From contig JAWOKN010000056.1 in NCBI GenBank assembly GCA_033854175.1, positions 3,736 through 67,735 on the forward strand: a stretch of DNA of 64,000 bases, given 5' to 3'. This document shows, in pieces, positions 1 through 64,000 of the stretch; within the stretch, counting starts at the first letter, position 1, and each line of letters starts with the position of its first letter. A program made the translations under genes and the position numbers. The stretch comes from Bacteroidota bacterium (lineage in GTDB: Bacteria > Bacteroidota > Ignavibacteria > UBA10030 > SZUA-254). The notes below the pieces were generated by a model that saw only the letters and a program-made list of their open reading frames with translations, was not told where the DNA came from and did not search any database.

Positions 1-9
1 ACTAAGACC

Positions 10-255
10 ATGTTTCCTGCGGAATTGTTTGATTTGATCCCCTATAATGGCAACGCAACCCTGGTTCTGTGGAGATTTCACAGATCCATCGAAGGAGCGT
101 ACATGCACTCCATTACAGATTCAAAAATATATGGGGAGGATCCGGGCGCACGACTTGATCGAATCGACCTTCATAGTGAAGTTCCTGCAGTCAAGTCCTG
201 GAACCTTCAAGCAAAGAAAGCGGTGAGCCGTCAGTCCAAATTCGTGAGCGAGTAA
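10..255 (+). CDS. Hypothetical ORF. The frame is open to the window edge, so this may be the C-terminal part of an upstream gene.
   Basis: Six-frame ORF with no stop between position 1 and the ATG at 10. No recognisable motifs. Confidence 0.15.
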   Translation: MFPAELFDLIPYNGNATLVLWRFHRSIEGAYMHSITDSKIYGEDPGARLDRIDLHSEVPAVKSWNLQAKKAVSRQSKFVSE

Positions 256-434
256 ATGGTGTGAGAGAGGATCAAAGAAAAAGATTTCATGGACAAATAG
301 AAGCCTGGACAGGAATTTATAGCAGACATTGTAGAAGTTTTTCGCATACTGGATGTTATCCAAACATTGACAGATCATTGGCTTTTGAGAAACGGATCGA
401 TTATCTTGAATATGAAATCGGAAAGGTACCTGCT

Positions 435-1430
435 TTGACAAAGTATATTATCAGCATTCTTGTGGCTCTCTCCTCGATGAGCACTGACGAACGGGCCTAT
501 GCGAGCTGCGGAGCTGCGAGCTGCCCACTCAATTCATTCTCGCCGCTTCGTGGTGGCTGGCTGCAATTCGGTCTGGCGTATGAGTACATCAATCAGGATC
601 GCATATTTCTTGGATCGTCGGAATCGTACCCTGGAGCAATTCCGGAGGTTCATGACGAGCTCCGCACAATCAATCGGCGGACTCTTTTTCACGCACAGTA
701 CGGACTCTTCGATGGACTCGGCTTAGAAGTGCATGTCCCATTCATCAATCGTGAGCATAGCCACATTGCTCACGATGCAGAAGGCGACAAGGTGGAGTCA
801 TGGGCGTTTAGCGCAGTTGGCGATGTAATCATAAACGGGCAATATGCGCTACTCGTCCCACCAGAGGAGTTCGAGCCGTATCTCAGCGTGGTTGCCGGGA
901 TAAAGCTTCCGACCGGTGCGACTCATGAAGTGAATTCAGGTGGCGAAGAGGCAGAAGTTACAATTCAGCCCGGAACTGGGTCGACAGACGCATTCTTCGG
1001 ACTCAATTACCAACAAACTCTTGCGTCTCTTCCGATGCTCTCTGGTAAATACAGTGCACTGCCGATTATCGCGAATATAACCTTCCAGTTACCGGGACAT
1101 GGAACGCATGATTATCGATTCGGAAATTCTCTCCTTGCACATGTTGGAACCGCATACCGGTTCAGTAATTTTACCAGCATTCTCTTGCAGGTTAACGGAA
1201 AAGTTCAGGATTATGCTGATGTCGGGACGACCGGGGAACCGCGCGAGAACACCGGCGGAACATGGATTTTCCTTAGCCCGGGTCTCGGCCTCCACATATC
1301 CGATGCCTTTGTCGGCAACGCATACCTGCAAATTCCTTTATACCAGAACGTACACGGCATACAGCAAACAGCGGCATACAATTTGGCGTTCAACCTGACG
1401 TATTCGCTCAGTCTCGTTGGGGCCGATTGA
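435..1430 (+). CDS. Outer-membrane beta-barrel protein, transporter/'MetA-pathway of phenol degradation'-like family
   Basis: A hydrophobic signal-like N-terminus follows an in-frame TTG at 435 (…KYIISILVALSS…). The rest shows the alternating amphipathic pattern of beta strands with Gly/aromatic-rich turns and ends in an aromatic-containing C-terminus. Start is uncertain (ATG at 261 or 477 possible). Confidence 0.45.
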   Translation: MTKYIISILVALSSMSTDERAYASCGAASCPLNSFSPLRGGWLQFGLAYEYINQDRIFLGSSESYPGAIPEVHDELRTINRRTLFHAQYGLFDGLGLEVHVPFINREHSHIAHDAEGDKVESWAFSAVGDVIINGQYALLVPPEEFEPYLSVVAGIKLPTGATHEVNSGGEEAEVTIQPGTGSTDAFFGLNYQQTLASLPMLSGKYSALPIIANITFQLPGHGTHDYRFGNSLLAHVGTAYRFSNFTSILLQVNGKVQDYADVGTTGEPRENTGGTWIFLSPGLGLHISDAFVGNAYLQIPLYQNVHGIQQTAAYNLAFNLTYSLSLVGAD

Positions 1431-1669
1431 GAAATTCGCCGTTGGGAAATTAAATCCGGAATGGTTTCCGGACGCATGAATCTGCCAATAAAGGGACACG
1501 GCCATCATTGTGAGAGGTTTTTGTTCCATATGGCTGCCCGCATGTTCAAAAGGTGTGACGGACAAATGCTGGAGAGAGGGTAAAGGTGCACCGAGGGGTT
1601 ATTTACCCGGCGCCTATTTGATTACGTCGACTTTCTCGTGGCAGTCAGGCGTTCGTCACCGTCGGTTTG

Positions 1670-1948
1670 TCATCCCTCAATAATGTTCTGCACGGGAAAT
1701 ACTTTGGGTTCGACCGGAGTCACTCCTGCCTTATGAAGAACAGGTATCAAGGTCTTGCCAAATTCCTCAAGCAAGGCTTTCGATTCCCATATATCCGTCA
1801 CAACGATACTCCCGTCTTCCTGAAGGGAAGCGACATGGTACAAACGCCCTTTTGGCATTCCCTGGCCTGCGGCTTCCAATCCACGTATGGCTTTGTTGTA
1901 TTTTTCGGTATTCATGGTCGGCAGGTTAAACACGGTGATAACTGACAT
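1670..1948 (-). CDS. Small dimeric alpha+beta-barrel protein (ABM/Dabb-like)
   Basis: 92 aa. The pattern matches the antibiotic-biosynthesis-monooxygenase / stress-responsive A/B-barrel fold (…VVTDIWESKALLEEF…PVL…). Confidence 0.45.
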   Translation of the reverse strand: MSVITVFNLPTMNTEKYNKAIRGLEAAGQGMPKGRLYHVASLQEDGSIVVTDIWESKALLEEFGKTLIPVLHKAGVTPVEPKVFPVQNIIEG

Positions 1949-2351
1949 GGGTCTTTCCTTTCCTCATAGACCGCATAGAAGGCGATGCGGCACGCCGAAG
2001 CAAATGGAGTGAACCTGATTTACTGATCAGGAGTTAACTAAAAGAACGCCATGCGAACAGTCCCTATGCACGCATGTGTGCCCTTGATTGATCAAATGTA
2101 ACAATCCTTCAGAGAAAAAGCAACAGACAGGCAGTGTTGATACTGCCGGCTCGTTTTCGTCGTTTCCAGCCATTACACCTGGAAGTGGAGTTTGCCCACA
2201 AAAGAAGACAGGAAGTTAAGCCAGTGACGTTAGGAGATTTTCATATGCACTGGTGGTCTCAAACCGAGTGATGAGTGGCCGCTCGCACGTTTATAAAATA
2301 TTTTCAGATACCGACAAGATTTCGCCGGTGCACTTCCAATATCTGAAACCT

Positions 2352-2540
2352 CTACGGGAGAACATGTCGTTTCTTAAGCGTTGCAAAGAAGGATTCAGAC
2401 ATTGCGTTATCGAGGCAGTTTCCCGTGCTGCTCATATTCTGTACGATGCCATTAGTGGTCAGGATTTCTTTGACCCGAGCATCAACATATTGTTTCCCGC
2501 GATCACGGTGAAAAACAATCCTGAAGCGGTCTCTCGTCAG
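2352..2540 (-). pseudogene. IS3-family transposase fragment (C-terminal part of the integrase core; truncated and degenerate)
   Basis: The translation 'HRDRGKQYVD…GIVQNMSSTGNCLDNAMSESFFATLKKRHV' matches the IS3 OrfB hallmarks DRGSQY…GNCYDNAxxESFFxxLK. The ORF stops right after this. The upstream 100 aa of the same ORF (to 2855) are not transposase-like. Confidence 0.55.
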
Positions 2541-3344
2541 TGCAATGCCATCTGCAGTGCTTCGACGACTGCCTCGGCATGCATGTGAATTGGAAGGAAT
2601 GTGCGAACTTGCGACCGATAGGGACAGGTCCCCCCGCCAAGCTGCCGGTTTCCCGGCAGAATAATCTTTGGACAGGCTCCGACCATCATTCTGAATCCAG
2701 ATGGTGGCGGCCTGCGCCTCCTGCATGAAACGAGCCCTATCCTGTTCCGACGCCGAGAGATGGGCCGGAAGGAACTTCAGTGCGACGAACCATCTGAGCT
2801 TGAACCCTCGCGGCCTTATAGACCACTCCCATGCCCCCTTCGTCCAGCTTCTCAAGAACTTTATACCGTGACAGAGTTCGTCCGATCATGAACATCTCTT
2901 GATGAAATATTGCGATATTCGGCTATTGCGAGAGGCAGGTCGTGAATGAATACCAAATCATCCGCTCTCCGTGATCCTCCCCGGAAACGATTCCCCTAAT
3001 CCACCGAGCGGTGACATAAGTCACCCGGGAATTCCATGATCTTCCGGCAGGACCCTGACGATGTCGGAGTATCCGACCCTTCGGCCCGCCCGAGATGGAT
3101 GACACTGTTGTGCTCCCCCCACAGCCGCGTCATTCTTCCGGCGACCGGAACAAGAAATCAGACAAATGAGTATAGATCGAGTCGTAGCCGTATGATCCAA
3201 CACCCCGGTTTGCCGGCATGAAGAAAACGGGAAGATCTCTGAAGAACGGTGCACGGGGTGCGGCTCTTCACCCAAACAGGTCTCACACTTGAGAGATGTA
3301 GATCCCGATCCCCCCGGAAACCAATCGCACGGGGCAACAGAATA

Positions 3345-3360
3345 TGGTGCGCAATTTGCT
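3345..3360 (+). promoter_or_regulatory. Candidate sigma-54 (-24/-12) promoter for the multiheme cytochrome
   Basis: 'TGGTGCGCAATTTGCT' fits TGGYRYR-N4-TTGCW with GG-N10-GC spacing. It lies about 95 nt upstream of the ATG at 3454. Confidence 0.45.
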
Positions 3361-3453
3361 CGAACATATGCCGACAGAACCGCGTCCAGATCGGTCGCGG
3401 GTGCGGTCGAAATACCTCATAACATTGCGACCGGAGAGAGAAGGAGTGCGAGT

Positions 3454-5205
3454 ATGGACAAGAATACATATTTTCGCGGAGGCGCCTGTTTTTTTCTGTT
3501 ACCCATTGTTTTCATCCTTTCCCCAACCCACCTACGAGCCCAATCAGCGCTGCCATGCTACGCATGCCACAGCGGGGAGAACGACAACTGGCTGCTCGGC
3601 CGGCATGCAAACACCCAGAAGGACGTCGCAGGCGAGATCGCTGCTAACTGGCAGGGGCAGACGCCAGATTCCGTCATCCACGGCTCGGCTGCGGAGAACT
3701 GTGTAGCATGTCATTCCCCGCTTGCCGTCACGACAAACGGCGGGATGACCGAAACGCAGGTGATGGGACATTACTTCACCACGACCGGCGGTTTCTACAC
3801 TGATTCCACGCAGGCCGCGGATACGGCCAACTGGCCGCATGTCGGCTGCAACACCTGTCATGACGTTCCGTCGAACCATACGAGCCATGTGTTACCGACG
3901 CTTGCGATTTTCAATTCAACGACGGCACAATACGACTCGATGCCGACGACGGCCACGCTCTGCGGACAGTGTCACGGAACGCTGAGATTCGCGGAAACCG
4001 ACCATCGGATATTCGATGCGTGGAAACTCAGCCGGCACGGGCACAGGGGCCAATCGGACGTCGCGGGCGAGCTCGCCGGAAGCTGGGCGGGCAAAACACC
4101 CAATGACGTCATCAACGGGCCCGATGCGGAAAACTGCGTCGCCTGCCATGCTCCGACGGCGGTCGGTCAAAAATCCGGGGACACAACGGAGGTCATGGTC
4201 TTAAGCCGGTTCTTCACGACCTCGGGCGGGCAATTTACTGCAGGAACGGCCCCTTCCGACACGGCCCACTGGCCTGATGTCAGCTGCACCGCATGTCACG
4301 ACCCACATCGGCCGGACACACTTTCGTACTACAACACATCGACGAGGACGTACCAGGTCATGGCCTCATCAAACCAGTTATGCGGCCAATGCCACGGCAA
4401 CCTCAGGTTTGCCGGTACTGACCATTTAAGCTACAACGTGGAAGAAGCCATCGGTGGAGTCGGTGTGGCGGCCCAGGCGACCATGCCCGGCGCCGGGTGC
4501 ACGGATTGTCACATGCACAAGGGTGAAACGGACGGAACAAACTCACTCATGTACAAGGGGCACAGCTGGTCCATCTTCATCCACGAACCGGACAGCAGCA
4601 CAACCGCCTCCTGCACATCATGTCATGCGGGAATGAACGCCGATTCCTCCAAAACGGTCATCGCCGGCTGGAAGGCCGAATTTGCCTCGACGGACTCACT
4701 CGCCCAGTTACGGGTTGCCTCAGCAGACTCGGCGCTGCAGGGAATAACCGATTCCGTCAGGCAGGCATATCTTGCGGAAGCAAAGAGCAACCTGAGTCTT
4801 GCGGAATCGGACGAAAGCGGCGGATTCCACAACCACAAATACAGTATGGCGCTCCTGAACGACGCCATTGCGAAATCGGCACTCATCACCGGAGTAACGA
4901 TGCCGCAGGCGAATCTCCCGCTGCGGTTCGCGTTACATCAGAACTACCCGAATCCCTTCAATCCATCGACCATCATCCGGTATGAGATCCCCCTTGAAAG
5001 CAGAGTGGCCCTGAAGGTCTACAATGTTCTGGGACAGACCGTGGCAATACTGCGGGAGAACGTAGAATCAGCGGGGTACAAAATTGTAGAATGGACTGCG
5101 GCAGGCATGCCAAGCGGCATATACTTCTGTCAGCTCCAGGCAACGAGCACCTCGCATCCCGTCAAGGCCTACAGTCAGGTCATGAAGATGCTTCTTATTA
5201 GATAA
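3454..5205 (+). CDS. Secreted nonaheme cytochrome c with a C-terminal T9SS sorting domain
   Basis: An AAGGAG ribosome-binding site precedes the ATG at 3454, followed by a signal peptide (FFLLPIVFILSPTHLRA). There are nine CxxCH motifs (CYACH, CVACH, CNTCH, CGQCH, CVACH, CTACH, CGQCH, CTDCH, CTSCH). An internal ~150-aa tandem duplication is present (DVAGEIAANWQGQTPDSVIHGSAAENCVACH… vs DVAGELAGSWAGKTPNDVINGPDAENCVACH…). The C-terminus 'NYPNPFNPSTIIRYEIP…KVYNVLGQTVA' is a type-A T9SS CTD. Confidence 0.85.
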   Translation: MDKNTYFRGGACFFLLPIVFILSPTHLRAQSALPCYACHSGENDNWLLGRHANTQKDVAGEIAANWQGQTPDSVIHGSAAENCVACHSPLAVTTNGGMTETQVMGHYFTTTGGFYTDSTQAADTANWPHVGCNTCHDVPSNHTSHVLPTLAIFNSTTAQYDSMPTTATLCGQCHGTLRFAETDHRIFDAWKLSRHGHRGQSDVAGELAGSWAGKTPNDVINGPDAENCVACHAPTAVGQKSGDTTEVMVLSRFFTTSGGQFTAGTAPSDTAHWPDVSCTACHDPHRPDTLSYYNTSTRTYQVMASSNQLCGQCHGNLRFAGTDHLSYNVEEAIGGVGVAAQATMPGAGCTDCHMHKGETDGTNSLMYKGHSWSIFIHEPDSSTTASCTSCHAGMNADSSKTVIAGWKAEFASTDSLAQLRVASADSALQGITDSVRQAYLAEAKSNLSLAESDESGGFHNHKYSMALLNDAIAKSALITGVTMPQANLPLRFALHQNYPNPFNPSTIIRYEIPLESRVALKVYNVLGQTVAILRENVESAGYKIVEWTAAGMPSGIYFCQLQATSTSHPVKAYSQVMKMLLIR

Positions 5206-5240
5206 GACGGACACGGGAAAAAAGTCACATTGATATCGAA

Positions 5241-5268
5241 GCAGGCCGGTGCAACAACACCGGCCTGC
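5241..5268. terminator. GC-rich hairpin between convergent genes; possible bidirectional terminator
   Basis: GCAGGCCGGTG-caacaa-CACCGGCCTGC is a perfect 11-bp stem. It sits between the cytochrome stop (5205) and the stop of the minus-strand small gene (5288). The T/A runs are weak. Confidence 0.35.
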
Positions 5269-5287
5269 CTGTCATTCAGGAGACAAT

Positions 5288-5488
5288 TCAGAGCCGGTCA
5301 GGCTTCACCGGGCAGATCGACCGGTAGAAGCAGCCGGTGCATTCAAGCGCCTGGCGGGGAACCACGGTAGTACACCGGGGGCAACGTTCGACGAAAGGAT
5401 TCGTGACCTCGAGATGGCACTGCGGGCAGCGGCGGATTTCCGTGGCAAGTTTCTCCCGGAGGGCCATTTCCGATGCCTTCAGATCCAT
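5288..5488 (-). CDS. Small zinc-ribbon-like Cys-rich protein (CPQC…CPRC…CTGC)
   Basis: 66 aa counted from the internal Met (MDLKASEM…). It contains two CxxC pairs plus further Cys, and begins just downstream of the feoB stop. Function unknown. Confidence 0.35.
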   Translation of the reverse strand: MDLKASEMALREKLATEIRRCPQCHLEVTNPFVERCPRCTTVVPRQALECTGCFYRSICPVKPDRL

Positions 5489-5493
5489 ACCCG

Positions 5494-7386
5494 TTACATC
5501 ACAAAATGAGACACAACGCCGCCGACAAAAAAGGCCACGACCCAGGTACCGATCCAGATCACCATCCCCTCCCTCCAGCCCCTCTCTTTGAGCATCACCA
5601 TCAGTGAAGCGATGCACGGGACAAAGAGGGTAATGACGATAAGCGAAACGGCAATCTGCATCGGGTTGAGGGACATATGGTACAGACCGGCCGCGCCGAA
5701 ATCTCGGCGGACGACGCCCATAATAAATGCGACAGCGGCCTCCGGGGGCAGCTGGAGCCAGTGGACGACCAGGGGGGTAAGTTCGTGCTCGAGAAGATCC
5801 AGCAAACCGGTAAGCTGTGCGATACCGACCGCGAGTGCGCCCACAAAAAACCAGCCCGAGGCCTCCTTCATGAAATAATATGTCCGGACGGCGGTTTTCC
5901 TGAAGACATTTTCCATACGGGGCAATCTCATCGGCGGGAGATCCAGAAGAAGCGGGGCTGACGAGCCCGGCAGGACCCGGTCGAGCATCGTTCCGATAAG
6001 GACCAGAACGGCAAGGATCACCAGGACATAGACAGCGATCGGGCCCGGGCCCGCACCCGCAAGGAGCGCGGCGATGACGGCCATCTGGGCGGAGCAGGGG
6101 ATGACAAACTGAAGAATTGCGGTGGCAATCGTCTTCTCGCGTTCAGAGCCGAGGAGGCGTGTAGTAATCGTTGCGGAGGTCACGCAGCCGAAGCCGAGAA
6201 TCAGCGGAATGACGGCCCTTCCGTTCAGGCCGAGGTAGGTCAGAATGCGGTCCACCATCGTCGCCAGCCGCGGAAGGTACCCGCTATCCTCCATCAGAGA
6301 AAGAACGATATAGAACGAAATCACGAGCGGAAGCAGAAGAAAAAGAAGATACGTTGTGGTCATGGTCACAACGCCGTAAGGACCGACAAGGAGTGTATAC
6401 CACCATGATGAGGGAGAAATCAGGGTGGCGGTGATCGTGCGGATCCACGGTTCCCAGAGATTGTTACCGATCCGCTGCTCGGTAAAATTCACAACCAGCT
6501 GGGAAACAAACTTTCCGATAAAGAGATAGGCGACATACAATGCGGCGACAAGGATAGGGATCCCCGTGGAGGGCTTCAGGGCCCAGCGGCCGAGCCTGTC
6601 GGAAAACCGTCTTTTCGGGGAAGTATCCTGCATGACCTGGTTCACGAGATAATTCACCCGGTTGCGGCGGCTGATATAAATCTCATCGCGGAGCGTGCCG
6701 GGATTGACGCCGTGGCGCCGGGCGACAAACTGGTCCCCCTCGAGGACCAGCAGGGCCTCGGATTGTGAGCCGACCATGGAAAGGGTCTCATGGAGGTGGC
6801 CGTGGAGTTCCTCGCGCTGGGTCCCCTCGCGGGCGCCCAGGATGGCCTGATCGAGTTTTTCCAGCGTGACGCCGTTCACGGCGGTAACGGGAATGACACT
6901 GACGCCCAAAAAATTCGAAAGCTTCGGAATGTCGATACTGATATGAAAATCCCTCACCTCGTCCATAAAATTCAGCAGCACCGTAATCTTCTTCCCCATA
7001 TCGATCAGCTGCTGGGTCAGAAACAGGTCCCGTTCGAGGTGTGTCGCATCGACAACATTCAGAACAATATCCGCGTCGAGGATGATATCGCGGGCGGCTT
7101 TCTCCTCATCATTAAACGACGAGACCCCATAGATGCCGGGTGTATCGAAGACATCATAATCGCGGTAGGAACCGCAGACAAGTTCGACGGTAGTCCCCGG
7201 ATAATTCGAGACATCGACATTCATACCGGAAAGGGTATTAAAAATGATCGATTTCCCGACATTGGGATTGCCGGCAAGGACAATTTCCACGCGTCCGGTC
7301 TGTTTGCGGGGGGATCTCAGGCCGGGATGCTGGTGTCTATCCGAATGTTCCAGCGGGGGGCGGGATAAAGGATCATCTGGTGTCAT
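5494..7386 (-). CDS. feoB: Ferrous iron transport protein B
   Basis: Carries the N-terminal G-protein motifs (GNPNVGKS, DTPG, NFMD) and a long polytopic membrane domain. A GTG at 7290 would give the canonical 'MEIVLAGNPNVGKS' N-terminus, so the ATG at 7386 may be an over-extension. Confidence 0.9.
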   Translation of the reverse strand: MTPDDPLSRPPLEHSDRHQHPGLRSPRKQTGRVEIVLAGNPNVGKSIIFNTLSGMNVDVSNYPGTTVELVCGSYRDYDVFDTPGIYGVSSFNDEEKAARDIILDADIVLNVVDATHLERDLFLTQQLIDMGKKITVLLNFMDEVRDFHISIDIPKLSNFLGVSVIPVTAVNGVTLEKLDQAILGAREGTQREELHGHLHETLSMVGSQSEALLVLEGDQFVARRHGVNPGTLRDEIYISRRNRVNYLVNQVMQDTSPKRRFSDRLGRWALKPSTGIPILVAALYVAYLFIGKFVSQLVVNFTEQRIGNNLWEPWIRTITATLISPSSWWYTLLVGPYGVVTMTTTYLLFLLLPLVISFYIVLSLMEDSGYLPRLATMVDRILTYLGLNGRAVIPLILGFGCVTSATITTRLLGSEREKTIATAILQFVIPCSAQMAVIAALLAGAGPGPIAVYVLVILAVLVLIGTMLDRVLPGSSAPLLLDLPPMRLPRMENVFRKTAVRTYYFMKEASGWFFVGALAVGIAQLTGLLDLLEHELTPLVVHWLQLPPEAAVAFIMGVVRRDFGAAGLYHMSLNPMQIAVSLIVITLFVPCIASLMVMLKERGWREGMVIWIGTWVVAFFVGGVVSHFVM

Positions 7387-7678
7387 GGGGAACTTCGTCG
7401 ATGACCGTCACGAGAATACTCCGTGCAAGTGTGTGGCCGATAGCGATCTGCTGTCGGTTTTTCTGGAGAACGATGGTTCCGCCCGGGAGGCGTTCCAGGC
7501 ATTTGACGCGCTGCCCTTCATGGATCCCCAGCCGGACGAACTGGGGGTAATAATCGCCGCCGGGGACCGAATGAATCTTCAACAATTGACCGACCTTGGT
7601 TTCGCTCATAGAGACGGGTTTCTTGCGGCTCTTCTTGTCAGTCATGATATCATATCGATTAAATTCAAACATACTCAC
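7373..7678 (-). CDS. feoA: FeoA-family small protein
   Basis: SH3-like FeoA pattern (VGQLLKIHSV…GIHEGQRVKCLERLPGGTIVLQ…IAIG). The likely true start is the internal Met at 7609 (MSETKVGQ…). Confidence 0.75.
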   Translation of the reverse strand: MSMFEFNRYDIMTDKKSRKKPVSMSETKVGQLLKIHSVPGGDYYPQFVRLGIHEGQRVKCLERLPGGTIVLQKNRQQIAIGHTLARSILVTVIDEVPHDTR

Positions 7679-7703
7679 CTATTATCGGCAATTATTGTGC
7701 CAC

Positions 7704-7729
7704 AAATCGGATAAATCTATCCAATATTT
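7704..7729. promoter_or_regulatory. Operator-like motif upstream of feoAB, related to the palindrome that follows the Rrf2 gene
   Basis: 'AAATCGGATAAATCTATCCAATATTT' shares the core ATCGGATAAATCTATCCnATATT with 45231..45256. Confidence 0.4.
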
Positions 7730-7810
7730 CAGATAAGGATTCCGCAAATCCGCAGACGGGGGAGGGAATGCCTATCATCTTTGATAAAACGAAAATCACA
7801 CGGAAACCGA

Positions 7811-9085
7811 TCAGAGTAAAGAGAGTGCTTTCTGAAGATCATAAATGATATCCTCGGGATCCTCGAGGCCGATGGAAAGGCGCAGACCGCCCGGATCGAG
7901 TCCCCTTTCGAGCTGTTCGTCGAGCGGGAAAGCCGAATGCGTCATCGAGCTCGGATGTTCGACCAGAGTTCTGATCTGGCCGAGGCTGACTGCAAGGGTA
8001 ATCGTATAGGCATTATGGGCGAGGGCATTAATAAACCTTTCGCCCTGGTCGTGCCGTTCCTTCGGTGTAGAACCGTGGAGGACAAAATAGAGGAGTGTGC
8101 CGGGGGAGAAATTCCCCTTATAGTCGCGCATCTGTTTCCGGGCAAGTTTAAACTGCGGAAACGAGGGTAATCCGGGATACCGGACGAAGGCGACGCGGGG
8201 CTCCTTCCGCAGGAATTCAGCCACCCGGTAGGTGCTCTCGATCTGCTGGCGGATACGGGTTGAAAGACTCGGGAGGCCATAGACCAGTATAGGCCAGGCG
8301 CTCTTAGCTGACAGTGTGCCGCCGAAATCCTTCCGGTAAAGGAGGAGCCGGTCATAGGACCAGCGGGGACCGACAACGACGCCCCCCATATCGGTGCCGA
8401 AACCGCAGATCCCCTTTGTAAGAGAATCGACGACAAAATCGGCACCCAATGTCAGGGGACGCTGGCAGAAGGGGGTGGCGAAGGTATTATCGATGACCAG
8501 ATAGATCTTCCTTTCGGGGGATCTCCGGCGGTTCGCGCGGCGGATAATGCCGGCAATCGCGCCGATATCGATAAGATCCAGAGTCGGGTTCACGGGGGAC
8601 TCAAAATAGACGACGCGGGTGCGGTCGGTGATCTTCCGTTCAAGGTTTGCGGGTTTTCTCAGATCGACATAGGCCGTAGTGATCGTATACCGCGGGTACC
8701 AGTTAAGGAGAAGCGAATAGGTACAGCCGTACAAAACGGGGTGGGCGATAATTTCATCGGCGGTGCCGGTAAGTGTGCCGAGGACGGCCGAGATGGCTGC
8801 CATACCGGTCGCAAAAGTCACGGCCACCTCGCCCTGTTCGGCGTCGGCGAGGTTTTCCTCGAGGATCTCCTTATTCGGTTCGCCGAGGCGGTCATAGATA
8901 TAGATCGGGGCGCACGATGCAATCTTTCTGATTCCGTCGTGGTGGGCGAACTCTGCGAACCCCTGAGCGCCGCGCCGGGCGGTATCGAGGCGGAACGTCG
9001 AGGAGGAGGAAAGGGGCGGGACGACATGGTGGTTATAGTCCCACTTCTTGCTCGAGGCCTTTCCATAAATAAGGCGCGTCTGCAT
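7811..9085 (-). CDS. PLP-dependent Cys/Met-metabolism enzyme (methionine gamma-lyase / O-acetylhomoserine sulfhydrylase / cystathionine synthase-lyase family)
   Basis: Family fold with the PLP-lysine motif 'DSLTKGICGFGTDMGGVV' and a typical N-terminus 'MQTRLIYG…'. The ORF extends to 9139 and overlaps the upstream gene by 4 nt; the start at Met-19 (9085) is more typical. Confidence 0.75.
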   Translation of the reverse strand: MQTRLIYGKASSKKWDYNHHVVPPLSSSSTFRLDTARRGAQGFAEFAHHDGIRKIASCAPIYIYDRLGEPNKEILEENLADAEQGEVAVTFATGMAAISAVLGTLTGTADEIIAHPVLYGCTYSLLLNWYPRYTITTAYVDLRKPANLERKITDRTRVVYFESPVNPTLDLIDIGAIAGIIRRANRRRSPERKIYLVIDNTFATPFCQRPLTLGADFVVDSLTKGICGFGTDMGGVVVGPRWSYDRLLLYRKDFGGTLSAKSAWPILVYGLPSLSTRIRQQIESTYRVAEFLRKEPRVAFVRYPGLPSFPQFKLARKQMRDYKGNFSPGTLLYFVLHGSTPKERHDQGERFINALAHNAYTITLAVSLGQIRTLVEHPSSMTHSAFPLDEQLERGLDPGGLRLSIGLEDPEDIIYDLQKALSLL

Positions 9086-9135
9086 TGAATACGGGCGCGC
9101 CTGATGTTTTTTACCTTTCTTCGGGCGTAAGGATT

Positions 9136-10125
9136 TCATTTTTTCGTCTCATGTTGTTCCGGAACGGGATCTGACAGAAGCAGTTCCCTGACCGTAGGGC
9201 AGGAGAGAACCTCCGATCGGAGTTTGGCCAGAACCTCCGAGTTATACCAGATCTCCCTGAAATTATAATTATTCTCGCGGAGTTCGCCGCACGGGGTGCC
9301 GAGTGAGGCGCAGGGCTGGACCGAGCCTGTAGGCGAGATGAAGATAAAGCTCCTTCCGGCGAGGCACCAGTGGGTCCACTCGACGCGGACCTTATGATTC
9401 TCCTGTTCCCCGTTTCCCTCACCCGGTGCCGCAACATCATGGAGGCCGTATTTGATGCACTGGGGAGAAAAATACATCCCCTTCGGGCTCAGGCGTTTAA
9501 TCTGGGCGATCTTCGATATGAACTGGCCGATAAACTGGTCGGTATCGGCGTCCTGATCCTTCTCCGGAAGGAGGGCGGCGTCCCACGCCAGGTGGCAGTA
9601 GAGACCGTTTGCGGACTTCTGGAGTGCAAAGTCATGTTCAAAGGCCAGCTGGCGGGTATCGGGCTTATGGATACTGCTCCCGAGGTGGATTTCGTAGCCC
9701 GCCTTCTTGAGCCGCCGGATGCTGTTTTCCAGCGCCTGAAACTGCGTCGATTGCTTGAAACGGGTATCCATATCCTCGGTGATCGCGCCATCCAGGAGAA
9801 GGCGGAAAACCTTGGGGCCGAAGATGACATACTTCTCGATCATTTCGTCGGTCAGCTCCTGGGGTGCGACCTCGATAATCATCTTCAGGCCGAGGGCGAA
9901 CCCGTATTCGACAATCTGAAAAAGATCGGGGCGTTCGGCGACCTTTCTGCCGGTGAGGACGATAATCGGTTTTGCGATGCGGGCGATGCTGTCGATGATC
10001 AGGAGGCATTCATGGGTAGTAAGGACATCGGGCTCTCCGGGTGTTTTTTTCCTTGAAAGCTGCCAGACGATCATCCTGGGGAAAAAATCCTCTTCTTCGC
10101 GGTGGCTGTGTGCTGGACCCTGCAT
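9136..10125 (-). CDS. Radical-SAM/SPASM-fold protein lacking the CxxxCxxC cluster motif and GGE motif (pseudo-radical-SAM)
   Basis: Aligns along its length with PqqE/AhbD/NirJ-type radical SAM enzymes, but the cluster motif is replaced by 'QLSRKKTPGE', GGEP by GRKV, and TNG by EVA. The C-terminal SPASM-like Cys cluster is retained (CLAGRSFIFISPTGSVQPCASLGTPCGEL…C). No compensating frame contains the motifs. Confidence 0.6.
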   Translation of the reverse strand: MQGPAHSHREEEDFFPRMIVWQLSRKKTPGEPDVLTTHECLLIIDSIARIAKPIIVLTGRKVAERPDLFQIVEYGFALGLKMIIEVAPQELTDEMIEKYVIFGPKVFRLLLDGAITEDMDTRFKQSTQFQALENSIRRLKKAGYEIHLGSSIHKPDTRQLAFEHDFALQKSANGLYCHLAWDAALLPEKDQDADTDQFIGQFISKIAQIKRLSPKGMYFSPQCIKYGLHDVAAPGEGNGEQENHKVRVEWTHWCLAGRSFIFISPTGSVQPCASLGTPCGELRENNYNFREIWYNSEVLAKLRSEVLSCPTVRELLLSDPVPEQHETKK

Positions 10126-10146
10126 AAAAAATCTCCTAAGAACGAG

Positions 10147-10533
10147 TTATGATGAACGTGATCTGGAACGGCGTGAAGCATGATGAACCGCTTCGATAGT
10201 TTCGACGACAAGGGGAAAATAGCGTTCGAGGGCGCACTCCTCGTCCTCGCGCAGCTGGCAATGCCCCGAGGCGGACTGGAACGTGCATTCGGTGCAGACG
10301 ATCATATGCAGTTCGCGGAGATACCTCTCCATCGAATCCGCCTGCAGGTTTCCGACGATCTGGACGATGCGGGGAAGCTGGGTCTGGAGGGGGCAGTCGA
10401 ACTCGGCATCCAGCCGGCAGTTCCCGTGCCCGTCGCCGTCGAGGCAGACCCTGCAGACCTTCTCGCGGACGGCCTGCCAGTAGGCGTGTGCATCCTGGCG
10501 GGGGCGTTTTTCAGACCGCAATTTTCTTGCCAT
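10147..10533 (-). CDS. Cys-rich small protein B (8 conserved Cys; paralog of 10511..10852)
   Basis: Shared motif with its neighbour: W…CRvCLDGDGxGxCRL…CPL…LPxIVQ…VCxxCxFQ…C…ECALxRYFPLVVExIE. Its start overlaps the paralog's end by about 23 nt. Confidence 0.5.
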   Translation of the reverse strand: MARKLRSEKRPRQDAHAYWQAVREKVCRVCLDGDGHGNCRLDAEFDCPLQTQLPRIVQIVGNLQADSMERYLRELHMIVCTECTFQSASGHCQLREDEECALERYFPLVVETIEAVHHASRRSRSRSS

Positions 10534-10852
10534 TATTCTTCACCGTCTCGATAATTTCGACAACAAGGGGGAAGTAGCGGTCGAGGGCGCACTCCAGTTT
10601 ACTCCTCTTCCCGCAGAAAAGGTCGGGGGTCTGGAAATCGCAGTTTGCGCAGACAGTTTTCCTCAGGGCCGTGACATAGTCCCGGATATCGGGGGAATCG
10701 ACGGCAGTGACCGACTGGACAATCTCGGGTAAAAAGTGTTTCAGGGGACATTCCTCACCGGCGGGGAGGCGGCAAAGGCCCGTGCCGTCGCCGTCCACGC
10801 ACTTCCTGCAAATCCGGTTTTGGATCACCGGCCACAACTGATCGAGTTTCAT
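10511..10852 (-). CDS. Cys-rich small protein A (paralog of 10147..10533)
   Basis: 113 aa from the internal Met (MKLDQLWPVIQNRICRKCVDGDGTGLCRL…). Same 8-Cys architecture as protein B. The ORF is open to 10951. Confidence 0.5.
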   Translation of the reverse strand: MKLDQLWPVIQNRICRKCVDGDGTGLCRLPAGEECPLKHFLPEIVQSVTAVDSPDIRDYVTALRKTVCANCDFQTPDLFCGKRSKLECALDRYFPLVVEIIETVKNNGKKIAV

Positions 10853-10901
10853 ACGCACCACCTTTCGCAAAAACGTGATATAAGAACAATAACAGTGTGA
10901 A

Positions 10902-11171
10902 TTATGATTGTACATCGTCAAAACGGGCCCTGATCTGATCGAGGACCTCAAACTTGCCCCGCAGGGTTTCCTTAGTCTTCTCGAGCAGTTCGATCGACTT
11001 CTTCTTATTAATGATCAGCTCATTGAGGATAGCCTTGACATCGGGGTAGGTGCAAGCGTCGCGATAAAAGGCATACTGGAGGATCGCCTCCTTTTCCGTC
11101 GTACTTGCAAATTCCAGGGCATTGCACAACTCCCTGCATGATTGAACACAGTTCGGTTTTGTTTGCGGCAT
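10902..11171 (-). CDS. Small alpha-helical protein with N-terminal CxxSCxxLC, possibly ferritin/rubrerythrin-like
   Basis: An AGGAGG ribosome-binding site sits 6 nt upstream of the ATG at 11171 (MPQTKPNCVQSCRELCNALEFASTTEKEAILQYAFYRDA…). The gene is 11 nt downstream of the gamma-subunit stop. Confidence 0.4.
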   Translation of the reverse strand: MPQTKPNCVQSCRELCNALEFASTTEKEAILQYAFYRDACTYPDVKAILNELIINKKKSIELLEKTKETLRGKFEVLDQIRARFDDVQS

Positions 11172-11181
11172 AGTGATCCTC

Positions 11182-11739
11182 CTAGACAATAGGTGTAGCT
11201 GCTTCGATAACGAGTTTTTCACCGCAGGAGAGGGCGCGCCGGTTGACGTCGAGGAGATGGTGATACCGTTCCGGCAGGACGCTCTCGAGCGCCTTCATCA
11301 CGGAAGAAAGCTGGACGACCTGGCAGACATTCAAAAACGCGCCAAGCATGACCATATTCTTCACCTTGAGGTTCTTCAGCTTAATAGCCTCCTTCTCGAT
11401 ATCAACCGGAAGGACGGTGATATCGGTGCGGGTGGGGGGGATGATGACATTGGAGCTGTCATAAATCAGGATGCCGTTCGGTTTGATGGCCTTCTCGAAC
11501 TTGTCCACGGACGGCTGGTTCATCGCGACGACGGCATCATAGCGGGTAACGATCGGTGAACTGATCTCCTGGTTCGAAATGATGACGATACAATTGGCTG
11601 TGCCGCCCCGCATCTCGGGGCCATACGACGGCATCCATGAGACATGTTTTCCTTCAATCATCCCTGCATAGGTGAGGGTCATCCCCATCGAGAGAACCCC
11701 CTGCCCGCCAAAACCTGAGAACAAAATCTCGTGTGTCAT
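11182..11739 (-). CDS. 2-oxoacid:ferredoxin oxidoreductase, gamma subunit
   Basis: PorG/VorC/KorC-family sequence (FSGFGGQGVLSMG…GGTANCIVIIS…). Confidence 0.85.
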   Translation of the reverse strand: MTHEILFSGFGGQGVLSMGMTLTYAGMIEGKHVSWMPSYGPEMRGGTANCIVIISNQEISSPIVTRYDAVVAMNQPSVDKFEKAIKPNGILIYDSSNVIIPPTRTDITVLPVDIEKEAIKLKNLKVKNMVMLGAFLNVCQVVQLSSVMKALESVLPERYHHLLDVNRRALSCGEKLVIEAATPIV

Positions 11740-11790
11740 GTTCTGTTATCCTTTACGCTGTCAAAATGAATTACCCTGACCGATCGTTGC

Positions 11791-12576
11791 TTATTTATGT
11801 TCGACGACTTTTCCGTCAACCTTGAGATCCCCGAGAGGGAAAACCGGGAGCATATTCTGTTCAAGCCATTTATTCGCCTCGACGGGGGTCATCTTCCAGC
11901 CCGAGGGGCAATTCGAGACGACCTCGATGAGGCAATAGCCCTTCTTTTCCTTCTGTGCCTGGAGGGCCTTCGTGATGGATTTCTTCAGGTGCCGGATCGC
12001 ATTGGGTGTATGCACGGCCTGGCGGGTGACATAATAGGCGCCGGGGAGCATTGCGATAAGGTCTGTGACTTTTATCGGAAACCCGCAGTTGGCGACATCC
12101 CTCCCCTCGGGGGAGGTTGTGGTTTTCATGCCGAGGATAGTGGTGGGGGCCATCTGGCCTCCGGTCATGCCATAGATCGCGTTATTGATAAAAATCACGA
12201 GAATATTCTCGCCGCGGTTCGCTGCATGGATCGTCTCATTGGTGCCTATTGCCGCCAGGTCGCCGTCGCCCTGGTACGAGAAGACGATCTTATCGGGCCA
12301 CATCCGTTTAATGCCGGTGGCGACTGCGGAGGCGCGGCCGTGGGCCGCCTCCTGCATATCGACATCCAGGTAATGATAGGCGAAGACGGAGCACCCGACG
12401 GGAGCCACGCCGATCGTCTCGCTCTGGATGCCCATCTCCTGGACAACCTCCATCAGCACCTTATGGACGGCGCCGTGGCCGCAGCCCGGGCAATAGTGCA
12501 TCGGTGTATCGGTCAGAGTTGCCGGTTTCGACCAAACGATTTCCATACCTTCGATACTTGTCTGAACCTGGTTCAT
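11791..12576 (-). CDS. 2-oxoacid:ferredoxin oxidoreductase, beta (TPP-binding) subunit
   Basis: Carries 'CPGCGHG', a TPP motif 'GDGD…NNAIYGMTGGQ', and a start at MNQVQTS. Confidence 0.85.
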   Translation of the reverse strand: MNQVQTSIEGMEIVWSKPATLTDTPMHYCPGCGHGAVHKVLMEVVQEMGIQSETIGVAPVGCSVFAYHYLDVDMQEAAHGRASAVATGIKRMWPDKIVFSYQGDGDLAAIGTNETIHAANRGENILVIFINNAIYGMTGGQMAPTTILGMKTTTSPEGRDVANCGFPIKVTDLIAMLPGAYYVTRQAVHTPNAIRHLKKSITKALQAQKEKKGYCLIEVVSNCPSGWKMTPVEANKWLEQNMLPVFPLGDLKVDGKVVEHK

Positions 12577-12580
12577 CGCA

Positions 12581-13723
12581 TTATCTTTCAATGATTTCGG
12601 ATAATTCGGATTTCGCGCCCTCGCGCTGGTTTTCCCCCTTTGGAGCCGGTGACTGCGCGGCGGGTGTCTGGATGAGGTGAAGCATCTGCTCGAGGATCTC
12701 ATCCGGGGGAGGAATCATACCGCCCAGGCGTCCGTAAAAATTCACCGTAGTCTTACCTTCGACGGCCAGCCGGACATCCTCGACCATCTGTCCCGCATTG
12801 AGTTCAATAACCAGGATATTCCGCACCTTCGGAGCTAGTTCCCGGAGGATCTGGTAGGGATACGGAAACAGAGTAATCGGGCGGACGAGGCCGGCCTTGA
12901 TGCCGCGGTGGCGTGCCAGTTCGACGGCGCGGGCGCAGATCCTTGCGGCAAGTCCGTAGGCGACGAGGATCATATCGGCGTCGTCGCACGACGTAAGCTG
13001 ACAGCGGACCTCACTCTCGCGGACCTTCCGGTACTTCTCCTGGAGCTGTTTATTGATCCCCTCCATCTTTTCAGGCTGGATAAACAATGACGTGACGATA
13101 TTCCGTTCGCGGTCGGGGGTTTTGCCGGTGGTAGCCCACGGTTTATCGACCCTGTGCTTATTCGGGTCATACTCCCTGAAGGTGACAGCCTCCATCATCT
13201 GGCCGAGGGCACCGTCGGCGAGGATCATGACGGGATTGCGGTATTTGTCGGCGAGGTCGAAGCCGTCGAAGACAAAATCGGCCATCTCCTGGACGCTGTT
13301 GGGGGCAAGGACGATAAGGTGATAATCGCCGTGTCCGCCCCCCTTGGTCGCCTGGAAATAATCCCCCTGTGAGGGCTGGATCGTGCCGAGGCCCGGGCCG
13401 CCGCGGTTGACGTTGACCACGAGGCAGGGCAGCTGAGCCGATGCGATATAGGAAAGGCCCTCCTGCATGAGGCTGATACCGGGGCTTGAGGACGAGGTCA
13501 TTGCCCGTTTGCCTGCGCCTGCGGCGCCGTAGACCATATTGATGGCCGCAAGCTCGCTTTCCGACTGCATGACGACCATACCCCGTTTCCTCCCCTCCTC
13601 GGCCAGATACTCGATGACCTCAGACTGGGGGGTAATGGGATAACCGAAATACCCGTCGCAACCCGCCCGGATGGCGGCTTCCGCGAGGGCTTCGTTGCCC
13701 TTCATCAATTTCGCTTCGCTCAT
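12581..13723 (-). CDS. 2-oxoacid:ferredoxin oxidoreductase, alpha subunit
   Basis: PorA/VorB-family N-terminus (MKGNEALAEAAIRAGCDGYFGYPITPQSE…). Confidence 0.85.
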   Translation of the reverse strand: MSEAKLMKGNEALAEAAIRAGCDGYFGYPITPQSEVIEYLAEEGRKRGMVVMQSESELAAINMVYGAAGAGKRAMTSSSSPGISLMQEGLSYIASAQLPCLVVNVNRGGPGLGTIQPSQGDYFQATKGGGHGDYHLIVLAPNSVQEMADFVFDGFDLADKYRNPVMILADGALGQMMEAVTFREYDPNKHRVDKPWATTGKTPDRERNIVTSLFIQPEKMEGINKQLQEKYRKVRESEVRCQLTSCDDADMILVAYGLAARICARAVELARHRGIKAGLVRPITLFPYPYQILRELAPKVRNILVIELNAGQMVEDVRLAVEGKTTVNFYGRLGGMIPPPDEILEQMLHLIQTPAAQSPAPKGENQREGAKSELSEIIER

Positions 13724-14046
13724 ATATCTATTCCTCCTTGGGGTTGTTCATCGAGGACGACCCTGACATTGCTTTTCACGTTGGAGATAACGGCGACCGG
13801 TTCCTTCTTCGCGGCGCTCTTGCCGTCCTTGCGGGAGCGGTAGACGGTTATGACGGCATCGGGGCAGACAAGGGCGCAGTTGACGCAGCCGGTGCAGTTA
13901 TCCTGGACAAGCACGGCATAGTGATATCCTTTTGCGTTGATTTCCTTCGAAAGCGCCAGACTCTCCTGCGGGCACGAGTCGATACAGATCTCGCACCCCT
14001 TGCAGGTTTCCACCTGAATCTGGACAGTTCCATGGACTGTAGCCAT
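13720..14046 (-). CDS. 2-oxoacid:ferredoxin oxidoreductase, delta (2×[4Fe-4S] ferredoxin) subunit
   Basis: Two CxxCxxCxxxCP motifs (CKGCEICIDSCP; CTGCVNCALVCP). Confidence 0.8.
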   Translation of the reverse strand: MATVHGTVQIQVETCKGCEICIDSCPQESLALSKEINAKGYHYAVLVQDNCTGCVNCALVCPDAVITVYRSRKDGKSAAKKEPVAVISNVKSNVRVVLDEQPQGGIDI

Positions 14047-14057
14047 AGGTACTCCTT

Positions 14058-14372
14058 TTAAGTTGAAAACAAAACCTGATTACTCCCGGCCGACATCGCG
14101 ATCTGCAATTCCTCTTCGATCCACGTTTCGAACTCATACACGCTCGGTATCCTGCCGGCGGACTTGAGTTTCTCATTGACAAGTATCGTCGGAACCACGA
14201 GGGCCCCCATCGAGGCGATTTGCTGGATATCATTGATCCACTGGACGCGCGGTTTGGTTTCAAAGCGCGAGACCGAGGCGGTGGCATTCGTGACGGCATG
14301 ACGGACCTTAGCCGTCGGCAGGCCGATGATTTTGATTCGAACGGGATTAGGTCGCGGTTTCATTGCTGTCAA
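14058..14372 (-). CDS. Thioredoxin-fold protein of the 'redox-active disulfide protein 2' type, lacking the CxxC active site
   Basis: The family pattern is present (IKIIG…[28 protein letters not shown]…[13 protein letters not shown]), but the canonical G-x-G-C-x-x-C is 'GLPTAKV'. Translation from the DNA confirmed. The gene overlaps the maeB stop by 4 nt. Confidence 0.6.
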
Positions 14373-16669
14373 TTCACTTTCACTGGTTCTCTCAGCACCT
14401 GTTTGACTGTTTGGCCGGTCTGTGACTGCTGGGCTTCATGGACGGCCATGGCGGTAATATTGACGATATCGCTCACATCGTTCCCCGGCACCAGGAGGTA
14501 GACCGGTTTCCGGATCCCCATAAGGATCGGGCCGATGGCGGTTGCGCCGCCAAGGCGCCAGAGAAGCTTATAGGAAACGTTGGCCGATGTGAGGTCCGGG
14601 AAGATCAGCACATTTGCGCGGGTTTTGAGCGTATTGAACGGGTAAAGCTCGTTGAGGATCTCCGGAACTGTCGCCGTATCGGCCATCATCTCGCCGTCGA
14701 TCGTGAGGTCGGGCGCCTGTCGTTTCACGATTGCGACAGCTCGTGCGACCTTCTCCGAAAGCGGGTGGCGGGTGCTGCCGAAATTCGAGAACGAGAGCAT
14801 GGCCAGCCGCGGTTCGATATCAAACCGTTTCACCCGTTCCGCGGTCAGCATGGCAATCTCGGCCAGTTCCTCGGCTGATGGTTCGATATTCACCGTGGCG
14901 TCGGCGATAAAGACGGTCTGGTTCTTGAAGACCATCATATAGAGGCCGGCGATCCTGTTGACGCCGTCCTTCTTTCCGATGATCTGAAGTGCCGGTCTCA
15001 CGGTTTCGGGGTACTGCTGGGTAAGGCCGGAGATGAGGCCGTCGGCGTCCCCCTGGCGGACCATGAGCATGCCGAAGATATTATGAGTTTTCAGATGGCG
15101 TTCCGCGTCGAACTTCGTCACGCCGTGGCGCTGCCGGATGTTATAGAACGTGGTAATATACTCATCGAGCTTCGCCGATTTCGAGGGATTGATAATCTCG
15201 ATCCCCTCGAGGTCGAGGCCCAGGTCGGCGATCCGCTGCTGGATCAGGGTGCGGCTCCCCAGGAGTATTGGACGTGCGATCTTTTCGTCGACGATGATAT
15301 GGGCGGCGCGGAGAATCTTCTCCTCCTCGCCCTCCGGGAAGACGATGCGTTTGGGTTCGCTCTGCGCCTTATGGATAAAGAAGCGCATAATCTCGCGCGA
15401 CTTGCCCAACCGAGCCTCGAGCGAATCGCGGTAGGCCTCGATATCCTTGATCGGATTGCGGGCGACGCCGGAATCCATGGCGGCCTTGGCGACGGCGACG
15501 GCTTCCCACAAAAGAACGCGCGGATCGAACGGTTTCGGGATGATATATTCCCGGCCGAACTCAATCCTCTTGGCGCCATAGGCCTTGATGACGGAGTCGG
15601 GGACATCCTCCTTGGTCAGGCGTGCGAGTGCATTGGAAGCTGCGACCTTCATCTCGTCGTTGATCGCCATTGCGCGCACATCGAGGGCGCCGCGGAAGAT
15701 AAAGGGGAATCCGAGGACATTATTCACCTGGTTCGGGTAATCGGACCGGCCGGTGGCCATAATGACATCATCGCGGGCTGCGACGGCGTCGTTATAGGTA
15801 ATCTCGGGATCGGGGTTGGCCATAGCGAAGACGATCGGTTTGTCGGCCATCGAGCGGAGCATCTCCTTCGAGACAATATCCTTGGCGGAGACGCCGCAGA
15901 AAACATCGGCCCCCTTCATGGCATCGGCGAGAGTCCGTTTATCGGTTACGGCGGCAAAATACTCCTTATAGGGGTTCATCCCCTCGGTTCTCCCCTTATA
16001 GACGACGCCCTTGGTATCGACGAGGGTAATATTCTCCCGTTTCACGCCGAGGCGTTCATAGAACTTCGCGCAGGCGATCCCGGCCGCGCCGGCGCCGCTG
16101 AAGACCACCCGGACCTCGCCGATCTTCTTCTTCACCAGTTCAAGGGCGTTCATCAGGGCGGCGCCGCTGATGATGGCGGTACCGTGCTGGTCGTCGTGGA
16201 AGACGGGGATATTCATCGTCTTCTTGAGCGTCTCCTCGATATAGAAGCACTCGGGGGCCTTGATATCCTCCAGGTTGATCCCGCCGAATGTGGGTTCAAG
16301 CATCTGGACGGTCTTGATGATGGCGTCGGGGTCGTGGGAATTCAGTTCGATATCGAACACGTCGACATCGGCGAAGCGTTTGAAGAGGACCCCTTTCCCC
16401 TCCATGACCGGTTTACCGGCCAGAGCGCCGATATCGCCGAGACCCAAGACGGCGGTGCCGTTACTGACGACGGCGACGAGGTTGCCTTTGGCGGTATAGC
16501 GGTAGACATCCTCGGGGTTGGCTTCAATTTCCTTGCACGGGTCGGCGACGCCTGGCGTATAGGCCAGGGAAAGGTCGCGCTGAGTGGCGCACGGCTTCGT
16601 GGAGATGACTTCAATCTTGCCATGACGGCCTTGCGAATGATAATCGAGGGCTTCCTGTTTGCGTACCAT
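14369..16669 (-). CDS. maeB: NADP-dependent malic enzyme (malic enzyme fused to a phosphotransacetylase-like domain)
   Basis: N-terminal malic enzyme motifs (YTPGVA…[10 protein letters not shown]…) with a C-terminal PTA-like domain, 766 aa. Confidence 0.9.
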
Positions 16670-16727
16670 AATATTATCCCTTTCACATTGATACCTGACG
16701 AGCGGGGTATCAGATTTTTAGTCGAGT

Positions 16728-17156
16728 TTATCTACCGGGCACATCGCCGCCCTCATGCCTCAGGCGCCAGCAACCGACATCCGACGGTGGCGAGAGAAAC
16801 GGCCCGGTCAAATCAAGATGTTTGACGCTTCCCCAGGAGGGAAGAATGTCGTGAGTTAAGAACTTTTTCGTATAATCGGCCAGATCGAGATCATCCTCGA
16901 CATCCTCATCCACGCAGACATAGACATCGACGATGCCGTGTGTTCCCTGAATGGAGCGCGGGCAGAGGGCATAGGCAATAAACCCCGTATCGCGCCATTC
17001 GTAGGCCTTCAGGATATGGTCGTAGGTATTCGGGAGTTCCAGCAGCATATCGATCTCTTTATGCAGCTCCAGTTCGAGGACAAATTTTTCACAATACTTG
17101 CACCGCTGTTCCGCAGTTTGCATATCCTCCTCCTCTATGATTGGACGCTTGACCAT
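16728..17156 (-). CDS. Hypothetical protein
   Basis: ORF in an operon position between the CoA-transferase and maeB. It has CKYCEK near the N-terminus and no recognisable family. Confidence 0.3.
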   Translation of the reverse strand: MVKRPIIEEEDMQTAEQRCKYCEKFVLELELHKEIDMLLELPNTYDHILKAYEWRDTGFIAYALCPRSIQGTHGIVDVYVCVDEDVEDDLDLADYTKKFLTHDILPSWGSVKHLDLTGPFLSPPSDVGCWRLRHEGGDVPGR

Positions 17157-17159
17157 AGT

Positions 17160-18533
17160 TCAGGAATGAACTGCCGTAGTTAGGGTTTTACCATGCATCC
17201 GGCGGCCGGAGGCCGATGGACACAAAATCTTCTGCTGGCACGCATCGCGTTCGAGCCCCTCCTGGAACTTCGGGTGGGCGATATCGATCAGGGCGCGTGC
17301 GCGCTCGCGGACCGTTCTGCCGTAGAGATCGGCAACGCCGAACTCCGTGACGACAAAATGGACATCGCCGCGTGTGGTGGTAACGCCCGCACCTTCGGAG
17401 AGCGTGGCGACAATGCGCGAGCACTCCCCGTCCCTGGCGGTGGAGGGGAGGGCGATGATCGGTTTTCCACCCTTACTCTTCGCGGCGCCGCGGATAAAAT
17501 CGAGCTGACCGCCGAAACCGCTATAGAACCTCCGTCCGATCGAGTCCGCGCAGACCTGGCCGGTATAATCGACCTCGATTGCCGAATTGATCGCGACCAT
17601 ATTATCGTTCTTGGCGATAATAAACGGATCGTTCACATAATGCGAAGGATGGAATTCGATGAGCGGATTATTGTCGATAAAATTGAACAGCGGCCGGGTC
17701 GCAAGGACGAACGAGGCGATCATTTTCCCCGGATGGAGGGATTTCCTCTCGTTGGTGATCACGCCGTCGTCGACAAGCTTCATGACGCCGTCGGCGAACA
17801 TCTCGGTATGCATGCCGAGGTGTTTCTTCCCGTGGAGGTAATGGAGGACCGCGTCGGGGATAGCGCCGATGCCGAGCTGGAGAGTGGATCCGTCCTCGAT
17901 CAGTTCCGAGATATTCTTCCCGATCTTCTCAAAGACCTCGAGTTCGTCCTTCGAGATTTCCTTATTGACCTGGGGCAGCTCCTTCAGGGGGACATCGGTT
18001 TCGATGCAGTAGGTAAACTTATCGACATGAATAAAGCAATCCCCCAGTGTGCGGGGCATATTGGGATTCACCTGGGCGATGATGACCTTGGCGACCTCGG
18101 TCGCCGGTTTCGTGCACTCGACGCCGACGCCGAAGCTGCAGAAGCCGTGTTCGTCGGGCGGGGAGACATGAACGAGCGCGACATCGATCGGCAGGATACC
18201 GCGGTAAAAGAGATGGGGGATTTCAGAAAGAAAGATCGGAGTAAAATCGGCCTTCCCCTCGTTCACCGCCTGGCGGACATTCTTCCCCATAAAGAGAGCG
18301 TTATGCCTTATGTGCCCTTCCATCTCCGGATCGGAGTAGCGCGATTTGCCGACAGTCAGGAGATGGATCACCTCGACATCCTCCAGTTCGAAGGCCCTGT
18401 CGCACATTGCATCGACAAGGACAGCCGGGACGGCGCATCCCGGGTGAACATAGACGCGCTGACCCGACCCGATGATACTGACGGCCTCCTGGGGAGTCCG
18501 TAATTTCGATTTATACCGATCGATCCACACCAT
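17160..18533 (-). CDS. Acetyl-CoA hydrolase/transferase family protein (succinyl-/butyryl-CoA:acetate CoA-transferase-like)
   Basis: Family pattern (…SIIGSGQRVYVHPGCA…FIRGAA…GGKPIIALPST…) with a start at MVWIDRYKSK. Confidence 0.8.
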   Translation of the reverse strand: MVWIDRYKSKLRTPQEAVSIIGSGQRVYVHPGCAVPAVLVDAMCDRAFELEDVEVIHLLTVGKSRYSDPEMEGHIRHNALFMGKNVRQAVNEGKADFTPIFLSEIPHLFYRGILPIDVALVHVSPPDEHGFCSFGVGVECTKPATEVAKVIIAQVNPNMPRTLGDCFIHVDKFTYCIETDVPLKELPQVNKEISKDELEVFEKIGKNISELIEDGSTLQLGIGAIPDAVLHYLHGKKHLGMHTEMFADGVMKLVDDGVITNERKSLHPGKMIASFVLATRPLFNFIDNNPLIEFHPSHYVNDPFIIAKNDNMVAINSAIEVDYTGQVCADSIGRRFYSGFGGQLDFIRGAAKSKGGKPIIALPSTARDGECSRIVATLSEGAGVTTTRGDVHFVVTEFGVADLYGRTVRERARALIDIAHPKFQEGLERDACQQKILCPSASGRRMHGKTLTTAVHS

Positions 18534-18541
18534 GCTGGTTA

Positions 18542-19660
18542 TCAGGATAAGAGTTTTGAAACTTCGCACGCATTGACTTCAAACCTCCGGGCGATCTCCC
18601 CGCGGGTACACATCCCCTTGAACGTACAGACGCCCTTTGCGAGGCCGGCATTTTCCTGGAGCGCGCCGTCGACGCCCTTCAGTGTAATAAGCTGAAGGTA
18701 AGGCAGAAGGGCGTTGGTCAATCCATAGGTAGCGGTACGGGCGACATTGGCCGGCATATTCGGGACGCAGTAATGAATCACGTCATGCCAGACATAGGTC
18801 GGGGATTCAAGCGTCGTGGGCCGGCTCGTGGCGCAGCAGCCCCCCTGATCGATCGAAGCATCGATAATAATCGAGCCCGGTTTCATGGAAGCGACCATAT
18901 CCTCGCTGATGACATGTGGTGCCCGTTCGGCCTTAATGAGAATCGCGCCGATGACCACATCGGCAAACTGGAGCGCCTTCCGCAAGTTATACTCATTGGC
19001 AACATAGGTCACGACGCGGTAATTGAACCTGTTCTCGAGAGCGCGGAGCTTATTAATATCCTTATCCAGGACGATGACCTCGGCACCTGTGCCGAGGGCC
19101 ATACGGGCGGCGGCCTGGCCCACGGTACCGGCCCCGATGATGACGACAGTAGCGGGCGGGATACCGGTAATACCGCCCATGACAATACCGCGGCCGTTAT
19201 TATGGCTCTCGAGGAACCGTGCGGCGATATTCAGCGTCATCTGGCCCGCGATTTCGCCCATAATCTGGGAAATCGGGACATTGCCGGATTCATCCTCGAT
19301 GAGTTCATACCCGAAGGCGCAGATCCTTTTCTGGAGAAGCTGTTCGAAGACCCTGGTCGGTGAAACGGCCAGATGGAGAAAGCAAAAGACCGACTGACCG
19401 TCGACAAGTTTCTGGCAATCGTTTTCCGTCAGGGAAGAAATTTTCAGGAGAAGGTTGGAGCGGCCGAACACCTCGTCGTTTGAATAGACGATATGAGCGC
19501 CCACCGCCTGGTATTTCTCATCTGAAAAGTGTGACGCCTCGCCGGCATTCTTCTGGATAAACACCTGGTGGCCGCCGCTGGCAAGCGTCTGGACGCCTGC
19601 CGGAGTCAGAGCCACTCTCCGCTCACGCCGCGGATCTTCACTCAAAATGCCAATGTTCAT
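18542..19660 (-). CDS. ald: Alanine dehydrogenase
   Basis: N-terminus MNIGILSEDPRRERRVALTP… plus a Rossmann motif GAGTVGQAAARMALGTGAEV. Confidence 0.85.
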   Translation of the reverse strand: MNIGILSEDPRRERRVALTPAGVQTLASGGHQVFIQKNAGEASHFSDEKYQAVGAHIVYSNDEVFGRSNLLLKISSLTENDCQKLVDGQSVFCFLHLAVSPTRVFEQLLQKRICAFGYELIEDESGNVPISQIMGEIAGQMTLNIAARFLESHNNGRGIVMGGITGIPPATVVIIGAGTVGQAAARMALGTGAEVIVLDKDINKLRALENRFNYRVVTYVANEYNLRKALQFADVVIGAILIKAERAPHVISEDMVASMKPGSIIIDASIDQGGCCATSRPTTLESPTYVWHDVIHYCVPNMPANVARTATYGLTNALLPYLQLITLKGVDGALQENAGLAKGVCTFKGMCTRGEIARRFEVNACEVSKLLS

Positions 19661-20060
19661 GATCTTGAACGCCAATAAAATGATGAGTCCCAGTACCAGT
19701 TTGTGGGGCGTCAATTAACATGCCAGTTCTTTGAGGGTTTTAGGCTGGTTACAAATGAAATTTGAGGAAATGCGGGATTCAAGCTTTCAAGAGTGAGAAT
19801 CGCTCCTGACGGGGCTTTCAGCGGTGATAATCAAAAAACGGCATGAATCAGAAAGATCGGATATCACGCCGGAAGGGATGAAAGAAGGGGAAAAATCCGG
19901 ATACTGGACCTTGGGAAAATTTTCCCGGATGGAAACAAAACAGTGTCTTTCATCGTTTAAAAGTAACAAACCGAAGGATGAAATTTTCAACACCGGGTGT
20001 TTGGAAATGCATCAAAAAAAACAGTACATTGAAAAAATTCTGAACCAGGAGATCCACTAC

Positions 20061-20783
20061 ATGCACAGGGCAGACGCACCACGCACCATAGTCACGACAG
20101 CAATTCTCACACTCATCCTCCTCGTAACAGTGCCTGCGGCGGCACAACTGGGGAGTCCATACAGCATCAACATCTTCGCAGGCTTCTCGCTCCCGGTGGG
20201 AGACTATTCATCCACCTCCGCCAGCTCGGCAAATGATTTTCTCAACGCAAGCGGCAACACGCCCGGTTTCGCGCAACTGGGGTTCAACGGGGGGATAGAG
20301 TACACGCTCCGCATCCACTCGCCCTACGAGATAGGGATACTCGGCAGCGTCAGCGTCAACGGAACCGACGAGGGAGCATTGCGGCGGATATCCTCGGATG
20401 TCAGCTCGAACACCAGCGGCGGGACATGGTACCTTTACAGTGCCCTACTGAGCGGCGGTGTAGGGACCGATTTGACGCCCGAATTGGGCATCCACGGGAG
20501 GATCTACGCGGGATTCACGGGAGGAAGCTCGGCGGAATTCAGCTTCTACAATCTCAACGGGAGCGGCGGGTATGTGATCCAGAAATCGACCTGGGCATCC
20601 ACATTCGGATACGGCATAGGGACGGGGATAACATTGAGCAACTCCTGGGACATCAATCTCCGGTATCTGGCCTCGAATCCGGAATACACATCGAACTGGA
20701 CTGACGGGCGGCAGATCACCGACAAAAAATTCACGCAGCCATCCGGCATCCTGACACTCACGCTGGGATTGATTCTGAAATAG
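20061..20783 (+). CDS. Outer-membrane beta-barrel (porin-like) protein
   Basis: Signal peptide after the ATG at 20061 (MHRADAPRTIVTTAILTLILLVTVPAAAQ), followed by Gly/Ser/Thr/Tyr-rich alternating strands. Confidence 0.55.
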   Translation: MHRADAPRTIVTTAILTLILLVTVPAAAQLGSPYSINIFAGFSLPVGDYSSTSASSANDFLNASGNTPGFAQLGFNGGIEYTLRIHSPYEIGILGSVSVNGTDEGALRRISSDVSSNTSGGTWYLYSALLSGGVGTDLTPELGIHGRIYAGFTGGSSAEFSFYNLNGSGGYVIQKSTWASTFGYGIGTGITLSNSWDINLRYLASNPEYTSNWTDGRQITDKKFTQPSGILTLTLGLILK

Positions 20784-20844
20784 AGAGAAGGACACCCACC
20801 GCGTCTGACCTTCCCAAAACGCGGGGAAGGCGCCACACCTCATG

Positions 20845-23826
20845 TCAGGTCTTCCTGGCAGGTTTCAGTATCACGCCGGAATTCTTATGGCCGTTCATCT
20901 TCACCACAAGAGGATCCGGGAACTGCAGGTGCCGTGTAAACTTTTTCTCCTCGACGGCCGGCTGGGCGTGGATCCAATCCCAATCGATAAACCCCTTCCC
21001 GTCGTGCTCATTGACGGTAAAGTAACCGACCATAAAGGCGGTCAGGTTCTGGAAGAAATGCGACCCTTGAGAGGGGGCCACGATAAAATCCTTGAACCCC
21101 GTTTCGACGATCGTCTTCGCGCCGGAGATCTGGTCCCAGGCCACGGGGATGCCGAGCCATGGATCCAGCGTGCCCCATCGGCCCACGCCGATGAGAACAT
21201 ACTGACGGTTCTCCGCGACCAGGTGCGCATTAAACTCCCCCACTTCGCGGGCGACCTCATGGCTCTGCGAGCGGTCGAACCGGCGGATATCCACCACGAC
21301 AAGATCGCGCAAGTCCGCATACGATCCGTTCCCGAGCACCTGCGAGCTATGGCAGATCATCTCCTCCTGGCTGATCTTCTCGAGTGAGAGCTCATCGAAC
21401 TCCCGGCTCACGACGAGCGGGCGGATCTGGAGAATGCCGAACTGTTTCCGCACCTCGGGCGGCAGGGAGAGGTTCACGGCAAACTCCATCTCCACTGCGG
21501 TACCCATGCCGCCGCTCCCCAACGAAAGAAGGAGATCAAGAATTTCCGCAATAGGAAACAATTTATTCTTCAGAACCGGTGCAAACGTCACCAGGCGCAT
21601 CCCGTTACGGGAAATGCCGTCATAGACCGCATCATTCTCCGGCGAATAGGTCGAACCCACCACCGATAGGGTGCCATCGAGCTCCGAAACGCTCAGCGGG
21701 AAGCTCCGGGTGAGGACATCAAACGTCTCGGTCTTGGTATCGAACGAAGCGGACATATCGAGTGCAAAAAACTCGTGTTGGTTATTTGCCAGTGTATCGG
21801 AGATCGAGGAAAGCTGCTGGAGGTGGAGCGGATATTTCGGGCAGAACCTCACCGATGGCCCCCCGTCGACAACCATCTTGCCGAGACCAAGAGCAACCGA
21901 GACGATGCCGTCGGAGGAATTCTGCGGAGGCGAGGGATAAAAATTGTACGACTTTGCGACGCCGGAGATCTCGGGATAAAAACGGTCATGGTGGCGGGCC
22001 CCGATCATCTTCTGGATAATGACGGCCATCTTCTCCTCCTCCAGCCGGTAGGAGGTCGCCCTGATATAGTTCTTCGTCCGCTGGTAGAAGGTCGAGGCAT
22101 AGACGCGCCTGATGGCATCCAGGAGCTCCTCGAGCCTCGCGTGGTCGTTCGGATTGGAGTTCGGGACCATATAGGTCTCATAGACGCCGGCGAACGGCTG
22201 GTACTGGGAATCCTCCAAAAGGCTTGAGGAGCGGACCGCCAGGGGCTCGCGGATCAGGTCGAGGAACGTTTCAAGCTGGTGGCGGATATGCTGGGGGAAA
22301 TAGCCGGCATCGAGGAACTTCTGGGTAATCACCTTATCGTCGGTTTCCGAGAGGGCGATCTCGCGCAAGGAATTTTCGTCGAGAAACTGGTCGAAGACAT
22401 CGGTGCCGAGGACGACGCCTGCGGGGATAAAAATCTCCGTGCCGTCGAACTTCTCCCGCAGGTTGAAATCGTTGATCATCCGGTTAAAGAACCCGAGGCC
22501 GCGGGCCTTCCCGCCTATGGAGCCGCCGCCGATGCGGGCGAAGGAGGCAGCCGGGTCGAACGATTCCCGGTTATAATCGGTGATAAGGCCGCGCTGCTGT
22601 GAAAGCCTGTAGGTATGGAGTGCTGAAATGAGCGCCGACCGGAGTTCGTTCGTGGACGAAAAATCGGACACCTTCCTCGGGCGGAGCTGGTGGGCGAGCC
22701 AGAACTCCGTCCGGGCCTTCAGCCAGTTGGAGAAGTGATTCCGTTCGCCGTGGTAGAGGAGGCTTTCGGCCGGGACGACGAGGAGCTGTTCCTCGAGCGA
22801 CCGGAGGTCGGTGGCCCGGCCGACCTCGGTGCCGTCAGGTTTCCGGAAGACGAAATCGCCGAAGCTGAAATACTGGTTCATGAAATTCTGCACCTGGTGC
22901 AGCAGCAGCGGCGAATCCTTCACAACGAACGACACCCCGAGGTTTTCCGCCTTCCCGGCATTCTTCGCGATCGACGACTGGAGGAGGACCGGCATATCGG
23001 GGGCGATACCTCTTATATCATTTGTAAAATGGATGCCGGCTTCGGCGTCGGGCCTGCCATTGCGGAGGAAATCGACATCGGAGATGACACCGAGGATATG
23101 TTCCCGGTAGCGTTCGAAATACTCCCAGGCCTCCTCATAGCTCGTGCAGAGGAGAATTTTCGGGCGGGCCTTCATCCGGAGGTACCGGTGGGCGATATTG
23201 ACCCCCTCGGAGATAAGCCGCTGGGACTGTTTCAGAATCTCCGAATACATGAACGGAAGAAAGGAGGAATAAAACCGGATGTTGTCCTCGATGAGAAGGA
23301 TCGACTGGACGCCGAAGGTCATCGTGTCGTGTTCGACATTCTTCTTATCCTCGATCTGGTTGACCATGGCGATAATGAGGCGATAATCCCCCTGCCAGAT
23401 GAAGATGCGGTCAAAATCGGACGTATCGTGGCGGGAGATCAGGTCGGCGAGTTCGCGGTTATCGAACGCCAGAAGGACAATGGGTGTCGTAACGCCGCTT
23501 CGCCGGGCCTGCCGGGCGAATTCCAAGGGATGCATATCCTCGATATGCATCGTAGTCACGATCATGTCGAAGCGCCGCTCTTCTGTAACGAGGTCGATGG
23601 CGCCTTTTCCGCTCGAGACGCGCGTGAGTTCGGGTGAATGGGAGAGGTTGAGCCCCTGGTATTCGCTCCGGATCAGTTCATAAAGCCGTCCGTCCTCCTC
23701 GAAGATATACGAATCATAGAGGCTGGAGACGACAAGGATATCGCGGATCCGGAACTTCATGAGATTCTGAAATCCCTGGAAGCGGGTACTATCGGCCACT
23801 TCTAACGGGGGTTCATTATGCGGCAT
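20845..23826 (-). CDS. Response-regulator receiver domains fused to a PEP-utilising (PEP synthase / pyruvate-phosphate-dikinase N-terminal ATP-grasp-like) domain
   Basis: N-terminal 'MKFRIRDILVVSSLYDSYIFEEDG' and a second receiver-like region, then an 'IGGGSIGGKARGLGF' nucleotide-binding motif of PPDK_N/PEP-synthase type. Confidence 0.7.
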   Translation of the reverse strand: MPHNEPPLEVADSTRFQGFQNLMKFRIRDILVVSSLYDSYIFEEDGRLYELIRSEYQGLNLSHSPELTRVSSGKGAIDLVTEERRFDMIVTTMHIEDMHPLEFARQARRSGVTTPIVLLAFDNRELADLISRHDTSDFDRIFIWQGDYRLIIAMVNQIEDKKNVEHDTMTFGVQSILLIEDNIRFYSSFLPFMYSEILKQSQRLISEGVNIAHRYLRMKARPKILLCTSYEEAWEYFERYREHILGVISDVDFLRNGRPDAEAGIHFTNDIRGIAPDMPVLLQSSIAKNAGKAENLGVSFVVKDSPLLLHQVQNFMNQYFSFGDFVFRKPDGTEVGRATDLRSLEEQLLVVPAESLLYHGERNHFSNWLKARTEFWLAHQLRPRKVSDFSSTNELRSALISALHTYRLSQQRGLITDYNRESFDPAASFARIGGGSIGGKARGLGFFNRMINDFNLREKFDGTEIFIPAGVVLGTDVFDQFLDENSLREIALSETDDKVITQKFLDAGYFPQHIRHQLETFLDLIREPLAVRSSSLLEDSQYQPFAGVYETYMVPNSNPNDHARLEELLDAIRRVYASTFYQRTKNYIRATSYRLEEEKMAVIIQKMIGARHHDRFYPEISGVAKSYNFYPSPPQNSSDGIVSVALGLGKMVVDGGPSVRFCPKYPLHLQQLSSISDTLANNQHEFFALDMSASFDTKTETFDVLTRSFPLSVSELDGTLSVVGSTYSPENDAVYDGISRNGMRLVTFAPVLKNKLFPIAEILDLLLSLGSGGMGTAVEMEFAVNLSLPPEVRKQFGILQIRPLVVSREFDELSLEKISQEEMICHSSQVLGNGSYADLRDLVVVDIRRFDRSQSHEVAREVGEFNAHLVAENRQYVLIGVGRWGTLDPWLGIPVAWDQISGAKTIVETGFKDFIVAPSQGSHFFQNLTAFMVGYFTVNEHDGKGFIDWDWIHAQPAVEEKKFTRHLQFPDPLVVKMNGHKNSGVILKPARKT

Positions 23827-23936
23827 TGCAGAAACAGAGCATATTCAGACACGTGTGAATCAGGATTGATTCAATATACACGTTCGGCGGTAATAATTCC
23901 ATTAAGAAGGGGAGTACATAAAGCCGGGGCAGCGAG

Positions 23937-23972
23937 AAAAAAAATCGGAGCAACGTGTGAAACGTCACTCCG
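23937..23972 (-). terminator. Rho-independent terminator downstream of gdhA
   Basis: On the minus strand: hairpin CGGAGTGACGTTTCACACGTTGCTCCG followed by ATTTTTTTT. Confidence 0.45.
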
Positions 23973-24002
23973 ACTTTTAAACAGCTTCAGGGAACAGCGC
24001 GG

Positions 24003-25370
24003 CTAGACCAGGCCCTGATCCATCATAGCATCAGCGACCTTCAGGAAGCCGGCGATATTGGCACCGTTCACATAATTGCCCGGTGTGCCAAAGCGTTCGG
24101 CCGTCTCAAAGGCAGCCTTATGGATACTCTTCATGATGCCATGGAGGCGCTGATCGACCTCTTCGCGCGTCCAGGACAGGCGCATGCTGTTCTGGGACAT
24201 CTCCAGGCCGGATGTGGCAACACCGCCCGCATTGGCGGCCTTGCCCGGACCATAGAGGATCTTGGCATCGATGAACTGCTTCACGCCCTCGATCGTCGTC
24301 GGCATATTCGCGCCTTCGGCGACCACATAAACGCCGTTCTTCAGAAGATTCGCGGCATCCTTGCCGTTGATCTCATTCTGCGTGGCGCTGGGGAACGCGC
24401 AATCAGCCTTATGATTCCAGAGCGGGTTGTAATCGAGCTTCGGATCGACCGGAGTATAGGTGGAGCCTTTAAAGGCGTCGGTATATTCCTTGATCCTGCC
24501 GCGGCGAACATTCTTCAGGTCCATGATGAACTTCAGCTTCTTATCGTCGATACCTGCTTCATCGTAGATATAGCCTGCCGAATCCGACGCCGTGACGGCT
24601 TTTCCGCCGAGCTGGTTGATCTTCTGGATCGTATACTGCGCGACATTGCCGCTTCCGGAGACGAGGCATTTTTTACCCTGGAGGGTCTGCTTGCGCGTGG
24701 TGAGCATTTCCGCCGCGAAGTAGACCGCGCCGTAGCCCGTGGCCTCTGGCCGTATGAGGGAGCCGCCCCAGTTGAGGCCCTTGCCCGTAAGGACGCCGGT
24801 GAACTCGTTGCGGAGGCGTTTATACTGGCCGAACAGAAAACCTATCTCGCGGCCGCCGACGCCGATATCGCCTGCCGGAACATCGGTATCAGGGCCGATA
24901 TGGCGCTGCAGCTCGGTCATAAAGCTCTGGCAGAACCGCATGACCTCGGCATCGCTCTTGCCCTTGGGATCAAAATCGGAACCGCCCTTGCCGCCGCCCA
25001 TGGGAAGGGTGGTCAGGGAGTTTTTGAAAACCTGTTCGAACGCCAGAAACTTCAGGATGCCGAGATTCACCGATGGATGGAACCGCAGGCCGCCCTTATA
25101 CGGGCCGAGGGCGCTATTCATCTCGATACGGAAACCGCGGTTGACCTGGATCTCACCGCGATCATCCGACCAGGGAATGCGGAACATCAGAACGCGTTCC
25201 GGTTCGACGATACGTTCCATAATTTTCGCCGAACGATATTCCGGATACCGGTCGAAGACAAGCGACAACGACTCGACGACCTCCTCGACTGCCTGGAGGA
25301 ATTCCGGCTCGTTGGGATTTTTTGCTTTAACCATTGCCATGAGGTTCGCTGCATAACCTGACATGAACAT
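24003..25370 (-). CDS. gdhA: NADP-specific glutamate dehydrogenase
   Basis: Hexameric GDH motifs (GGGKGGSDFDPKGKSDAEVMRFCQSF…). Confidence 0.9.
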   Translation of the reverse strand: MFMSGYAANLMAMVKAKNPNEPEFLQAVEEVVESLSLVFDRYPEYRSAKIMERIVEPERVLMFRIPWSDDRGEIQVNRGFRIEMNSALGPYKGGLRFHPSVNLGILKFLAFEQVFKNSLTTLPMGGGKGGSDFDPKGKSDAEVMRFCQSFMTELQRHIGPDTDVPAGDIGVGGREIGFLFGQYKRLRNEFTGVLTGKGLNWGGSLIRPEATGYGAVYFAAEMLTTRKQTLQGKKCLVSGSGNVAQYTIQKINQLGGKAVTASDSAGYIYDEAGIDDKKLKFIMDLKNVRRGRIKEYTDAFKGSTYTPVDPKLDYNPLWNHKADCAFPSATQNEINGKDAANLLKNGVYVVAEGANMPTTIEGVKQFIDAKILYGPGKAANAGGVATSGLEMSQNSMRLSWTREEVDQRLHGIMKSIHKAAFETAERFGTPGNYVNGANIAGFLKVADAMMDQGLV

Positions 25371-25764
25371 AAACTTTCTCCTCTGTTGATGGTGAATTAA
25401 CTCTGTAATTTATTGCCGATGACAAACCCCCGACCAGAAAAACCGGAAAGACCTGATGAACTCCGGAACACACTTTCTCAACGGCAAGGTACAACCGATG
25501 ACGCGCAAATTCGATTCAACTTTTATGCCATGGGCCCCTTTGGAGGACTGATTTTAAACTTTACTTCCATGATACGGAATTTCCCCCACTCTCGAAAATG
25601 AGAAATCGGGGAAAGGCTCTTCTTATCTCTGAGAATGAAGATCAGGTGTAAATCCAACTATTGATGTATGTTATGTCAATGCCGGGCGACGGATACCCGC
25701 TACCCACTTCCCGGCGGGAAGACCGCTGAGAAGTCACCGGGAGCGTCAGAAGATCCGCGGTCAT

Positions 25765-25794
25765 TTGACACTGGCATGATTTTAGACGTTTAAT
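25765..25794 (+). promoter_or_regulatory. Sigma-70-like promoter upstream of the first OsmC-like gene
   Basis: TTGACA, an 18-nt spacer, then TTTAAT, about 25 nt upstream of the ATG at 25819. Confidence 0.3.
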
Positions 25795-25818
25795 CCCGGA
25801 AACCGAAAAGGACCAGAC

Positions 25819-26253
25819 ATGGAAACGAAACAGGCAACCATTGTCCAGCTTCAGGGACTCACGCTGGCTGCGCGGGCAACGACAAATCACTGGATCATGA
25901 TGGACGGGGAGGAAAAGTTCGGTGGGAGCGACGCGGCCTCGACGCCCAAGGAACTGCTTTTGATGGCGCTCGGGGGATGCACGGCGATGGACGTCATATC
26001 GCTCATGAAAAAGATGCATGTCCCCTATACGGGATTCGAAATCCACCTGAGCGGCACGGCACGAGACGAACACCCGAAAATCTTCACCGGGATCCAAGTC
26101 GAATACATCGTCCGCGGGGAGAACATCCGGAAAGACGATGTCGGGCGGGCAATAGAGTTATCCATGACAAAATACTGCGCCGTTTCGGCCATGCTCGGTG
26201 CAAGCGTCAAGATCACGCATACATTGCGGATCGAACCCTCCAAGGAGCGGTAA
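25819..26253 (+). CDS. OsmC/Ohr-family peroxiredoxin-like protein
   Basis: OsmC fold pattern (…LLLMALGGCTAMDV…KYCAVSAML…). A paralog sits at 47453. Confidence 0.8.
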   Translation: METKQATIVQLQGLTLAARATTNHWIMMDGEEKFGGSDAASTPKELLLMALGGCTAMDVISLMKKMHVPYTGFEIHLSGTARDEHPKIFTGIQVEYIVRGENIRKDDVGRAIELSMTKYCAVSAMLGASVKITHTLRIEPSKER

Positions 26254-26375
26254 CATCCCTGGTGCAACTCTCCCGGGAAATTAGTATCTTCACCCCCGGA
26301 CTCGGGTGCTCCCCCCCGGGGTGGGGGGGCACAGGTGTACACTCGTGGTATAAATAATACCGGAGTCAAAAGTAC

Positions 26376-27713
26376 ATGAACAACGCACTGACCATTGACC
26401 GTCTGCAGTTCGCCTTCACGGTCTCCTTCCACTATCTCTTCCCGCAGCTGACGATGGGGCTGGCGCTTTTCATCGTGATCCTGAAGTGGCTCGGTTTCAG
26501 GAACAACGACGAAACCTACGACAAGGCGGCAAGGTTCTGGGGGAAGATCTTCGCATTGAATTTCTTCGCCGGTGTCATCACCGGCATACCGATGGAATTC
26601 CAGTTCGGGACCAACTGGGCGCGGTTCTCGAAAATCACCGGCGGCGTGATCGGGCAGACGCTGGCGATGGAGGGGGTATTCTCCTTTTTCCTCGAATCGA
26701 GTTTCCTCGGGCTCTTCCTTTTCGGCGAGAAGAGGCTCGGACCAAGGAAGCACTTCCTCTCGGCGCTTCTCGTCTTCATCGGCTCGTGGTTATCGGGGTA
26801 CATGATCGTGCAGACAGACGCCTGGATGCAGCACCCCGTGGGGTACGAACTCACGGCTGACGGCACCATTCAGCTCACCGACTGGTTTGCCTTGCTCTTC
26901 AACCCGTGGGGATTGTGGCAGTACGCGCACACAATGGCCGGGGCGGTCGTGACTGCCTCGTTCGTGATGATGGCGGTGGGGGCTTATTACCTCTTATCGG
27001 AGAGGGAGAGCGGGCATGCCAGAATCTACCTGCGACACGGCGTCGTGGTGGGGATCGTGGCGTCGGTCATCCTCATTTTTCCGACGGGGGACCAGCAGGG
27101 GAAAAACGTGGCCTACAACCAGCCCGCGACTCTTGCCGCGATGGAATGCGTGTTCAAGTCGAAGGAGGGGGCGGAGCTGATCCTCATCGGGCAGCCCGAC
27201 ATGGAAAAGGAGCGGATGGACAACCCGCTGCACATACCGAAGATGCTCAGCTTCCTCACCTACAACAGGTGGAACGCACGCGTGGTGGGGCTGGACGAGA
27301 TACCGGCGGAGTTACGGCCCGACAACATACCGCTTCTCTATTACACCTATCACATCATGGTGGGGCTGGGGACAATCTTCGTGGCCATACTGGTAACGAG
27401 CATCCTTCTCTTATGGAAGAAAAAACTCTTCACCTCGCGATGGATGCAATGGATACTCCTCTTGAGCTTCCCGTTCCCCTACATTGCCAACACGGCGGGC
27501 TGGATGACGGCTGAACTGGGGCGGCAGCCGTGGCTGGTCTACAATCTCCTCAGGACGGCGGAAGGGACATCGCCGACCGTGGCGGCGGGGAACGCGCTCT
27601 TCACGCTCCTCGGGTTTCTGGGGATGTACCTTGTCGTGGGGGTCGTCTTCATCATGCTGGTCGTCAACATCATCAACGGGGGACCGGAAAAAGTGTCCCG
27701 GGCCGGATACTGA
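26376..27713 (+). CDS. cydA: Cytochrome bd ubiquinol oxidase subunit I
   Basis: N-terminus 'LTIDRLQFAFTVSFHYLFPQLTMGLA' and Q-loop features. Confidence 0.9.
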   Translation: MNNALTIDRLQFAFTVSFHYLFPQLTMGLALFIVILKWLGFRNNDETYDKAARFWGKIFALNFFAGVITGIPMEFQFGTNWARFSKITGGVIGQTLAMEGVFSFFLESSFLGLFLFGEKRLGPRKHFLSALLVFIGSWLSGYMIVQTDAWMQHPVGYELTADGTIQLTDWFALLFNPWGLWQYAHTMAGAVVTASFVMMAVGAYYLLSERESGHARIYLRHGVVVGIVASVILIFPTGDQQGKNVAYNQPATLAAMECVFKSKEGAELILIGQPDMEKERMDNPLHIPKMLSFLTYNRWNARVVGLDEIPAELRPDNIPLLYYTYHIMVGLGTIFVAILVTSILLLWKKKLFTSRWMQWILLLSFPFPYIANTAGWMTAELGRQPWLVYNLLRTAEGTSPTVAAGNALFTLLGFLGMYLVVGVVFIMLVVNIINGGPEKVSRAGY

Positions 27714-27732
27714 TCTTTCAAAGGAACTAGCC

Positions 27733-28767
27733 ATGGAAGCACTCTGGTTCTGGATCATCGCCCTGATGATCGTCGTCTACGTGATCCTGGACGGGTTCGA
27801 TCTCGGGATAGGGGTCATATACTTCCTGATAACCAAAAACGACAGCGAGCGGTCGCTGTTATTGAAGACCATCGCGCACGTATGGGACGGAAACGAAGTC
27901 TGGCTTCTGGCCGGGGGCGGCGTATTATTCCTGGCATTCCCGGCGGTCTATGCGGCATCGTTCAGCGGATTCTACCTCCCCCTGATGATCGTCCTATGGC
28001 TTCTGATGCTGCGCGGCGGAGGAATCGAACTCCGGCATTACGTCCATCATCCGCTCTGGAGAAAATTCTGGGACAGAACATTTTCCGTCTCGAGCCTTCT
28101 TCTGGCGATATTTCTGGGCGCCGCACTGGGTAATGTCGTACGGGGAGTCCCGCTGACACGTGAGGGATACTTCTTCGAGCCGCTCTGGACGACCTTCACG
28201 GTTGTGCCGGAGGCGGGGATACTCGACTGGTTCACGGTCATGATGGGACTGGTGGCGCTGGCGACGCTGACACTGCACGGGGCCGTCTATGTCAGCATGA
28301 AAACGACGGGAGAAATCCAGGCACGGGCGCGGACAATCGGACAGTGGGTCTGGTGGATTGCGTTATTCATGTCCGTCGACATGTTCATCGCGACCTGGAC
28401 CATTCACCCGGATCTCTGGGCGAACTACGCCGAGCATGCGGGGGGATTCATCCTCCCGGTGGGCGGGGTGGCGGGGATACTCGCGACCTATATCGCCATC
28501 GTGCGGAAAAAGGACACGGCTGCATTTTGTTTCTCGACGCTCTACATCATTTCCATGCTGGCGGCGACGGCATTTGCGGTCTATCCGAACCTGTTATTGG
28601 CATCCACGCAGAAGGAATACTCGCTCACGATCTACAACTCGGCCGCCCGGAGTTACGGACTGGGGGCAGCGCTCTACTGGTGGATACCGGGAATTCTGCT
28701 CGCCGCGCTCTACTTCACATATCTTTTCAGGACATTCCGGGGGAAGGTACAACCCTCGGAGGAATAA
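27733..28767 (+). CDS. cydB: Cytochrome bd ubiquinol oxidase subunit II
   Basis: An AAGGAA ribosome-binding site precedes the ATG at 27733 (MEALWFWIIALMIVVYVILDGFDLGIG…). Confidence 0.9.
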   Translation: MEALWFWIIALMIVVYVILDGFDLGIGVIYFLITKNDSERSLLLKTIAHVWDGNEVWLLAGGGVLFLAFPAVYAASFSGFYLPLMIVLWLLMLRGGGIELRHYVHHPLWRKFWDRTFSVSSLLLAIFLGAALGNVVRGVPLTREGYFFEPLWTTFTVVPEAGILDWFTVMMGLVALATLTLHGAVYVSMKTTGEIQARARTIGQWVWWIALFMSVDMFIATWTIHPDLWANYAEHAGGFILPVGGVAGILATYIAIVRKKDTAAFCFSTLYIISMLAATAFAVYPNLLLASTQKEYSLTIYNSAARSYGLGAALYWWIPGILLAALYFTYLFRTFRGKVQPSEE

Positions 28768-29090
28768 TCCCGGGAGAACAGGCATCAACATCCGGTGGCC
28801 GGCATGCCGGTGGGTGGTGCTTCTTACAAATGAGATTAAAAAATTCCCCTCTTTTCAGGCGTGATAGCTTCCCCGTGTAAATCAAAAAAAAGCGGGACAA
28901 TTTCCATGAATCAGACGACTGAAGGGTGGAATAGTTCTTGCAGATATCGTGGAATTGCGACACTGGCATCCGAGTGGGAACTTCAAAGAAGAAGCACCAT
29001 TCCCGCTCATCGTGGTTACGGATTGAAAACGAACAGATCCGCAGAAGCATAACAGACAGGCACCAAGATACAACAGTGAAGGAACATCGT

Positions 29091-29306
29091 ATGGATCATC
29101 GAATGAACGGGGAAATCGTGGAAATCTACATCAGGGACGGGTCGACGCTTGCGAAAGTGCGCGTGGACGGCACCTATTTTCACGTTCCGCTTCTTCTCCT
29201 GATGAACGCCCATGTGGGCGACCACATCATCATCGACGCCGGAATCGCATTAACAAGGATCGAACGGAAGGCAAAGAGCCGGCAGGCTGCAGAACCGGCG
29301 CTGTAG
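29091..29306 (+). CDS. HypC/HupF-like small beta-barrel protein lacking the conserved N-terminal Cys2
   Basis: 72 aa. 'GEIVEIYIRDGSTLAKVRVDGTYFHVPLLLLMNAHVGDHIIIDAGIAL' follows the HypC pattern (…VDFGGV.R.V.L.L…VGDYVLVHVGFAI), but the N-terminus is MDHRMNGE, not MC…. An AAGGAA ribosome-binding site precedes the ATG. Confidence 0.4.
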   Translation: MDHRMNGEIVEIYIRDGSTLAKVRVDGTYFHVPLLLLMNAHVGDHIIIDAGIALTRIERKAKSRQAAEPAL

Positions 29307-29526
29307 AAAGACGTCTGATCGACGGAGAGGATCCGGCAGGAGGCTGTTTCCGAACACCCGGGAAAGCATGAAGCTATCCCACCATCCAGAAGAGTAACCC
29401 CCCCTTGAGGATGCACACCCGTTTTTTTACCCTAAATTCCGGACAGATATTCACGCGGAGGCAGGCAGAGAAATCAGACAAAAAGCGCGAATTTGCGATT
29501 CGGCCGAATAATGGCTAATATGCTGC

Positions 29527-32202
29527 ATGATGATCGGCACGCTCATATCCCATTACAAAATACTTGAAAAACTCGGCGAGGGAGGAATGGGTGTGGTATA
29601 CAAGGCGCACGACACAAAGCTCGAGCGCGTGGTTGCGCTGAAATTCCCCCCTCAGGCGCTCACGGCCGACCCGGAGGAGAGGGAGCGGTTTTACCAGGAG
29701 GCCCGATCGGCATCGCAGCTTCTCCACCCGAACGTCTGCACGATCTTTGAGATCAACGAATCGGAGAAGCAAATCTATATTGCCATGGAGTATGTCGACG
29801 GCCCGACCCTCAAGAAACGGATTCAGGCAGACAATCCGATGCCCCTGGGAAAATCCCTTGACATCGCCATCCAGATCTGCAACGGGCTTGTTGCCGCCCA
29901 TGAAAAGGGGATCGTGCACCGGGACATCAAATCCGAGAACATACTGCTGACGGCCAGGGGGGAGGTAAAAATCACCGATTTCGGACTCGCCAAGCTCAAA
30001 GGTGCGGAGAAGCTCACGAAAACAGGAAGTACATTGGGCACTGCCGCCTACATGTCCCCCGAGCAGGCGCGTGGTGAGGATGTCGATGCGAGAAGCGACA
30101 TATTCTCCTGCGGGGTGGTACTGTATGAACTCTTCGCCGGCAGGCTTCCTTTCCGCGGAGAACACCAGGCTGCGATACTCTACTCACTGGTGAACGAAGA
30201 GCCCGCGCCCCTGGCGAGGTTCAATGAGCACGTGTCGCCGGACCTGCAGCATATTGTTTCAAAGGCGCTCGCCAAAGACAGGGAGGACCGTTATCAGCAT
30301 GCCGACGAAATGCTTGCCGACTTGAGGCGGGAACGCAAACGCATGGAGTACGCGCGAACCGGTGTAATCATACAGCCAAAAGTGGTTTCCTCCACGCAAG
30401 AAGTCCAAGCGCAGGAAGCCTCAGACCGTTCGGGAGGCACCAAGCGAGTGATATGGGGCGTCGCCGGTGCTGTCATTCTTCTTGTCGCAGCCGGTATTTA
30501 TCTCACGGTCTGGAAACCCGGACCCAATCAGAGCGCGACAAATTCCGCAATCAGCAAGATTGCGGTACTCCCATTCGAGAACATCGGACCATCCGACAAG
30601 GAATATTTTGCGGACGGTCTCACCGACGAGATACGGACAAAGCTCAGTGGGCTTTCGAATCTGGCCGTCATTGCCCGTGCAAGTTCGATGCAGTACAAAA
30701 AGACCACGAAATCCATCTCGGAAATCGGCACCGAACTCAGTGTCGGTTACCTGTTGCAGGGGACCATACGATGGGAGGAAGGAGGATCGTCCCAGAGTGC
30801 TGTTCACCTTTTGGTAAATCCTTCCCTGGTGAAAATCACCGACGGGACGCAGGTCTGGTCGCAGTCATTCGAAGGGACCCTGTCGAGCGTCTTTCAGATG
30901 CAATCCGACATCGCGCAGCAGGTCGCACGCGCGCTCGAGGTGGCATTGAATCCCAGCGACCAGCAAGTCATCACCTCGAGGCCGACCAACAACGCCGAAG
31001 CGTACGATTACTTTTTACAGGGGCAGCAAAAATTGTATTTGCCGACCTCGGCGGACATGAAAGAGGCGCTTCCGATGTTTGAGAAAGCGATCAAACTTGA
31101 TCCAAAATTTGTCGCCGCCTATGCGGATTTATCCCGTGCGTACGCTTTCGCGACATTTCAGGGAATGAGCCCTGACAGCCTCCTTGTGTTATCGAAGAAA
31201 TCGCTTGACAAGGTCAAAGAACTGGAACCAAATTCGTTTCTGGCAAACTGGTCGGAAGGCTACTACTATTATTACGGGTTCAGAGATTACGACCAGGCAT
31301 TACGGCACTTCACCACGGCACTGAATCTCCAGCCCAACAATGTGGACATCATATCCGCGATCGGGTATGTCAAGCGGAGGCAGGGAAAATTCCAGGAAAG
31401 CCGCGATCTCCTCGCCAGGAGCTGTGATCTTGACCCGCAGGCGTGGCGCAACTGGTTCGAGCTCGGCTATGTAGAGCTCGTCATGCGTCAATATCCTCTG
31501 GCGGACGAACACATGAAGCGGGCGCTCCTGGTTTTCGGCAAGGGAAATGTCGCGGTAGCGGCATATCATTCGCAGGCCATCTTCTCCATGAACGGCGACG
31601 TCAGGGGGGCGCAGGAACTCTTCGACCGGGAGGCCGGCGAAAACAGATCGTGGTTATACAAGATGAGGAGTGCTCAACTCCATCTTGCGGGCGGGAATGT
31701 CGGCGCCGCCATAAATGATCTTTCCCGTGCGGTGCTCTCGGAGCCGGACGTGGATTCCACGGTCTACTACATGTTCTCAGGGCTCCTGCATGAACAATCC
31801 GGGCCCCGTAGTGCAGGGCGTGCTTATTTCGATAGTGCAAGAATTCTCGCAGAAAGAACAGTACACAACGCCCCCAATCAGGCCGTGGCTCACATGAATC
31901 TGGGAATCATCCTGGCTCATCTCGGACAAAAAGCCCGTGCAATTGAGGAGGGGGAAAAGGGGGTACGACTGATGCCGCTGGAAAAGGACGCGCTTGATGA
32001 AGGGCCGAACGCACTCTATGAGTTAGCTCAGATTTACGCTCTCACGGGAGAATCTGACGCTGCAATCGACAAGCTTGAACAGATATTGAGCATTCCAAAC
32101 ATGTACTCGGTCTATTTTGTGCAATCCGATCAGGAGCTTGCATCACTTGCGACGCTGCCCCGGTTTCAGAAATTGCTGGAAAAGTACAAAACTGCGCGGT
32201 AA
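29527..32202 (+). CDS. Serine/threonine protein kinase with one transmembrane helix and an extracytoplasmic TPR-repeat domain
   Basis: Hanks kinase motifs (GEGGMGVVYKA, HRDIKSENILL, DFGLAK), a transmembrane helix (VIWGVAGAVILLVAAGIYLTVW), then TPR-like repeats. Confidence 0.8.
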   Translation: MMIGTLISHYKILEKLGEGGMGVVYKAHDTKLERVVALKFPPQALTADPEERERFYQEARSASQLLHPNVCTIFEINESEKQIYIAMEYVDGPTLKKRIQADNPMPLGKSLDIAIQICNGLVAAHEKGIVHRDIKSENILLTARGEVKITDFGLAKLKGAEKLTKTGSTLGTAAYMSPEQARGEDVDARSDIFSCGVVLYELFAGRLPFRGEHQAAILYSLVNEEPAPLARFNEHVSPDLQHIVSKALAKDREDRYQHADEMLADLRRERKRMEYARTGVIIQPKVVSSTQEVQAQEASDRSGGTKRVIWGVAGAVILLVAAGIYLTVWKPGPNQSATNSAISKIAVLPFENIGPSDKEYFADGLTDEIRTKLSGLSNLAVIARASSMQYKKTTKSISEIGTELSVGYLLQGTIRWEEGGSSQSAVHLLVNPSLVKITDGTQVWSQSFEGTLSSVFQMQSDIAQQVARALEVALNPSDQQVITSRPTNNAEAYDYFLQGQQKLYLPTSADMKEALPMFEKAIKLDPKFVAAYADLSRAYAFATFQGMSPDSLLVLSKKSLDKVKELEPNSFLANWSEGYYYYYGFRDYDQALRHFTTALNLQPNNVDIISAIGYVKRRQGKFQESRDLLARSCDLDPQAWRNWFELGYVELVMRQYPLADEHMKRALLVFGKGNVAVAAYHSQAIFSMNGDVRGAQELFDREAGENRSWLYKMRSAQLHLAGGNVGAAINDLSRAVLSEPDVDSTVYYMFSGLLHEQSGPRSAGRAYFDSARILAERTVHNAPNQAVAHMNLGIILAHLGQKARAIEEGEKGVRLMPLEKDALDEGPNALYELAQIYALTGESDAAIDKLEQILSIPNMYSVYFVQSDQELASLATLPRFQKLLEKYKTAR

Positions 32203-32362
32203 CACCGGACCTGAGGAAGATCCTCAGCCTCCTTCCTGATCATCCCTCCCCCTGGAACCCCCGCATGGGACAGATTCAAAGTCCTGCCTCAATTTTCGAA
32301 AAGAAATTCAAATGAGGCAACGAATCCCGCGATAAAAACCTTCATTTATGATGAAGAATTAT

Positions 32363-32381
32363 TCAACAGTACGTGTTGAAT
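32363..32381. promoter_or_regulatory. Palindrome in an AT-rich leader upstream of the GcvH-like/NrfCD-like cluster
   Basis: TTCAACA-gtacg-TGTTGAA (7-bp perfect arms). A weak sigma-54-like 'TGGCATgatatTTACA' lies at 32560..32575. Confidence 0.3.
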
Positions 32382-32619
32382 AAATAAACGCATTCATAAA
32401 TACTTGTTTTGAAATTATTTACACATCTTCAGCAGCCTTCGCCCGGTTTTCTGTAAAATAATTCATCAACTCTTCTTCATCTCAATCCTGAAAAAAAGTT
32501 TCACTCCCCCATCTTCTTACATATTCACCACTTAGCATCACGGTTTTTTCCATAGTTACTGGCATGATATTTACATAAGTGATGGGTGAATAAATAAGCA
32601 CGCAAGGACAGAAGGAGCA

Positions 32620-33303
32620 GTGAAAATGACAGTCATATTCGTAATAGCGACGATTATATTCTTCCTCACGCTTGATTGGGTTGTGAGGCGGATAAGGGCA
32701 AGAAAAGCAGCACCGGTAACTGCGGTACACCCGTCGGCATATCCGATACGTGTACCGGAGGGGATATTCTTCACCAGATCGCACACCTGGCTCAATCTTT
32801 TCCCCTCGGGGAAAGTACGGCTCGGAATCGATGATTTTGTGGGCCGCATGGTAGAAAACCCGCAGATCATTTTCCTCAAGAAAAGCGGCGAGAGTATCTC
32901 CCGTGGAGAGCCCCTGTTGACGATGAAGGAAGACGAGCATCTGCTGACCGTCAGATCGCCGATCGACGGGGAGATCGAATCGATCAACGAGGAACTCCCG
33001 CGGCATCCCGACCTTTTGAAGGACCTCCTTTTCAGTGACGGCTGGGCATACACGATCAAGCCGAGAAAGTTCTCTGAAATCAAGGGCTTACTTCTCGGGA
33101 CAGAGACGAGGGAATGGATGCGGGCGGAATTCGGCCGTCTGCGTGATTTCTTTGCGGGGATCTCTCACAACGGCACAATAGCCCCGGCCCTCCTGCAGGA
33201 CGGCGGGCCGCCGATGGCGGGCGTCATGAAAACGATGGACGACGCGGTGTGGCAGAATTTCGAGCATGAGTTCCTCACGATCGAAGAATCTGAAAGGGCA
33301 TAG
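32620..33303 (+). CDS. Membrane-anchored GcvH-fold (glycine-cleavage H-protein-like) protein with the lipoyl-lysine position substituted
   Basis: N-terminal transmembrane helix followed by RRIRARK, so the domain is cytoplasmic by the positive-inside rule. A gapless alignment to GcvH (…LPEVG…ESVKAASDIYAPVSGEI…GW.FKIK) places Glu at the lipoyl-Lys position, with a Lys 3 residues earlier. Confidence 0.5.
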   Translation: MKMTVIFVIATIIFFLTLDWVVRRIRARKAAPVTAVHPSAYPIRVPEGIFFTRSHTWLNLFPSGKVRLGIDDFVGRMVENPQIIFLKKSGESISRGEPLLTMKEDEHLLTVRSPIDGEIESINEELPRHPDLLKDLLFSDGWAYTIKPRKFSEIKGLLLGTETREWMRAEFGRLRDFFAGISHNGTIAPALLQDGGPPMAGVMKTMDDAVWQNFEHEFLTIEESERA

Positions 33304-33305
33304 CG

Positions 33306-34124
33306 ATGGCGAGTGCGAAGGCGATGTTAATCGACCTCACGATGTGCATCGGGTGCAATTCGTGTCAGGATGCCTGCAAGAAGGCAAACGGTTTACCCGA
33401 AGGGGAGGAACAGCAGTTATCGGCAACCGCCTATACGGCGCTCAATGAATACAACGGCGTCTATGTCCGGAGGATGTGTCAGCACTGCATCCAGCCGACC
33501 TGTGCATCGGTCTGTCCCGTTGGTGCGTTGAAAAAGACGCCCGAGGGGCCTGTCCTCTACGACGAATCGAAGTGTATCGGCTGCCGGTACTGCATGCAGG
33601 CATGTCCGTTCCAGGTGCCTAGGTACGAGTGGAGCAGCACCTATCCGAGAATCCAGAAATGCCGCTTCTGTGCGGAGAGGCTTGCGAAGGGGATGCCCAC
33701 GGCATGTTCGGAGGCATGTCCGACGGGTGCGACAAAATTCGGCGACCGGGACGAACTGGTGCGCGAGGCCTACCAGCGGATATCCGCGGAACCGGGGAAA
33801 TACATCGACAAGGTCTACGGCCTCCAGGAAGTCGGAGGGACGTCAATACTGTACCTCTCCTCGGTTCCGTTCGAGCAGCTGGGATTCAAGACCCAGCTGG
33901 AGTCCAACGCGCTGCCGCTCCTCACGTGGAACGTGCTGTCGAAGATTCCGAACGTGGTCAGTGTCGGCGGAGTGGCGCTCTTCGGCATCTGGTGGATCAC
34001 CAACCGCCGGATGGAACTCGAGAAAGAGCGAAAAAACGGCCGGGCAAACGGTACGGCGCCGGGGGATGACCATCATTCCCGGAAAGAACAAACCCAACAA
34101 ACCGAGAATGGAGAGAGAGTATGA
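33306..34124 (+). CDS. 4×[4Fe-4S] ferredoxin-type subunit of the NrfC/HybA/PsrB/DsrO family with a C-terminal transmembrane helix
   Basis: Four Cys clusters (CIGCNSCQDAC; CQHCIQPTCASVCP; CIGCRYCMQACP; CRFC…CSEACP). No Tat (RR) signal. C-terminal helix VVSVGGVALFGIWWI. Confidence 0.8.
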   Translation: MASAKAMLIDLTMCIGCNSCQDACKKANGLPEGEEQQLSATAYTALNEYNGVYVRRMCQHCIQPTCASVCPVGALKKTPEGPVLYDESKCIGCRYCMQACPFQVPRYEWSSTYPRIQKCRFCAERLAKGMPTACSEACPTGATKFGDRDELVREAYQRISAEPGKYIDKVYGLQEVGGTSILYLSSVPFEQLGFKTQLESNALPLLTWNVLSKIPNVVSVGGVALFGIWWITNRRMELEKERKNGRANGTAPGDDHHSRKEQTQQTENGERV

Positions 34125-35323
34125 AACGCAGACTTCAGCAACTGACACTCTGGAAGGTCGTCGCCGGGCTGATCATCCTCAGCGGCCTCATATCAACCTA
34201 CGTCCGTTTCGCAAAAGGGCTGGGGGCGGCGACGCACCTGAGCGATCAATTCCCGTGGGGATTATGGATCGGGTTTGACATCCTGTGCGGCGTGGGGCTT
34301 GCGGCCGGGGGGTTCACGCTGGCTGCGATCGTCTACATCTTCAACATCAGGCGGTTTGAAGCGATCATCCGGCCGACCATCTTGACGGCATTCCTCGGCT
34401 ATCTCCTTGTGATTGCCGCGCTGATGTTCGATCTCGGGCGGCCGCTGCAGATATGGCATGCGATCATCATGTGGAACCATCACTCGGTCATGTTCGAGGT
34501 CGCGTGGTGCGTCATGCTCTACACGACAGTTCTCGCCCTTGAATTTTCGCCGATGCTCTTTGAAAAATTCAGGATGAACAACACGCTGAAGACATTCCAC
34601 AAAATCAGCATACCGCTCATTATCCTCGGGGTGATCCTCTCGACGCTGCACCAGTCGTCGCTCGGCTCGCTCTACCTCATCGTGCCCGAGAAGCTCTACG
34701 GCCTCTGGTATTCCGCCTATCTGCCGGTATTCTTCTACGTCTCGGCGATCGCGGTCGGCTGTGCGATGGTCATCTTCGAATCCATCCTGAGTTCCCGGGC
34801 GTTCCGGAAGAGCCTGGAAACGAACCTCCTTGCGGAGCTGGCCCGCATCAGCGTCGTGGCGCTCGCCGTTTACGCCACGATGAAGATCGTCGACTTGAAG
34901 GACCGCGACGTCATCAGCCTCCTCTTCCTCCCCCGCGCCGAGACCTATTTTTACTGGGCTGAGATCACCGTCGGGGTCATCGCACCGATCATACTTTTCT
35001 CCATCAGAAAAGCCCGTGAGAGTCAGACGGGGTTATTCGCCGGGGCCACGATGATCATCACCGGGTTCATCATGAACCGTCTCAACATCAGTCTGACGGG
35101 GATGGAAGGCTGGGCCGGTCTTTCCTACTTCCCGTCATGGATGGAAATTTCCGTCACCCTCACCATCGTCACGGTGGGGTTCATTGCATTCCGGCTTGCG
35201 GCCAAATATCTGCCGGTGTTCAAGCCCGAACTGAACGTTCCCGAAAAGGAATTCGCACACCCGATCGTCGAGGATCTCCACAGCGTCTCATCGTCGCGGG
35301 AACGCTCGATGATACTGGAATAA
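34121..35323 (+). CDS. NrfD/HybB/PsrC/DsrP-family polytopic membrane subunit (quinone-interacting)
   Basis: About 10 predicted transmembrane helices with NrfD-family N-terminal helix signatures. The start overlaps the Fe-S subunit stop by 4 nt. Confidence 0.8.
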   Translation: MKRRLQQLTLWKVVAGLIILSGLISTYVRFAKGLGAATHLSDQFPWGLWIGFDILCGVGLAAGGFTLAAIVYIFNIRRFEAIIRPTILTAFLGYLLVIAALMFDLGRPLQIWHAIIMWNHHSVMFEVAWCVMLYTTVLALEFSPMLFEKFRMNNTLKTFHKISIPLIILGVILSTLHQSSLGSLYLIVPEKLYGLWYSAYLPVFFYVSAIAVGCAMVIFESILSSRAFRKSLETNLLAELARISVVALAVYATMKIVDLKDRDVISLLFLPRAETYFYWAEITVGVIAPIILFSIRKARESQTGLFAGATMIITGFIMNRLNISLTGMEGWAGLSYFPSWMEISVTLTIVTVGFIAFRLAAKYLPVFKPELNVPEKEFAHPIVEDLHSVSSSRERSMILE

Positions 35324-35328
35324 TTGTC

Positions 35329-36087
35329 ATGAACGAGAATCAAAAAAATTACACAATCATCCCTGAAGGAGACTCCCGGTGTGTCTGGATGTCGGCCGGG
35401 ATCCTCAGCTACCAGCTCTGCAACCGCGCATTCGACTGCGACGCATGTCCGCTCGACATGGCGATGCGGCAGCACTTCCCGCGACCCGAGGGGGAGAAGG
35501 ATGAGGCGGCGCCAGGCAGGGAGCGTGAGGAAACAGAACTCCGCGGCGCGTACAGTTACACGGCAACGCATTTCTGGGTAAAGTCGATCTCCACCTCGCT
35601 CTACCGTGTGGGACTTGAACCGGGGATAGCCCACGCATTATTCGTCCCGCGGACCATCGTCTTGCCCGCCTCGGGTGAAACGCTCCAGGCATCGCAGCCC
35701 TGTCTCTGGTTCGTGATGGAGGCCGCGACCGTCCCCTTCGACGCATTCGCCGACGGCGTGGTTGTGACGCAGAATGTGCTCTTGCCGGAGCGGCCCTACA
35801 AAGTCCATTACCATCCGTACGACCAGGGATGGCTCTTTGACATGAAGTTCGACGCAGCGGGGGGTGAGCCGGATCTCCTGACCGCGGTCCAGGCGGAGAA
35901 ACTCTACGGCAGGGACCAGAAACTCTTCCGTGACAGGCTCCGCGACACGCTACAGACCGCGCCGGCTGGAGCGACACTCCAGGACGGCGGACAGCTTTTG
36001 AAAAATCTCCCTGAAATGCTCGGACCGAAGAAATACTTCGATCTCATCGAGGAGATCTTTCTGAAAAGGGGTGTCACAAAAAAATAA
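35329..36087 (+). CDS. Cys4 N-terminal domain fused to a GcvH-fold domain with the lipoyl-lysine position substituted
   Basis: N-terminal 'CVWMSAGILSYQLCNRAFDCDACP', then 'YTATHFWVK…GLEPG…LPASGETLQASQPCLWFVMEAATVPFDAFADGVVV…PYDQGWLFDMKF'. A gapless GcvH alignment puts Ala at the lipoyl-Lys position. ATG at 35329. Confidence 0.5.
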   Translation: MNENQKNYTIIPEGDSRCVWMSAGILSYQLCNRAFDCDACPLDMAMRQHFPRPEGEKDEAAPGREREETELRGAYSYTATHFWVKSISTSLYRVGLEPGIAHALFVPRTIVLPASGETLQASQPCLWFVMEAATVPFDAFADGVVVTQNVLLPERPYKVHYHPYDQGWLFDMKFDAAGGEPDLLTAVQAEKLYGRDQKLFRDRLRDTLQTAPAGATLQDGGQLLKNLPEMLGPKKYFDLIEEIFLKRGVTKK

Positions 36088-36332
36088 CCCGCCGCGAACA
36101 GGCTGGACGGGGGTACCGCTCACCCGGGGGTGTACAGGGGTGGGCGGTAGTTATTCGGGGTGGGGGTGATCCGGTAAAACCACCTTTAACCATTTTGTGA
36201 TAAAATCCCCGAATTCATTTCAAATCTGATAACTCCGGGGGAAAAGACGGGCCGGAGAGAAGCCAAATCTCCGTTTTTCAGTATCATCTCAACCCCCTTT
36301 ATGGCACGAGAATTGACGATAACGGAAATGGT

Positions 36333-37982
36333 ATGAAGGCATTCCGTTCGCTCAGTGTGAGGGTATTTGCGGGGTCATTTCTCCTCCTTGTGACCCTCCT
36401 GGGGCTCTATTCCTATTTTGCGATAAAGTTTCACACCGAACAGATGATGGAGATCGTCCTGGGAAACGCAAGCCGCATCAGCGACATCATCAAGAACTCG
36501 ACCCACTACAGCATGCTCCTCAACAGGAAGGAGGACGTCTACCAGACGATCCTCACCATCGGCAAGGAAAAGGGGGTTGAAGGGATACGGATTTACAACA
36601 AGCGGGGAGAAATCATGGCCTCCTCCCGCACCGAAGAAAAACTGCAGATTGTCGACATGCATGCTGAAGCCTGTTACGTCTGCCATGAGAAGGGAAAACC
36701 CCTGGAATCGCTCGCATCGGACAACAGGATGCGGATCTACACCTCCCCGAAGGGGTACAGGGTACTGGGTTTGATCAACCCCATCCACAACGAGCCAAGC
36801 TGTTCGAATGCCGATTGCCATGCTCATCCGCCTGATAAAACCATACTCGGTGTACTCGACGTTCGGATGTCGCTGGAAAACGTCGACACGGCAATCGCCG
36901 AAGCGCACGCCAAGATGATCAGCTGGGCGGTCGGGGGAGTTCTCCTTGCATCGCTCCTCATCTCGGTCCTCCTCTACAGAACCGTGCATCGGCCCGTCAA
37001 GCGGCTCACGCTGGGGACGCATGAAGTCTCCTCCGGCAACCTCGATCTCCGGATACCCATACACTCGAAGGACGAACTGGGGCAGCTTGCCGAATCGTTC
37101 AATTCGATGACGACCTCATTGCGCAACCTCATTGAAGAGAAAAACACCTGGTCGCGCGAGCTGGAGGAGCGGGTCCGTGAAAAAACCGCCGAGTTGAAGC
37201 ACATTCACGAGCAGATCCTGCAGATTGAAAAGATGACATCGCTCGGGAAGCTCGCGGCGACCGTTGCGCACGAACTGAACAACCCCCTGGAAGGGATCCT
37301 GACCTACGCGAAGCTCCTGGCGAAGCAGCTCAGGAAAGCCGAATTCTCTGCGGACCGGTCAAAGGAATTTCTCGAGGAACTCAATCTCATCATCCAGGAA
37401 ACGGACCGGTGCGGAACGATCGTGAAGAACCTCCTCCTCTTTTCCCGGAAGCAGGTCGGCGAATTCGCGCTTGCGCCTGCGCGGCAGATCGTGGAGAAGG
37501 CCCAGCGTCTCGTGGATCACCACTTCCACATCTCCAACGTGAAATTCGAGGCCACGTACGCGCCTGAGGACGTGTCGCTCATGTGCGACGAAATGCAGAT
37601 CCAGCAGGCCTTGATTGCGCTCTTTGTCAACGCGGTTGAAGCCATGCCGGGGGGCGGCACACTGCGCGTCGATGTCTCGCAGCGTTCGAAGGATGACAAC
37701 ATCATCCTCCGCATTTCGGACACCGGTACGGGGATAGCGGAGGAGGATCTCCACAACATCTTCGAACCATTTTTCACAACAAAAAAGGAGGGTCAGGGTG
37801 TCGGCCTCGGCCTCTCGGTTGTCTACGGCATCGTCGTCCGTCACGGCGGCACGATCAGTGTGGAGTCGAGTCTCAACAAGGGAACGGCATTCACGCTGAC
37901 CTTCCCGGCGCTTGAGCGGAGCACCAAGGGAATCCCGGAGCCGGAGGCGAAAAAATCACCCATTGATCCACACTATGCATAA
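36333..37982 (+). CDS. Sensor histidine kinase with a periplasmic domain carrying heme-c-type motifs
   Basis: Transmembrane helix 1 (FAGSFLLLVTLLGLY), then a ~150-aa periplasmic domain containing 'CYVCH' and 'CSNADCH', then helix 2 and HAMP. The H-box is HELNNPL and the HATPase has a G-box (DTGTGI…GQGVGLGL). Confidence 0.8.
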   Translation: MKAFRSLSVRVFAGSFLLLVTLLGLYSYFAIKFHTEQMMEIVLGNASRISDIIKNSTHYSMLLNRKEDVYQTILTIGKEKGVEGIRIYNKRGEIMASSRTEEKLQIVDMHAEACYVCHEKGKPLESLASDNRMRIYTSPKGYRVLGLINPIHNEPSCSNADCHAHPPDKTILGVLDVRMSLENVDTAIAEAHAKMISWAVGGVLLASLLISVLLYRTVHRPVKRLTLGTHEVSSGNLDLRIPIHSKDELGQLAESFNSMTTSLRNLIEEKNTWSRELEERVREKTAELKHIHEQILQIEKMTSLGKLAATVAHELNNPLEGILTYAKLLAKQLRKAEFSADRSKEFLEELNLIIQETDRCGTIVKNLLLFSRKQVGEFALAPARQIVEKAQRLVDHHFHISNVKFEATYAPEDVSLMCDEMQIQQALIALFVNAVEAMPGGGTLRVDVSQRSKDDNIILRISDTGTGIAEEDLHNIFEPFFTTKKEGQGVGLGLSVVYGIVVRHGGTISVESSLNKGTAFTLTFPALERSTKGIPEPEAKKSPIDPHYA

Positions 37983-37997
37983 CCTCACAGAAAACGT

Positions 37998-39344
37998 ATG
38001 AACAACGATATATCCATACTCATTGTCGACGATGAAAAGGTCGTCCGCGAATCCCTCTCGAAGTGGTTCAAGGAAGACGACTTCATCGTGGGCGCATCAG
38101 AAAACGCGGCTGAAGCCCTGAAACAGCTCCAGGTGCGGAAATGGGACATCATTCTCCTCGACATCAAAATGCCGGGGATGGACGGGATGGAGTTACAGCA
38201 GCGAATCCGGGAGATCGACCCCGGAGCGACGATCATCTTCATCACGGCGCACGCCTCGGTCGACACGGCGGTCCAGGCCCTGAAGGCGGGGGCGTTCGAT
38301 TACATCGCGAAGCCGATCGACCCCGACTACCTGTCGCATCTGATCCAGAACGCCATCAAGCAGCGGATCCTGACGGGAGAAAACATCCGTCTGAAGGAGC
38401 AGATCACCGAATTCGCGAAAGTCGATGAGATCATCGGCGACTCCCCGCAGATGAAGAAGGTCTTCGAACTGATCGAAACGGTGGCAAAGACCGACACGAC
38501 GGTCATGATCCGGGGCGAAAGCGGAACGGGGAAGGAGCTCATCGCGCGGGCGATTCACGGCAACAGCGAACGGCGGTATTTTCCCATCGTCGCCATCAAC
38601 TGCGGGGCATTGCCGGAGGGAATACTGGAAAGCGAACTCTTCGGTCATGAGCGGGGTGCGTTTACCGGGGCGCAGTACAGGAGAAAGGGAAAAATCGAGC
38701 TGGCCGACGGCGGCACATTATTTCTTGACGAGGTCGGCAACATCGGGATGAAGACCCAGATGGACCTCCTCCGTGTAATCGAGACAAAGCAATTTTCGCG
38801 TGTCGGGGGAAACGAGCTGATCAAGGTGGACTTCAGGACCATCTGCGCGACAAACAGGGATCTCGAGAAGGCCGTTCAGGAGGGCACCTTCCGTGAAGAC
38901 CTCTATTACCGTCTCAACGTCTTCTCCGTCCTCGTCCCCCCCTTGCGCGAGCGGAAGTCGGACATCCCCCTGCTGGCAAATTACTTTTTGAAAAAATACT
39001 CGCGATCGATGGGGAAGCCGATCGTGACCATCTCCTCGGACGCGATGGATCTGATGGTCAAATACAACTGGCCCGGGAACATCCGCGAGCTGGAAAACGC
39101 GATAGAGCGGGCGATGGTGGTCGGAAAGCCCCCCTGCATCAAGGCGGTGGATCTGCCGATACAGTTCTCCGATCTCATTGCGGCACCTTCGCTCGGATCT
39201 CTGGCATCGATGGAAAAAAGCCACATCGCCGAGATCCTCCGGATGAACAACTGGAACATCTCCCGGTCCGCGGAAGTCCTGCAGATCGACCGGGTCACTC
39301 TCTACAACAAGATCGAAAAATATGGCCTGAAAAAGCCGCAGTGA
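37998..39344 (+). CDS. Sigma-54-dependent response regulator (NtrC family)
   Basis: Receiver domain (LIVDDE…D54-like 'ILLDIKMPGMDG') plus an AAA+ sigma-54 activator (GESGTGKE, 'ESELFGHERGAFTGA') and a C-terminal HTH. Confidence 0.9.
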   Translation: MNNDISILIVDDEKVVRESLSKWFKEDDFIVGASENAAEALKQLQVRKWDIILLDIKMPGMDGMELQQRIREIDPGATIIFITAHASVDTAVQALKAGAFDYIAKPIDPDYLSHLIQNAIKQRILTGENIRLKEQITEFAKVDEIIGDSPQMKKVFELIETVAKTDTTVMIRGESGTGKELIARAIHGNSERRYFPIVAINCGALPEGILESELFGHERGAFTGAQYRRKGKIELADGGTLFLDEVGNIGMKTQMDLLRVIETKQFSRVGGNELIKVDFRTICATNRDLEKAVQEGTFREDLYYRLNVFSVLVPPLRERKSDIPLLANYFLKKYSRSMGKPIVTISSDAMDLMVKYNWPGNIRELENAIERAMVVGKPPCIKAVDLPIQFSDLIAAPSLGSLASMEKSHIAEILRMNNWNISRSAEVLQIDRVTLYNKIEKYGLKKPQ

Positions 39345-39880
39345 CGACAGCCATCCACATCATGACGACGGCGTCGCACCCGGTAACCGATCTCGGACAC
39401 ATTTCACACACCATACAGAGGATATTCAGCCTACCGGTCGACGTGGTCAAGGGGAGTTTAAACCCGGAGCGTGCGTTCGACAGCTCCCGCCGTCAGTACA
39501 ATTCCACAGCACTCATTGCGCACATCCTCTCCTCCAACGGGGGTGACGGGAGGAAAATCCTCGGGCTTGTGGATGTCGATCTCTTCATCCCGATCCTCAC
39601 CTTTGTCTTCGGCGAGGCACAATTCACCGGCTGTGTTGCTGTCGTCTCCTCCTTCCGTCTTGCGAACCAGTTCTACGGGCTTGAACACGATCCGATCTTA
39701 CTCCGTGACCGGGTCGAAAAGGAAATCGTGCATGAGCTCGGCCACACATTCGGTCTCCACCACTGCAGGCATTTTGACTGTGTCATGCGCTCCTCGACCT
39801 ATGTGGAGGAGATCGACTTAAAAAAGGTGGAGATGTGCGGCACATGTTCGGAAAAACTCCAGCTCATCACCGCGCACTAG
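39341..39880 (+). CDS. amzA: Archaemetzincin-like zinc peptidase (M54)
   Basis: 'HELGHTFGLHHC…DCVM' plus C-terminal 'CGTCSEKL'. The gene overlaps the activator stop by 4 nt. Confidence 0.7.
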   Translation: MTTAIHIMTTASHPVTDLGHISHTIQRIFSLPVDVVKGSLNPERAFDSSRRQYNSTALIAHILSSNGGDGRKILGLVDVDLFIPILTFVFGEAQFTGCVAVVSSFRLANQFYGLEHDPILLRDRVEKEIVHELGHTFGLHHCRHFDCVMRSSTYVEEIDLKKVEMCGTCSEKLQLITAH

Positions 39881-40097
39881 ACGATGCGCGAGCGAGCGCG
39901 CGCGGGTGCGGAAAAACAGAGATTTCACCCCTGCAAAAATCACATTGCAGGCTTTCATTTTTGATAAAAACGCATCCGTTTTTTGAGGTTTCAGAGTTGA
40001 TTCGGCACATTTTGGCTTATGCCTCAATGGAATGATTCTTGCATTTTACTTTGCGGTTTACTTCAATCTTTTACTTTCTCGAAAGGACATTTGAGCC

Positions 40098-43000
40098 ATG
40101 CCAGATGTAGCGGCAGGAAGAACATTACGGCAGAAGGTCACGCTTGACGGCAACGAAGCGGCTGCCTTCTCCGCGCACAAATTAAACGAAGTCATAGCAA
40201 TCTACCCCATCACCCCCTCCTCCAACATGGGGGAATGGTCGGACGAATGGTCGTCGCTCGGGAGAAAAAACCTCTGGGGGACGGTACCTCTTGTCGTCGA
40301 AATGCAGAGTGAAGGGGGAGCTTCGGGGGCGGTCCACGGGGCGCTGCAGGCCGGCGCGCTCTCGACCACGTTCACATCGTCACAGGGACTCCTCCTGATG
40401 ATCCCGAACATGTTCAAGATCGCGGGCGAACTGACCTCGACCGTCTTCCACATCGCGGCGCGCACGGTAGCGACCCACGCCCTCTCCATATTCGGCGATC
40501 ACAGCGACGTCATGGCGGTCCGGTCGGCGGGCTGGGCGATGCTGGCTTCGAACTCGATACAGGAGATCATGGACTTTGCCCTGATTGCGACGGCGGCGAC
40601 GCTTGAATCGCGTGTTCCGTTTGTCCATTTCTTTGACGGATTCCGGTCATCGCACGAGGTGATGAAAATCGAACAGCTTTGCGAGGACGACTTCCGGGCG
40701 ATGATGGATGACAAGCTCATCTTCCAGCACCGGGCGCGGGGGCTCTCGCCGGAGCATCCCGTCATGCGCGGATCGGCGCAGAACCCCGACGTCTTCTTCC
40801 AGGCCCGGGAAACCGTGAACCCCTACTATCTCGCATGTCCCGCGATCGTCCAGAAAACGATGGACAAATTCGCGCGTGTTGTCGGCCGGAAATACGAGCT
40901 CTTCCAGTACGTCGGTGCGGCCGATGCTGAGCGGATCATCATCATGATGGGATCCGGTGCGGAAACCGCCGAGGAGACGGTGGAGTATTTGAACCGGAAA
41001 GGCGGCAAGGTGGGATTACTCAAGGTCCGGCTCTTCCGGCCCTTCTCCATCGAGCATTTTTTGAAGGCGCTCCCCTCCTCGACCAAGTCGATTGCGGTAC
41101 TCGACCGGACGAAGGAGCCGGGAAGCACAGGGGAACCGCTCTACCAGGACGTTACCACAGCATTAAGCGAAGCCTTTGCCGGCGGCACGTCGCCCCTCAC
41201 GTCGTTCCCGAAAATCATCGGCGGCCGATACGGCCTCTCGTCGAAAGAATTCACACCGGCGATGGTGAAAGCGGTCTACGACGAACTTCAGAAGCCGGCC
41301 CCCAAAAACCACTTCACCGTCGGGATCAAGGATGACGTCACCCACACGAGTCTGTCGTACGACGCGAGTTTCACGACCGAAGCGGACGATGTGATCCGGG
41401 CCATCTTCTACGGTCTCGGAGCGGACGGGACCGTGAGTGCGAACAAAAATTCAATCAAGATCATCGGCGAGGACACCGACAATTTTGCGCAGGGGTATTT
41501 CGTCTACGACTCCAAGAAATCCGGATCGACGACCGTCTCCCATCTGCGTTTCGGACCCCGTCCGATCCACTCGACCTATCTGATCTCGCAGGCAAATTTC
41601 GTCGCATGTCATCAGTGGTTCTTCCTCGAAAAATACGACGTTTTGCAGCCCGTCATCCAGGGCGGAACGTTCCTTCTGAACAGCTCGTTCGGGCCCCAGG
41701 AAGTCTGGGACAACCTGCCGGTCAACATCCAGAAGCACATCATCGAGAAGAAGCTCAAATTCTACGTCATCGACGCCTACAACGTGGCGAAAGAAACAGG
41801 GATGGGCGGAAGGATCAACACCATCATGCAGACATGTTTCTTCGCCATATCCGGTGTACTCCCCCGGGAGGACGCCATCAAGGCGATCAAGCACTCCGTC
41901 GAAAAGACCTACGGCAAGAAGGGGGAGGATGTTGTCAGGCAGAACTTCATGGCCATCGACAAGACGCTGGCCAACCTCTTCGAGGTCAAGGTACCCTCGA
42001 AGGTCACGAGCACGATAACGATGCCCGACACCGTATCACCGAAGGCGCCCAAATACATCCGGGAAGTCACGGCGGAAATCATCGCGGGTTTCGGTGACAG
42101 GCTCCCGGTGAGTTCGATGCCCGTCGACGGGACATTCCCGGTCGGATCGGCGCAGTGGGAAAAGCGAAACATTGCTTTGGAGATTCCGGTATGGGAACCC
42201 GAAATCTGCATACAGTGCAACAAGTGCATCCTGGTCTGTCCGCACGCAACCATACGGACCAAGGTCTTCGATCCGAAACTCCTTGGGGGCGCGCCCGCGA
42301 CATTCAAGTCGATCGACTTCAAGGGGATGGAATACAAGGGTATGAAATACTCCATCCAGGTCGCCCCGGAAGACTGTACGGGGTGCGGGCTCTGTGTGGA
42401 CATCTGTCCTGCGAAGAGCAAGACCATGACCAAGGTCAAGGCCATCAACATGAAACCGCAGCCACCGATACGCGAGGCCGAGCGTGACAACTACGACTAC
42501 TTCCTGTCGCTTCCGGAAGTCGACCGGCGGACCGTCAAGGTTGACAACATCAAAGGATCGCAGTTCCTGCAGCCGCTCTTTGAATACTCCGGGGCATGTT
42601 CGGGCTGTGGCGAGACACCCTACGTAAAACTCGTCAGCCAGCTTTTCGGCGACAGGTGTGTTGTAGCAAATGCGACCGGTTGTTCCTCCATCTACGGCGG
42701 CAACCTCCCGACCACACCATGGACGGCGAACAAGGACGGAAGGGGGCCGGCATGGTCGAATTCACTCTTTGAAGACAATGCGGAATTCGGGCTCGGCATG
42801 CGGCTGACCATTGACAAGCACACCGAGATGGCGCGGGAGCTCGTGAAAAAGCTCTCAACATCGATCGGTGAAAACCTTGCCACGGCGATCCTCAATGCCA
42901 ATCAATCCGACGAAGCCGGCATCCACGAGCAGCGCGAGCGGGTACAGTTCCTGAAGGACAAGCTGCGCGAGCTTGCCACCCCTGATGGCAACAATCTCCT

Positions 43001-43733
43001 CACCATCGCCGACAATCTTGTCAAGCGGAGCGTCTGGATCATGGGTGGGGACGGCTGGGCATATGACATCGGGTACGGCGGGTTGGATCACGTGCTTGCC
43101 TCGGGGCGGAACGTCAACATCCTCGTCCTCGACACGGAAGTCTACTCGAACACAGGCGGTCAGATGTCGAAGGCCACATTCCGGTCGGCGATTGCGAAAT
43201 TCGCGGCCGCAGGAAAACCGACGGCAAAGAAAGACCTGGCGATGCTCGCCATGACCTATGGAAACGTCTACGTGGCGAAGGTCGCGATGGGGAGCAACGA
43301 TCTGCAGACCGTCCGGGCATTTCTGGAAGCGGAAGCCTATGACGGACCCTCGATCATCATCGCCTACAGCCACTGCATCGCGCACGGGATCAACATGACA
43401 CGGGGAATGCAGAACCAGAAGCTTGCGGTTGAGAGCGGTTACTGGCCGATCTTCCGGTACAATCCGATGCTGGAGCGGGAAGGAAAGAACCCGTTCAAGC
43501 TCGACTCCAAGGCACCCCGGATACCACTGCAGGAATTCACGCAGCTGGAGACCCGGTTCAAGATGCTCGAGAAGAGCTATCCCGAACGCGCAAAGCAACT
43601 GAGCGCGCTTGCCCAGAAAGACGTCTATCTCCGCTGGAAAGTCTACGAGCATCTGGCAAAAGAAGACGGCGATGGTGCGGCGCCGGAGGGGCAGCAGACA
43701 AAGAAACCCACAACCATGGGAGAGACGGTCTAG
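40098..43733 (+). CDS. nifJ: Pyruvate:ferredoxin (flavodoxin) oxidoreductase, homodimeric type
   Basis: 1211 aa with PFOR domains I–VI, ferredoxin-like Cys clusters ([12 protein letters not shown]; [12 protein letters not shown]) and a TPP domain ([13 protein letters not shown]). Confidence 0.9.
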
Positions 43734-43768
43734 GCCGTCGTACCCCGACTGATCTCAAGGACAGACAC

Positions 43769-44758
43769 ATGGATCTCTCAACCACATACCTCGGACTCAA
43801 ACTCAAAAACCCGATCGTCCCGTCGGCCGGGCCGCTGTCGCGCTCGCTCGACAGCATGAGAAGGCTGGAGGAAGCGGGAGCCTCTGCGATTGTCATTCAC
43901 TCCCTCTTCGAGGAGCAGATCGCGCACGAGACGGCGGAATTGTACCACTACCTCTCGTACGGAACGGAAAGCTTTGCGGAAGCGCTGACCTATTTCCCCG
44001 AGCTGCAGCAATACGACCGGGGGCCGGAAGAATACGTCGAGTTCATCCACACGGCAAAGAACTCGCTGACGATTCCGGTGATCGGCAGTCTCAACGGGAT
44101 CTCGGTGGGCGGTTGGATCAAGTATGCGAGAAAGATCCAGGAGGCGGGAGCAGATGCGATCGAGCTGAACATCTATTACATCCCGACCGATCCCGAGCTG
44201 CGGGGGATCGATGTGGAGGACCGGTATCTCGAGGTCCTCTACGCGGTAAAGGAAACCGTGACAATCCCGGTGGCGGTCAAGCTCAGCCCGTTTTTCAGTT
44301 CGCTCGCGCATTTCGCGAAGCGGCTCGACCATGCGGGGGCGAACGGGCTCGTCCTCTTCAACCGGTTCTACCAGCCCGACATCGACCTCGAATCACTTGA
44401 AGTAACGCCCAACGTCATCCTCAGCACCCCCCATGCACTGCGGCTTCCCATGCGGTGGATAGCGATACTCTCGGGGAACATCAAGGCGAGTCTTGCCGCG
44501 ACGAGCGGGATCCACACGGCGGAGGACGTCCTCAAGATGCTCCTTGTCGGGGCCGATGTGACCATGATGTGTTCGGCCCTCTTAAAAAACGGGCCGTCGT
44601 ACCTGGCCGATGTCCTCCAGAGCGTGGAACGGTGGATGATCGAGCGGGAATACCTCTCCCTGCAGCAGATGAAGGGAAGCATGAACCAGCGGTCCATTGC
44701 AGATCCCTCGGCCTTTGAACGCGCCAATTACATGAAAGCACTCCACAGTTACAAATAA
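43769..44758 (+). CDS. Dihydroorotate-dehydrogenase-family (class 1-like) FMN TIM-barrel oxidoreductase
   Basis: DHOD-like pattern (…NPIVPSAGP…IGSLNG…ELNIYY…VAVKLSPF…GLVLFNR…). It sits immediately after PFOR. Confidence 0.65.
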
Positions 44759-44772
44759 CCAATGGAAAATCT

Positions 44773-45228
44773 ATGAGCATATTTTTTAGCCGTCAATGCG
44801 AGTACGCCCTTCAGGCGGTCATGTACATCGCCCTCAAACCGGAGAACGAGATGAGTTCGATCCGCGAGCTGTCGCGGACGCTCGGCATCCCGTATCATTT
44901 CCTTGCAAAAATCCTCCAGGACCTCACGCGGAAAGGATTGCTGACATCCCTGAAAGGTTCCACCGGCGGGTACATGCTTGCGATGCCGAAGGAAACCATC
45001 ACACCGTTCCACATCGTCGATGCCATTGACGGATCAAGTTTTCTGAACAATTGTCTCCTCGGTTTTTCATCCTGCTCAAGCGAAAAACCGTGCGCGTTGC
45101 ATTCCCAATGGGAGGGTATGCGGGAGAAACTCAATACCATGCTGAAATCGACCAACATCTATGAGGCGGCGCTCAGCATGAAGAAACCGCAATATCTCCA
45201 TAATCAACCCGGGCCAAGCACCACCTGA
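44773..45228 (+). CDS. Rrf2-family transcriptional regulator, IscR/NsrR/RirA-like with Cys ligands
   Basis: N-terminal HTH (…ALQAVMYIAL…SSIRELSRTLGIPYHFLAKILQDLTRKGLL…KGSTGGY) and a 'CLLGFSSCSSEKPC' three-Cys cluster. Confidence 0.85.
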   Translation: MSIFFSRQCEYALQAVMYIALKPENEMSSIRELSRTLGIPYHFLAKILQDLTRKGLLTSLKGSTGGYMLAMPKETITPFHIVDAIDGSSFLNNCLLGFSSCSSEKPCALHSQWEGMREKLNTMLKSTNIYEAALSMKKPQYLHNQPGPSTT

Positions 45229-45230
45229 TG

Positions 45231-45256
45231 AATATCGGATAAATCTATCCGATATT
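45231..45256. promoter_or_regulatory. Perfect 11-bp inverted repeat operator-like site immediately after the Rrf2 gene stop
   Basis: AATATCGGATA-AATC-TATCCGATATT. The core recurs upstream of feoAB at 7704..7729. Confidence 0.45.
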
Positions 45257-45522
45257 GGCACAGATGTTGCACTACTAGAGCTGAAGAAATACAAAGGCCG
45301 GTTCTTCCCTCTGTATTAGAGACCTTTTTGATCATCAGAAGAATCCCTTTTTTAAGAATGAGAAATCAGCAGTTTACGGCTATAAGAAGTGACACCGTGC
45401 CCCCTCCTTCCGCTGCATTTGCCGTTGCACCGCAAAATGGACTATCCCCGTATAAAGCCGAAGGCGCCAGGTCCGGGCGTCTGAGTATAAAAAAGCTCTC
45501 ACCCGCGCTCCGCAAACCGAAA

Positions 45523-46578
45523 ATGGGTTACCGGAACGAAACAGGCATACGCCGAATCCTCCTGAGGCTCAGGGAAGATTCACAGTTCCTCCGTTCGGTC
45601 ATACAGACAGCGTTCCTGCTGCTTTGCATCTGGATCGGGATAGAGTTCTATTTATTCGTGAAATGGGGTGCCTCGGGAGGTGTGGAGGCCTATCATATGC
45701 GGCCTCCCGGTGTGGAAGGATTTCTGCCGATCAGCGCTCTGATCAGCCTGAAATATTTCCTGCAGACCGGCATCATCAACAGCGTCCATCCCTCGGGATT
45801 ATTCATCTTCGCAGCGATTCTGGTAATAGGATTTTTCTTTAAAAAAGCCTTCTGCAGCTGGCTCTGTCCGATCGGCACAATAAGTGAATCCCTCTGGACC
45901 TTCGGCCGGAAACTCTTCGGGAAAAATATCGTCCTACCCCGATGGCTCGATTATCCGCTCCGTTCCATCAAATACCTGCTCCTGTTGTTTTTTGCCTACA
46001 TCATCTGGAGCATGAGCATCGATGGCCTCCAGTTTTTCATACAAAGCCCGTACAACCAGGTAGCAGACGTCAAGATGTACTACTTTTTCGCACGGATCAG
46101 CACCTTTGCCCTCTGGACCATCATCATCCTTGCGATCCTGTCGGTCTTCATCAAAAACTTCTGGTGCCGGTATCTCTGTCCCTACGGAGCGCTCCTGGGC
46201 ATCACCGGATTATTCAGTCCGTTAAAGATCACGCGGAATACGACAACATGCATCGACTGCGAACTCTGCACGAAAGTCTGTCCGGCCAGCATCAGGGTCC
46301 ACGCGCTGAAGAAGGTGAGAAGTGATGAATGCATGAGCTGTCTTGAATGCGTGCAGATCTGTCCGGTAAAAAACACACTTGAAGTTCAGCCCCCCGCGGG
46401 GAACGCGAAAGTCCCCGGATGGATCTTCGGGCTTCTCGTCGCCGGGGTATTCGTCGGGATCACCGGTCTTGCGATGCTCGCCGGGCACTGGCAGAATTCA
46501 ATCACAAAGGCAGAATACCTGAACCACTTCCGGAACATCGAATCCCACGTCTATTCCCATGAAGACGCGATCCGATAA
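45523..46578 (+). CDS. NapH/MauN/NosR-like polytopic membrane protein with ferredoxin-type and CxxCP motifs
   Basis: 'FCSWLCPIGT', 'WCRYLCPYGALLG', 'CIDCELCTKVCP' and 'CMSCLECVQICP'. The start was taken at the ATG at 45523; the ORF is open from 45328. Confidence 0.65.
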   Translation: MGYRNETGIRRILLRLREDSQFLRSVIQTAFLLLCIWIGIEFYLFVKWGASGGVEAYHMRPPGVEGFLPISALISLKYFLQTGIINSVHPSGLFIFAAILVIGFFFKKAFCSWLCPIGTISESLWTFGRKLFGKNIVLPRWLDYPLRSIKYLLLLFFAYIIWSMSIDGLQFFIQSPYNQVADVKMYYFFARISTFALWTIIILAILSVFIKNFWCRYLCPYGALLGITGLFSPLKITRNTTTCIDCELCTKVCPASIRVHALKKVRSDECMSCLECVQICPVKNTLEVQPPAGNAKVPGWIFGLLVAGVFVGITGLAMLAGHWQNSITKAEYLNHFRNIESHVYSHEDAIR

Positions 46579-47365
46579 ATCTCTCCGGGCGTTTTACGAC
46601 ACTCTGGCGCCGGACTACGACCTGATGACGGCATTCAACGATCGCGTCGCGAGAGAGGAGGAATTCTTCCGTTTCCTTGCAAAAAAATATCACATTCGCA
46701 CCGCAATCGATGCAGGCTGCGGGACGGGAGTTCACTCGATACTTCTTGCCAGGCTGGGCGTGAAGGTCACTGCTGTGGACATATCGCGGAAAATGATCAC
46801 GGCGACGAGAGCCAATGCACAAAAATTTCACCTCCCGATAAGAGGAGTAGAATCGTCATTCGGTGAAATGGCAAAAAAATTGGATACCGTCGCCGACGCC
46901 CTCTTTTGCATGGGAAATTCCCTGGCGCACATGCTGACGGAGGAGGAATTACTCGACAGCCTGGCAAATTTCCGTGCACTCCTCAGGCCGAAGGGACTTT
47001 TGGTACTCCAGCTGGGAAATTACGACCGAATACTCAAAGAGAGGGCACGTCTGCAGCATGTGAGGGATTCCGGAGGAAAAAGCTTCGTGCGATCGTACTG
47101 CTACCTTCAATCTTTAATATCCTTCAGTATAGATATCAAGACTTCAGCCAGGGGGAGAACATTGAAGAACATCAGAATAAAGCTGAACCCAATCCGCAGC
47201 GGATATCTTCAAAGGCTCCTCATCCGGTCAGGATTCACAGTGATGGCAGAATACGGAAGCCTGCAAAAGGAGCCATTTTCGAAGGGTAGGTCGCGCGATG
47301 TAATCATCCTGGCCAAAAAGGCATACATGCGAATCTTTTCCTCATTTCCTGCATCATATAGATGA
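46559..47365 (+). CDS. Class I SAM-dependent methyltransferase
   Basis: Motif I 'IDAGCGTGVHSILLA' plus motif II/III context. Confidence 0.75.
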   Translation: MKTRSDKSLRAFYDTLAPDYDLMTAFNDRVAREEEFFRFLAKKYHIRTAIDAGCGTGVHSILLARLGVKVTAVDISRKMITATRANAQKFHLPIRGVESSFGEMAKKLDTVADALFCMGNSLAHMLTEEELLDSLANFRALLRPKGLLVLQLGNYDRILKERARLQHVRDSGGKSFVRSYCYLQSLISFSIDIKTSARGRTLKNIRIKLNPIRSGYLQRLLIRSGFTVMAEYGSLQKEPFSKGRSRDVIILAKKAYMRIFSSFPASYR

Positions 47366-47452
47366 ATGGGCAGAGTATTTTCCCGAAACGGCGATGAAGT
47401 GAAAAATCGGGCAATTAGACACCAGACATGAAATGAAACGGAGCAAGTAATC

Positions 47453-47917
47453 ATGAGCACAAAGCAGGCAACAATACATCAGCTTCAGGGAACAACGCTT
47501 CTGGCAAAAAGCGATTCAAATCACTGGGTTGTCATGGACGGGTCTCCGACCTTCGGGGGAAGCAGTGCCGGATCGAGTCCCAAGGAATTACTTCTCATGG
47601 CACTCGGGGGTTGCACTGCCAACGACGTGATCCCGATTCTGAAGAAAAAGCGTGTCCCCCTTCAAAAACTTGAAATACGGGTAACAGGAAACACGCGGGA
47701 CGAACACCCGCAGATCTTCACCAACATCAACATCGAATATATATTTTACGGTAATGGCCTGGACACAGAAGCGCTCGAACGGGCGATAGAACTCTCAACG
47801 ACAAAATACTGTTCAATTTCCGCGATGCTCCGGAGCTCAGTAGAAATAACGCATTCATACCGGCAGGTCGGTGTGCAGGAAGAAGCACCCGCCGAAATGC
47901 TCGTGGAGAACAACTGA
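47453..47917 (+). CDS. OsmC/Ohr-family protein (paralog of 25819..26253)
   Basis: 'MSTKQATIHQLQGTTLLAKSDSNHWVVMDG…LLLMALGGCTANDV…KYCSISAML'. Confidence 0.8.
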   Translation: MSTKQATIHQLQGTTLLAKSDSNHWVVMDGSPTFGGSSAGSSPKELLLMALGGCTANDVIPILKKKRVPLQKLEIRVTGNTRDEHPQIFTNINIEYIFYGNGLDTEALERAIELSTTKYCSISAMLRSSVEITHSYRQVGVQEEAPAEMLVENN

Positions 47918-48006
47918 TACCTGAGGGATCTCACAAATCCCTGAGCGTGAGATGGACAACAACCACAGGAATACACCACAAACACAGAACGGAGCTGCAT
48001 CACCCT

Positions 48007-48240
48007 ATGCCTATTTTTGAATACCGCTGCACGCACTGCGATCAAGTCTTCGATATCCTCCACAAAGGCCGTGAAATTACCGCCGACGTCATCTGTCCGT
48101 CGTGCGGATCGACGGAGTACAAAAAACTCATCTCCGCTCCATCGGTTTCCGTGGGGCAGTCATCGGGAACCGATTCCTTTTCCGGGCCTTCATGCGGAGC
48201 CGACGGAGGATGTTGCGGAGGCTCATGCCAGGTAAATTAA
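48007..48240 (+). CDS. FmdB-family zinc-ribbon protein
   Basis: 'MPIFEYRCTHCDQVFDIL…VICPSCGSTEYKKLISAPS' with a Gly/Cys-rich tail. Confidence 0.6.
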   Translation: MPIFEYRCTHCDQVFDILHKGREITADVICPSCGSTEYKKLISAPSVSVGQSSGTDSFSGPSCGADGGCCGGSCQVN

Positions 48241-48256
48241 CCGGCCAGGAAACAGT

Positions 48257-48634
48257 ATGAGCCCCACACTTCTTATCATCCTATCAGTCATCGCATTATT
48301 CCTGGTTTTCAGAATCCGCCGATGGTTCGTCCAGCGGTCGGTAAAGCAATATACACCGGCGGAGGCGCAGCAATCCCCGAATAAAATATTTCTCGACGTC
48401 CGGACGGGTGCGGAGCGGGCCCAGGGGTCGATCAGGGGATCGATCCACATTCCGCTCCACGAACTCTCCCGTCGGATCAACGAACTGCGGCCACACATGA
48501 ACCGAGAAATCATCTGTTACTGTCAATCGGGGAGCAGAAGCATCGCAGCCTCGTCGATTCTCCAGCGTCACGGATACACTGTGGCAAACCTCAAAGGAGG
48601 GATAGCCGAATGGAATTTCCAAAACCTCCGGTAA
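48257..48634 (+). CDS. Rhodanese-domain sulfurtransferase with an N-terminal transmembrane anchor
   Basis: Active-site loop 'CQSGSRS', plus 'IFLDVRTGAERAQGSIRGSIHIP'. Confidence 0.8.
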   Translation: MSPTLLIILSVIALFLVFRIRRWFVQRSVKQYTPAEAQQSPNKIFLDVRTGAERAQGSIRGSIHIPLHELSRRINELRPHMNREIICYCQSGSRSIAASSILQRHGYTVANLKGGIAEWNFQNLR

Positions 48635-48837
48635 TTTTAATAAAATCAGCCGCCCCGATCGTCGGCGGGATCATGGGTTTCGCGTACTACAAATTTGTCG
48701 GATGCACAACGGGAGCCTGTCCGATAACGGGTAACCCGTTTATCAGCACACTCTATGGGGCGCTTCTCGGGTATCTCATCGGATCCCAGTTTACCAGAAC
48801 ATCACCACCGGACAGCAAACAAACGGACACTTTATGA
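48610..48837 (+). CDS. Small membrane protein with a 'GCTTGACP' motif (YgaP/DUF-type often found beside rhodanese)
   Basis: 75 aa, two hydrophobic segments and CxxGxCP. The start may lie at an internal Met. Confidence 0.4.
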   Translation: MEFPKPPVILIKSAAPIVGGIMGFAYYKFVGCTTGACPITGNPFISTLYGALLGYLIGSQFTRTSPPDSKQTDTL

Positions 48838-49217
48838 ACTACGGAATCTCAAAAACGGTCCACCTGTCGTACGACCAGGCAGTTGCAAAAGTAACTGAAA
48901 CCTTACAGAAGGAAGGTTTTGGCATCCTCACATCGATCGACGTCAAAGAAACCCTCAAAAAGAAACTGAACGTTGATTTCAAGCGGTACGTCATCCTGGG
49001 AGCCTGCAACCCGCACTTTGCCCATCAGACCCTTCAGATGGAAGAAAACATCGGGCTACTCCTCCCCTGCAACGTCATCGTGTACGAGAAGGACAATGCC
49101 ACAGTTGTGGCTGCATTCAATCCGATGGCCATGACGGAGCTGATCGGGAACCGGTCGCTCGAAAAAATTGCCCGGGAGGTAGCCGACCGGCTTGAGCGGG
49201 CAATTAACGCCGTATAA
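48834..49217 (+). CDS. DUF302-domain protein
   Basis: Typical DUF302 pattern (…GFGILTSIDVKETLKKKL…YVILGACNP…LLPCNVIVYE…). Confidence 0.7.
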   Translation: MNYGISKTVHLSYDQAVAKVTETLQKEGFGILTSIDVKETLKKKLNVDFKRYVILGACNPHFAHQTLQMEENIGLLLPCNVIVYEKDNATVVAAFNPMAMTELIGNRSLEKIAREVADRLERAINAV

Positions 49218-49558
49218 TCCCCGGAAGAGAAAACTTTTCCCGTGTCTCCGGGTGTGAGAAGACAAACCATCCCCATCTCCCGGCGGAGACAATCCACGCA
49301 ATCCGGCTGAGTCTCAGAAAATTGACCCAGAACGTCACTCGAGACTAAAACCAAGTACTGGAAGAATAGTTACATCACCTCCCCCGGATCGAGCGGTGAC
49401 TTCAGAGTTTCCGCAGAATGAAACCCCGAACGATGCGCTGAAATTCTTAATCTTCTTCACTTCCCACACACTAGTCTATAAATATTCATCGGCATGGAAA
49501 GCAACACCGCTCCTGCAATCAAATGTGAAACAGCAGGTGGCAAACCATGTTGCCCGGC

Positions 49559-50110
49559 CTATCTCAGTACGCCACACTGCAGACTGAACAGCATGGCGAC
49601 ATATGATCGATCTCTATTAAGGTTCGCCGGAATATCTACACCGAGACCGAAGTATGGAAGGGGTGTCCAAAAAAACTGCCCGTCCAGGGCAAGACCCACC
49701 GTACGATAGGTGAGCTTTTCATATTCGGCCGAGCTATAGAAGTACCGGCCACGAAGGATCACGCCGACAAAACTGACGCCTGCGGATATTGAGGCAAGAT
49801 CCGTCTGTGTCTTCTTGAGGATGAGCCCATAAAGAGCACCGAGGTCCCTGACGGATTCGGGGGGATCGGGACCCATGATGCGCATTTCCTCATTATACAC
49901 AAAACGGATCGAAACGACATGCATACCGGTTTGATAGGAAACGTTTACGCCGGCAGATCCGCCGGCTGAACCGAGTCCAATTCCCCCATTGATCCAATAA
50001 TGATTTCCCGCGGCATCGCCCGAACTATCCCCGGGCGGAGAGGGAACCATTCCGGACGTTATTGTCAAAGAAAGAAGACAAACGATAAATATGAAATTCA
50101 ATCGAACCAT
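49559..50110 (-). CDS. Secreted/outer-membrane hypothetical protein
   Basis: Signal-peptide-like start (MVRLNFIFIVCLLSLTITSG) followed by Gly-rich beta-like segments. Confidence 0.4.
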   Translation of the reverse strand: MVRLNFIFIVCLLSLTITSGMVPSPPGDSSGDAAGNHYWINGGIGLGSAGGSAGVNVSYQTGMHVVSIRFVYNEEMRIMGPDPPESVRDLGALYGLILKKTQTDLASISAGVSFVGVILRGRYFYSSAEYEKLTYRTVGLALDGQFFWTPLPYFGLGVDIPANLNRDRSYVAMLFSLQCGVLR

Positions 50111-50130
50111 TTCGCCCAGACGCATTGACT

Positions 50131-50700
50131 CTATGATGACGGCCGTTTCGATTTCAACTTCGGTTGAATGACATAATCCACCTGCCGCTGGAAAGAGTGC
50201 TTATTTTCATTAAAGACAGATTTGTACATCACACTTTTCTCATCGATCGCACGGTCGACTGCAAGTATCCCGTCAAGATGGTCGATCTCATGCTGCAGGA
50301 GTTCAGACCGGGCACGACCGAGTTTCTCCCATTTCCGGATATTGCCTGATTCATCCCGGAAGGTCAAACTGATCGAAGTACAGCGTCTGACCTTCACCAG
50401 GAGGTCGGGAAATGACATGCAGTCATCCCAGAGGGTGAATGTTTCCTTCGAATGCCAGGTAATGAGCGGATTGACGACCATGAACGGACCATTTCCAAGG
50501 TTCAGGGCAATGAAACGTTTATTGATGCCGATCTGGGGAGCAGCGATCCCCCGGCCGAATCCCATCTCCCGTCTGAATCTTTCGAGTGCACTCTTCAAGG
50601 AACTCATTTCCCTGTGTAACTGCGGATCCTTGAAATCCTTTACTTCCCGGGATATCTTTCGCAGACGCGGATCACCGAGTAACAAGACCTTCTTCAACAT
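50131..50700 (-). CDS. def: Peptide deformylase
   Basis: Three motifs: 'GIAAPQIG', 'EGCLS'-like 'DDCMSFP', and 'HEIDHLDG'. Confidence 0.85.
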   Translation of the reverse strand: MLKKVLLLGDPRLRKISREVKDFKDPQLHREMSSLKSALERFRREMGFGRGIAAPQIGINKRFIALNLGNGPFMVVNPLITWHSKETFTLWDDCMSFPDLLVKVRRCTSISLTFRDESGNIRKWEKLGRARSELLQHEIDHLDGILAVDRAIDEKSVMYKSVFNENKHSFQRQVDYVIQPKLKSKRPSS

Positions 50701-50900
50701 AGTGACAGTCCATCAATGGTTATCGACAGGCAGCTGCACAAAGGTAATAATCTTTGGCAGGAGGTGCAATACAGTATCCCTTCCGGTAATCTGATAAGGA
50801 CCGGGTAAAGGCCCTCCGACCATCAAATCTTCGTACAATCCATTTTGCGCACTGGCTTTTCACGATCATGATTATTACATTCTGCTGAATTTTCAACCTC

Positions 50901-52562
50901 GTGAGGTTGCTTGATATGTCAGGTCCGGGAATATCCCTGTTTTTTAAAAAAGCGCATCTCATTGTAGAGATCCTCCTCCTCCACCTAGTCGGGTATCCCG
51001 CATTAGCTGGTCCTCAGCAGAAGACAGAGTACAACACCGGCATCCGGCCGTTCCATGTAAGTTACTACCGGCTCAATCTGCGAATTGCCACCTCACCAAA
51101 CAGAATACACGGGCAGGTTCTCGCAAAGATCGTCGGCACAGGAGACAGCCTGCGCACCATCAAGCTTGATCTCATCCGCTCCACAATGCTCATCGACTCA
51201 GTCACTGTCGCCGGCCGAAAGTCCACGTTTGTCCAGGACTCGGCAACATTCACGATCATGCTCGACAGAGTCTATCATCGTGGTGAGGCGGTCACAACCG
51301 GGATTTTCTATCATAACACGTATGATGGCCGGCGTTTTGGTGATTTCGTCTTTGCGACCTTCGGAACCGATAATCCTTGGATCTGGAGTACAAGTGAAAC
51401 CGAGATGGCGCGATTCTGGTGGCCCTGCAATGACCATCCCTCGGATAAAGCTGACTCAGTCGACATGATTGTCACCGTCGACCGGAACCTCAAGGTAGGC
51501 TCAAACGGAATACTTGTATCGGTCACCGACAATCCGGACCGCACCCGGACATATCACTGGCACGAAAGCTATCCCATCGCGACATATCTCGTCTCTGTGG
51601 CCATAGCCGATTATGCAGCGTACTCGGACTGGTGGAAGTACACCGACCGCGATTCGATGGAGATACTCAACTATGTATTTCCTGCGGATCTGGAGGATGC
51701 AAAGGAAAATTTTAGTTGTGTGCGTGATGGACTCACCATCTTTTCAAGATTATTTGGCCGTTATCCGTTCGCAAAGGAAAAATACGGCGTTGCTGAATGC
51801 GGTGCCGGTCTGGAAAACCAGACCATGATCTCCTTGGCATTGCGTCATTGGAGCGAGAGAAACATCATCCACGAGCTCGCACATCAATGGTTCGGTGATA
51901 TGATCACCTGCAGAACGTGGAGCGAACTTTGGCTCAACGAGGGATTTACGGAATATTGCAATGCCCTTTACCTCGAACAGAAGCACGGGGCGTCAGAATA
52001 CCGGGCATTCATCAATGATCACATGGCTCAAGCTCGGAACGCATCCGGATCGCTCCATCTCACAGATACAACGGATCCGGCAAAGATGTTCGAAGGACCC
52101 CTTGTTTATTTCAAGGGTGCATCGGTGCTCCACATGCTCAGGCGCATTCTCGGTGACAGCTTGTTCTTCAAAGTACTGTATGAATACGCAAACGATCCTC
52201 ATCTGAAATATGCCACAGCAACAACCGAAGACTTCCGCGCTGTCTGTGAGCGCACATCGGGCAAAGACCTCGGATATTTCTTCGATGAATGGGTCTATGG
52301 GGAGGGCCACCCTACGTATAAATATTCCTGGACCTCGGAGCATTCCGGAAACGGAGAGAGCCTGACCGTTCGAATACGCCAGTTCAATTACCACTCAAAA
52401 CCCGATTATTTTATCATGCCGGTAGATTTGAAGATCTGGGCTGGCGGGAAGGACAGCATCATCACACTTTGGAACGACAAACCCGATCAAATATTCCAAA
52501 TTCAATGGCATCGCAAACCGAGCTTGATGATTCTCGATCCCGGGAACTGGATATTGAAATAG
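50901..52562 (+). CDS. M1-family zinc aminopeptidase
   Basis: 'HELAHQWFGD' plus 'WLNEGFTEY' (HEXXH-18-E). A GTG at 50901 or the ATG at 50916 is the start. Confidence 0.8.
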   Translation: MRLLDMSGPGISLFFKKAHLIVEILLLHLVGYPALAGPQQKTEYNTGIRPFHVSYYRLNLRIATSPNRIHGQVLAKIVGTGDSLRTIKLDLIRSTMLIDSVTVAGRKSTFVQDSATFTIMLDRVYHRGEAVTTGIFYHNTYDGRRFGDFVFATFGTDNPWIWSTSETEMARFWWPCNDHPSDKADSVDMIVTVDRNLKVGSNGILVSVTDNPDRTRTYHWHESYPIATYLVSVAIADYAAYSDWWKYTDRDSMEILNYVFPADLEDAKENFSCVRDGLTIFSRLFGRYPFAKEKYGVAECGAGLENQTMISLALRHWSERNIIHELAHQWFGDMITCRTWSELWLNEGFTEYCNALYLEQKHGASEYRAFINDHMAQARNASGSLHLTDTTDPAKMFEGPLVYFKGASVLHMLRRILGDSLFFKVLYEYANDPHLKYATATTEDFRAVCERTSGKDLGYFFDEWVYGEGHPTYKYSWTSEHSGNGESLTVRIRQFNYHSKPDYFIMPVDLKIWAGGKDSIITLWNDKPDQIFQIQWHRKPSLMILDPGNWILK

Positions 52563-52648
52563 CCGCGGTTTTATCCGGAAATGACGGGAGATCGATTCCA
52601 TCAATGTCCCGTACTCTGCGGTTGTTAGTAGGGTAGTACTCGACGGAT

Positions 52649-53068
52649 CTATCCGAGTGAGCGGAATTTTTCCCTAAGAGAAGCAATCCGTTCGCGATGA
52701 CCGCAATAAGGACGGGCATACCTCTCGAAATCACCTGCCGGCAAGTTCGCACAGATATCTGGAACCTCATCCCACTGCAACTGGGCCCTCTCCAGAAGCG
52801 GGCACGATTCCACCGGACACTCCCCGCAATTCTTGAGGCCCTTCTCAAGGCAGCACCGGCGCGCGGTGCACCGGATGCTCGTATGGAACACCTGATCATC
52901 GGGACTCAGGCATCCTCCGCAGGATATGTTGGCAGTTTTCTCATCGAGTCCATAGATTCTCCGCCAGGCCTCGGCGACCTCCTGCTGAAACGATGACCCC
53001 TTCGAGGCAGCACGATACGCCCCGCATTTGGAGCATATCACTCCGCAGGCTGACACCACATCATTCAT
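52649..53068 (-). CDS. DUF3795-family Cys-rich protein
   Basis: N-terminal 'ACGVICSKCGAYRA' and further Cys pairs. A paralog is immediately upstream. Confidence 0.55.
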   Translation of the reverse strand: MNDVVSACGVICSKCGAYRAASKGSSFQQEVAEAWRRIYGLDEKTANISCGGCLSPDDQVFHTSIRCTARRCCLEKGLKNCGECPVESCPLLERAQLQWDEVPDICANLPAGDFERYARPYCGHRERIASLREKFRSLG

Positions 53069-53105
53069 AAAGATTCCTTCAAGTCATTCTGCCACATATC
53101 CGGAT

Positions 53106-53561
53106 TCAGGATTGTTCCTGCCGGTTCTTCCAATCGGTCACATGATCACACGTGTAGCACATCCTGTTGTGGACGCTCACAACATCCTTTCCGCATCTTC
53201 GGCAAAGGAACCGCTGTGTTTGCTTCCGGAGAAACACCTCCAGACCGACTTCCTGAATCTGTCTGAGGTTTTCGATGAAGCTTATCCGATATGTTGTCCG
53301 ATAGCGCCTGTCGATGTTTTCCAGATGTTTGCATGGAAAGACGGGGCATTCATAACAGAATGTCACCCGGCCTTTGGAGAGCCGCTGGCACTGACCCTTG
53401 ATATAGGCGCAGTTCTTGGGGCGGATACGGCAGCCGGAGCAATGCGAGATTTTACCCCGTTTCCTCTGGATGCCGTGGGAATACGCCAGAAATGCACTGC
53501 AGACTCCGCAGTTCATTCCGCATGGTGCAATCTGATCCTGTGTGAAGACATTTACTGACAT
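53106..53561 (-). CDS. DUF3795-family Cys-rich protein (paralog)
   Basis: 'APCGMNCGVCSAF…CSGC…CYECPVFPC'. The start was taken at MSVNVF; the ORF is open to 53600. Confidence 0.55.
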   Translation of the reverse strand: MSVNVFTQDQIAPCGMNCGVCSAFLAYSHGIQRKRGKISHCSGCRIRPKNCAYIKGQCQRLSKGRVTFCYECPVFPCKHLENIDRRYRTTYRISFIENLRQIQEVGLEVFLRKQTQRFLCRRCGKDVVSVHNRMCYTCDHVTDWKNRQEQS

Positions 53562-53617
53562 CGGCAACCCTTCCAAAAATCGGACGACAGCGGTCCGCAA
53601 TAGTCAACGATACAACA

Positions 53618-54436
53618 TCACATAAACCATTTTTTCTGATTATGCACCGCGTCGCCGAACTCGCGCATGAACGCCATATCCTCCGCATCCAGCGGACCCT
53701 TGTGCACCGCGGCGATATTCTCCCGCAGCTGGCGTTCGTTTCTTGGGGCCGTCAGGACAACCTGAACGTTCGGGTTCGAGAGAACAAACCGATAGCACTC
53801 CCCTGCCGTCGGAACGCGCCCGTCCTTCGGCCAGGATTTCGGGCGCCTCAGGAGATAAGTCCAGCGCGTGGCCGTATAGCTGATCACACCCGGATTGTGC
53901 GGCGCAAGATGAGGAAAGATATCCCGTTCGGCACCGCGATGGGCTGCATTATAGCGCAGCATCAATGCATCAACGGAGCCGTTGGCGGCAAGCGTGCCGA
54001 GCAACACCCGATTATGGCTTGAAAGCCCTACAGCCCGAACCTTCCCTTCCTCCTTGAGTTTCAGCAGGTCCTCATGGACTTTCGGTGTAAACTCGGCCGG
54101 TTTCATCACCCCCAGAAAGAGAAAGACATCGATGTAATCCGTCTTAAACTGGCGCAATCGCTTCTCCAGTGCCGACCGGACATTCTGTGACCACCAGATA
54201 TAATTATACGCCCCGGTCACCAGGACGAACTTATCGCGTCGGGGAGGTATCAGCTTCCGGAGCGCCCTTGTCATCTGCAGATCAATCCCGAATCCGAAGA
54301 AGAGGTTGATGCCCTCCTCCACTGCGGCATAGACAGTTTTCTGGCCCGGGTAATAGGAGGCTGAGGCACCGAGCGGGGTTACACTGATGCCTGTATTACC
54401 GAAGGATCGAAGCTGAAAAGACGTCGACATAGGCAC
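53618..54436 (-). CDS. Aldo/keto reductase
   Basis: AKR pattern (…IDVFLFLG…VRAVGLSSHN…). Confidence 0.75.
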   Translation of the reverse strand: MPMSTSFQLRSFGNTGISVTPLGASASYYPGQKTVYAAVEEGINLFFGFGIDLQMTRALRKLIPPRRDKFVLVTGAYNYIWWSQNVRSALEKRLRQFKTDYIDVFLFLGVMKPAEFTPKVHEDLLKLKEEGKVRAVGLSSHNRVLLGTLAANGSVDALMLRYNAAHRGAERDIFPHLAPHNPGVISYTATRWTYLLRRPKSWPKDGRVPTAGECYRFVLSNPNVQVVLTAPRNERQLRENIAAVHKGPLDAEDMAFMREFGDAVHNQKKWFM

Positions 54437-54511
54437 CTCTCCTAATCTTGTAGACTATGAAAAAACCAGGTTCATCGGTATTATATCCGTTATGGGGTAC
54501 AATCTTCATTC

Positions 54512-55588
54512 TCATTCCAAAGGTTTTCTCTTTCGCACCTCTTTCAGGGCAGCCTTGACCATTTTACCAAACTGCTTATCCTTCCTACGCCGTTCGGCAT
54601 AGGACATCTGATAAAACGCCGACTCCTTCATCAATTTGAGATAATTCTGGTATCGTTCTTTATCCAGCGCCCCCTCTTCGACAGCCTTAAGAACTGCGCA
54701 GCCGGCTTCCCTCGTATGCGTGCAATCCCTGTATTTGCAGTTCGCGGCGAGTTCGCTTATTTCAGAGAAGCTCGAATCGATGCCCGCGTCGGCTGCCATC
54801 ACGCCCAATTCGCGCATCCCGGGAGTATCGATGAGAAGGGCGCCGGTATCAAGTACGCTGAGCTGGCGCCGGGCGGTGGTATGCCTTCCCCTCCCGTCCT
54901 TCTCGCGGACGGGATGAGTTTCAAACTCATCACGGCCCAGCAGATGGTTCAAAAGTGTCGTTTTGCCGACCCCTGAGGAGCCAAGCATACAATAGGTCCT
55001 TGACCGCTCGAGCAATTCCCGGATCGTCCCCAGCCCGTCGCCCGTGGTGTTACTAAATGCAATAACCGGGGCACTGATATGAGCGTTCTTGATCTCCAGA
55101 GCATATTGTTCCAGTTCTCCGGCCTGAACGAGATCCGATTTACTCAAGAGAATCACCGGTCTGATCCGGCCTTCATGAACCATGACAAGATACCGTTCCA
55201 TCCGCCGGACATTAAAATTTGCATCACACGATTGCATGATAAACGCAACGTCGATATTCGAAGCAATCATCTGATATTCAACTTTTTTCCCGGCCGCTTT
55301 CCGGCGCAGGAAAGACTTCCTCGGCAACACTTCATGGATGATTGCGAGTGAATCCTCATTATAATAATCCGCAAGCACCCAATCCCCCACACACGGGAGG
55401 TCCTGGCCCGAGTCCGCCGAAAAAAGAAGATTCCCCGTCACCTCCGCCTGAACCTCCGATCGTTCGTTCAGGACAAGGTACCGATCACGGTCGACCCTCG
55501 TTACGCGCGCAACATGTAAATCAGGCTTCTTCAGCGCATCCCTTCGCTCCCGAAACCAGCCATCAAATCCGAGTTCAGACAGTTTCAT
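54512..55588 (-). CDS. rsgA: Ribosome small-subunit-dependent GTPase A
   Basis: OB domain, circularly permuted GTPase motifs ('LGSSGVGKTTLLNHL', 'DTPG'), and a C-terminal zinc motif 'CKYRDCTHTREAGCAV'. Confidence 0.85.
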   Translation of the reverse strand: MKLSELGFDGWFRERRDALKKPDLHVARVTRVDRDRYLVLNERSEVQAEVTGNLLFSADSGQDLPCVGDWVLADYYNEDSLAIIHEVLPRKSFLRRKAAGKKVEYQMIASNIDVAFIMQSCDANFNVRRMERYLVMVHEGRIRPVILLSKSDLVQAGELEQYALEIKNAHISAPVIAFSNTTGDGLGTIRELLERSRTYCMLGSSGVGKTTLLNHLLGRDEFETHPVREKDGRGRHTTARRQLSVLDTGALLIDTPGMRELGVMAADAGIDSSFSEISELAANCKYRDCTHTREAGCAVLKAVEEGALDKERYQNYLKLMKESAFYQMSYAERRRKDKQFGKMVKAALKEVRKRKPLE

Positions 55589-55653
55589 AGGTTGTTCTCA
55601 CGATCGGACCAAAGAATATACGGTGCACATACTTGCCGGGGCAAGATGCTATA

Positions 55654-56076
55654 TCAGAAATACTTGACTTTGAAATCGAGGACCTCCAACCGCGAAGGAC
55701 GTCCCCTGTTGTTTCGAGCATTTTCCATTTCCCGGGAAAAGAAATCCTTATCGAGGCCATTCTTCTCAACTATGGATATCAGCCATTGCTCTTCATCCGC
55801 ATGGATTACTTCATGATCGACGAAAGCGAGATGGAGCCCGTCCTTGACAAACTTGACAGCCAATTCCTTCGAAGAGAACGCCGGCGGTGCATCCTCGATA
55901 TAGGGATTGTCAAGAATCTCATGGATGGCATTGTCGCAAAACTCCTTTTCGAAACCGAGGGATTTGCCGATGCTTTTCATCAGATCGATCTCAGGCTGAG
56001 TGATTTGCCGGTCCTTTCTTATGAGTAAGAGAAGACCTCTGAAATAATTACTCGCGTCAATAATATCAAGTTTCAT
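55654..56076 (-). CDS. Hypothetical protein (TerB/DjlA-N-like helical domain)
   Basis: ORF with a helical composition; family assignment is weak. Confidence 0.35.
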   Translation of the reverse strand: MKLDIIDASNYFRGLLLLIRKDRQITQPEIDLMKSIGKSLGFEKEFCDNAIHEILDNPYIEDAPPAFSSKELAVKFVKDGLHLAFVDHEVIHADEEQWLISIVEKNGLDKDFFSREMENARNNRGRPSRLEVLDFKVKYF

Positions 56077-56381
56077 TGCGCACCCGACCCACGGAATTGA
56101 CGGTCACCGGTCTTTTCACCTGCAATACCAGACACCTTTCGAAAACTTTAACGTCATCCCGATCGTCTCAGTTATGATTCCGGGAAATTAGATACATGGA
56201 AAGAACGCCCGCCCCCGATGATAGGCTAATTTACAAAATCGTTAAGGGAAAAGAAACCCCGGATCAGGCATAAAGACATCCCGGGCAGAGATAAGTATCT
56301 GTTGTTCTACGATATGCGCGGTAACGATATTGATGAAAATAAGGGTGTAAATCATTATCCTCCCGGCGAGGAAAATCCATA

Positions 56382-58490
56382 TTATTTCACGAGCAGCATT
56401 GTTTCTGTCTTCGTATACTCTCCCGCCTGCAAGCGGTAGAAATAAGGTCCACTCGGCAACTCCGCGGCACTGAATGTTCTCGCATAGACCCCGGCCGCCA
56501 ACCTCTCCCTGTCGATCATCGTCCCCACCAGCTGACCCAGCAGATTAAACACCTTCAACGTAACGACCGATTGTTTCGGAAGGCCAAACGCAATTGTGGT
56601 TGATGGGTTAAAGGGATTGGGATAATTTCGCGACAGATAAAATCGCGCTGGCAGGGGATCGTGGGCGGGTTCAATCCCCGTCATCATCTCCGACAATGGA
56701 CGTCTCCACACCCCGCTCGTCACCGTTCCTGCGAAAAGGTTTCCATTATTCACAGCAAAAGCATAAACCGTCGTATTCGGCATTCCCAGATTGACCTGGG
56801 TCCAGTACACCCCGTCGTTCGTCGAAAGAAAAATCCCGCTGTCACTTCCCGCAAAGATATTCAACACGCCCCCTCCCTGAATCGTCAAGAGCGACCTTAT
56901 GTTGAAATTTGTCAGGCCTGAATCGGCAGGAACCCAGCTCCCACCGTTATTCGTTGAACAAAAAACCCCCCCGCCCAGTGTGCCGGCAAAAAGGCGTGTT
57001 TCGGTACCGGCAAGAGCGCGCACGTCCAGATTCGACAGATTTGAACTGACATCGGTCCAGCTCGTTCCATTATTTGTGGAGAGGAAAACGCCACCGCCGG
57101 ATGTCCCTGTAAACAAATTTGTCCCCCCGCCCCCGTCGGGGACAACGGCAAACGAGCGTATTATGGAATTCGTCAGGCCAGAATCGGCCGCACTCCAGCT
57201 CGTTCCATTATTCGTCGAGAGAAACACGCCGCCTCCGGAGCTACCCGCAAAGACAGTGCCACCGCTCACAGCGAGGGAACTGAAGAGGGGATAGATCAGG
57301 CCCGAATCAACAGGGATCCATTCCGTCCCATTATTGGTGGAGAGAAAAACCCCGCTGCGCGCTGCGGCAAAGAGATTCGTACCGCTCGACGCAAGGGCGG
57401 AGATATACACGTCGTACAGTCCGGAACTCGCCGGGGACCAGTTCAACCCGCCGTCGGTGGTGCGAAATACGCCGTTACCGGATGTTCCCGCGAAAACATT
57501 TATTCCATCGGAGGAAAGAGCCCTCACCGAGGTATTCGTCAGACCTGAGCTGGCAGAGCTCCAGCTTGTCCCATCATCCGTGGAAAGATAGACCCCACCG
57601 CCATACGTGCCGGCAAAAAGATTCGTTCCGTTGACGGCAATCGAATAGACCGAACCGTTGATCAAACCCGAATCCACCGACACCCAGTTTTTCCCGCTGT
57701 TTGTTGACCGGAAGACGCCAGTACCGCCGCCTGCGTACAACGCCGTCCCTTTTGAAGCAAGAGTTCTAACATACGGATTCCATAAATCTGAATCGGCGCG
57801 GGTCCAATTTTGACCGTTATTGGTGGAAACACATACACCGCCGCCCCAGGTACCGGCAAAAAGATATGAACCGCTGACGGTCAGGGTACCCACTTGGGAA
57901 TTTGTCAGTCCGGAGTTAACAGCAGTCCAGGCGGATCCGTTGTTCGTAGAACGAAAAACCCCATTGTTCATCGTCCCGGCAAATATGTTCACCCCGTTGA
58001 CACCGAGGGCAAGAATGGATGAATCGGTCAATCCTCCGCTCGCAGACGTCCAGGTAAGCCCATTATTGGTCGACCGGAAGACTCCGCTCCCGGATGTTCC
58101 CGCGAAGATACTCGTTCCATTCACAGCCAGGGACGATACAAACATGTTCCAGAGGCCGGAATTCCGTCCGGTCCATGTCGCCCCGTTATCCGTGGAAAGA
58201 AAAACACCGCCTCCGCGGGTACCCGCAAAGATATTCGTGCCGCTCAGGGCGAATGAATAGACATACATACTGCTCAGACCAGAGGGAGTCCACGTCGAGC
58301 CGGTATTTGTGGAATGAAAAATCCCGTTATCAGTCCCCGCGAAAAGATCTGCACCATTAACGGCTATGGCATACACATCGCCGCCAAAGGGACCGTTCGT
58401 CTGCACCCATTGAGCTTCAAGCTGATTCACCACAAAAGAGAATAAACACAGAAATGATACCATTCGCAGCATAAACCCTCCTTGCACCAT
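56382..58490 (-). CDS. BNR/Asp-box repeat protein (Ycf48/sortilin-like beta-propeller repeats) with a C-terminal T9SS sorting domain
   Basis: Signal peptide, then ≥14 tandem ~40-aa repeats 'GTNLFAGT.GGGVF.STNNG.SW…SGL.N'. 'S-T-N-N-G-T-S-W' is an Asp-box variant. The C-terminus 'RNYPNPFNPSTTIAFGLP…KVFNLLGQLV' is a T9SS CTD. Confidence 0.75.
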   Translation of the reverse strand: MVQGGFMLRMVSFLCLFSFVVNQLEAQWVQTNGPFGGDVYAIAVNGADLFAGTDNGIFHSTNTGSTWTPSGLSSMYVYSFALSGTNIFAGTRGGGVFLSTDNGATWTGRNSGLWNMFVSSLAVNGTSIFAGTSGSGVFRSTNNGLTWTSASGGLTDSSILALGVNGVNIFAGTMNNGVFRSTNNGSAWTAVNSGLTNSQVGTLTVSGSYLFAGTWGGGVCVSTNNGQNWTRADSDLWNPYVRTLASKGTALYAGGGTGVFRSTNSGKNWVSVDSGLINGSVYSIAVNGTNLFAGTYGGGVYLSTDDGTSWSSASSGLTNTSVRALSSDGINVFAGTSGNGVFRTTDGGLNWSPASSGLYDVYISALASSGTNLFAAARSGVFLSTNNGTEWIPVDSGLIYPLFSSLAVSGGTVFAGSSGGGVFLSTNNGTSWSAADSGLTNSIIRSFAVVPDGGGGTNLFTGTSGGGVFLSTNNGTSWTDVSSNLSNLDVRALAGTETRLFAGTLGGGVFCSTNNGGSWVPADSGLTNFNIRSLLTIQGGGVLNIFAGSDSGIFLSTNDGVYWTQVNLGMPNTTVYAFAVNNGNLFAGTVTSGVWRRPLSEMMTGIEPAHDPLPARFYLSRNYPNPFNPSTTIAFGLPKQSVVTLKVFNLLGQLVGTMIDRERLAAGVYARTFSAAELPSGPYFYRLQAGEYTKTETMLLVK

Positions 58491-58665
58491 GCATTTGACC
58501 CATGAGATCGGAAATAAACAGTAACCCCTCTGCCCCCGGGAATTTACATCTGCAATCCACCATTATACTACGGGACGAACATGGAAGTTCCACGGATAGG
58601 AAAATATTTTTCACGCCCATGAAGCTTTGATAAAAGGCACGCCTGCCGCCTCTCAGGCGTATGTG

Positions 58666-59586
58666 TCAGTGGGAAACTATCTTTAATCCCAGCAGCTCGA
58701 CATCCCTGCGGATCCTATGCTCCTCACCCCAATCGCTCCAGAAGACATCGCCCACCTCGAGGACATAAAAATCCCTCTTGATGCGTTCCAGAAACGCAAG
58801 AGAAAAGTTCACCGAGGGAATCATCCTAAATATCCGCTGAAGGACGGCAGTCTCGTCCGGGGTTCCGAGGGCGGATTTCAGTTCAAAGAACGCTTCATAA
58901 ATGTCGGGGAGTAAAATTTCAAAATGCTGGAGAAACGTTCCGACGTTCCCGACGAGCACCATACTATTCCAGAGATGGCCCTTTTCGTGCAGGCGACCGA
59001 CAACATCAATGGAAGGCTTCTCGATAAAATCCCTGACATGGAAGAGGTTTTTATTCCTATGGGTGGCGATTTTTTCCCCCTTCTCGATCCACCCGTAATT
59101 TTCGTCGGGGTACTGCGGAGCAATACCAAGCGCGATCAGGTGATGAGGAAACCTCGCCGCATGCTGCAGGGCATATTCGATATAGCCCATAAAGCGGACC
59201 TCCTCGAGAATAAAATGGTCTGAGGGAAATATCACGACAAACGCATCCGGATCACGGTTATAGACAGCCAGAAGCGGCAAAAGAATACCGGGGCCGGTTT
59301 CCCGGCAGCACGGCTGAATGATGAGAGTTGACGGAGGCTGGTCGCACAAATCACCCTTCACATAGGGAACATGTGCCTGATCGATAATCGTAAGAATCTG
59401 GTTTACGGGAAAAAGAAGGCGCACGCGGTCCAGGGTATGTCGCAGCATCGACCGCTTTCCGATGATGGTGGCAAACTGTTTCGGGCGGTCGTCGCCGTGC
59501 AACGCGCGGATAAAGCCCTTCAGCCTGCGTCCCTCGCCCCCGGCAAGAATGATTGCCCATGAACGTGTGGTATCACTCACTGACAA
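58666..59586 (-). CDS. Sugar-phosphate nucleotidyltransferase (mannose-1-phosphate guanylyltransferase-like)
   Basis: 'WAIILAGGEGRRL' N-terminal NTP-transferase motif. Confidence 0.7.
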   Translation of the reverse strand: MSVSDTTRSWAIILAGGEGRRLKGFIRALHGDDRPKQFATIIGKRSMLRHTLDRVRLLFPVNQILTIIDQAHVPYVKGDLCDQPPSTLIIQPCCRETGPGILLPLLAVYNRDPDAFVVIFPSDHFILEEVRFMGYIEYALQHAARFPHHLIALGIAPQYPDENYGWIEKGEKIATHRNKNLFHVRDFIEKPSIDVVGRLHEKGHLWNSMVLVGNVGTFLQHFEILLPDIYEAFFELKSALGTPDETAVLQRIFRMIPSVNFSLAFLERIKRDFYVLEVGDVFWSDWGEEHRIRRDVELLGLKIVSH

Positions 59587-59728
59587 TGTTCCCTGATTAT
59601 GTTACGGCAACGTTAACCAACCCCCGATCAAACTGCCATTACCCCTTATGCGAGTAAAATATACCATCGCATGCCGAATTTTGCAACTCCCGGGTGAGGA
59701 ACAGCACGGCGTCAACCGCCGAATCCGC

Positions 59729-59760
59729 AAAAAAATAGCCGGTTCAGACATGAACCGGCC
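59729..59760 (-). terminator. Rho-independent terminator downstream of the radical SAM gene
   Basis: On the minus strand: GCCGGTTCA-TGTC-TGAACCGGC (9-bp stem) followed by TATTTTTTT. It lies about 30 nt after the stop at 59792. Confidence 0.5.
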
Positions 59761-59791
59761 AAGGCGGGGGTTTAGCCCCGGGGGGGACAAC

Positions 59792-61033
59792 CTAGAGAGT
59801 GCTATTCCCGTTCCCCTTCGGGACGCACTGAACCCAGCATCCGAAATTCTTCAATTCCTCAAGGCGGCACGACCAGACAATCTCATTATTCCAGACGGTG
59901 ACATCGGGGCAGCCGTCGCACATATTCTGGCCGCCGTTCGGCATGAAGTCAATAGGCTGGATAATCATGACAGACTGATAGTGGAGACCGCGGAAGAGGA
60001 TTGCAGGACTGGTGAATAATTTCCTGAAAAACCGGCCGGTAATCCTCCGCACGCCCTCATCAAACGGGGAAAGAAGCATCATCGCGCGTCCCCGCCGGGT
60101 ATCCTTCGGTCCGGAATAGGCCAGATAGCGCCCTTTGATCAAATGATGTCCGGTCTGGATAATCTCCATAAACTTCGGGCCGACATAGCCGAGGATGCCG
60201 TCCTTCTTCGTACCGACGCGGCCCGTCAGCAGCCACTTGAACGAATCGGGTTTCTCGGTCCCGTTAAGATACGCGCAGGGGTCGAATTCCGGAAACTTCT
60301 CCCGGATGGTTTTCACCACCTCAGGAGACTGAAGCGCGATATTCCGGGCGGAAGTTTCGGTATAGACCAGTTTCTGCACATCGATTTTCTTGCCCCCGGC
60401 ATACCAGTCAAACGGAAGGGCAGGGATAGCGGCGCGGTAGAGGATAAAGACGATGACATTGACGATATCGATATGCTCCTCGGCCCACTTCACCATTTCC
60501 GGAACATACTGGAGGGTATCCTCATACACGGTCGAATTAAACGCGCAGGAGAAACCGCCCACCTCGGCGAGCATTTCGGCAAGCTGCAGGCGGAATTCAT
60601 TGAGCTCGAGTTCATTCTTATTCTTCCATTTCGGGCGACCCTGTTTGCTGTCGATATGGAAGGTAAAGCCGAACGCCCCGGCGCGTTTCAGATCCAGCAG
60701 GAGCTCCTTCGTCAGCAGCTGACCGTTTGTATTCACAATCGGCTTCATCCCCATCTCGGCGACCATCTCGACGATATCGAGGATCTGGGGATGCATCAGG
60801 GGATCGCCGCCGGCGATCGAAACACCGTCCGCGGTACGGAGGCGGCGGAACGTCTTCAGCTCCTCGCGGACCTCATTGAGCGTCTTGTGGCTGTTCGGTA
60901 CATTCTCCCGGTAGCACCCGTCGCACGCAAGATTGCATGCGGATGTCGGTTCCAGCCAAACGATGGCGTTATCCGGCAGGGTCCAGGGCAAACGGTACAG
61001 GTACCGGTGATCGATAACCGATGGTTCAGTCAT
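59792..61033 (-). CDS. Radical SAM protein with an intact cluster motif and a Cys-rich C-terminal extension (HpnH/DUF3463-like architecture)
   Basis: 'CNLACDGCY' (Cx3Cx2C), 'IAGGDP' in place of GGEP, and a C-terminal 'CDGCPD…C…C' cluster. Confidence 0.75.
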   Translation of the reverse strand: MTEPSVIDHRYLYRLPWTLPDNAIVWLEPTSACNLACDGCYRENVPNSHKTLNEVREELKTFRRLRTADGVSIAGGDPLMHPQILDIVEMVAEMGMKPIVNTNGQLLTKELLLDLKRAGAFGFTFHIDSKQGRPKWKNKNELELNEFRLQLAEMLAEVGGFSCAFNSTVYEDTLQYVPEMVKWAEEHIDIVNVIVFILYRAAIPALPFDWYAGGKKIDVQKLVYTETSARNIALQSPEVVKTIREKFPEFDPCAYLNGTEKPDSFKWLLTGRVGTKKDGILGYVGPKFMEIIQTGHHLIKGRYLAYSGPKDTRRGRAMMLLSPFDEGVRRITGRFFRKLFTSPAILFRGLHYQSVMIIQPIDFMPNGGQNMCDGCPDVTVWNNEIVWSCRLEELKNFGCWVQCVPKGNGNSTL

Positions 61034-61077
61034 GACAACCCCCTTGAAAAAGAATCAGACATACATGATACGAACGC

Positions 61078-61998
61078 TTAATTCATCTGAAGCTGATTAT
61101 GTTCCGCCATGATAATGCCGAGTGCCACTGAGAGGAGCTTTGCATCGGACTTATCCGCCCGTGACGGAATAAGAACGGGAACCCTGCCGCCCACGATAAC
61201 ATGGGCGAGCCGGAGGCCCGCAAAAAACGTAGTACTTTTGGCCAGGCTGTTGGCCGATTCAATATTCGCCGCGATAAGAATCTCCGCGTGGCCGGCGACA
61301 GGTGAATTGATCCTCTTCTCGGCGGCAGCCTCCTCCGAGATCGCGTTATCGAGCGCAAAAGGCCCGTCCACGATGCATCCCTTGATCTGCCCGCGTTCGT
61401 TCATCTTCGAGAGAGCGGCCGCATCAAGCGTCGACGGAAGGTTCGGAAGAACGAACTCCGTAGCCGACAACACGGCCACCTTGGGATTTTCGTTTCCGAG
61501 GGCGTGGGCGACCTCGACGGCGTTGGCGATCAGCTCCATCTTGTTCTTCAGGTCGGGGGCAAGCGTCATACCGCCGTCAGTAATCATAATGAACTTGTTA
61601 TCCCTGCGGGCGGGATACTCCATGATAAAAATATCCGAAAGGAGGCGGCCGGTACGCAGACCCGCATCCTCGTGCAGGACAGCCTTCATCATCGTCGAGG
61701 TATCGATCCCCCCCTTCATCAAGATATCCCCTTTACCGCCCCGGACCAGGTCGACTGTTTTCAGAAGAGCCTCGGACGGATCCGCGGCGGGGACAATCTC
61801 CACGGACCCCTCTCCGTTCAGACCCGCGGAAATCCCGTAGGGGTCACCCACAAGGACAAGATCGGCAAGATGGAGATTCAGGACATCGCGGAGGGCTGCA
61901 AACGTCTCCTCGTTATTCGGATGAACGACAACGACCTTCTTCCGGTCAAGTGTCAGGGCCTTTTTGAGCAGGTCATCAAAATTCTTAATCATCGGCAT
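61078..61998 (-). CDS. ptb: Phosphate butyryltransferase / phosphate acetyltransferase family
   Basis: Pta/Ptb fold (…VAVLSATEF…GPFALDNAIS…). Start taken at MPMIKNF; the ORF is open to 62067. Confidence 0.8.
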   Translation of the reverse strand: MPMIKNFDDLLKKALTLDRKKVVVVHPNNEETFAALRDVLNLHLADLVLVGDPYGISAGLNGEGSVEIVPAADPSEALLKTVDLVRGGKGDILMKGGIDTSTMMKAVLHEDAGLRTGRLLSDIFIMEYPARRDNKFIMITDGGMTLAPDLKNKMELIANAVEVAHALGNENPKVAVLSATEFVLPNLPSTLDAAALSKMNERGQIKGCIVDGPFALDNAISEEAAAEKRINSPVAGHAEILIAANIESANSLAKSTTFFAGLRLAHVIVGGRVPVLIPSRADKSDAKLLSVALGIIMAEHNQLQMN

Positions 61999-63061
61999 AC
62001 TCCTTCGCCTTCTCCTCCCCCCGGAGAACCCGCAGGGCCCCGTCGGCGAGAGCCTGCAGTTCATCATTACCCGTCTGGACGAGAACCGGCGCTATAAACT
62101 TCACCCGATCCTCTATCCACGAGGTAAGCAGTTTTGAGTTCGCGATACCCCCGGTGAGGATAATTGCATCGACAGATCCCGACAGGACAGTGGACATGGC
62201 GCCGATCTCCTTGGAAATCTGGTACGCCATCGCGCGCAGCACCTCTTCCGCCCGGGGATCATCCTGGCCGATTCGCCGTTCGATATCGAGGACGGAATTC
62301 GTGCCGAGGTAGGCGGCGAGGCCGCCCTCGCCCATGATCATCCGGCGGACCTCCCCCTCGGAATACTTACCCGAGAAGCAGAGGCGCAGGAAAGGCTGAA
62401 GCGGGAGACCGCCGGTACGTTCGGGGGAAAACGGACCATCGCTTGCTGCATCGTTGACGTCGATAATCCAGCCTGCGAGGACGGGAGCGATGGAAATACC
62501 GCCGCCCAGGTGGCAGACGATAAACGAGGTGGAGGCGATGGGACGTTGAAACGCCCGGGCAGCCCTATAGGCGGCCGCATGGATGCTCAGGGCATGTGAA
62601 AGGCTGCTCCGCCGGATAAGAGGGTGGCCGGAATAGAAGGAGAGCGGTTCAAACTCATCGGTGGAGACAGGGTCGACCACAAACGACGGGCAGGAAAATT
62701 CCCTGCCGAGGTGATGCGCCAGTGCGCAGCCAAGGTTTGAGGCATGTTCCCCCTGAATATTCTTCCTGGCATCTGTGAGCATAGATTCGGAAACCCTATA
62801 GGTCCCTCCCGGGACAGGGCGAAGAAGGCCGCCCAGGGAAACGACAGCGGAGCAGGCCCGGGCATGTTTTTTTGCCCAGGCAGTGCAGAGGGCAAGCCGG
62901 TCCGCGAACTGGCCCCAGACAGAATCATACTTCTTCAGAAAAGCGGCGTCATGGGAAAAAGTCTCCTTTTCCGTGATGACGCCATTTGCACACAGGGCGA
63001 TCTTTGTCGAGGTAGAACCAGGGTTGACGACCAGGACTATGAGCGCTTCCGCAGGTTCCAT
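61985..63061 (-). CDS. buk: Butyrate kinase
   Basis: N-terminal 'LVVNPGSTSTKIAL' acetate/butyrate kinase motif plus 'ILTGGIANS'. Start at MEPAEALIVLV. Confidence 0.85.
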   Translation of the reverse strand: MEPAEALIVLVVNPGSTSTKIALCANGVITEKETFSHDAAFLKKYDSVWGQFADRLALCTAWAKKHARACSAVVSLGGLLRPVPGGTYRVSESMLTDARKNIQGEHASNLGCALAHHLGREFSCPSFVVDPVSTDEFEPLSFYSGHPLIRRSSLSHALSIHAAAYRAARAFQRPIASTSFIVCHLGGGISIAPVLAGWIIDVNDAASDGPFSPERTGGLPLQPFLRLCFSGKYSEGEVRRMIMGEGGLAAYLGTNSVLDIERRIGQDDPRAEEVLRAMAYQISKEIGAMSTVLSGSVDAIILTGGIANSKLLTSWIEDRVKFIAPVLVQTGNDELQALADGALRVLRGEEKAKEYADD

Positions 63062-63068
63062 AAGAATT

Positions 63069-64000
63069 TCAGGCCACGCTGTTGACGGGCTCAAAAACTT
63101 TTTGTGTTTCCTTCAGATCCTTCGACTGCAGGTACTTATGAATCGCAGCGGCTGCCGTCTTGCCGTCGCGCATGGCAAGGATAACCGTAGCACCGCCACG
63201 GGAAAGGTCACCGCCGGCGAAAATACCCTCTCGGCTCGTACCCTGTTCCTCATTGATCACGACCGTGCCCCGTTTGCTCGTTTCGAGGCCGGGGGTGGTG
63301 GCCTGGATAATGGGATTCGGTTTCTGGCCGACCGCCTCGATGACGGTCTGGACCTGGATGACATACTCCGAACCCTTGATGGGGACGGGGCGTCTGCGGC
63401 CGGATTCATCCGGTTCCCCGAGTTCCATCTTCTGGCATTCCATACCGCACACCCAGTTATTCTTATCCGCGAGGATGCGGGTAGGATTCGTGAGGAGGAC
63501 AAACTCGACCCCTTCCTCCTCGGCGTGATGAATCTCCTCATCACGTGCGGGCATTTCCTCGCGGGAGCGGCGATAGACCAGATAGGCCTTCTTGGCGCCG
63601 AGGCGGAGAGAGGTTCTCACGGCATCCATGGCGGTATTACCGCCGCCGATGACGGCGACCTCCCTGCCGAATTTGATCGGCGTATCGAACTTCGGAAACT
63701 CATACGCCTTCATCAGGTTGACGCGGGTAAGAAACTCATTGGCTGAATAGACCCCGCTCAGGCTCTCGCCGGGGATACCCATAAAGGTGGGGGTACCGGC
63801 GCCCGTGCCGAGGAAGATCGCGTTAAAGCCCCATTCATCAAAGAACTCATCAATCGTGGCAGTACGGCCGACCACGAAGTTTGTATAAATCTTCACGCCC
63901 AGCGCCTTGATCCGGTCCGTTTCCAGGTCCAGGATCGTGCGTGGAAGGCGGAATTCGGGAATACCATAGCGCAGCACCCCTCCCACGGCGTGCAGCGCTT
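63069..64000 (-). CDS. NADPH-dependent glutamate synthase small subunit / sulfide-dehydrogenase SudA-like FAD/NAD oxidoreductase (partial; N-terminus beyond the window)
   Basis: GltD-family Rossmann motifs (VAVIGGGNTAMD…, GIFAGGD). The ORF runs to the window edge. Confidence 0.75.
   Translation of the reverse strand, partial: ALHAVGGVLRYGIPEFRLPRTILDLETDRIKALGVKIYTNFVVGRTATIDEFFDEWGFNAIFLGTGAGTPTFMGIPGESLSGVYSANEFLTRVNLMKAYEFPKFDTPIKFGREVAVIGGGNTAMDAVRTSLRLGAKKAYLVYRRSREEMPARDEEIHHAEEEGVEFVLLTNPTRILADKNNWVCGMECQKMELGEPDESGRRRPVPIKGSEYVIQVQTVIEAVGQKPNPIIQATTPGLETSKRGTVVINEEQGTSREGIFAGGDLSRGGATVILAMRDGKTAAAAIHKYLQSKDLKETQKVFEPVNSVA

What the first reader, a model, noticed from the sequence alone, without database searches (positions are those of the whole stretch)
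36333..39344. Two-component system with a putative periplasmic heme-c sensor domain and a sigma-54 activator, next to the NrfCD-like module
The periplasmic domain of the kinase, bounded by two transmembrane helices, contains CYVCH (canonical CxxCH) and CSNADCH (Cx4CH). These motifs are otherwise used for covalent heme attachment and would make this a redox- or ligand-sensing c-type heme sensor of the Geobacter GSU0582/GSU0935 type. Its partner is an NtrC-type sigma-54 activator. A good sigma-54 promoter (TGGTGCG-N4-TTGCT) lies at 3345..3360 in front of the T9SS multiheme cytochrome, and a weaker one plus a palindrome lies before the NrfCD-like cluster. Together this suggests one regulon linking periplasmic redox state to extracellular and membrane electron-transfer genes.
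Basis: partly seen in the sequence, partly recalled or inferred. Interest (0 to 1): 0.55.

Follow-up and report, generated by a model that had tools for sequence, protein, structure and literature searches.

The report
Two-haem periplasmic sensor kinase system
A membrane sensor kinase that most likely carries two covalently bound haems on its outward-facing domain is paired with a sigma-54 activator, and the pair belongs to a seven-gene cluster conserved in at least eight bacterial phyla whose membrane iron-sulfur module it probably switches on.

Summary
Window 36333..37982 encodes a TM–periplasmic domain–TM–HAMP–HisKA–HATPase kinase with CYVCH (aa 114-118) and CSNADCH (aa 157-163). Window 37998..39344 encodes an intact NtrC-type activator.

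Both motifs and Met61 are essentially invariant in 241 homologues. A family profile reaches the solved haem-c sensors GSU0935 and GSU0582. The Cx4CH site aligns with their CxxCH, and Met61 aligns with the helix that carries their distal Met60. The fold is a single Cache domain. CYVCH lies in an extra segment, so this is a two-motif variant of the known sCache_haem family. Such variants have been noted only at motif level (GSU0599, GSU0591).

New here:
- The kinase, activator and an archaemetzincin peptidase are linked to a GcvH-like/HmcB-like/HmcC-like/GcvH-like operon in 80 loci from at least eight phyla.
- A second palindrome (TTYTYA-N4-TRAKAA) marks eight sigma-54 promoters in the window. 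These include the kinase's own promoter and, weakly, the cytochrome promoter at 3345.

A single regulon that includes the cytochrome is only weakly supported. Haem binding and the signal sensed are untested.

The parts
36333..37982 (+). Sensor histidine kinase gene (549 aa)
   Evidence: ORF. HAMP aa 213-264, HisKA aa 304-374, HATPase_c aa 419-526. H313 in HELNNP, with N, G1 and G2 boxes present. An identical protein, P0121, is in NCBI.
36348..36425 (+). Transmembrane helix 1 (about aa 6-31), N-terminus inside
   Evidence: Kyte-Doolittle windows above 1.6. AF2 models a continuous helix over aa 7-62.
36426..36914 (+). Periplasmic single-Cache (sCache_haem-like) sensor domain, aa 32-194
36513..36515 (+). 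Met61 codon, candidate distal haem ligand
   Evidence: Invariant in 241 of 241 homologues. It aligns with the MM of the N-terminal helix of 3b42 and 3b47, where Met60 is the distal ligand of GSU0935 (PMC8396549).
36672..36686 (+). CYVCH (aa 114-118), the additional c-haem motif (site 1)
   Evidence: CxxCH in 240 of 241 homologues. It lies in a short helix (aa 112-118) inside a low-confidence loop with pLDDT 61-67. That segment is about 16 residues longer than in 3b42.
36801..36821 (+). CSNADCH (aa 157-163), a Cx4CH motif (site 2) homologous to the haem site of GSU0582/GSU0935
   Evidence: Aligns with 'CQ--SCH' of 3b42 and 3b47. The spacing is Cx4CH in 227 homologues and CxxCH in 4. H165, two residues later, is kept in 222 of 232.
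36915..36983 (+). Transmembrane helix 2 (about aa 195-217), leading into HAMP
   Evidence: Hydropathy. AF2 helix aa 182-219. HAMP starts at aa 213.
37998..39344 (+). NtrC-type sigma-54-dependent response regulator (448 aa)
   Evidence: Response_reg, Sigma54_activat (237 bits), AAA_lid_14 and HTH_8. D55, GESGTGK and GAFTGA present. It starts 15 nt after the kinase stop. Found after the kinase in 65 of 65 loci.
39341..39880 (+). Archaemetzincin-family (M54) metallopeptidase gene, overlapping the regulator's stop codon
   Evidence: PF07998. NCBIfam archmetzin 162 bits, above its cut-off of 145. HELGHTFGLHH motif and 4-nt overlap with the regulator. Found after the regulator in 61 of 65 loci.
36302..36317 (+). 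Sigma-54-type promoter of the kinase-regulator-peptidase operon (TGGCACGAGAATTGAC; -12 is GA instead of GC)
   Evidence: Identical in L001 and L003; TGGCATAAAGTTTGCC in L005. TGGCAY-N5-YTG lies 29-88 nt (about 40 nt in most) before the kinase start in 37 genome loci, many with a canonical GC.
36217..36232 (+). Type-2 upstream palindrome (ATTTCAAATCTGATAA), 77 bp before the kinase promoter
   Evidence: The orthologous site is present in L001, L003 and L005. A matrix built without this site finds a site 48-87 bp upstream in 22 of 37 genomes, against 0 of 37 control regions.
32352..32390 (+). Proposed binding sites of the response regulator.
   Evidence: Conserved in L001, L003 and L005 (alignment A3). 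With one mismatch or fewer, 64 matches occur in 43 of 80 loci against about 4 expected, and 42 of them lie 3.5-6 kb before the kinase, upstream of the GcvH/NrfCD operon. Loci from Acidobacteriota, KSB1, Calditrichota and Desulfobacterota are included.
32560..32575 (+). Sigma-54-type promoter of the GcvH-like/NrfCD-like operon (TGGCATGATATTTACA; -12 is AC instead of GC)
   Evidence: TGGCA...ATT..CAT is invariant in four loci. Similar TGGCAYG-N4-TTWCA sites lie 52-105 nt before the gene in many loci. L008 has TGGCACGATGATTGAC.
32479..32494 (.). Type-2 palindrome 73 bp before the promoter at 32560
   Evidence: Not found at this promoter in L001, L003 or L005.
32626..36087 (+). Putative target operon: GcvH-like with N-terminal TM (32626-33303), HmcB/NrfC-like 4Fe-4S protein without signal peptide (33306-34124), HmcC/NrfD-like membrane protein (34121-35323), and GcvH-like with a Cys-rich N-terminus (35329-36087)
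   Evidence: Pfam. NCBIfam places HmcB from profile position 35, with HmcC and HybB below their cut-offs. Translations. NrfC plus NrfD lie next to the kinase in 44 of 55 loci.
3345..3360 (+). Sigma-54-type site TGGTGCGCAATTTGCT before the T9SS multihaem cytochrome (gene 3454-5205)
   Evidence: Cytochrome and Por_Secre_tail domains. The orthologue L009 has TGGCATGGAAATTGCG at the same distance.
3280..3295 (.). Weak type-2 palindrome GTCTCACACTTGAGAG, 57 bp before the site at 3345
   Evidence: Two mismatches to the pattern. Matrix score 13.1, against 15.8-18.7 for the other sites in the window. No counterpart in L009.
39922..40043 (+). PFOR promoter region: type-2 palindromes at 39922 and 39952, then TGGAATGATTCTTGCA at 40028
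   Evidence: The same layout, with sites 67/68 and 97/98 bp upstream, is found in L001, L003 and L005.
25515..25635 (-). gdh promoter region: TGGCATAAAAGTTGAA (25530-25515), with type-2 palindromes at 25589 and 25620
   Evidence: The same layout is found in L001 and L003.
19710..19830 (-). Alanine dehydrogenase promoter region: TGGCATGTTAATTGAC (19725-19710), with type-2 palindromes at 19784 and 19815
   Evidence: Gene identity.
28821..28942 (+). hypC-like gene promoter region: type-2 palindromes at 28821 and 28852, then TGGAATAGTTCTTGCA at 28927
   Evidence: The promoter is conserved in L001 (5282) and L003 (5470).
7687..7787 (-). feoAB promoter region: TGGCACAATAATTGCC (7702-7687), with a type-2 palindrome at 7772
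   Evidence: feoA-like ORF 7373-7678 and feoB.

Best explanation
**What it is.** The pair is a working two-component system. Its input domain is a periplasmic single-Cache domain of the haem-c type (sCache_haem, the GSU0582/GSU0935 family).

**The sensor (homology shown; haem binding and mechanism inferred).**
- The domain most likely carries two covalently attached haems.
- The haem at CSNADCH (His163 proximal) sits where the Geobacter sensors hold theirs. The invariant Met61 on the N-terminal helix is its likely switchable distal ligand.
- The haem at CYVCH (His118 proximal) sits in a family-specific insertion. It may use His165 as second ligand and act as an electron entry point.
- A change of redox state, or binding of a diatomic ligand such as NO or CO, would displace or restore the Met ligand. 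That movement would pass through TM2 and HAMP to set autophosphorylation at His313.

**The output (partly shown, partly inferred).**
- Phosphotransfer to Asp55 would assemble the AAA+ activator.
- I propose that it binds the tandem TGTTGA-N5-TCAACA palindromes at 32352-32390. From there it would open the sigma-54 promoter at 32560 and drive the adjacent operon, GcvH-like/HmcB-like/HmcC-like/GcvH-like.
- That operon encodes a quinone-linked iron-sulfur membrane module whose substrate is unknown.
- The kinase-regulator-archaemetzincin operon has its own sigma-54 promoter at 36302. It lies behind a different palindrome that is shared with seven other sigma-54 promoters in the window.
- The system therefore sits inside a wider sigma-54 network. 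That network includes PFOR, gdh, alaDH, feoAB and, weakly, the T9SS cytochrome.

**Status of each step.**
- Shown: the domain architectures, motif conservation, remote homology, gene linkage and cis-element conservation.
- Inferred: haem attachment, the signal sensed, and which palindrome the regulator binds.
For: **Architecture**
- Domain architecture and catalytic residues are intact.

**Haem binding**
- Both motifs, each with the His directly after the second Cys, and Met61 are invariant in 241 homologues that reach down to about 36% identity.
- Four homologues have CxxCH instead of Cx4CH at site 2. That swap is expected for a haem site and not for a structural disulfide.
- The sensor profile hits the solved haem-c sensors 3b42 (E 2.7e-5) and 3b47 (E 0.005). 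Site 2 aligns on their CxxCH, and Met61 aligns on their MM helix.
- Met60 is the redox-linked distal ligand in GSU0935 (PMC8396549).
- The same organism makes c-type cytochromes.
- Two-motif variants are reported for GSU0599, GSU0591, Adeh_2011 and Adeh_3383.

**Output**
- The regulator follows the kinase in 65 of 65 loci. NrfC plus NrfD are adjacent in 44 of 55 loci across at least eight phyla.
- TGTTGA-N5-TCAACA occurs only before this operon in the window.
- In 80 loci there are 64 matches against about 4 expected, and 42 of them lie upstream of the operon. Loci from Acidobacteriota, KSB1, Calditrichota and Desulfobacterota are included.
- This palindrome is therefore the element that travels with the regulator.
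- A conserved -24/-12 element lies between the palindromes and the gene.
- The regulator is the only sigma-54 activator gene in the 64 kb window.

**Precedent**
- In Geobacter the sigma-54 regulator BccR (GSU0598) is needed to induce the cbcBA cytochrome operon as redox potential falls.
- From its locus number GSU0598 should lie next to the two-motif kinase GSU0599; the papers read do not state this.
Against: - No haem chemistry can be tested here. AF2 models the site-1 loop with low confidence (pLDDT 61-67).
- The protein does not reach Pfam's threshold for PF21563 (19.4 against 27 bits) and does not hit PF11845.
- 3b42, 3b47 and 5b82 are not among the top structural matches.
- Both local promoters deviate at the -12 GC (AC at 32560, GA at 36302).
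- The regulator's own operon carries the other palindrome, not TGTTGA-N5-TCAACA. Which motif the regulator binds is therefore open.
- Type-1 palindromes were found with one mismatch or fewer in only 43 of 80 loci.
- The NrfC-like protein lacks a signal peptide. The link between a periplasmic signal and the module's function is therefore unclear.
- rpoN itself is not in the window.
Confidence: 0.6

Rival explanations
1. The sensor is the same, but the regulator is a broad (global) activator. It binds the TTYTYA-N4-TRAKAA palindrome and directly drives all eight sigma-54 promoters in the window: its own operon, PFOR, gdh, alaDH, hypC-like, feoAB, the GcvH/NrfCD operon and the T9SS cytochrome. 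This is. TGTTGA-N5-TCAACA would then belong to another regulator.
For: - The pattern gives 17 matches against 2.2 expected.
- Eight promoters have a site 57-98 bp upstream, against 0.37 in shuffles with a maximum of 2.
- Dual sites at 67 and 98 bp resemble NtrC-type tandem sites. Sites that were not used to build the matrix (25589, 39922, 7772, 3280) fall at those distances.
- The layout is conserved at the gdh, PFOR and kinase promoters in L001, L003 and L005.
- The palindrome lies before the kinase's own promoter in 22 of 37 genomes, against 0 of 37 controls. That fits autoregulation.
- The regulator is the only activator gene in 64 kb.
Against: - This motif was seen only in the Ignavibacteriota/Bacteroidota-type loci. 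The kinase-regulator-NrfCD linkage spans at least eight phyla, and there TGTTGA-type sites are what persist.
- The motif is absent at the GcvH/NrfCD promoter of L001, L003 and L005 and at the cytochrome orthologue L009.
- A genome usually encodes several sigma-54 activators, and only 64 kb was seen.
- The copy at 3280 is weak, with two mismatches.
Confidence: 0.25
2. The haem domain is chiefly a gas sensor (NO, perhaps CO) rather than a redox-potential sensor. The system would be a nitrosative-stress or NO-signalling switch.
For: - sCache_haem domains fused to signalling modules bind NO, not O2, in the 2026 preprint (PMC12889525).
- GSU0582 and GSU0935 bind NO and CO with displacement of Met60 (PMC8396549).
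- An Rrf2-family regulator, cytochrome bd oxidase and OsmC genes lie nearby.
Against: - Nothing in the conserved module is a known NO-detoxifying enzyme.
- A second haem is not needed for gas sensing. It fits electron exchange better.
- The Geobacter analogue responds to falling redox potential.
- The two readings are not exclusive.
Confidence: 0.3
3. The cysteines do not bind haem. They form two disulfides or a metal (Zn or Fe) site, and the Cache domain senses a small-molecule ligand or thiol redox state instead.
For: - The domain is a classical Cache fold, and Cache domains normally bind small ligands.
- The Pfam haem-sensor model is below its threshold.
- There is no experimental evidence of haem for any two-motif member.
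Against: - The His directly after the second Cys is invariant in both motifs. So is Met61, which aligns to a known distal ligand.
- Site 2 aligns residue for residue with a crystallographically proven haem site.
- The spacing alternates between CxxCH and Cx4CH, both known haem-attachment spacings (Cx4CH in Desulfovibrio cytochrome c3 is from my own knowledge).
- Disulfide or zinc sites have no need for an adjacent His plus a distant Met.
Confidence: 0.1

Closest known systems
GSU0582 / GSU0935 periplasmic haem-c sensor domains of Geobacter sulfurreducens chemoreceptors (PDB 3B47 and 3B42); the sCache_haem family (DUF3365/Tll0287, PMC12889525)
   Same: - Periplasmic, between two TM helices and followed by HAMP.
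- Single Cache fold.
- The haem motif lies in the short helix before the last strands, and it aligns.
- A Met on the N-terminal helix aligns with the distal ligand Met60.
- A sequence profile detects the relationship.
   Different: - The aligned motif here is Cx4CH, not CxxCH (227 of 241 homologues).
- A second, invariant CxxCH sits in an insertion of about 16 residues.
- The output is a histidine kinase, not an MCP.
- The protein is below the Pfam thresholds for PF21563 and PF11845.
GSU0599 (two-motif sensor kinase) with BccR (GSU0598) and the cbcBA operon of G. sulfurreducens (bioRxiv 10.1101/2021.04.15.440034; PMC8396549)
   Same: - A signal-transduction protein with two CX2-4CH motifs whose locus number places it next to an NtrC-type sigma-54 regulator gene (adjacency is not stated in the papers read).
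- That regulator activates a neighbouring membrane quinone-linked redox complex from a sigma-54 promoter when redox potential falls.
   Different: - The target there is a dihaem b / seven-haem c cytochrome pair. Here it is an HmcBC-like iron-sulfur/NrfD module with GcvH-like proteins.
- No archaemetzincin is reported there.
- Sequence relatedness of GSU0599 to this kinase could not be tested (one search did not reach Geobacter).
- The kinase's role has not been shown experimentally in Geobacter either.
NtrB/NtrC, ZraS/ZraR and AtoS/AtoC-type sigma-54 two-component systems
   Same: - The cytoplasmic half of the kinase and the whole regulator score best against AtoS/ZraS and AtoC/NtrC/ZraR models, below their equivalog cut-offs.
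- There are tandem upstream sites about three helical turns apart.
- The system's own operon has a sigma-54 promoter.
   Different: - The input domain is a periplasmic haem-Cache domain.
- The binding-site sequences are unrelated to the NtrC site.
- The -12 elements are non-canonical.
HmcB/HmcC, HybA/HybB and other NrfCD-type modules
   Same: - The putative target encodes a 4Fe-4S protein with a C-terminal TM helix. Its best match is HmcB (254 bits, cut-off 420).
- It also encodes an NrfD-family membrane subunit. Its best match is HmcC (342 bits, cut-off 550).
   Different: - There is no signal peptide on the iron-sulfur subunit.
- The operon has no cytochrome or catalytic subunit.
- It is flanked by two GcvH-fold proteins that lack a Lys at the lipoyl position.
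- A review of NrfD-like complexes does not mention glycine-cleavage proteins or histidine kinases.

Membership tests
sCache_haem (GSU0582/GSU0935, Tll0287/DUF3365) | Extracytoplasmic single-module Cache fold | tested here: met
sCache_haem (GSU0582/GSU0935, Tll0287/DUF3365) | Canonical CXXCH in a short helix inserted before the last beta strands | tested here: inconclusive
   A motif sits at the homologous position (helix aa 155-158) and aligns with the CxxCH of 3b42 and 3b47. It is Cx4CH here and in 227 of 241 homologues, and CxxCH in only 4.
sCache_haem (GSU0582/GSU0935, Tll0287/DUF3365) | Match to the family's sequence models | tested here: not met
   PF21563 scores 19.4 bits, below its cut-off of 27. 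There is no PF11845 hit at E <= 0.01. Remote homology is nevertheless detected by a family profile (3b42 E 2.7e-5), and some homologues carry precomputed PF21563 hits.
sCache_haem (GSU0582/GSU0935, Tll0287/DUF3365) | Covalently bound c-type haem | not testable with these tools
   Needs haem staining, spectroscopy or mass spectrometry of the expressed domain.
sCache_haem (GSU0582/GSU0935, Tll0287/DUF3365) | Distal Met on the N-terminal helix (Geobacter subgroup) | tested here: met
   M61 is invariant in 241 of 241 and aligns with the MM pair of 3b42 and 3b47. The role of Met60 comes from PMC8396549.
NtrC-type sigma-54 enhancer-binding response regulator | Receiver domain with phospho-acceptor Asp, AAA+ sigma-54 interaction domain with GAFTGA, and a C-terminal Fis-type HTH | tested here: met
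   PF00072, PF00158 (237 bits), PF25601 and PF02954. D55, GESGTGK and GAFTGA at aa 220.
HisKA-type sensor histidine kinase | HAMP, HisKA with a conserved His, and HATPase_c with N and G boxes | tested here: met
   Pfam hits are above their cut-offs. H313, NAVEA, DTGTG and GQGVGL are present.
Sigma-54 (-24/-12) promoter | GG and GC separated by 10 nt, upstream of a gene, with an activator site farther upstream | tested here: inconclusive
   - 3345: GG-N10-GC is met, with two mismatches to the consensus.
- 32560: -12 is AC.
- 36302: -12 is GA.
- Orthologous kinase promoters in many genomes have a canonical GC.
- The consensus count is not above chance overall, but sites are enriched in upstream zones and paired with palindromes.
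- Transcription starts were not determined.
GSU0599/BccR-type redox-responsive system | Sequence relatedness of the kinase to GSU0599 and of the regulator to BccR | not tested
   The Geobacter sequences could not be retrieved. The similarity rests on published descriptions.

The most novel reading that the evidence does not exclude
The seven-gene unit may be an undescribed, widely distributed redox-sensing module of anaerobes. The unit is GcvH-like, signal-peptide-less HmcB-like, HmcC/NrfD-like, GcvH-like, dihaem Cache kinase, sigma-54 activator and archaemetzincin.

In this reading a two-haem periplasmic sensor reads the redox state of the periplasm or quinone pool. Through its own palindromic enhancer it then switches on a new kind of quinone-linked iron-sulfur complex. 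That complex would use non-lipoylated GcvH-fold proteins as cytoplasmic partners, and the co-translated metalloprotease would act as a further regulatory component.

In Ignavibacteriota the unit would be nested in a large sigma-54 network that governs PFOR, amino-acid dehydrogenases, ferrous iron uptake and a secreted multihaem cytochrome.
Probability: 0.3. Interest if true: 0.75.

Novelty: new variant of a known kind. Interest (0 to 1): 0.55.

Why it matters
- Haem-c Cache sensors were defined as a family only recently, and only single-haem members have been studied. A two-haem kinase subfamily would be a natural test case for how periplasmic redox or gas signals reach transcription in anaerobes that lack FNR/Arc-type paradigms.
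- The subfamily is large: about 1,200 clusters at 50% identity at E <= 1e-10, and at least 305 matching stretches confirmed in the one-genome-per-species collection.
- Its strict linkage to an uncharacterised HmcBC-like/GcvH-like membrane module and to an archaemetzincin gives all three a testable functional context.
- The two conserved palindromes give concrete binding-site predictions. They also give a first view of a sigma-54 network in Ignavibacteriota that covers PFOR, gdh, alaDH, feoAB and a T9SS multihaem cytochrome.

Tried and rejected
1. A single-sequence search of the sensor against PDB sequences gave nothing relevant. Only the family profile reached 3b42 and 3b47.
A narrower alignment, A4, worked.
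4. My first palindrome pattern used the wrong spacer (N6) and matched nothing relevant. N5 is correct.
5. Counting sigma-54 consensus matches in the window showed no excess over chance. I therefore rejected the idea that the 3345 site is significant on sequence alone.
6. A search for type-1 palindromes near the 3345 promoter found only a two-mismatch match 450 bp upstream (2889-2905), which is at chance level.
7. The cytochrome orthologue L009 keeps the promoter but shows no type-2 palindrome. L010 has no promoter because the gene follows another gene there.
8. A third homologue search, started from a deltaproteobacterial sensor to reach Geobacter GSU0599, returned only close fragments.
9. Literature searches found no prior description of the module. 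They covered archaemetzincin/sigma-54/NrfD and NrfD/GcvH, plus a review of NrfD-like complexes.
10. I checked whether the GcvH-like proteins are lipoyl carriers. Neither has Lys at the position aligned to the lipoyl-Lys of E. coli GcvH.

Full report
**1. Checking the observation**

The kinase:
- Hydropathy shows two membrane helices, about aa 6-31 and 195-217, around a domain of about 160 residues.
- CYVCH lies at aa 114-118 (nt 36672-36686) and CSNADCH at aa 157-163 (nt 36801-36821).
- These four Cys are the only Cys before residue 360.
- Pfam finds HAMP (213-264), HisKA (304-374) and HATPase_c (419-526).
- The phospho-acceptor His313 and the N and G boxes are present.

The partner:
- It has Response_reg, Sigma54_activat (237 bits), AAA_lid_14 and HTH_8.
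- Asp55, the Walker A motif and GAFTGA are present.

- The site at 3345..3360 is TGGTGCGCAATTTGCT.
- The palindrome at 32363..32379 is TCAACAGTACGTGTTGA.
- Both are exactly as stated.

**2. The sensor domain**

Conservation. Homologues of the sensor region are numerous and come from many phyla.
- In a 39-sequence alignment, C114, C117, H118, C162, H163 and M61 are invariant, and C157 is nearly so. Two members have CxxCH in place of Cx4CH at the second site.
- Over 241 sequences the picture holds. M61, C114 and C117 are kept in 241 of 241, and H118 in 240.
- The second motif is Cx4CH in 227 sequences and CxxCH in 4. The rest are truncated.
- H165 is kept in 222 of 232.

Homology to solved structures.
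- A single-sequence search of PDB sequences found nothing.
- A profile of the periplasmic domain alone hit 3b42 (E 2.7e-5) and 3b47 (E 0.005), the Geobacter chemoreceptor sensor domains GSU0582 and GSU0935.
- The N-terminal helix aligns, with our invariant Met on their MM pair.
- The segment 'LGLINPIxNEPxCsnaxCH' aligns with 'LSLVLPFPNEQRCQ--SCH'.
- The Cx4CH motif is therefore the counterpart of the proven haem site.
- CYVCH lies in the stretch between the two aligned blocks, which is about 16 residues longer here.

Fold.
- AlphaFold2 gives a confident model (pLDDT 85.8), except for the loop around CYVCH at 61-67.

Literature.
- A 2026 preprint defines these domains as 'sCache_haem'. They are Cache domains with a short helix between two strands that carries CXXCH. 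The family includes GSU0582, GSU0935 and Tll0287, and its signalling members bind NO (PMC12889525).
- In the Geobacter domains Met60 is the distal ligand. Its binding follows haem reduction, and CO or NO displaces it (PMC8396549).
- Variants with two motifs have been noted only at motif level, in GSU0591, GSU0599, Adeh_2011 and Adeh_3383.

Family size.
- 2,208 cluster representatives at 50% identity match at E <= 1e-3.
- 1,233 match at E <= 1e-10.
- Most are kinases of about 540-560 aa.

**3. Genomic context**

The organism belongs to the Ignavibacteriota/Bacteroidota group.
- An identical protein is in NCBI on a 75.7 kb contig.
- The closest named relatives are Bacteroidota and Ignavibacteriae MAGs.

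The neighbourhood is conserved.
- In three relatives (62-80% identical kinases) the order is GcvH-like, NrfC-like, NrfD-like, GcvH-like, kinase, regulator, M54 peptidase. PFOR, a DHODH-like gene and an Rrf2 regulator lie nearby.
- The same core appears around sensors only about 40% identical. One is an Acidobacteria-like contig where a small cytochrome c replaces the first GcvH-like gene.
- A scan of one genome per species confirmed 305 matching stretches.
- The 80 best loci span Ignavibacteriota, Bacteroidota, Acidobacteriota, Gemmatimonadota, KSB1, Calditrichota, Zixibacteria, Desulfobacterota and candidate phyla.

| Gene near the kinase | Loci with enough flank that have it |
|---|---|
| Regulator directly after the kinase | 65 of 65 |
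| M54 peptidase after the regulator | 61 of 65 |
| NrfC-like plus NrfD-like within 8 kb | 44 of 55 |

The neighbouring proteins:
- The NrfC-like protein matches HmcB and HybA best, but its alignment starts at profile position 35. It has no signal peptide, and it has a C-terminal TM helix.
- The NrfD-like protein matches HmcC best.
- The first GcvH-like protein has an N-terminal TM helix followed by positive charges.
- The peptidase is a bona fide archaemetzincin (NCBIfam 162 bits, cut-off 145). It has an intact HExxHxxGxxH motif and overlaps the regulator's stop by 4 nt.

**4. Promoters and upstream elements**

The sigma-54 consensus with two mismatches or fewer is not over-represented in the window: 19 found against 22.5 expected. 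However, 7 of the 19 lie in same-strand upstream zones that make up 5% of positions (P about 2e-5).

Three lines of conservation make the local sites credible.

(a) The promoter before the first GcvH-like gene.
- Four loci share TGGCA...ATT..CAT. In the window this is 32560, TGGCATGATATTTACA.
- Farther upstream they share tandem TGTTGA-N5-TCAACA palindromes (alignment A3).
- Many other loci have TGGCAYG-N4-TTWCA 52-105 nt before the gene.

(b) The promoter before the kinase.
- TGGCACGAGAATTGAC (36302) is identical in L001 and L003. In L005 it is TGGCATAAAGTTTGCC.
- Thirty-seven genome loci have TGGCAY-N5-YTG 29-88 nt (about 40 nt in most) before the start, many with a canonical GC.

(c) The cytochrome promoter.
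- The cytochrome's real start is ATG 3454, so the 3345 site is 94-109 nt upstream.
- A 65%-identical orthologue (L009) has TGGCATGGAAATTGCG at the same distance in otherwise unalignable DNA.

**5. Two different palindromes**

Type 1 is TGTTGA-N5-TCAACA.
- In the window it occurs only at 32352-32390.
- Across the 80 loci it occurs 64 times with one mismatch or fewer. About 4 would be expected from the pattern's information content over 0.98 Mb.
- 42 of those lie 3.5-6 kb upstream of the kinase, in front of the GcvH/NrfCD operon. Loci from Acidobacteriota, KSB1, Calditrichota, Syntrophorhabdus and other Deltaproteobacteria are included.
- TCAACAC-like repeats are also seen there in L006 and L008.

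Type 2 is TTYTYA-N4-TRAKAA.
- I found it while comparing the DNA upstream of the kinase promoter.
- It gives 17 matches in the window against 2.2 expected.
- With a matrix built from the sites, eight -24/-12 sites have such a palindrome 57-98 bp upstream. Shuffled sequence gives 0.37 on average, with a maximum of 2.

| Promoter (-24 end, strand) | Gene(s) | Type-2 palindromes | Distance upstream (bp) |
|---|---|---|---|
| 7702 (-) | feoAB | 7772 | 78 |
| 19725 (-) | alanine dehydrogenase | 19784, 19815 | 67, 98 |
| 25530 (-) | glutamate dehydrogenase | 25589, 25620 | 67, 98 |
| 28927 (+) | hypC-like | 28852, 28821 | 67, 98 |
| 32560 (+) | GcvH-like/NrfCD-like operon | 32479 | 73 |
| 36302 (+) | kinase-regulator-peptidase operon | 36217 | 77 |
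| 40028 (+) | PFOR | 39952, 39922 | 68, 98 |
| 3345 (+) | T9SS cytochrome | 3280 (weak, two mismatches) | 57 |

- Four promoters have two sites, at 67/68 and 98 bp. Several of those second sites were not used to build the matrix.
- The layout recurs at the gdh, PFOR and kinase promoters of L001, L003 and L005.
- A matrix that omits the kinase site still finds a site before the kinase promoter in 22 of 37 genomes, against 0 of 37 control regions.
- No type-2 site was found for the cytochrome orthologue L009, or at the GcvH/NrfCD promoter of L001, L003 or L005.

**6. Interpretation**

- The regulator is the only sigma-54 activator gene in the window. It is also the only regulator that travels with the module across phyla.
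- The cis-element that travels with the module is type 1. I therefore assign type 1 to this regulator and take the GcvH/NrfCD operon as its direct target.
- Type 2 marks a broader sigma-54 group seen only in the Ignavibacteriota-type loci. That group includes the system's own operon.
- Type 2 could belong to another activator, which would make a cascade. Less likely, it belongs to this regulator, which is the global-regulator rival at 0.25.
- Geobacter offers a functional precedent. BccR (GSU0598) is required to induce cbcBA as redox potential falls. Its locus number places it next to the two-motif kinase GSU0599, although the papers read do not state the adjacency.

**7. What the sensor detects**

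- By analogy with GSU0582/GSU0935 and the sCache_haem proteins, the site-2 haem with its Met61 on/off switch could report redox potential, NO or CO.
- The extra site-1 haem may use His165 as sixth ligand. It fits a relay that equilibrates the sensor with periplasmic or membrane redox carriers. That is why I favour redox sensing, but the data do not decide.
- A non-haem role for the cysteines is unlikely, given the invariant His after each second Cys, the invariant Met, and the residue-level alignment to a proven haem site. It cannot be excluded without biochemistry.

**8. Novelty and verdict**

- A haem-c Cache sensor coupled to a sigma-54 two-component system is a known kind.
- This is a two-motif, Cx4CH-bearing variant that has not been characterised.
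- To my knowledge, and in the literature I could search, two things have not been described. One is its tight and phylogenetically wide linkage to an HmcBC-like/GcvH-like module and an archaemetzincin. The other is the pair of conserved enhancer-like palindromes.
- Interest is moderate (0.55). It would be higher if the module proves to be a new redox-sensing and respiratory unit.

Noticed in passing
window 7687-7787, 19710-19830, 25515-25635, 28821-28942, 39922-40043 (also 3280-3360, 32479-32575, 36217-36317): Eight sigma-54-type promoters cluster in 64 kb, each preceded by a 16-bp palindrome TTYTYA-N4-TRAKAA. Four of them carry two copies, 67/68 and 98 bp upstream. The genes served are feoAB, alanine dehydrogenase, glutamate dehydrogenase, a hypC-like gene, PFOR, the GcvH/NrfCD operon, the kinase operon and, weakly, the T9SS cytochrome.
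   Followed up: yes
window 32626-36087: This is an HmcB/HmcC-like (NrfCD-type) pair whose iron-sulfur subunit has no signal peptide. It is flanked by two GcvH-fold proteins, one membrane-anchored and one with a Cys-rich N-terminus (CVWM...C...FDCDACP). Neither has a Lys at the lipoyl position. The operon contains no catalytic or cytochrome subunit, and its function is unknown.
   Followed up: partly
window 39341-39880: The archaemetzincin (M54) metalloprotease gene overlaps the regulator's stop codon by 4 nt. It follows the regulator in 61 of 65 related loci across phyla, so this cytoplasmic protease of unknown role is part of the signalling unit.
   Followed up: partly
window 29527-32202: A Ser/Thr protein kinase with TPR repeats lies between the hypC-like gene and the GcvH/NrfCD operon. 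It is absent at this place in the syntenic loci L001 and L003, so it looks like a lineage-specific insertion.
   Followed up: no
window 45256-45271 and gene 45328-46578: The only perfect sigma-54 consensus in the window (TGGCACAGATGTTGCA) lies about 70 nt before a NapH/MauN-like membrane ferredoxin gene. L001 has TGGCATAATAGTTGCG at the same place. No upstream palindrome of either type was paired with it, but a strong type-2 match lies downstream at 45349.
   Followed up: partly
window 3454-5205: This multihaem c-type cytochrome has MtrC/MtrF-like domain hits and a C-terminal T9SS sorting domain. It would be a cytochrome exported by the type IX secretion system. An orthologue at 65% identity was found in a metagenome contig (L009).
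   Followed up: partly
loci L025, L028, L034, L039, L044, L045 at about +3564 to +3573 from the kinase start; L022, L029, L071, L073, L074, L089 at -30 to -75: Further copies of the TGTTGA-N5-TCAACA palindrome lie just after the M54 gene in six genomes and just before the kinase gene in six others. The element may therefore have additional targets or serve autoregulation in some lineages.
   Followed up: no
window 20845-23826 (- strand): This 993-aa protein has a PPDK_N (PEP-utilising, ATP-binding) domain and a weak N-terminal receiver-domain hit. It is conserved next to gdh in L001 and L003.
   Followed up: no

Follow-up and report, generated by a model that had tools for sequence, protein, structure and literature searches.

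RirA, a rhizobial Fe-S protein of the Rrf2 family, represses iron-uptake genes at iron sufficiency, and its operator, the IRO box, is given as TGA-N9-TCA. For the type-1 operator of IscR the consensus is reportedly ATASYYGACTRwwwYAGTCRRSTAT, which is said to go back to the work of Giel and colleagues in 2006. Sigma-54 promoters require an AAA+ enhancer-binding protein. Holo-IscR represses from its type-1 sites (PMC4055776), and in Myxococcus xanthus the holo form of RisR, a [4Fe-4S] Rrf2 protein, represses by promoter occlusion from an imperfect palindrome, TkGAC-N7-GTCCw with AT-rich flanks (PMC9973013). BosR of Borrelia binds just upstream of, and adjoining, the sigma-54 promoter of rpoS and is needed for its activation (PMC3037356).

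The DNA analyzed here, a stretch of 64 kb that we refer to as the window, carries an Rrf2/operator pair that, according to well-supported computational comparisons, would belong to the known class of Rrf2 repressors and operators, and whose unusual conserved feature would be its fusion to sigma-54 promoters. Our literature searches returned no Rrf2 regulator acting at a sigma-54 promoter, nothing relevant on Rrf2 proteins in Ignavibacteria, and no report of the Rrf2 subfamily found in the window or of its motif. To our knowledge, essentially no transcription-factor sites are known for the Ignavibacteria/Bacteroidota concerned here, anaerobes rich in uncultured members. The analysis thus provides a testable regulon and an operator logo for an Rrf2 subfamily that is widespread in these bacteria.

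The palindrome and its linkage to Rrf2 genes

An earlier note on this DNA had described a perfect 11-bp inverted repeat directly after the stop codon of an Rrf2 gene, and this repeat is indeed present (Table 1): the 11+4+11 palindrome AATATCGGATA-AATC-TATCCGATATT starts at the third base past the TGA stop codon (45226-45228). The same note had reported that its core recurs upstream of feoAB at 7704..7729. Such a copy exists 58 bp 5' of the feoA start, but it occupies positions 7703-7728 and, as CAAATCGGATAAATCTATCCAATATT, deviates from the 26-mer at three positions. When both strands of the window were searched with up to three mismatches, these two sites were the only matches to the 26-mer; 100 dinucleotide shuffles gave none, so that the chance expectation is none.

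Table 1. Coordinates of the operators, genes and predicted promoters discussed in the text
Feature	Position	Strand	Remarks
Predicted operator 1	45231..45256	n/a	perfect 11-4-11 palindrome; 22-bp core TATCGGATAAATCTATCCGATA at 45233-45254; 26.0 bits
Predicted operator 2	7703..7728	n/a	imperfect copy; 22-bp core 7705-7726; 23.5 bits
Rrf2-family regulator gene, 151 aa	44773..45228	+	PF02082 E=1.5e-30; winged HTH; Cx6Cx5Cx2H cluster motif
NapH-like membrane polyferredoxin gene	45349..46578	+	Fer4_5 x2 and 4Fe-4S dicluster; conserved primary target (predicted)
SAM-dependent methyltransferase gene	46559..47365	+	Pfam Methyltransf_25/11; 20-nt overlap with the NapH-like gene
feoA (7645-7373) and feoB (7386-5494), overlapping	5494..7645	-	Pfam FeoA, FeoB_N, Gate, FeoB_C; ferrous iron uptake
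Predicted sigma-54 promoter TGGCAC-agatg-TTGC	45256..45270	+	exact match; -24/-12; 1 nt past operator core
Predicted sigma-54 promoter TGGCAC-aataa-TTGC	7688..7702	-	exact match; toward feoA; 2 nt from core
Histidine kinase (36333-37982) and NtrC-type sigma-54 response regulator (37998-39344)	36333..39344	+	candidate activator pair (inferred)

To follow the motif beyond the window, we built a symmetrized 22-bp matrix (8+6+8) from ten sites adjoining sigma-54 promoters, namely both window sites and those of the related loci L001, L005, L006, L009, L026, L028, L034 and L045. Within the window the two operators alone reach at least 14 bits, and hence the palindrome is not a dispersed repeat; the equivalent of operator 2 in L105, a close relative, is retained at 24.8 bits. 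A weak dyad at 3156-3177 (9.5 bits), with a perfect left half AATCAGAC and a poor right half, is probably not significant; it precedes a gene for a multihaem cytochrome with a T9SS C-terminal sorting domain (3289-5205, plus strand).

Homologues of the window's Rrf2 protein with up to 94% identity are encoded in metagenome-assembled genomes of Ignavibacteria/Bacteroidota, and a scan with one genome per species added 80 more loci whose Rrf2 proteins are 46-78% identical (best match 78%). Scanned at 14 bits or more, 1.37 Mb of the relatives' DNA gave 119 matches versus 9 in shuffled sequence, and nearly all of them lie 2-30 nt before the ATG of an Rrf2 gene or just past its stop codon. The earlier note had reasoned that a dyad occurring at many unrelated sites would speak for a repetitive element; what we found are the two copies in 64 kb and only 19 matches away from Rrf2 genes in 1.14 Mb of relatives' DNA (training loci excluded). 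In 60 of the 74 loci that were not used for training, a site of at least 14 bits is present in the 80 bp before Rrf2 or in the 300 bp after it; it lies upstream in 36 and downstream in 45 of these 73-74 loci, and on both sides in 21. The position of the orthologous site is kept across species whose proteins share 46-94% identity.

The consensus dyad derived from these sites is WWT[C/A][A/G]GAY-N6-RTC[T/C][G/T]AWW. In the logo of 94 sites, the arm W-W-T-[C/A]-[A/G]-G-A-[C/T/G] is followed by six AT-rich bases and the mirrored arm, with G6/A7 and T16/C17 being essentially invariant. A dyad, as expected by the earlier note for an Rrf2 site, is thereby confirmed, but its functional core measures 22 bp (8+6+8) instead of ~25–29 bp. 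Among 99 distinct sites, the two arms match at the rates expected from independence at every variable position, and only five have fully complementary arms. Arms that vary independently point to selection on each half-site, and therefore to the site of a dimeric protein and not to base pairing. Judged from the sequence context across species, the adjacent Rrf2 Fe-S regulator very probably binds the DNA at this palindrome; the earlier proposal of a putative Rrf2 operator is thus sustained by footprinting, with the dyad at the Rrf2 borders in most of the independent loci, and by the conserved helix and ligands of the protein. A Fur box, whose consensus is GATAATGATAATCATTATC, was considered and rejected since the motif is unlike it and tracks the Rrf2 gene.

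The regulator itself passes the cut-offs of PF02082 (106.5 bits; cut-off 30) and of TIGR00738 (108.5 bits; cut-off 73.3), the latter being the sole NCBIfam model passed and one that assigns it at the superfamily level. It does not reach the NCBIfam equivalog cut-offs for IscR (TIGR02010, 71.0 vs 207.55 bits; NF008110, 50.5 vs 275 bits), RirA (59.3 vs 193) or NsrR (50.8 vs 182 bits), and it also stays below those for CymR (42.8 vs 195) and suf_reg (68.9 vs 110.65). Its Cx6Cx5Cx2H motif aligns with the [2Fe-2S] ligands C92/C98/C104/H107 of E. coli IscR (structures 4hf0-4hf2) and is invariant among about 80 orthologues, in agreement with the earlier description of a Cys-liganded Rrf2 protein. The predicted recognition helix reads IPYHFLAKILQDL; among the about 80 orthologues, which range from 46% to 94% in overall identity, the helix IP[Y/F]HFLAKILQDL is nearly constant, as would fit a single conserved operator. 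The neighboring genes encode PFOR, DHOD-like, NapH-like and methyltransferase proteins; neither the annotated parts of the window nor the L001-L005 gene tables contain isc or suf genes. As the protein fails the curated cut-offs, differs from IscR in the base-contacting residues and is not encoded with isc/suf, sequence comparison sets it apart as a distinct Rrf2 subfamily.

Some genomes harbor two Rrf2 paralogues (L018, L021, L050 and L052). In L050 (10001-10423 and 16021-16431), one paralogue lies near the HK-RR54-peptidase cluster and is without an operator, while the other is flanked on both sides by operators and accompanied by NapH-like and methyltransferase genes; the window has a single Rrf2 gene in a merged cluster.

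Predicted targets and their promoters

Both window operators adjoin exact matches to the pattern TGGCAC-N5-TTGC, each oriented toward its downstream gene, and these abutting sigma-54 promoters went unnoticed in the earlier note. Both also fit the fuller form TGGCAC-N5-TTGCW, in which GG and GC are 10 nt from each other. The predicted transcription starts are at about 45281-45283 for the NapH-like promoter and at about 7677 for the feoA promoter, so that the center of the dyad is located near -38 in both cases. The feoA promoter of L105 is conserved as TGGCACagtaaTTGT. Among the 67 orthologous regions between Rrf2 and the NapH-like gene, 13 keep TGGCAY and TTGM around a 5-nt spacer that varies, and the composite of operator and -24 element, with a gap of 0-4 nt, was found in about 19 cases. 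Across the window the sigma-54 pattern is not enriched (5 found vs 3.2 expected), and its support is consequently positional and comparative; for the same reason a third exact match (57261-57247), which lies inside a coding region and lacks a dyad, is taken as a chance occurrence. As no rpoN gene turned up in the 64 kb of the window, we infer the use of sigma-54 from the promoter matches and the gene for an enhancer-binding protein; judged by its sequence, the window's genome seems to use this sigma factor widely.

The variant TGGCAY-N5-TTGA occurs at 36302-36316 (plus strand), 17 nt before the histidine kinase gene, where it is conserved in L001, L003 and L006. It is also found on the minus strand at 25530-25515, about 145 nt before the glutamate dehydrogenase gene (25370-24003), and at 19725-19710, at the annotated start of the alanine dehydrogenase ORF (19714-18542).

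The gene following the repeat had been described as one for a NapH/NosR-like membrane Fe-S protein. This description holds: its product contains Fer4_5 and 4Fe-4S dicluster domains and is NapH/MauN/NosR-like, with scores below the NapH/MauN cut-offs (TIGR02163, 89.9 vs 213; NF007013, 84.4 vs 234 bits). A sequence search of the PDB yielded generic ferredoxin domains only, nap genes were likewise absent from the annotated window parts and the L001-L005 gene tables, and a literature search for 'NapH-like' together with 'Rrf2' found nothing. Given the 20-nt overlap of the two genes, the methyltransferase gene is probably co-transcribed with the NapH-like gene. The Rrf2/NapH-like pair is adjacent in 67 fetched loci (tblastn), usually with the methyltransferase gene coming after it, and the NapH-like/methyltransferase operon is the predicted universal target.

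In L013, L016 and L033, the Rrf2 gene is immediately preceded by feoA-feoB. An operator at feoAB occurs only in the window species, in L105 (FeoB 90% identical) and in L033, where the site precedes feoA; when 21 FeoB loci from metagenomes were scanned, only L105 had the operator, and FeoB loci with an identity of 71% or less were without it. The iron/Fe-S regulon advanced in the earlier note is therefore plausible in a narrow form: the feoAB site speaks for it, but that site is limited to close relatives and L033, isc/suf genes are missing from the picture, and the universal target is a different one. The feoAB promoter region is bordered immediately upstream by two minus-strand genes, one for a PLP enzyme of Cys/Met metabolism (9139-7811) and one for a radical-SAM/SPASM protein with weak similarity to AhbD/NirJ (10125-9136). 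In L011 (15924-15945) and L017 (16352-16373), an operator is followed after 2 nt by CGG[C/T]AC-N5-TTGT ahead of the gene for a 632-aa GltD-like Fe-S flavoprotein, which is possibly an extra member of the regulon with a degenerate sigma-54 promoter.

The same operator is found with other promoter classes. In L056, L057, L059 and L063, it begins 2 nt past the -10 box of the sigma-70-like promoter TTGCAT-N18-TATATT. In a clade of 60-65% identity it is placed about 6 nt past a T-run ending in TTTG, an element that appears reminiscent of the Bacteroidota -7 element. Together with the sites upstream of Rrf2 itself (2-30 nt before the ATG), these are classic repressor geometries.

The genes of close relatives follow one another in the order histidine kinase, NtrC-type sigma-54 response regulator, archaemetzincin-like peptidase, PFOR, DHOD-like, Rrf2, NapH-like and methyltransferase. 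The response-regulator orthologue contains Response_reg, Sigma54_activat and HTH_8 domains, and its NCBIfam matches are AtoC/NtrC-like and below cut-off. Of the 13 Rrf2-NapH loci with sigma-54-type promoters, six have the orthologous kinase/regulator pair no more than 10 kb away, versus 1 of 54 others (Fisher p=1e-4, a statistic uncorrected for phylogeny). This co-occurrence makes the pair the best candidate for the activator, and the NtrC-type regulator probably activates the window's sigma-54 promoters. A non-coding block at 7784-7760 (minus strand), TCAAAGATGATA..CCTCCC, precedes the feoA -24 box by 60-85 nt and is conserved between the window and L105, although the flanking DNA has diverged; it may be an enhancer for the sigma-54 activator. 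No other conserved block was seen before feoA in this comparison. As to an enhancer motif common to both sigma-54 promoters, reading by eye showed nothing before the NapH-like promoter that clearly corresponds to this block. Rrf2-type dyads are also present in L001 (1369-1390) and L003 (1361-1382), where they precede the sigma-54 promoter of the kinase/regulator operon by 160-180 bp and could serve anti-activation at the enhancer; in the window, no site of at least 9 bits is found upstream of this operon (36087-36300) or of PFOR.

Directly upstream of the kinase gene, a cluster at 32620-36087 (plus strand) encodes a GCV_H-like protein, a Fer4_11 4Fe-4S protein, an NrfD-like membrane protein and a second GCV_H-like protein; L001 and L003 show synteny for the last two of these genes. 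It is unusual to find glycine-cleavage-H-like domains paired with a polysulfide-reductase-type module.

Proposed mode of action and alternative explanations

We consider it likely that a cluster-bound Rrf2 dimer at the 22-bp dyad represses the sigma-54 promoters of the NapH-like/methyltransferase operon and of feoAB, and that loss of the cluster derepresses them. The dimer would contact half-sites of the type WWT[C/A][A/G]GAY through its winged helix-turn-helix domains, across the 6-bp AT-rich spacer. Spanning about -27 to -49, it would collide with sigma-54 at -24 or with the docking ATPase, and bound Rrf2 would thereby keep sigma-54 RNA polymerase or the enhancer-binding ATPase from the promoter and hold both the NapH-like polyferredoxin/methyltransferase operon and feoAB in a repressed state. 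The signal would be the occupancy or integrity of the Fe-S cluster, the holo-protein being the form that binds and represses, so that iron limitation or oxidative damage would strip the cluster and derepress Fe(II) uptake and the polyferredoxin operon. For enhancer-binding activation, transcription would in addition depend on a second protein, probably the NtrC-type response regulator encoded in this gene cluster. Repression at sigma-54 promoters is the most economical reading since regulator, operator and target are orthologous to those of the clades with repressor geometry, and the spacing jitter of 0-4 nt is easier to reconcile with steric hindrance than with an activator that depends on phase. 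That the cluster provides the signal is probable as the protein retains the three Cys and the His ligands of IscR, and the cluster-bound form probably is the one that binds, by analogy with holo-IscR at type-1 sites and with holo-RisR. Counting against repression, the operator is located upstream of -24 and does not cover -24 to +1, which is not the classic position for occlusion.

This placement, at a near-fixed distance from the -24 element, would also suit an Rrf2 protein that binds the dyad and acts positively, as an architectural or co-activating factor in an IHF-like or BosR-like manner, with the bound state being the active one. Such a role would have a parallel in BosR, a Fur-family protein that adjoins the -24/-12 promoter of rpoS on its upstream side and is required for activation (PMC3037356). 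We nevertheless hold a positive role to be unlikely, given that the NapH-like genes of other clades have the operator over the start region of sigma-70-like promoters in a repressor geometry, that a jitter of 1-2 nt speaks against strict face-of-helix demands, and that the Fe-S Rrf2 proteins acting on such dyads, RisR and IscR at type-1 sites, are repressors. A different protein altogether would be involved if the dyad were the enhancer (UAS) of the NtrC-type response regulator encoded at 37998-39344. In the window the dyad always stands beside a sigma-54 promoter, its copies in L001 and L003 are at a typical enhancer distance from the promoter of the kinase/regulator operon, and this regulator has an HTH_8 DNA-binding domain. 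Yet 54 Rrf2-NapH loci, most of them with a dyad, are without a sigma-54 promoter, 53 of these 54 are without an orthologous regulator within 10 kb, the position of the dyad tracks the borders of the Rrf2 gene, and a center at -38 is too near for enhancer looping. The dyad hence follows the Rrf2 gene and not the response regulator; this distribution excludes an NtrC-type binder, and we give the enhancer explanation a very small chance.

Folded as RNA, the palindrome reaches -16 kcal/mol (z = -3.25) and it starts right past a stop codon, as might be expected of a hairpin at which the Rrf2 transcript is terminated or processed. There is, however, neither a U-tract nor a terminator call, the arms vary independently and are rarely fully complementary across the distinct sites, and copies are also found 5' of genes, Rrf2 itself included; a function as RNA or DNA hairpin is extremely improbable. 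AT-rich composition alone could be held to produce a chance palindrome, and a dispersed repeat or the end of a mobile element might likewise leave copies. Zero matches expected from shuffled sequence, the mere two copies in 64 kb and an orthologous position conserved between species at 46-94% protein identity allow us to dismiss these explanations almost entirely.

Repression by cluster-bound Rrf2, the reading that we prefer, leads to a wider proposal: in Ignavibacteria the operator-target pair would have been re-wired onto sigma-54, sigma-70-like and T-rich promoters, Rrf2 would gate sigma-54 promoters directly, and feoAB and the polyferredoxin operon would be under dual input. We regard the chances of this proposal as even. 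If true, expression of feoAB and the polyferredoxin would need two inputs, a two-component activator and relief from Rrf2 repression, and a putative IscR-like cluster sensor would connect ferrous iron uptake with a conserved NapH-like polyferredoxin. The locus would then offer a natural case in which a small, putative repressor sits right at the -24 element of sigma-54 promoters, and another in which promoter classes have changed while the operator stayed the same; both can help to understand the integration of negative inputs at sigma-54 promoters.

Comparison with known systems

IscR likewise is an Rrf2 protein with a winged helix-turn-helix domain whose three Cys and one His ligands, C92/C98/C104/H107, align with those of the window's protein, and its type-1 operator, like that of the window, is a dyad that spans about 24 bp and combines a GAY...RTC core with AT-rich ends. 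The spacer of the IscR site is one bp longer than that of the window operator, and the base-contacting residues of IscR are exchanged in the window's protein (S40 to H, E43 to A, Q44 to K). Unlike IscR, the window's regulator has no linkage to isc/suf, and its predicted targets are the NapH-like operon and feoAB with their sigma-54 promoters. RisR represents an independent Rrf2 subgroup with a similar operator architecture (GAC-N7-GTC, AT-rich flanks), in which the N7 spacer compares with N6 between GAY and RTC in the window operator. Its cysteines, C92/C102/C108, differ from the Cx6Cx5C plus His arrangement found here, as do its targets, isc and suf, which are served by sigma-70 promoters. 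Functionally, RirA is the system closest to the logic proposed for the window, although its operator, the IRO box, and the phylum in which it occurs are different. The promoter arrangement finds its counterpart in BosR of Borrelia burgdorferi, where the site of a metalloregulator is likewise set against the -24/-12 element of a sigma-54 promoter. BosR, however, is a Fur-family protein that recognizes direct repeats and acts positively, whereas the regulator in the window is an Rrf2 protein with an inverted repeat and probably acts negatively.
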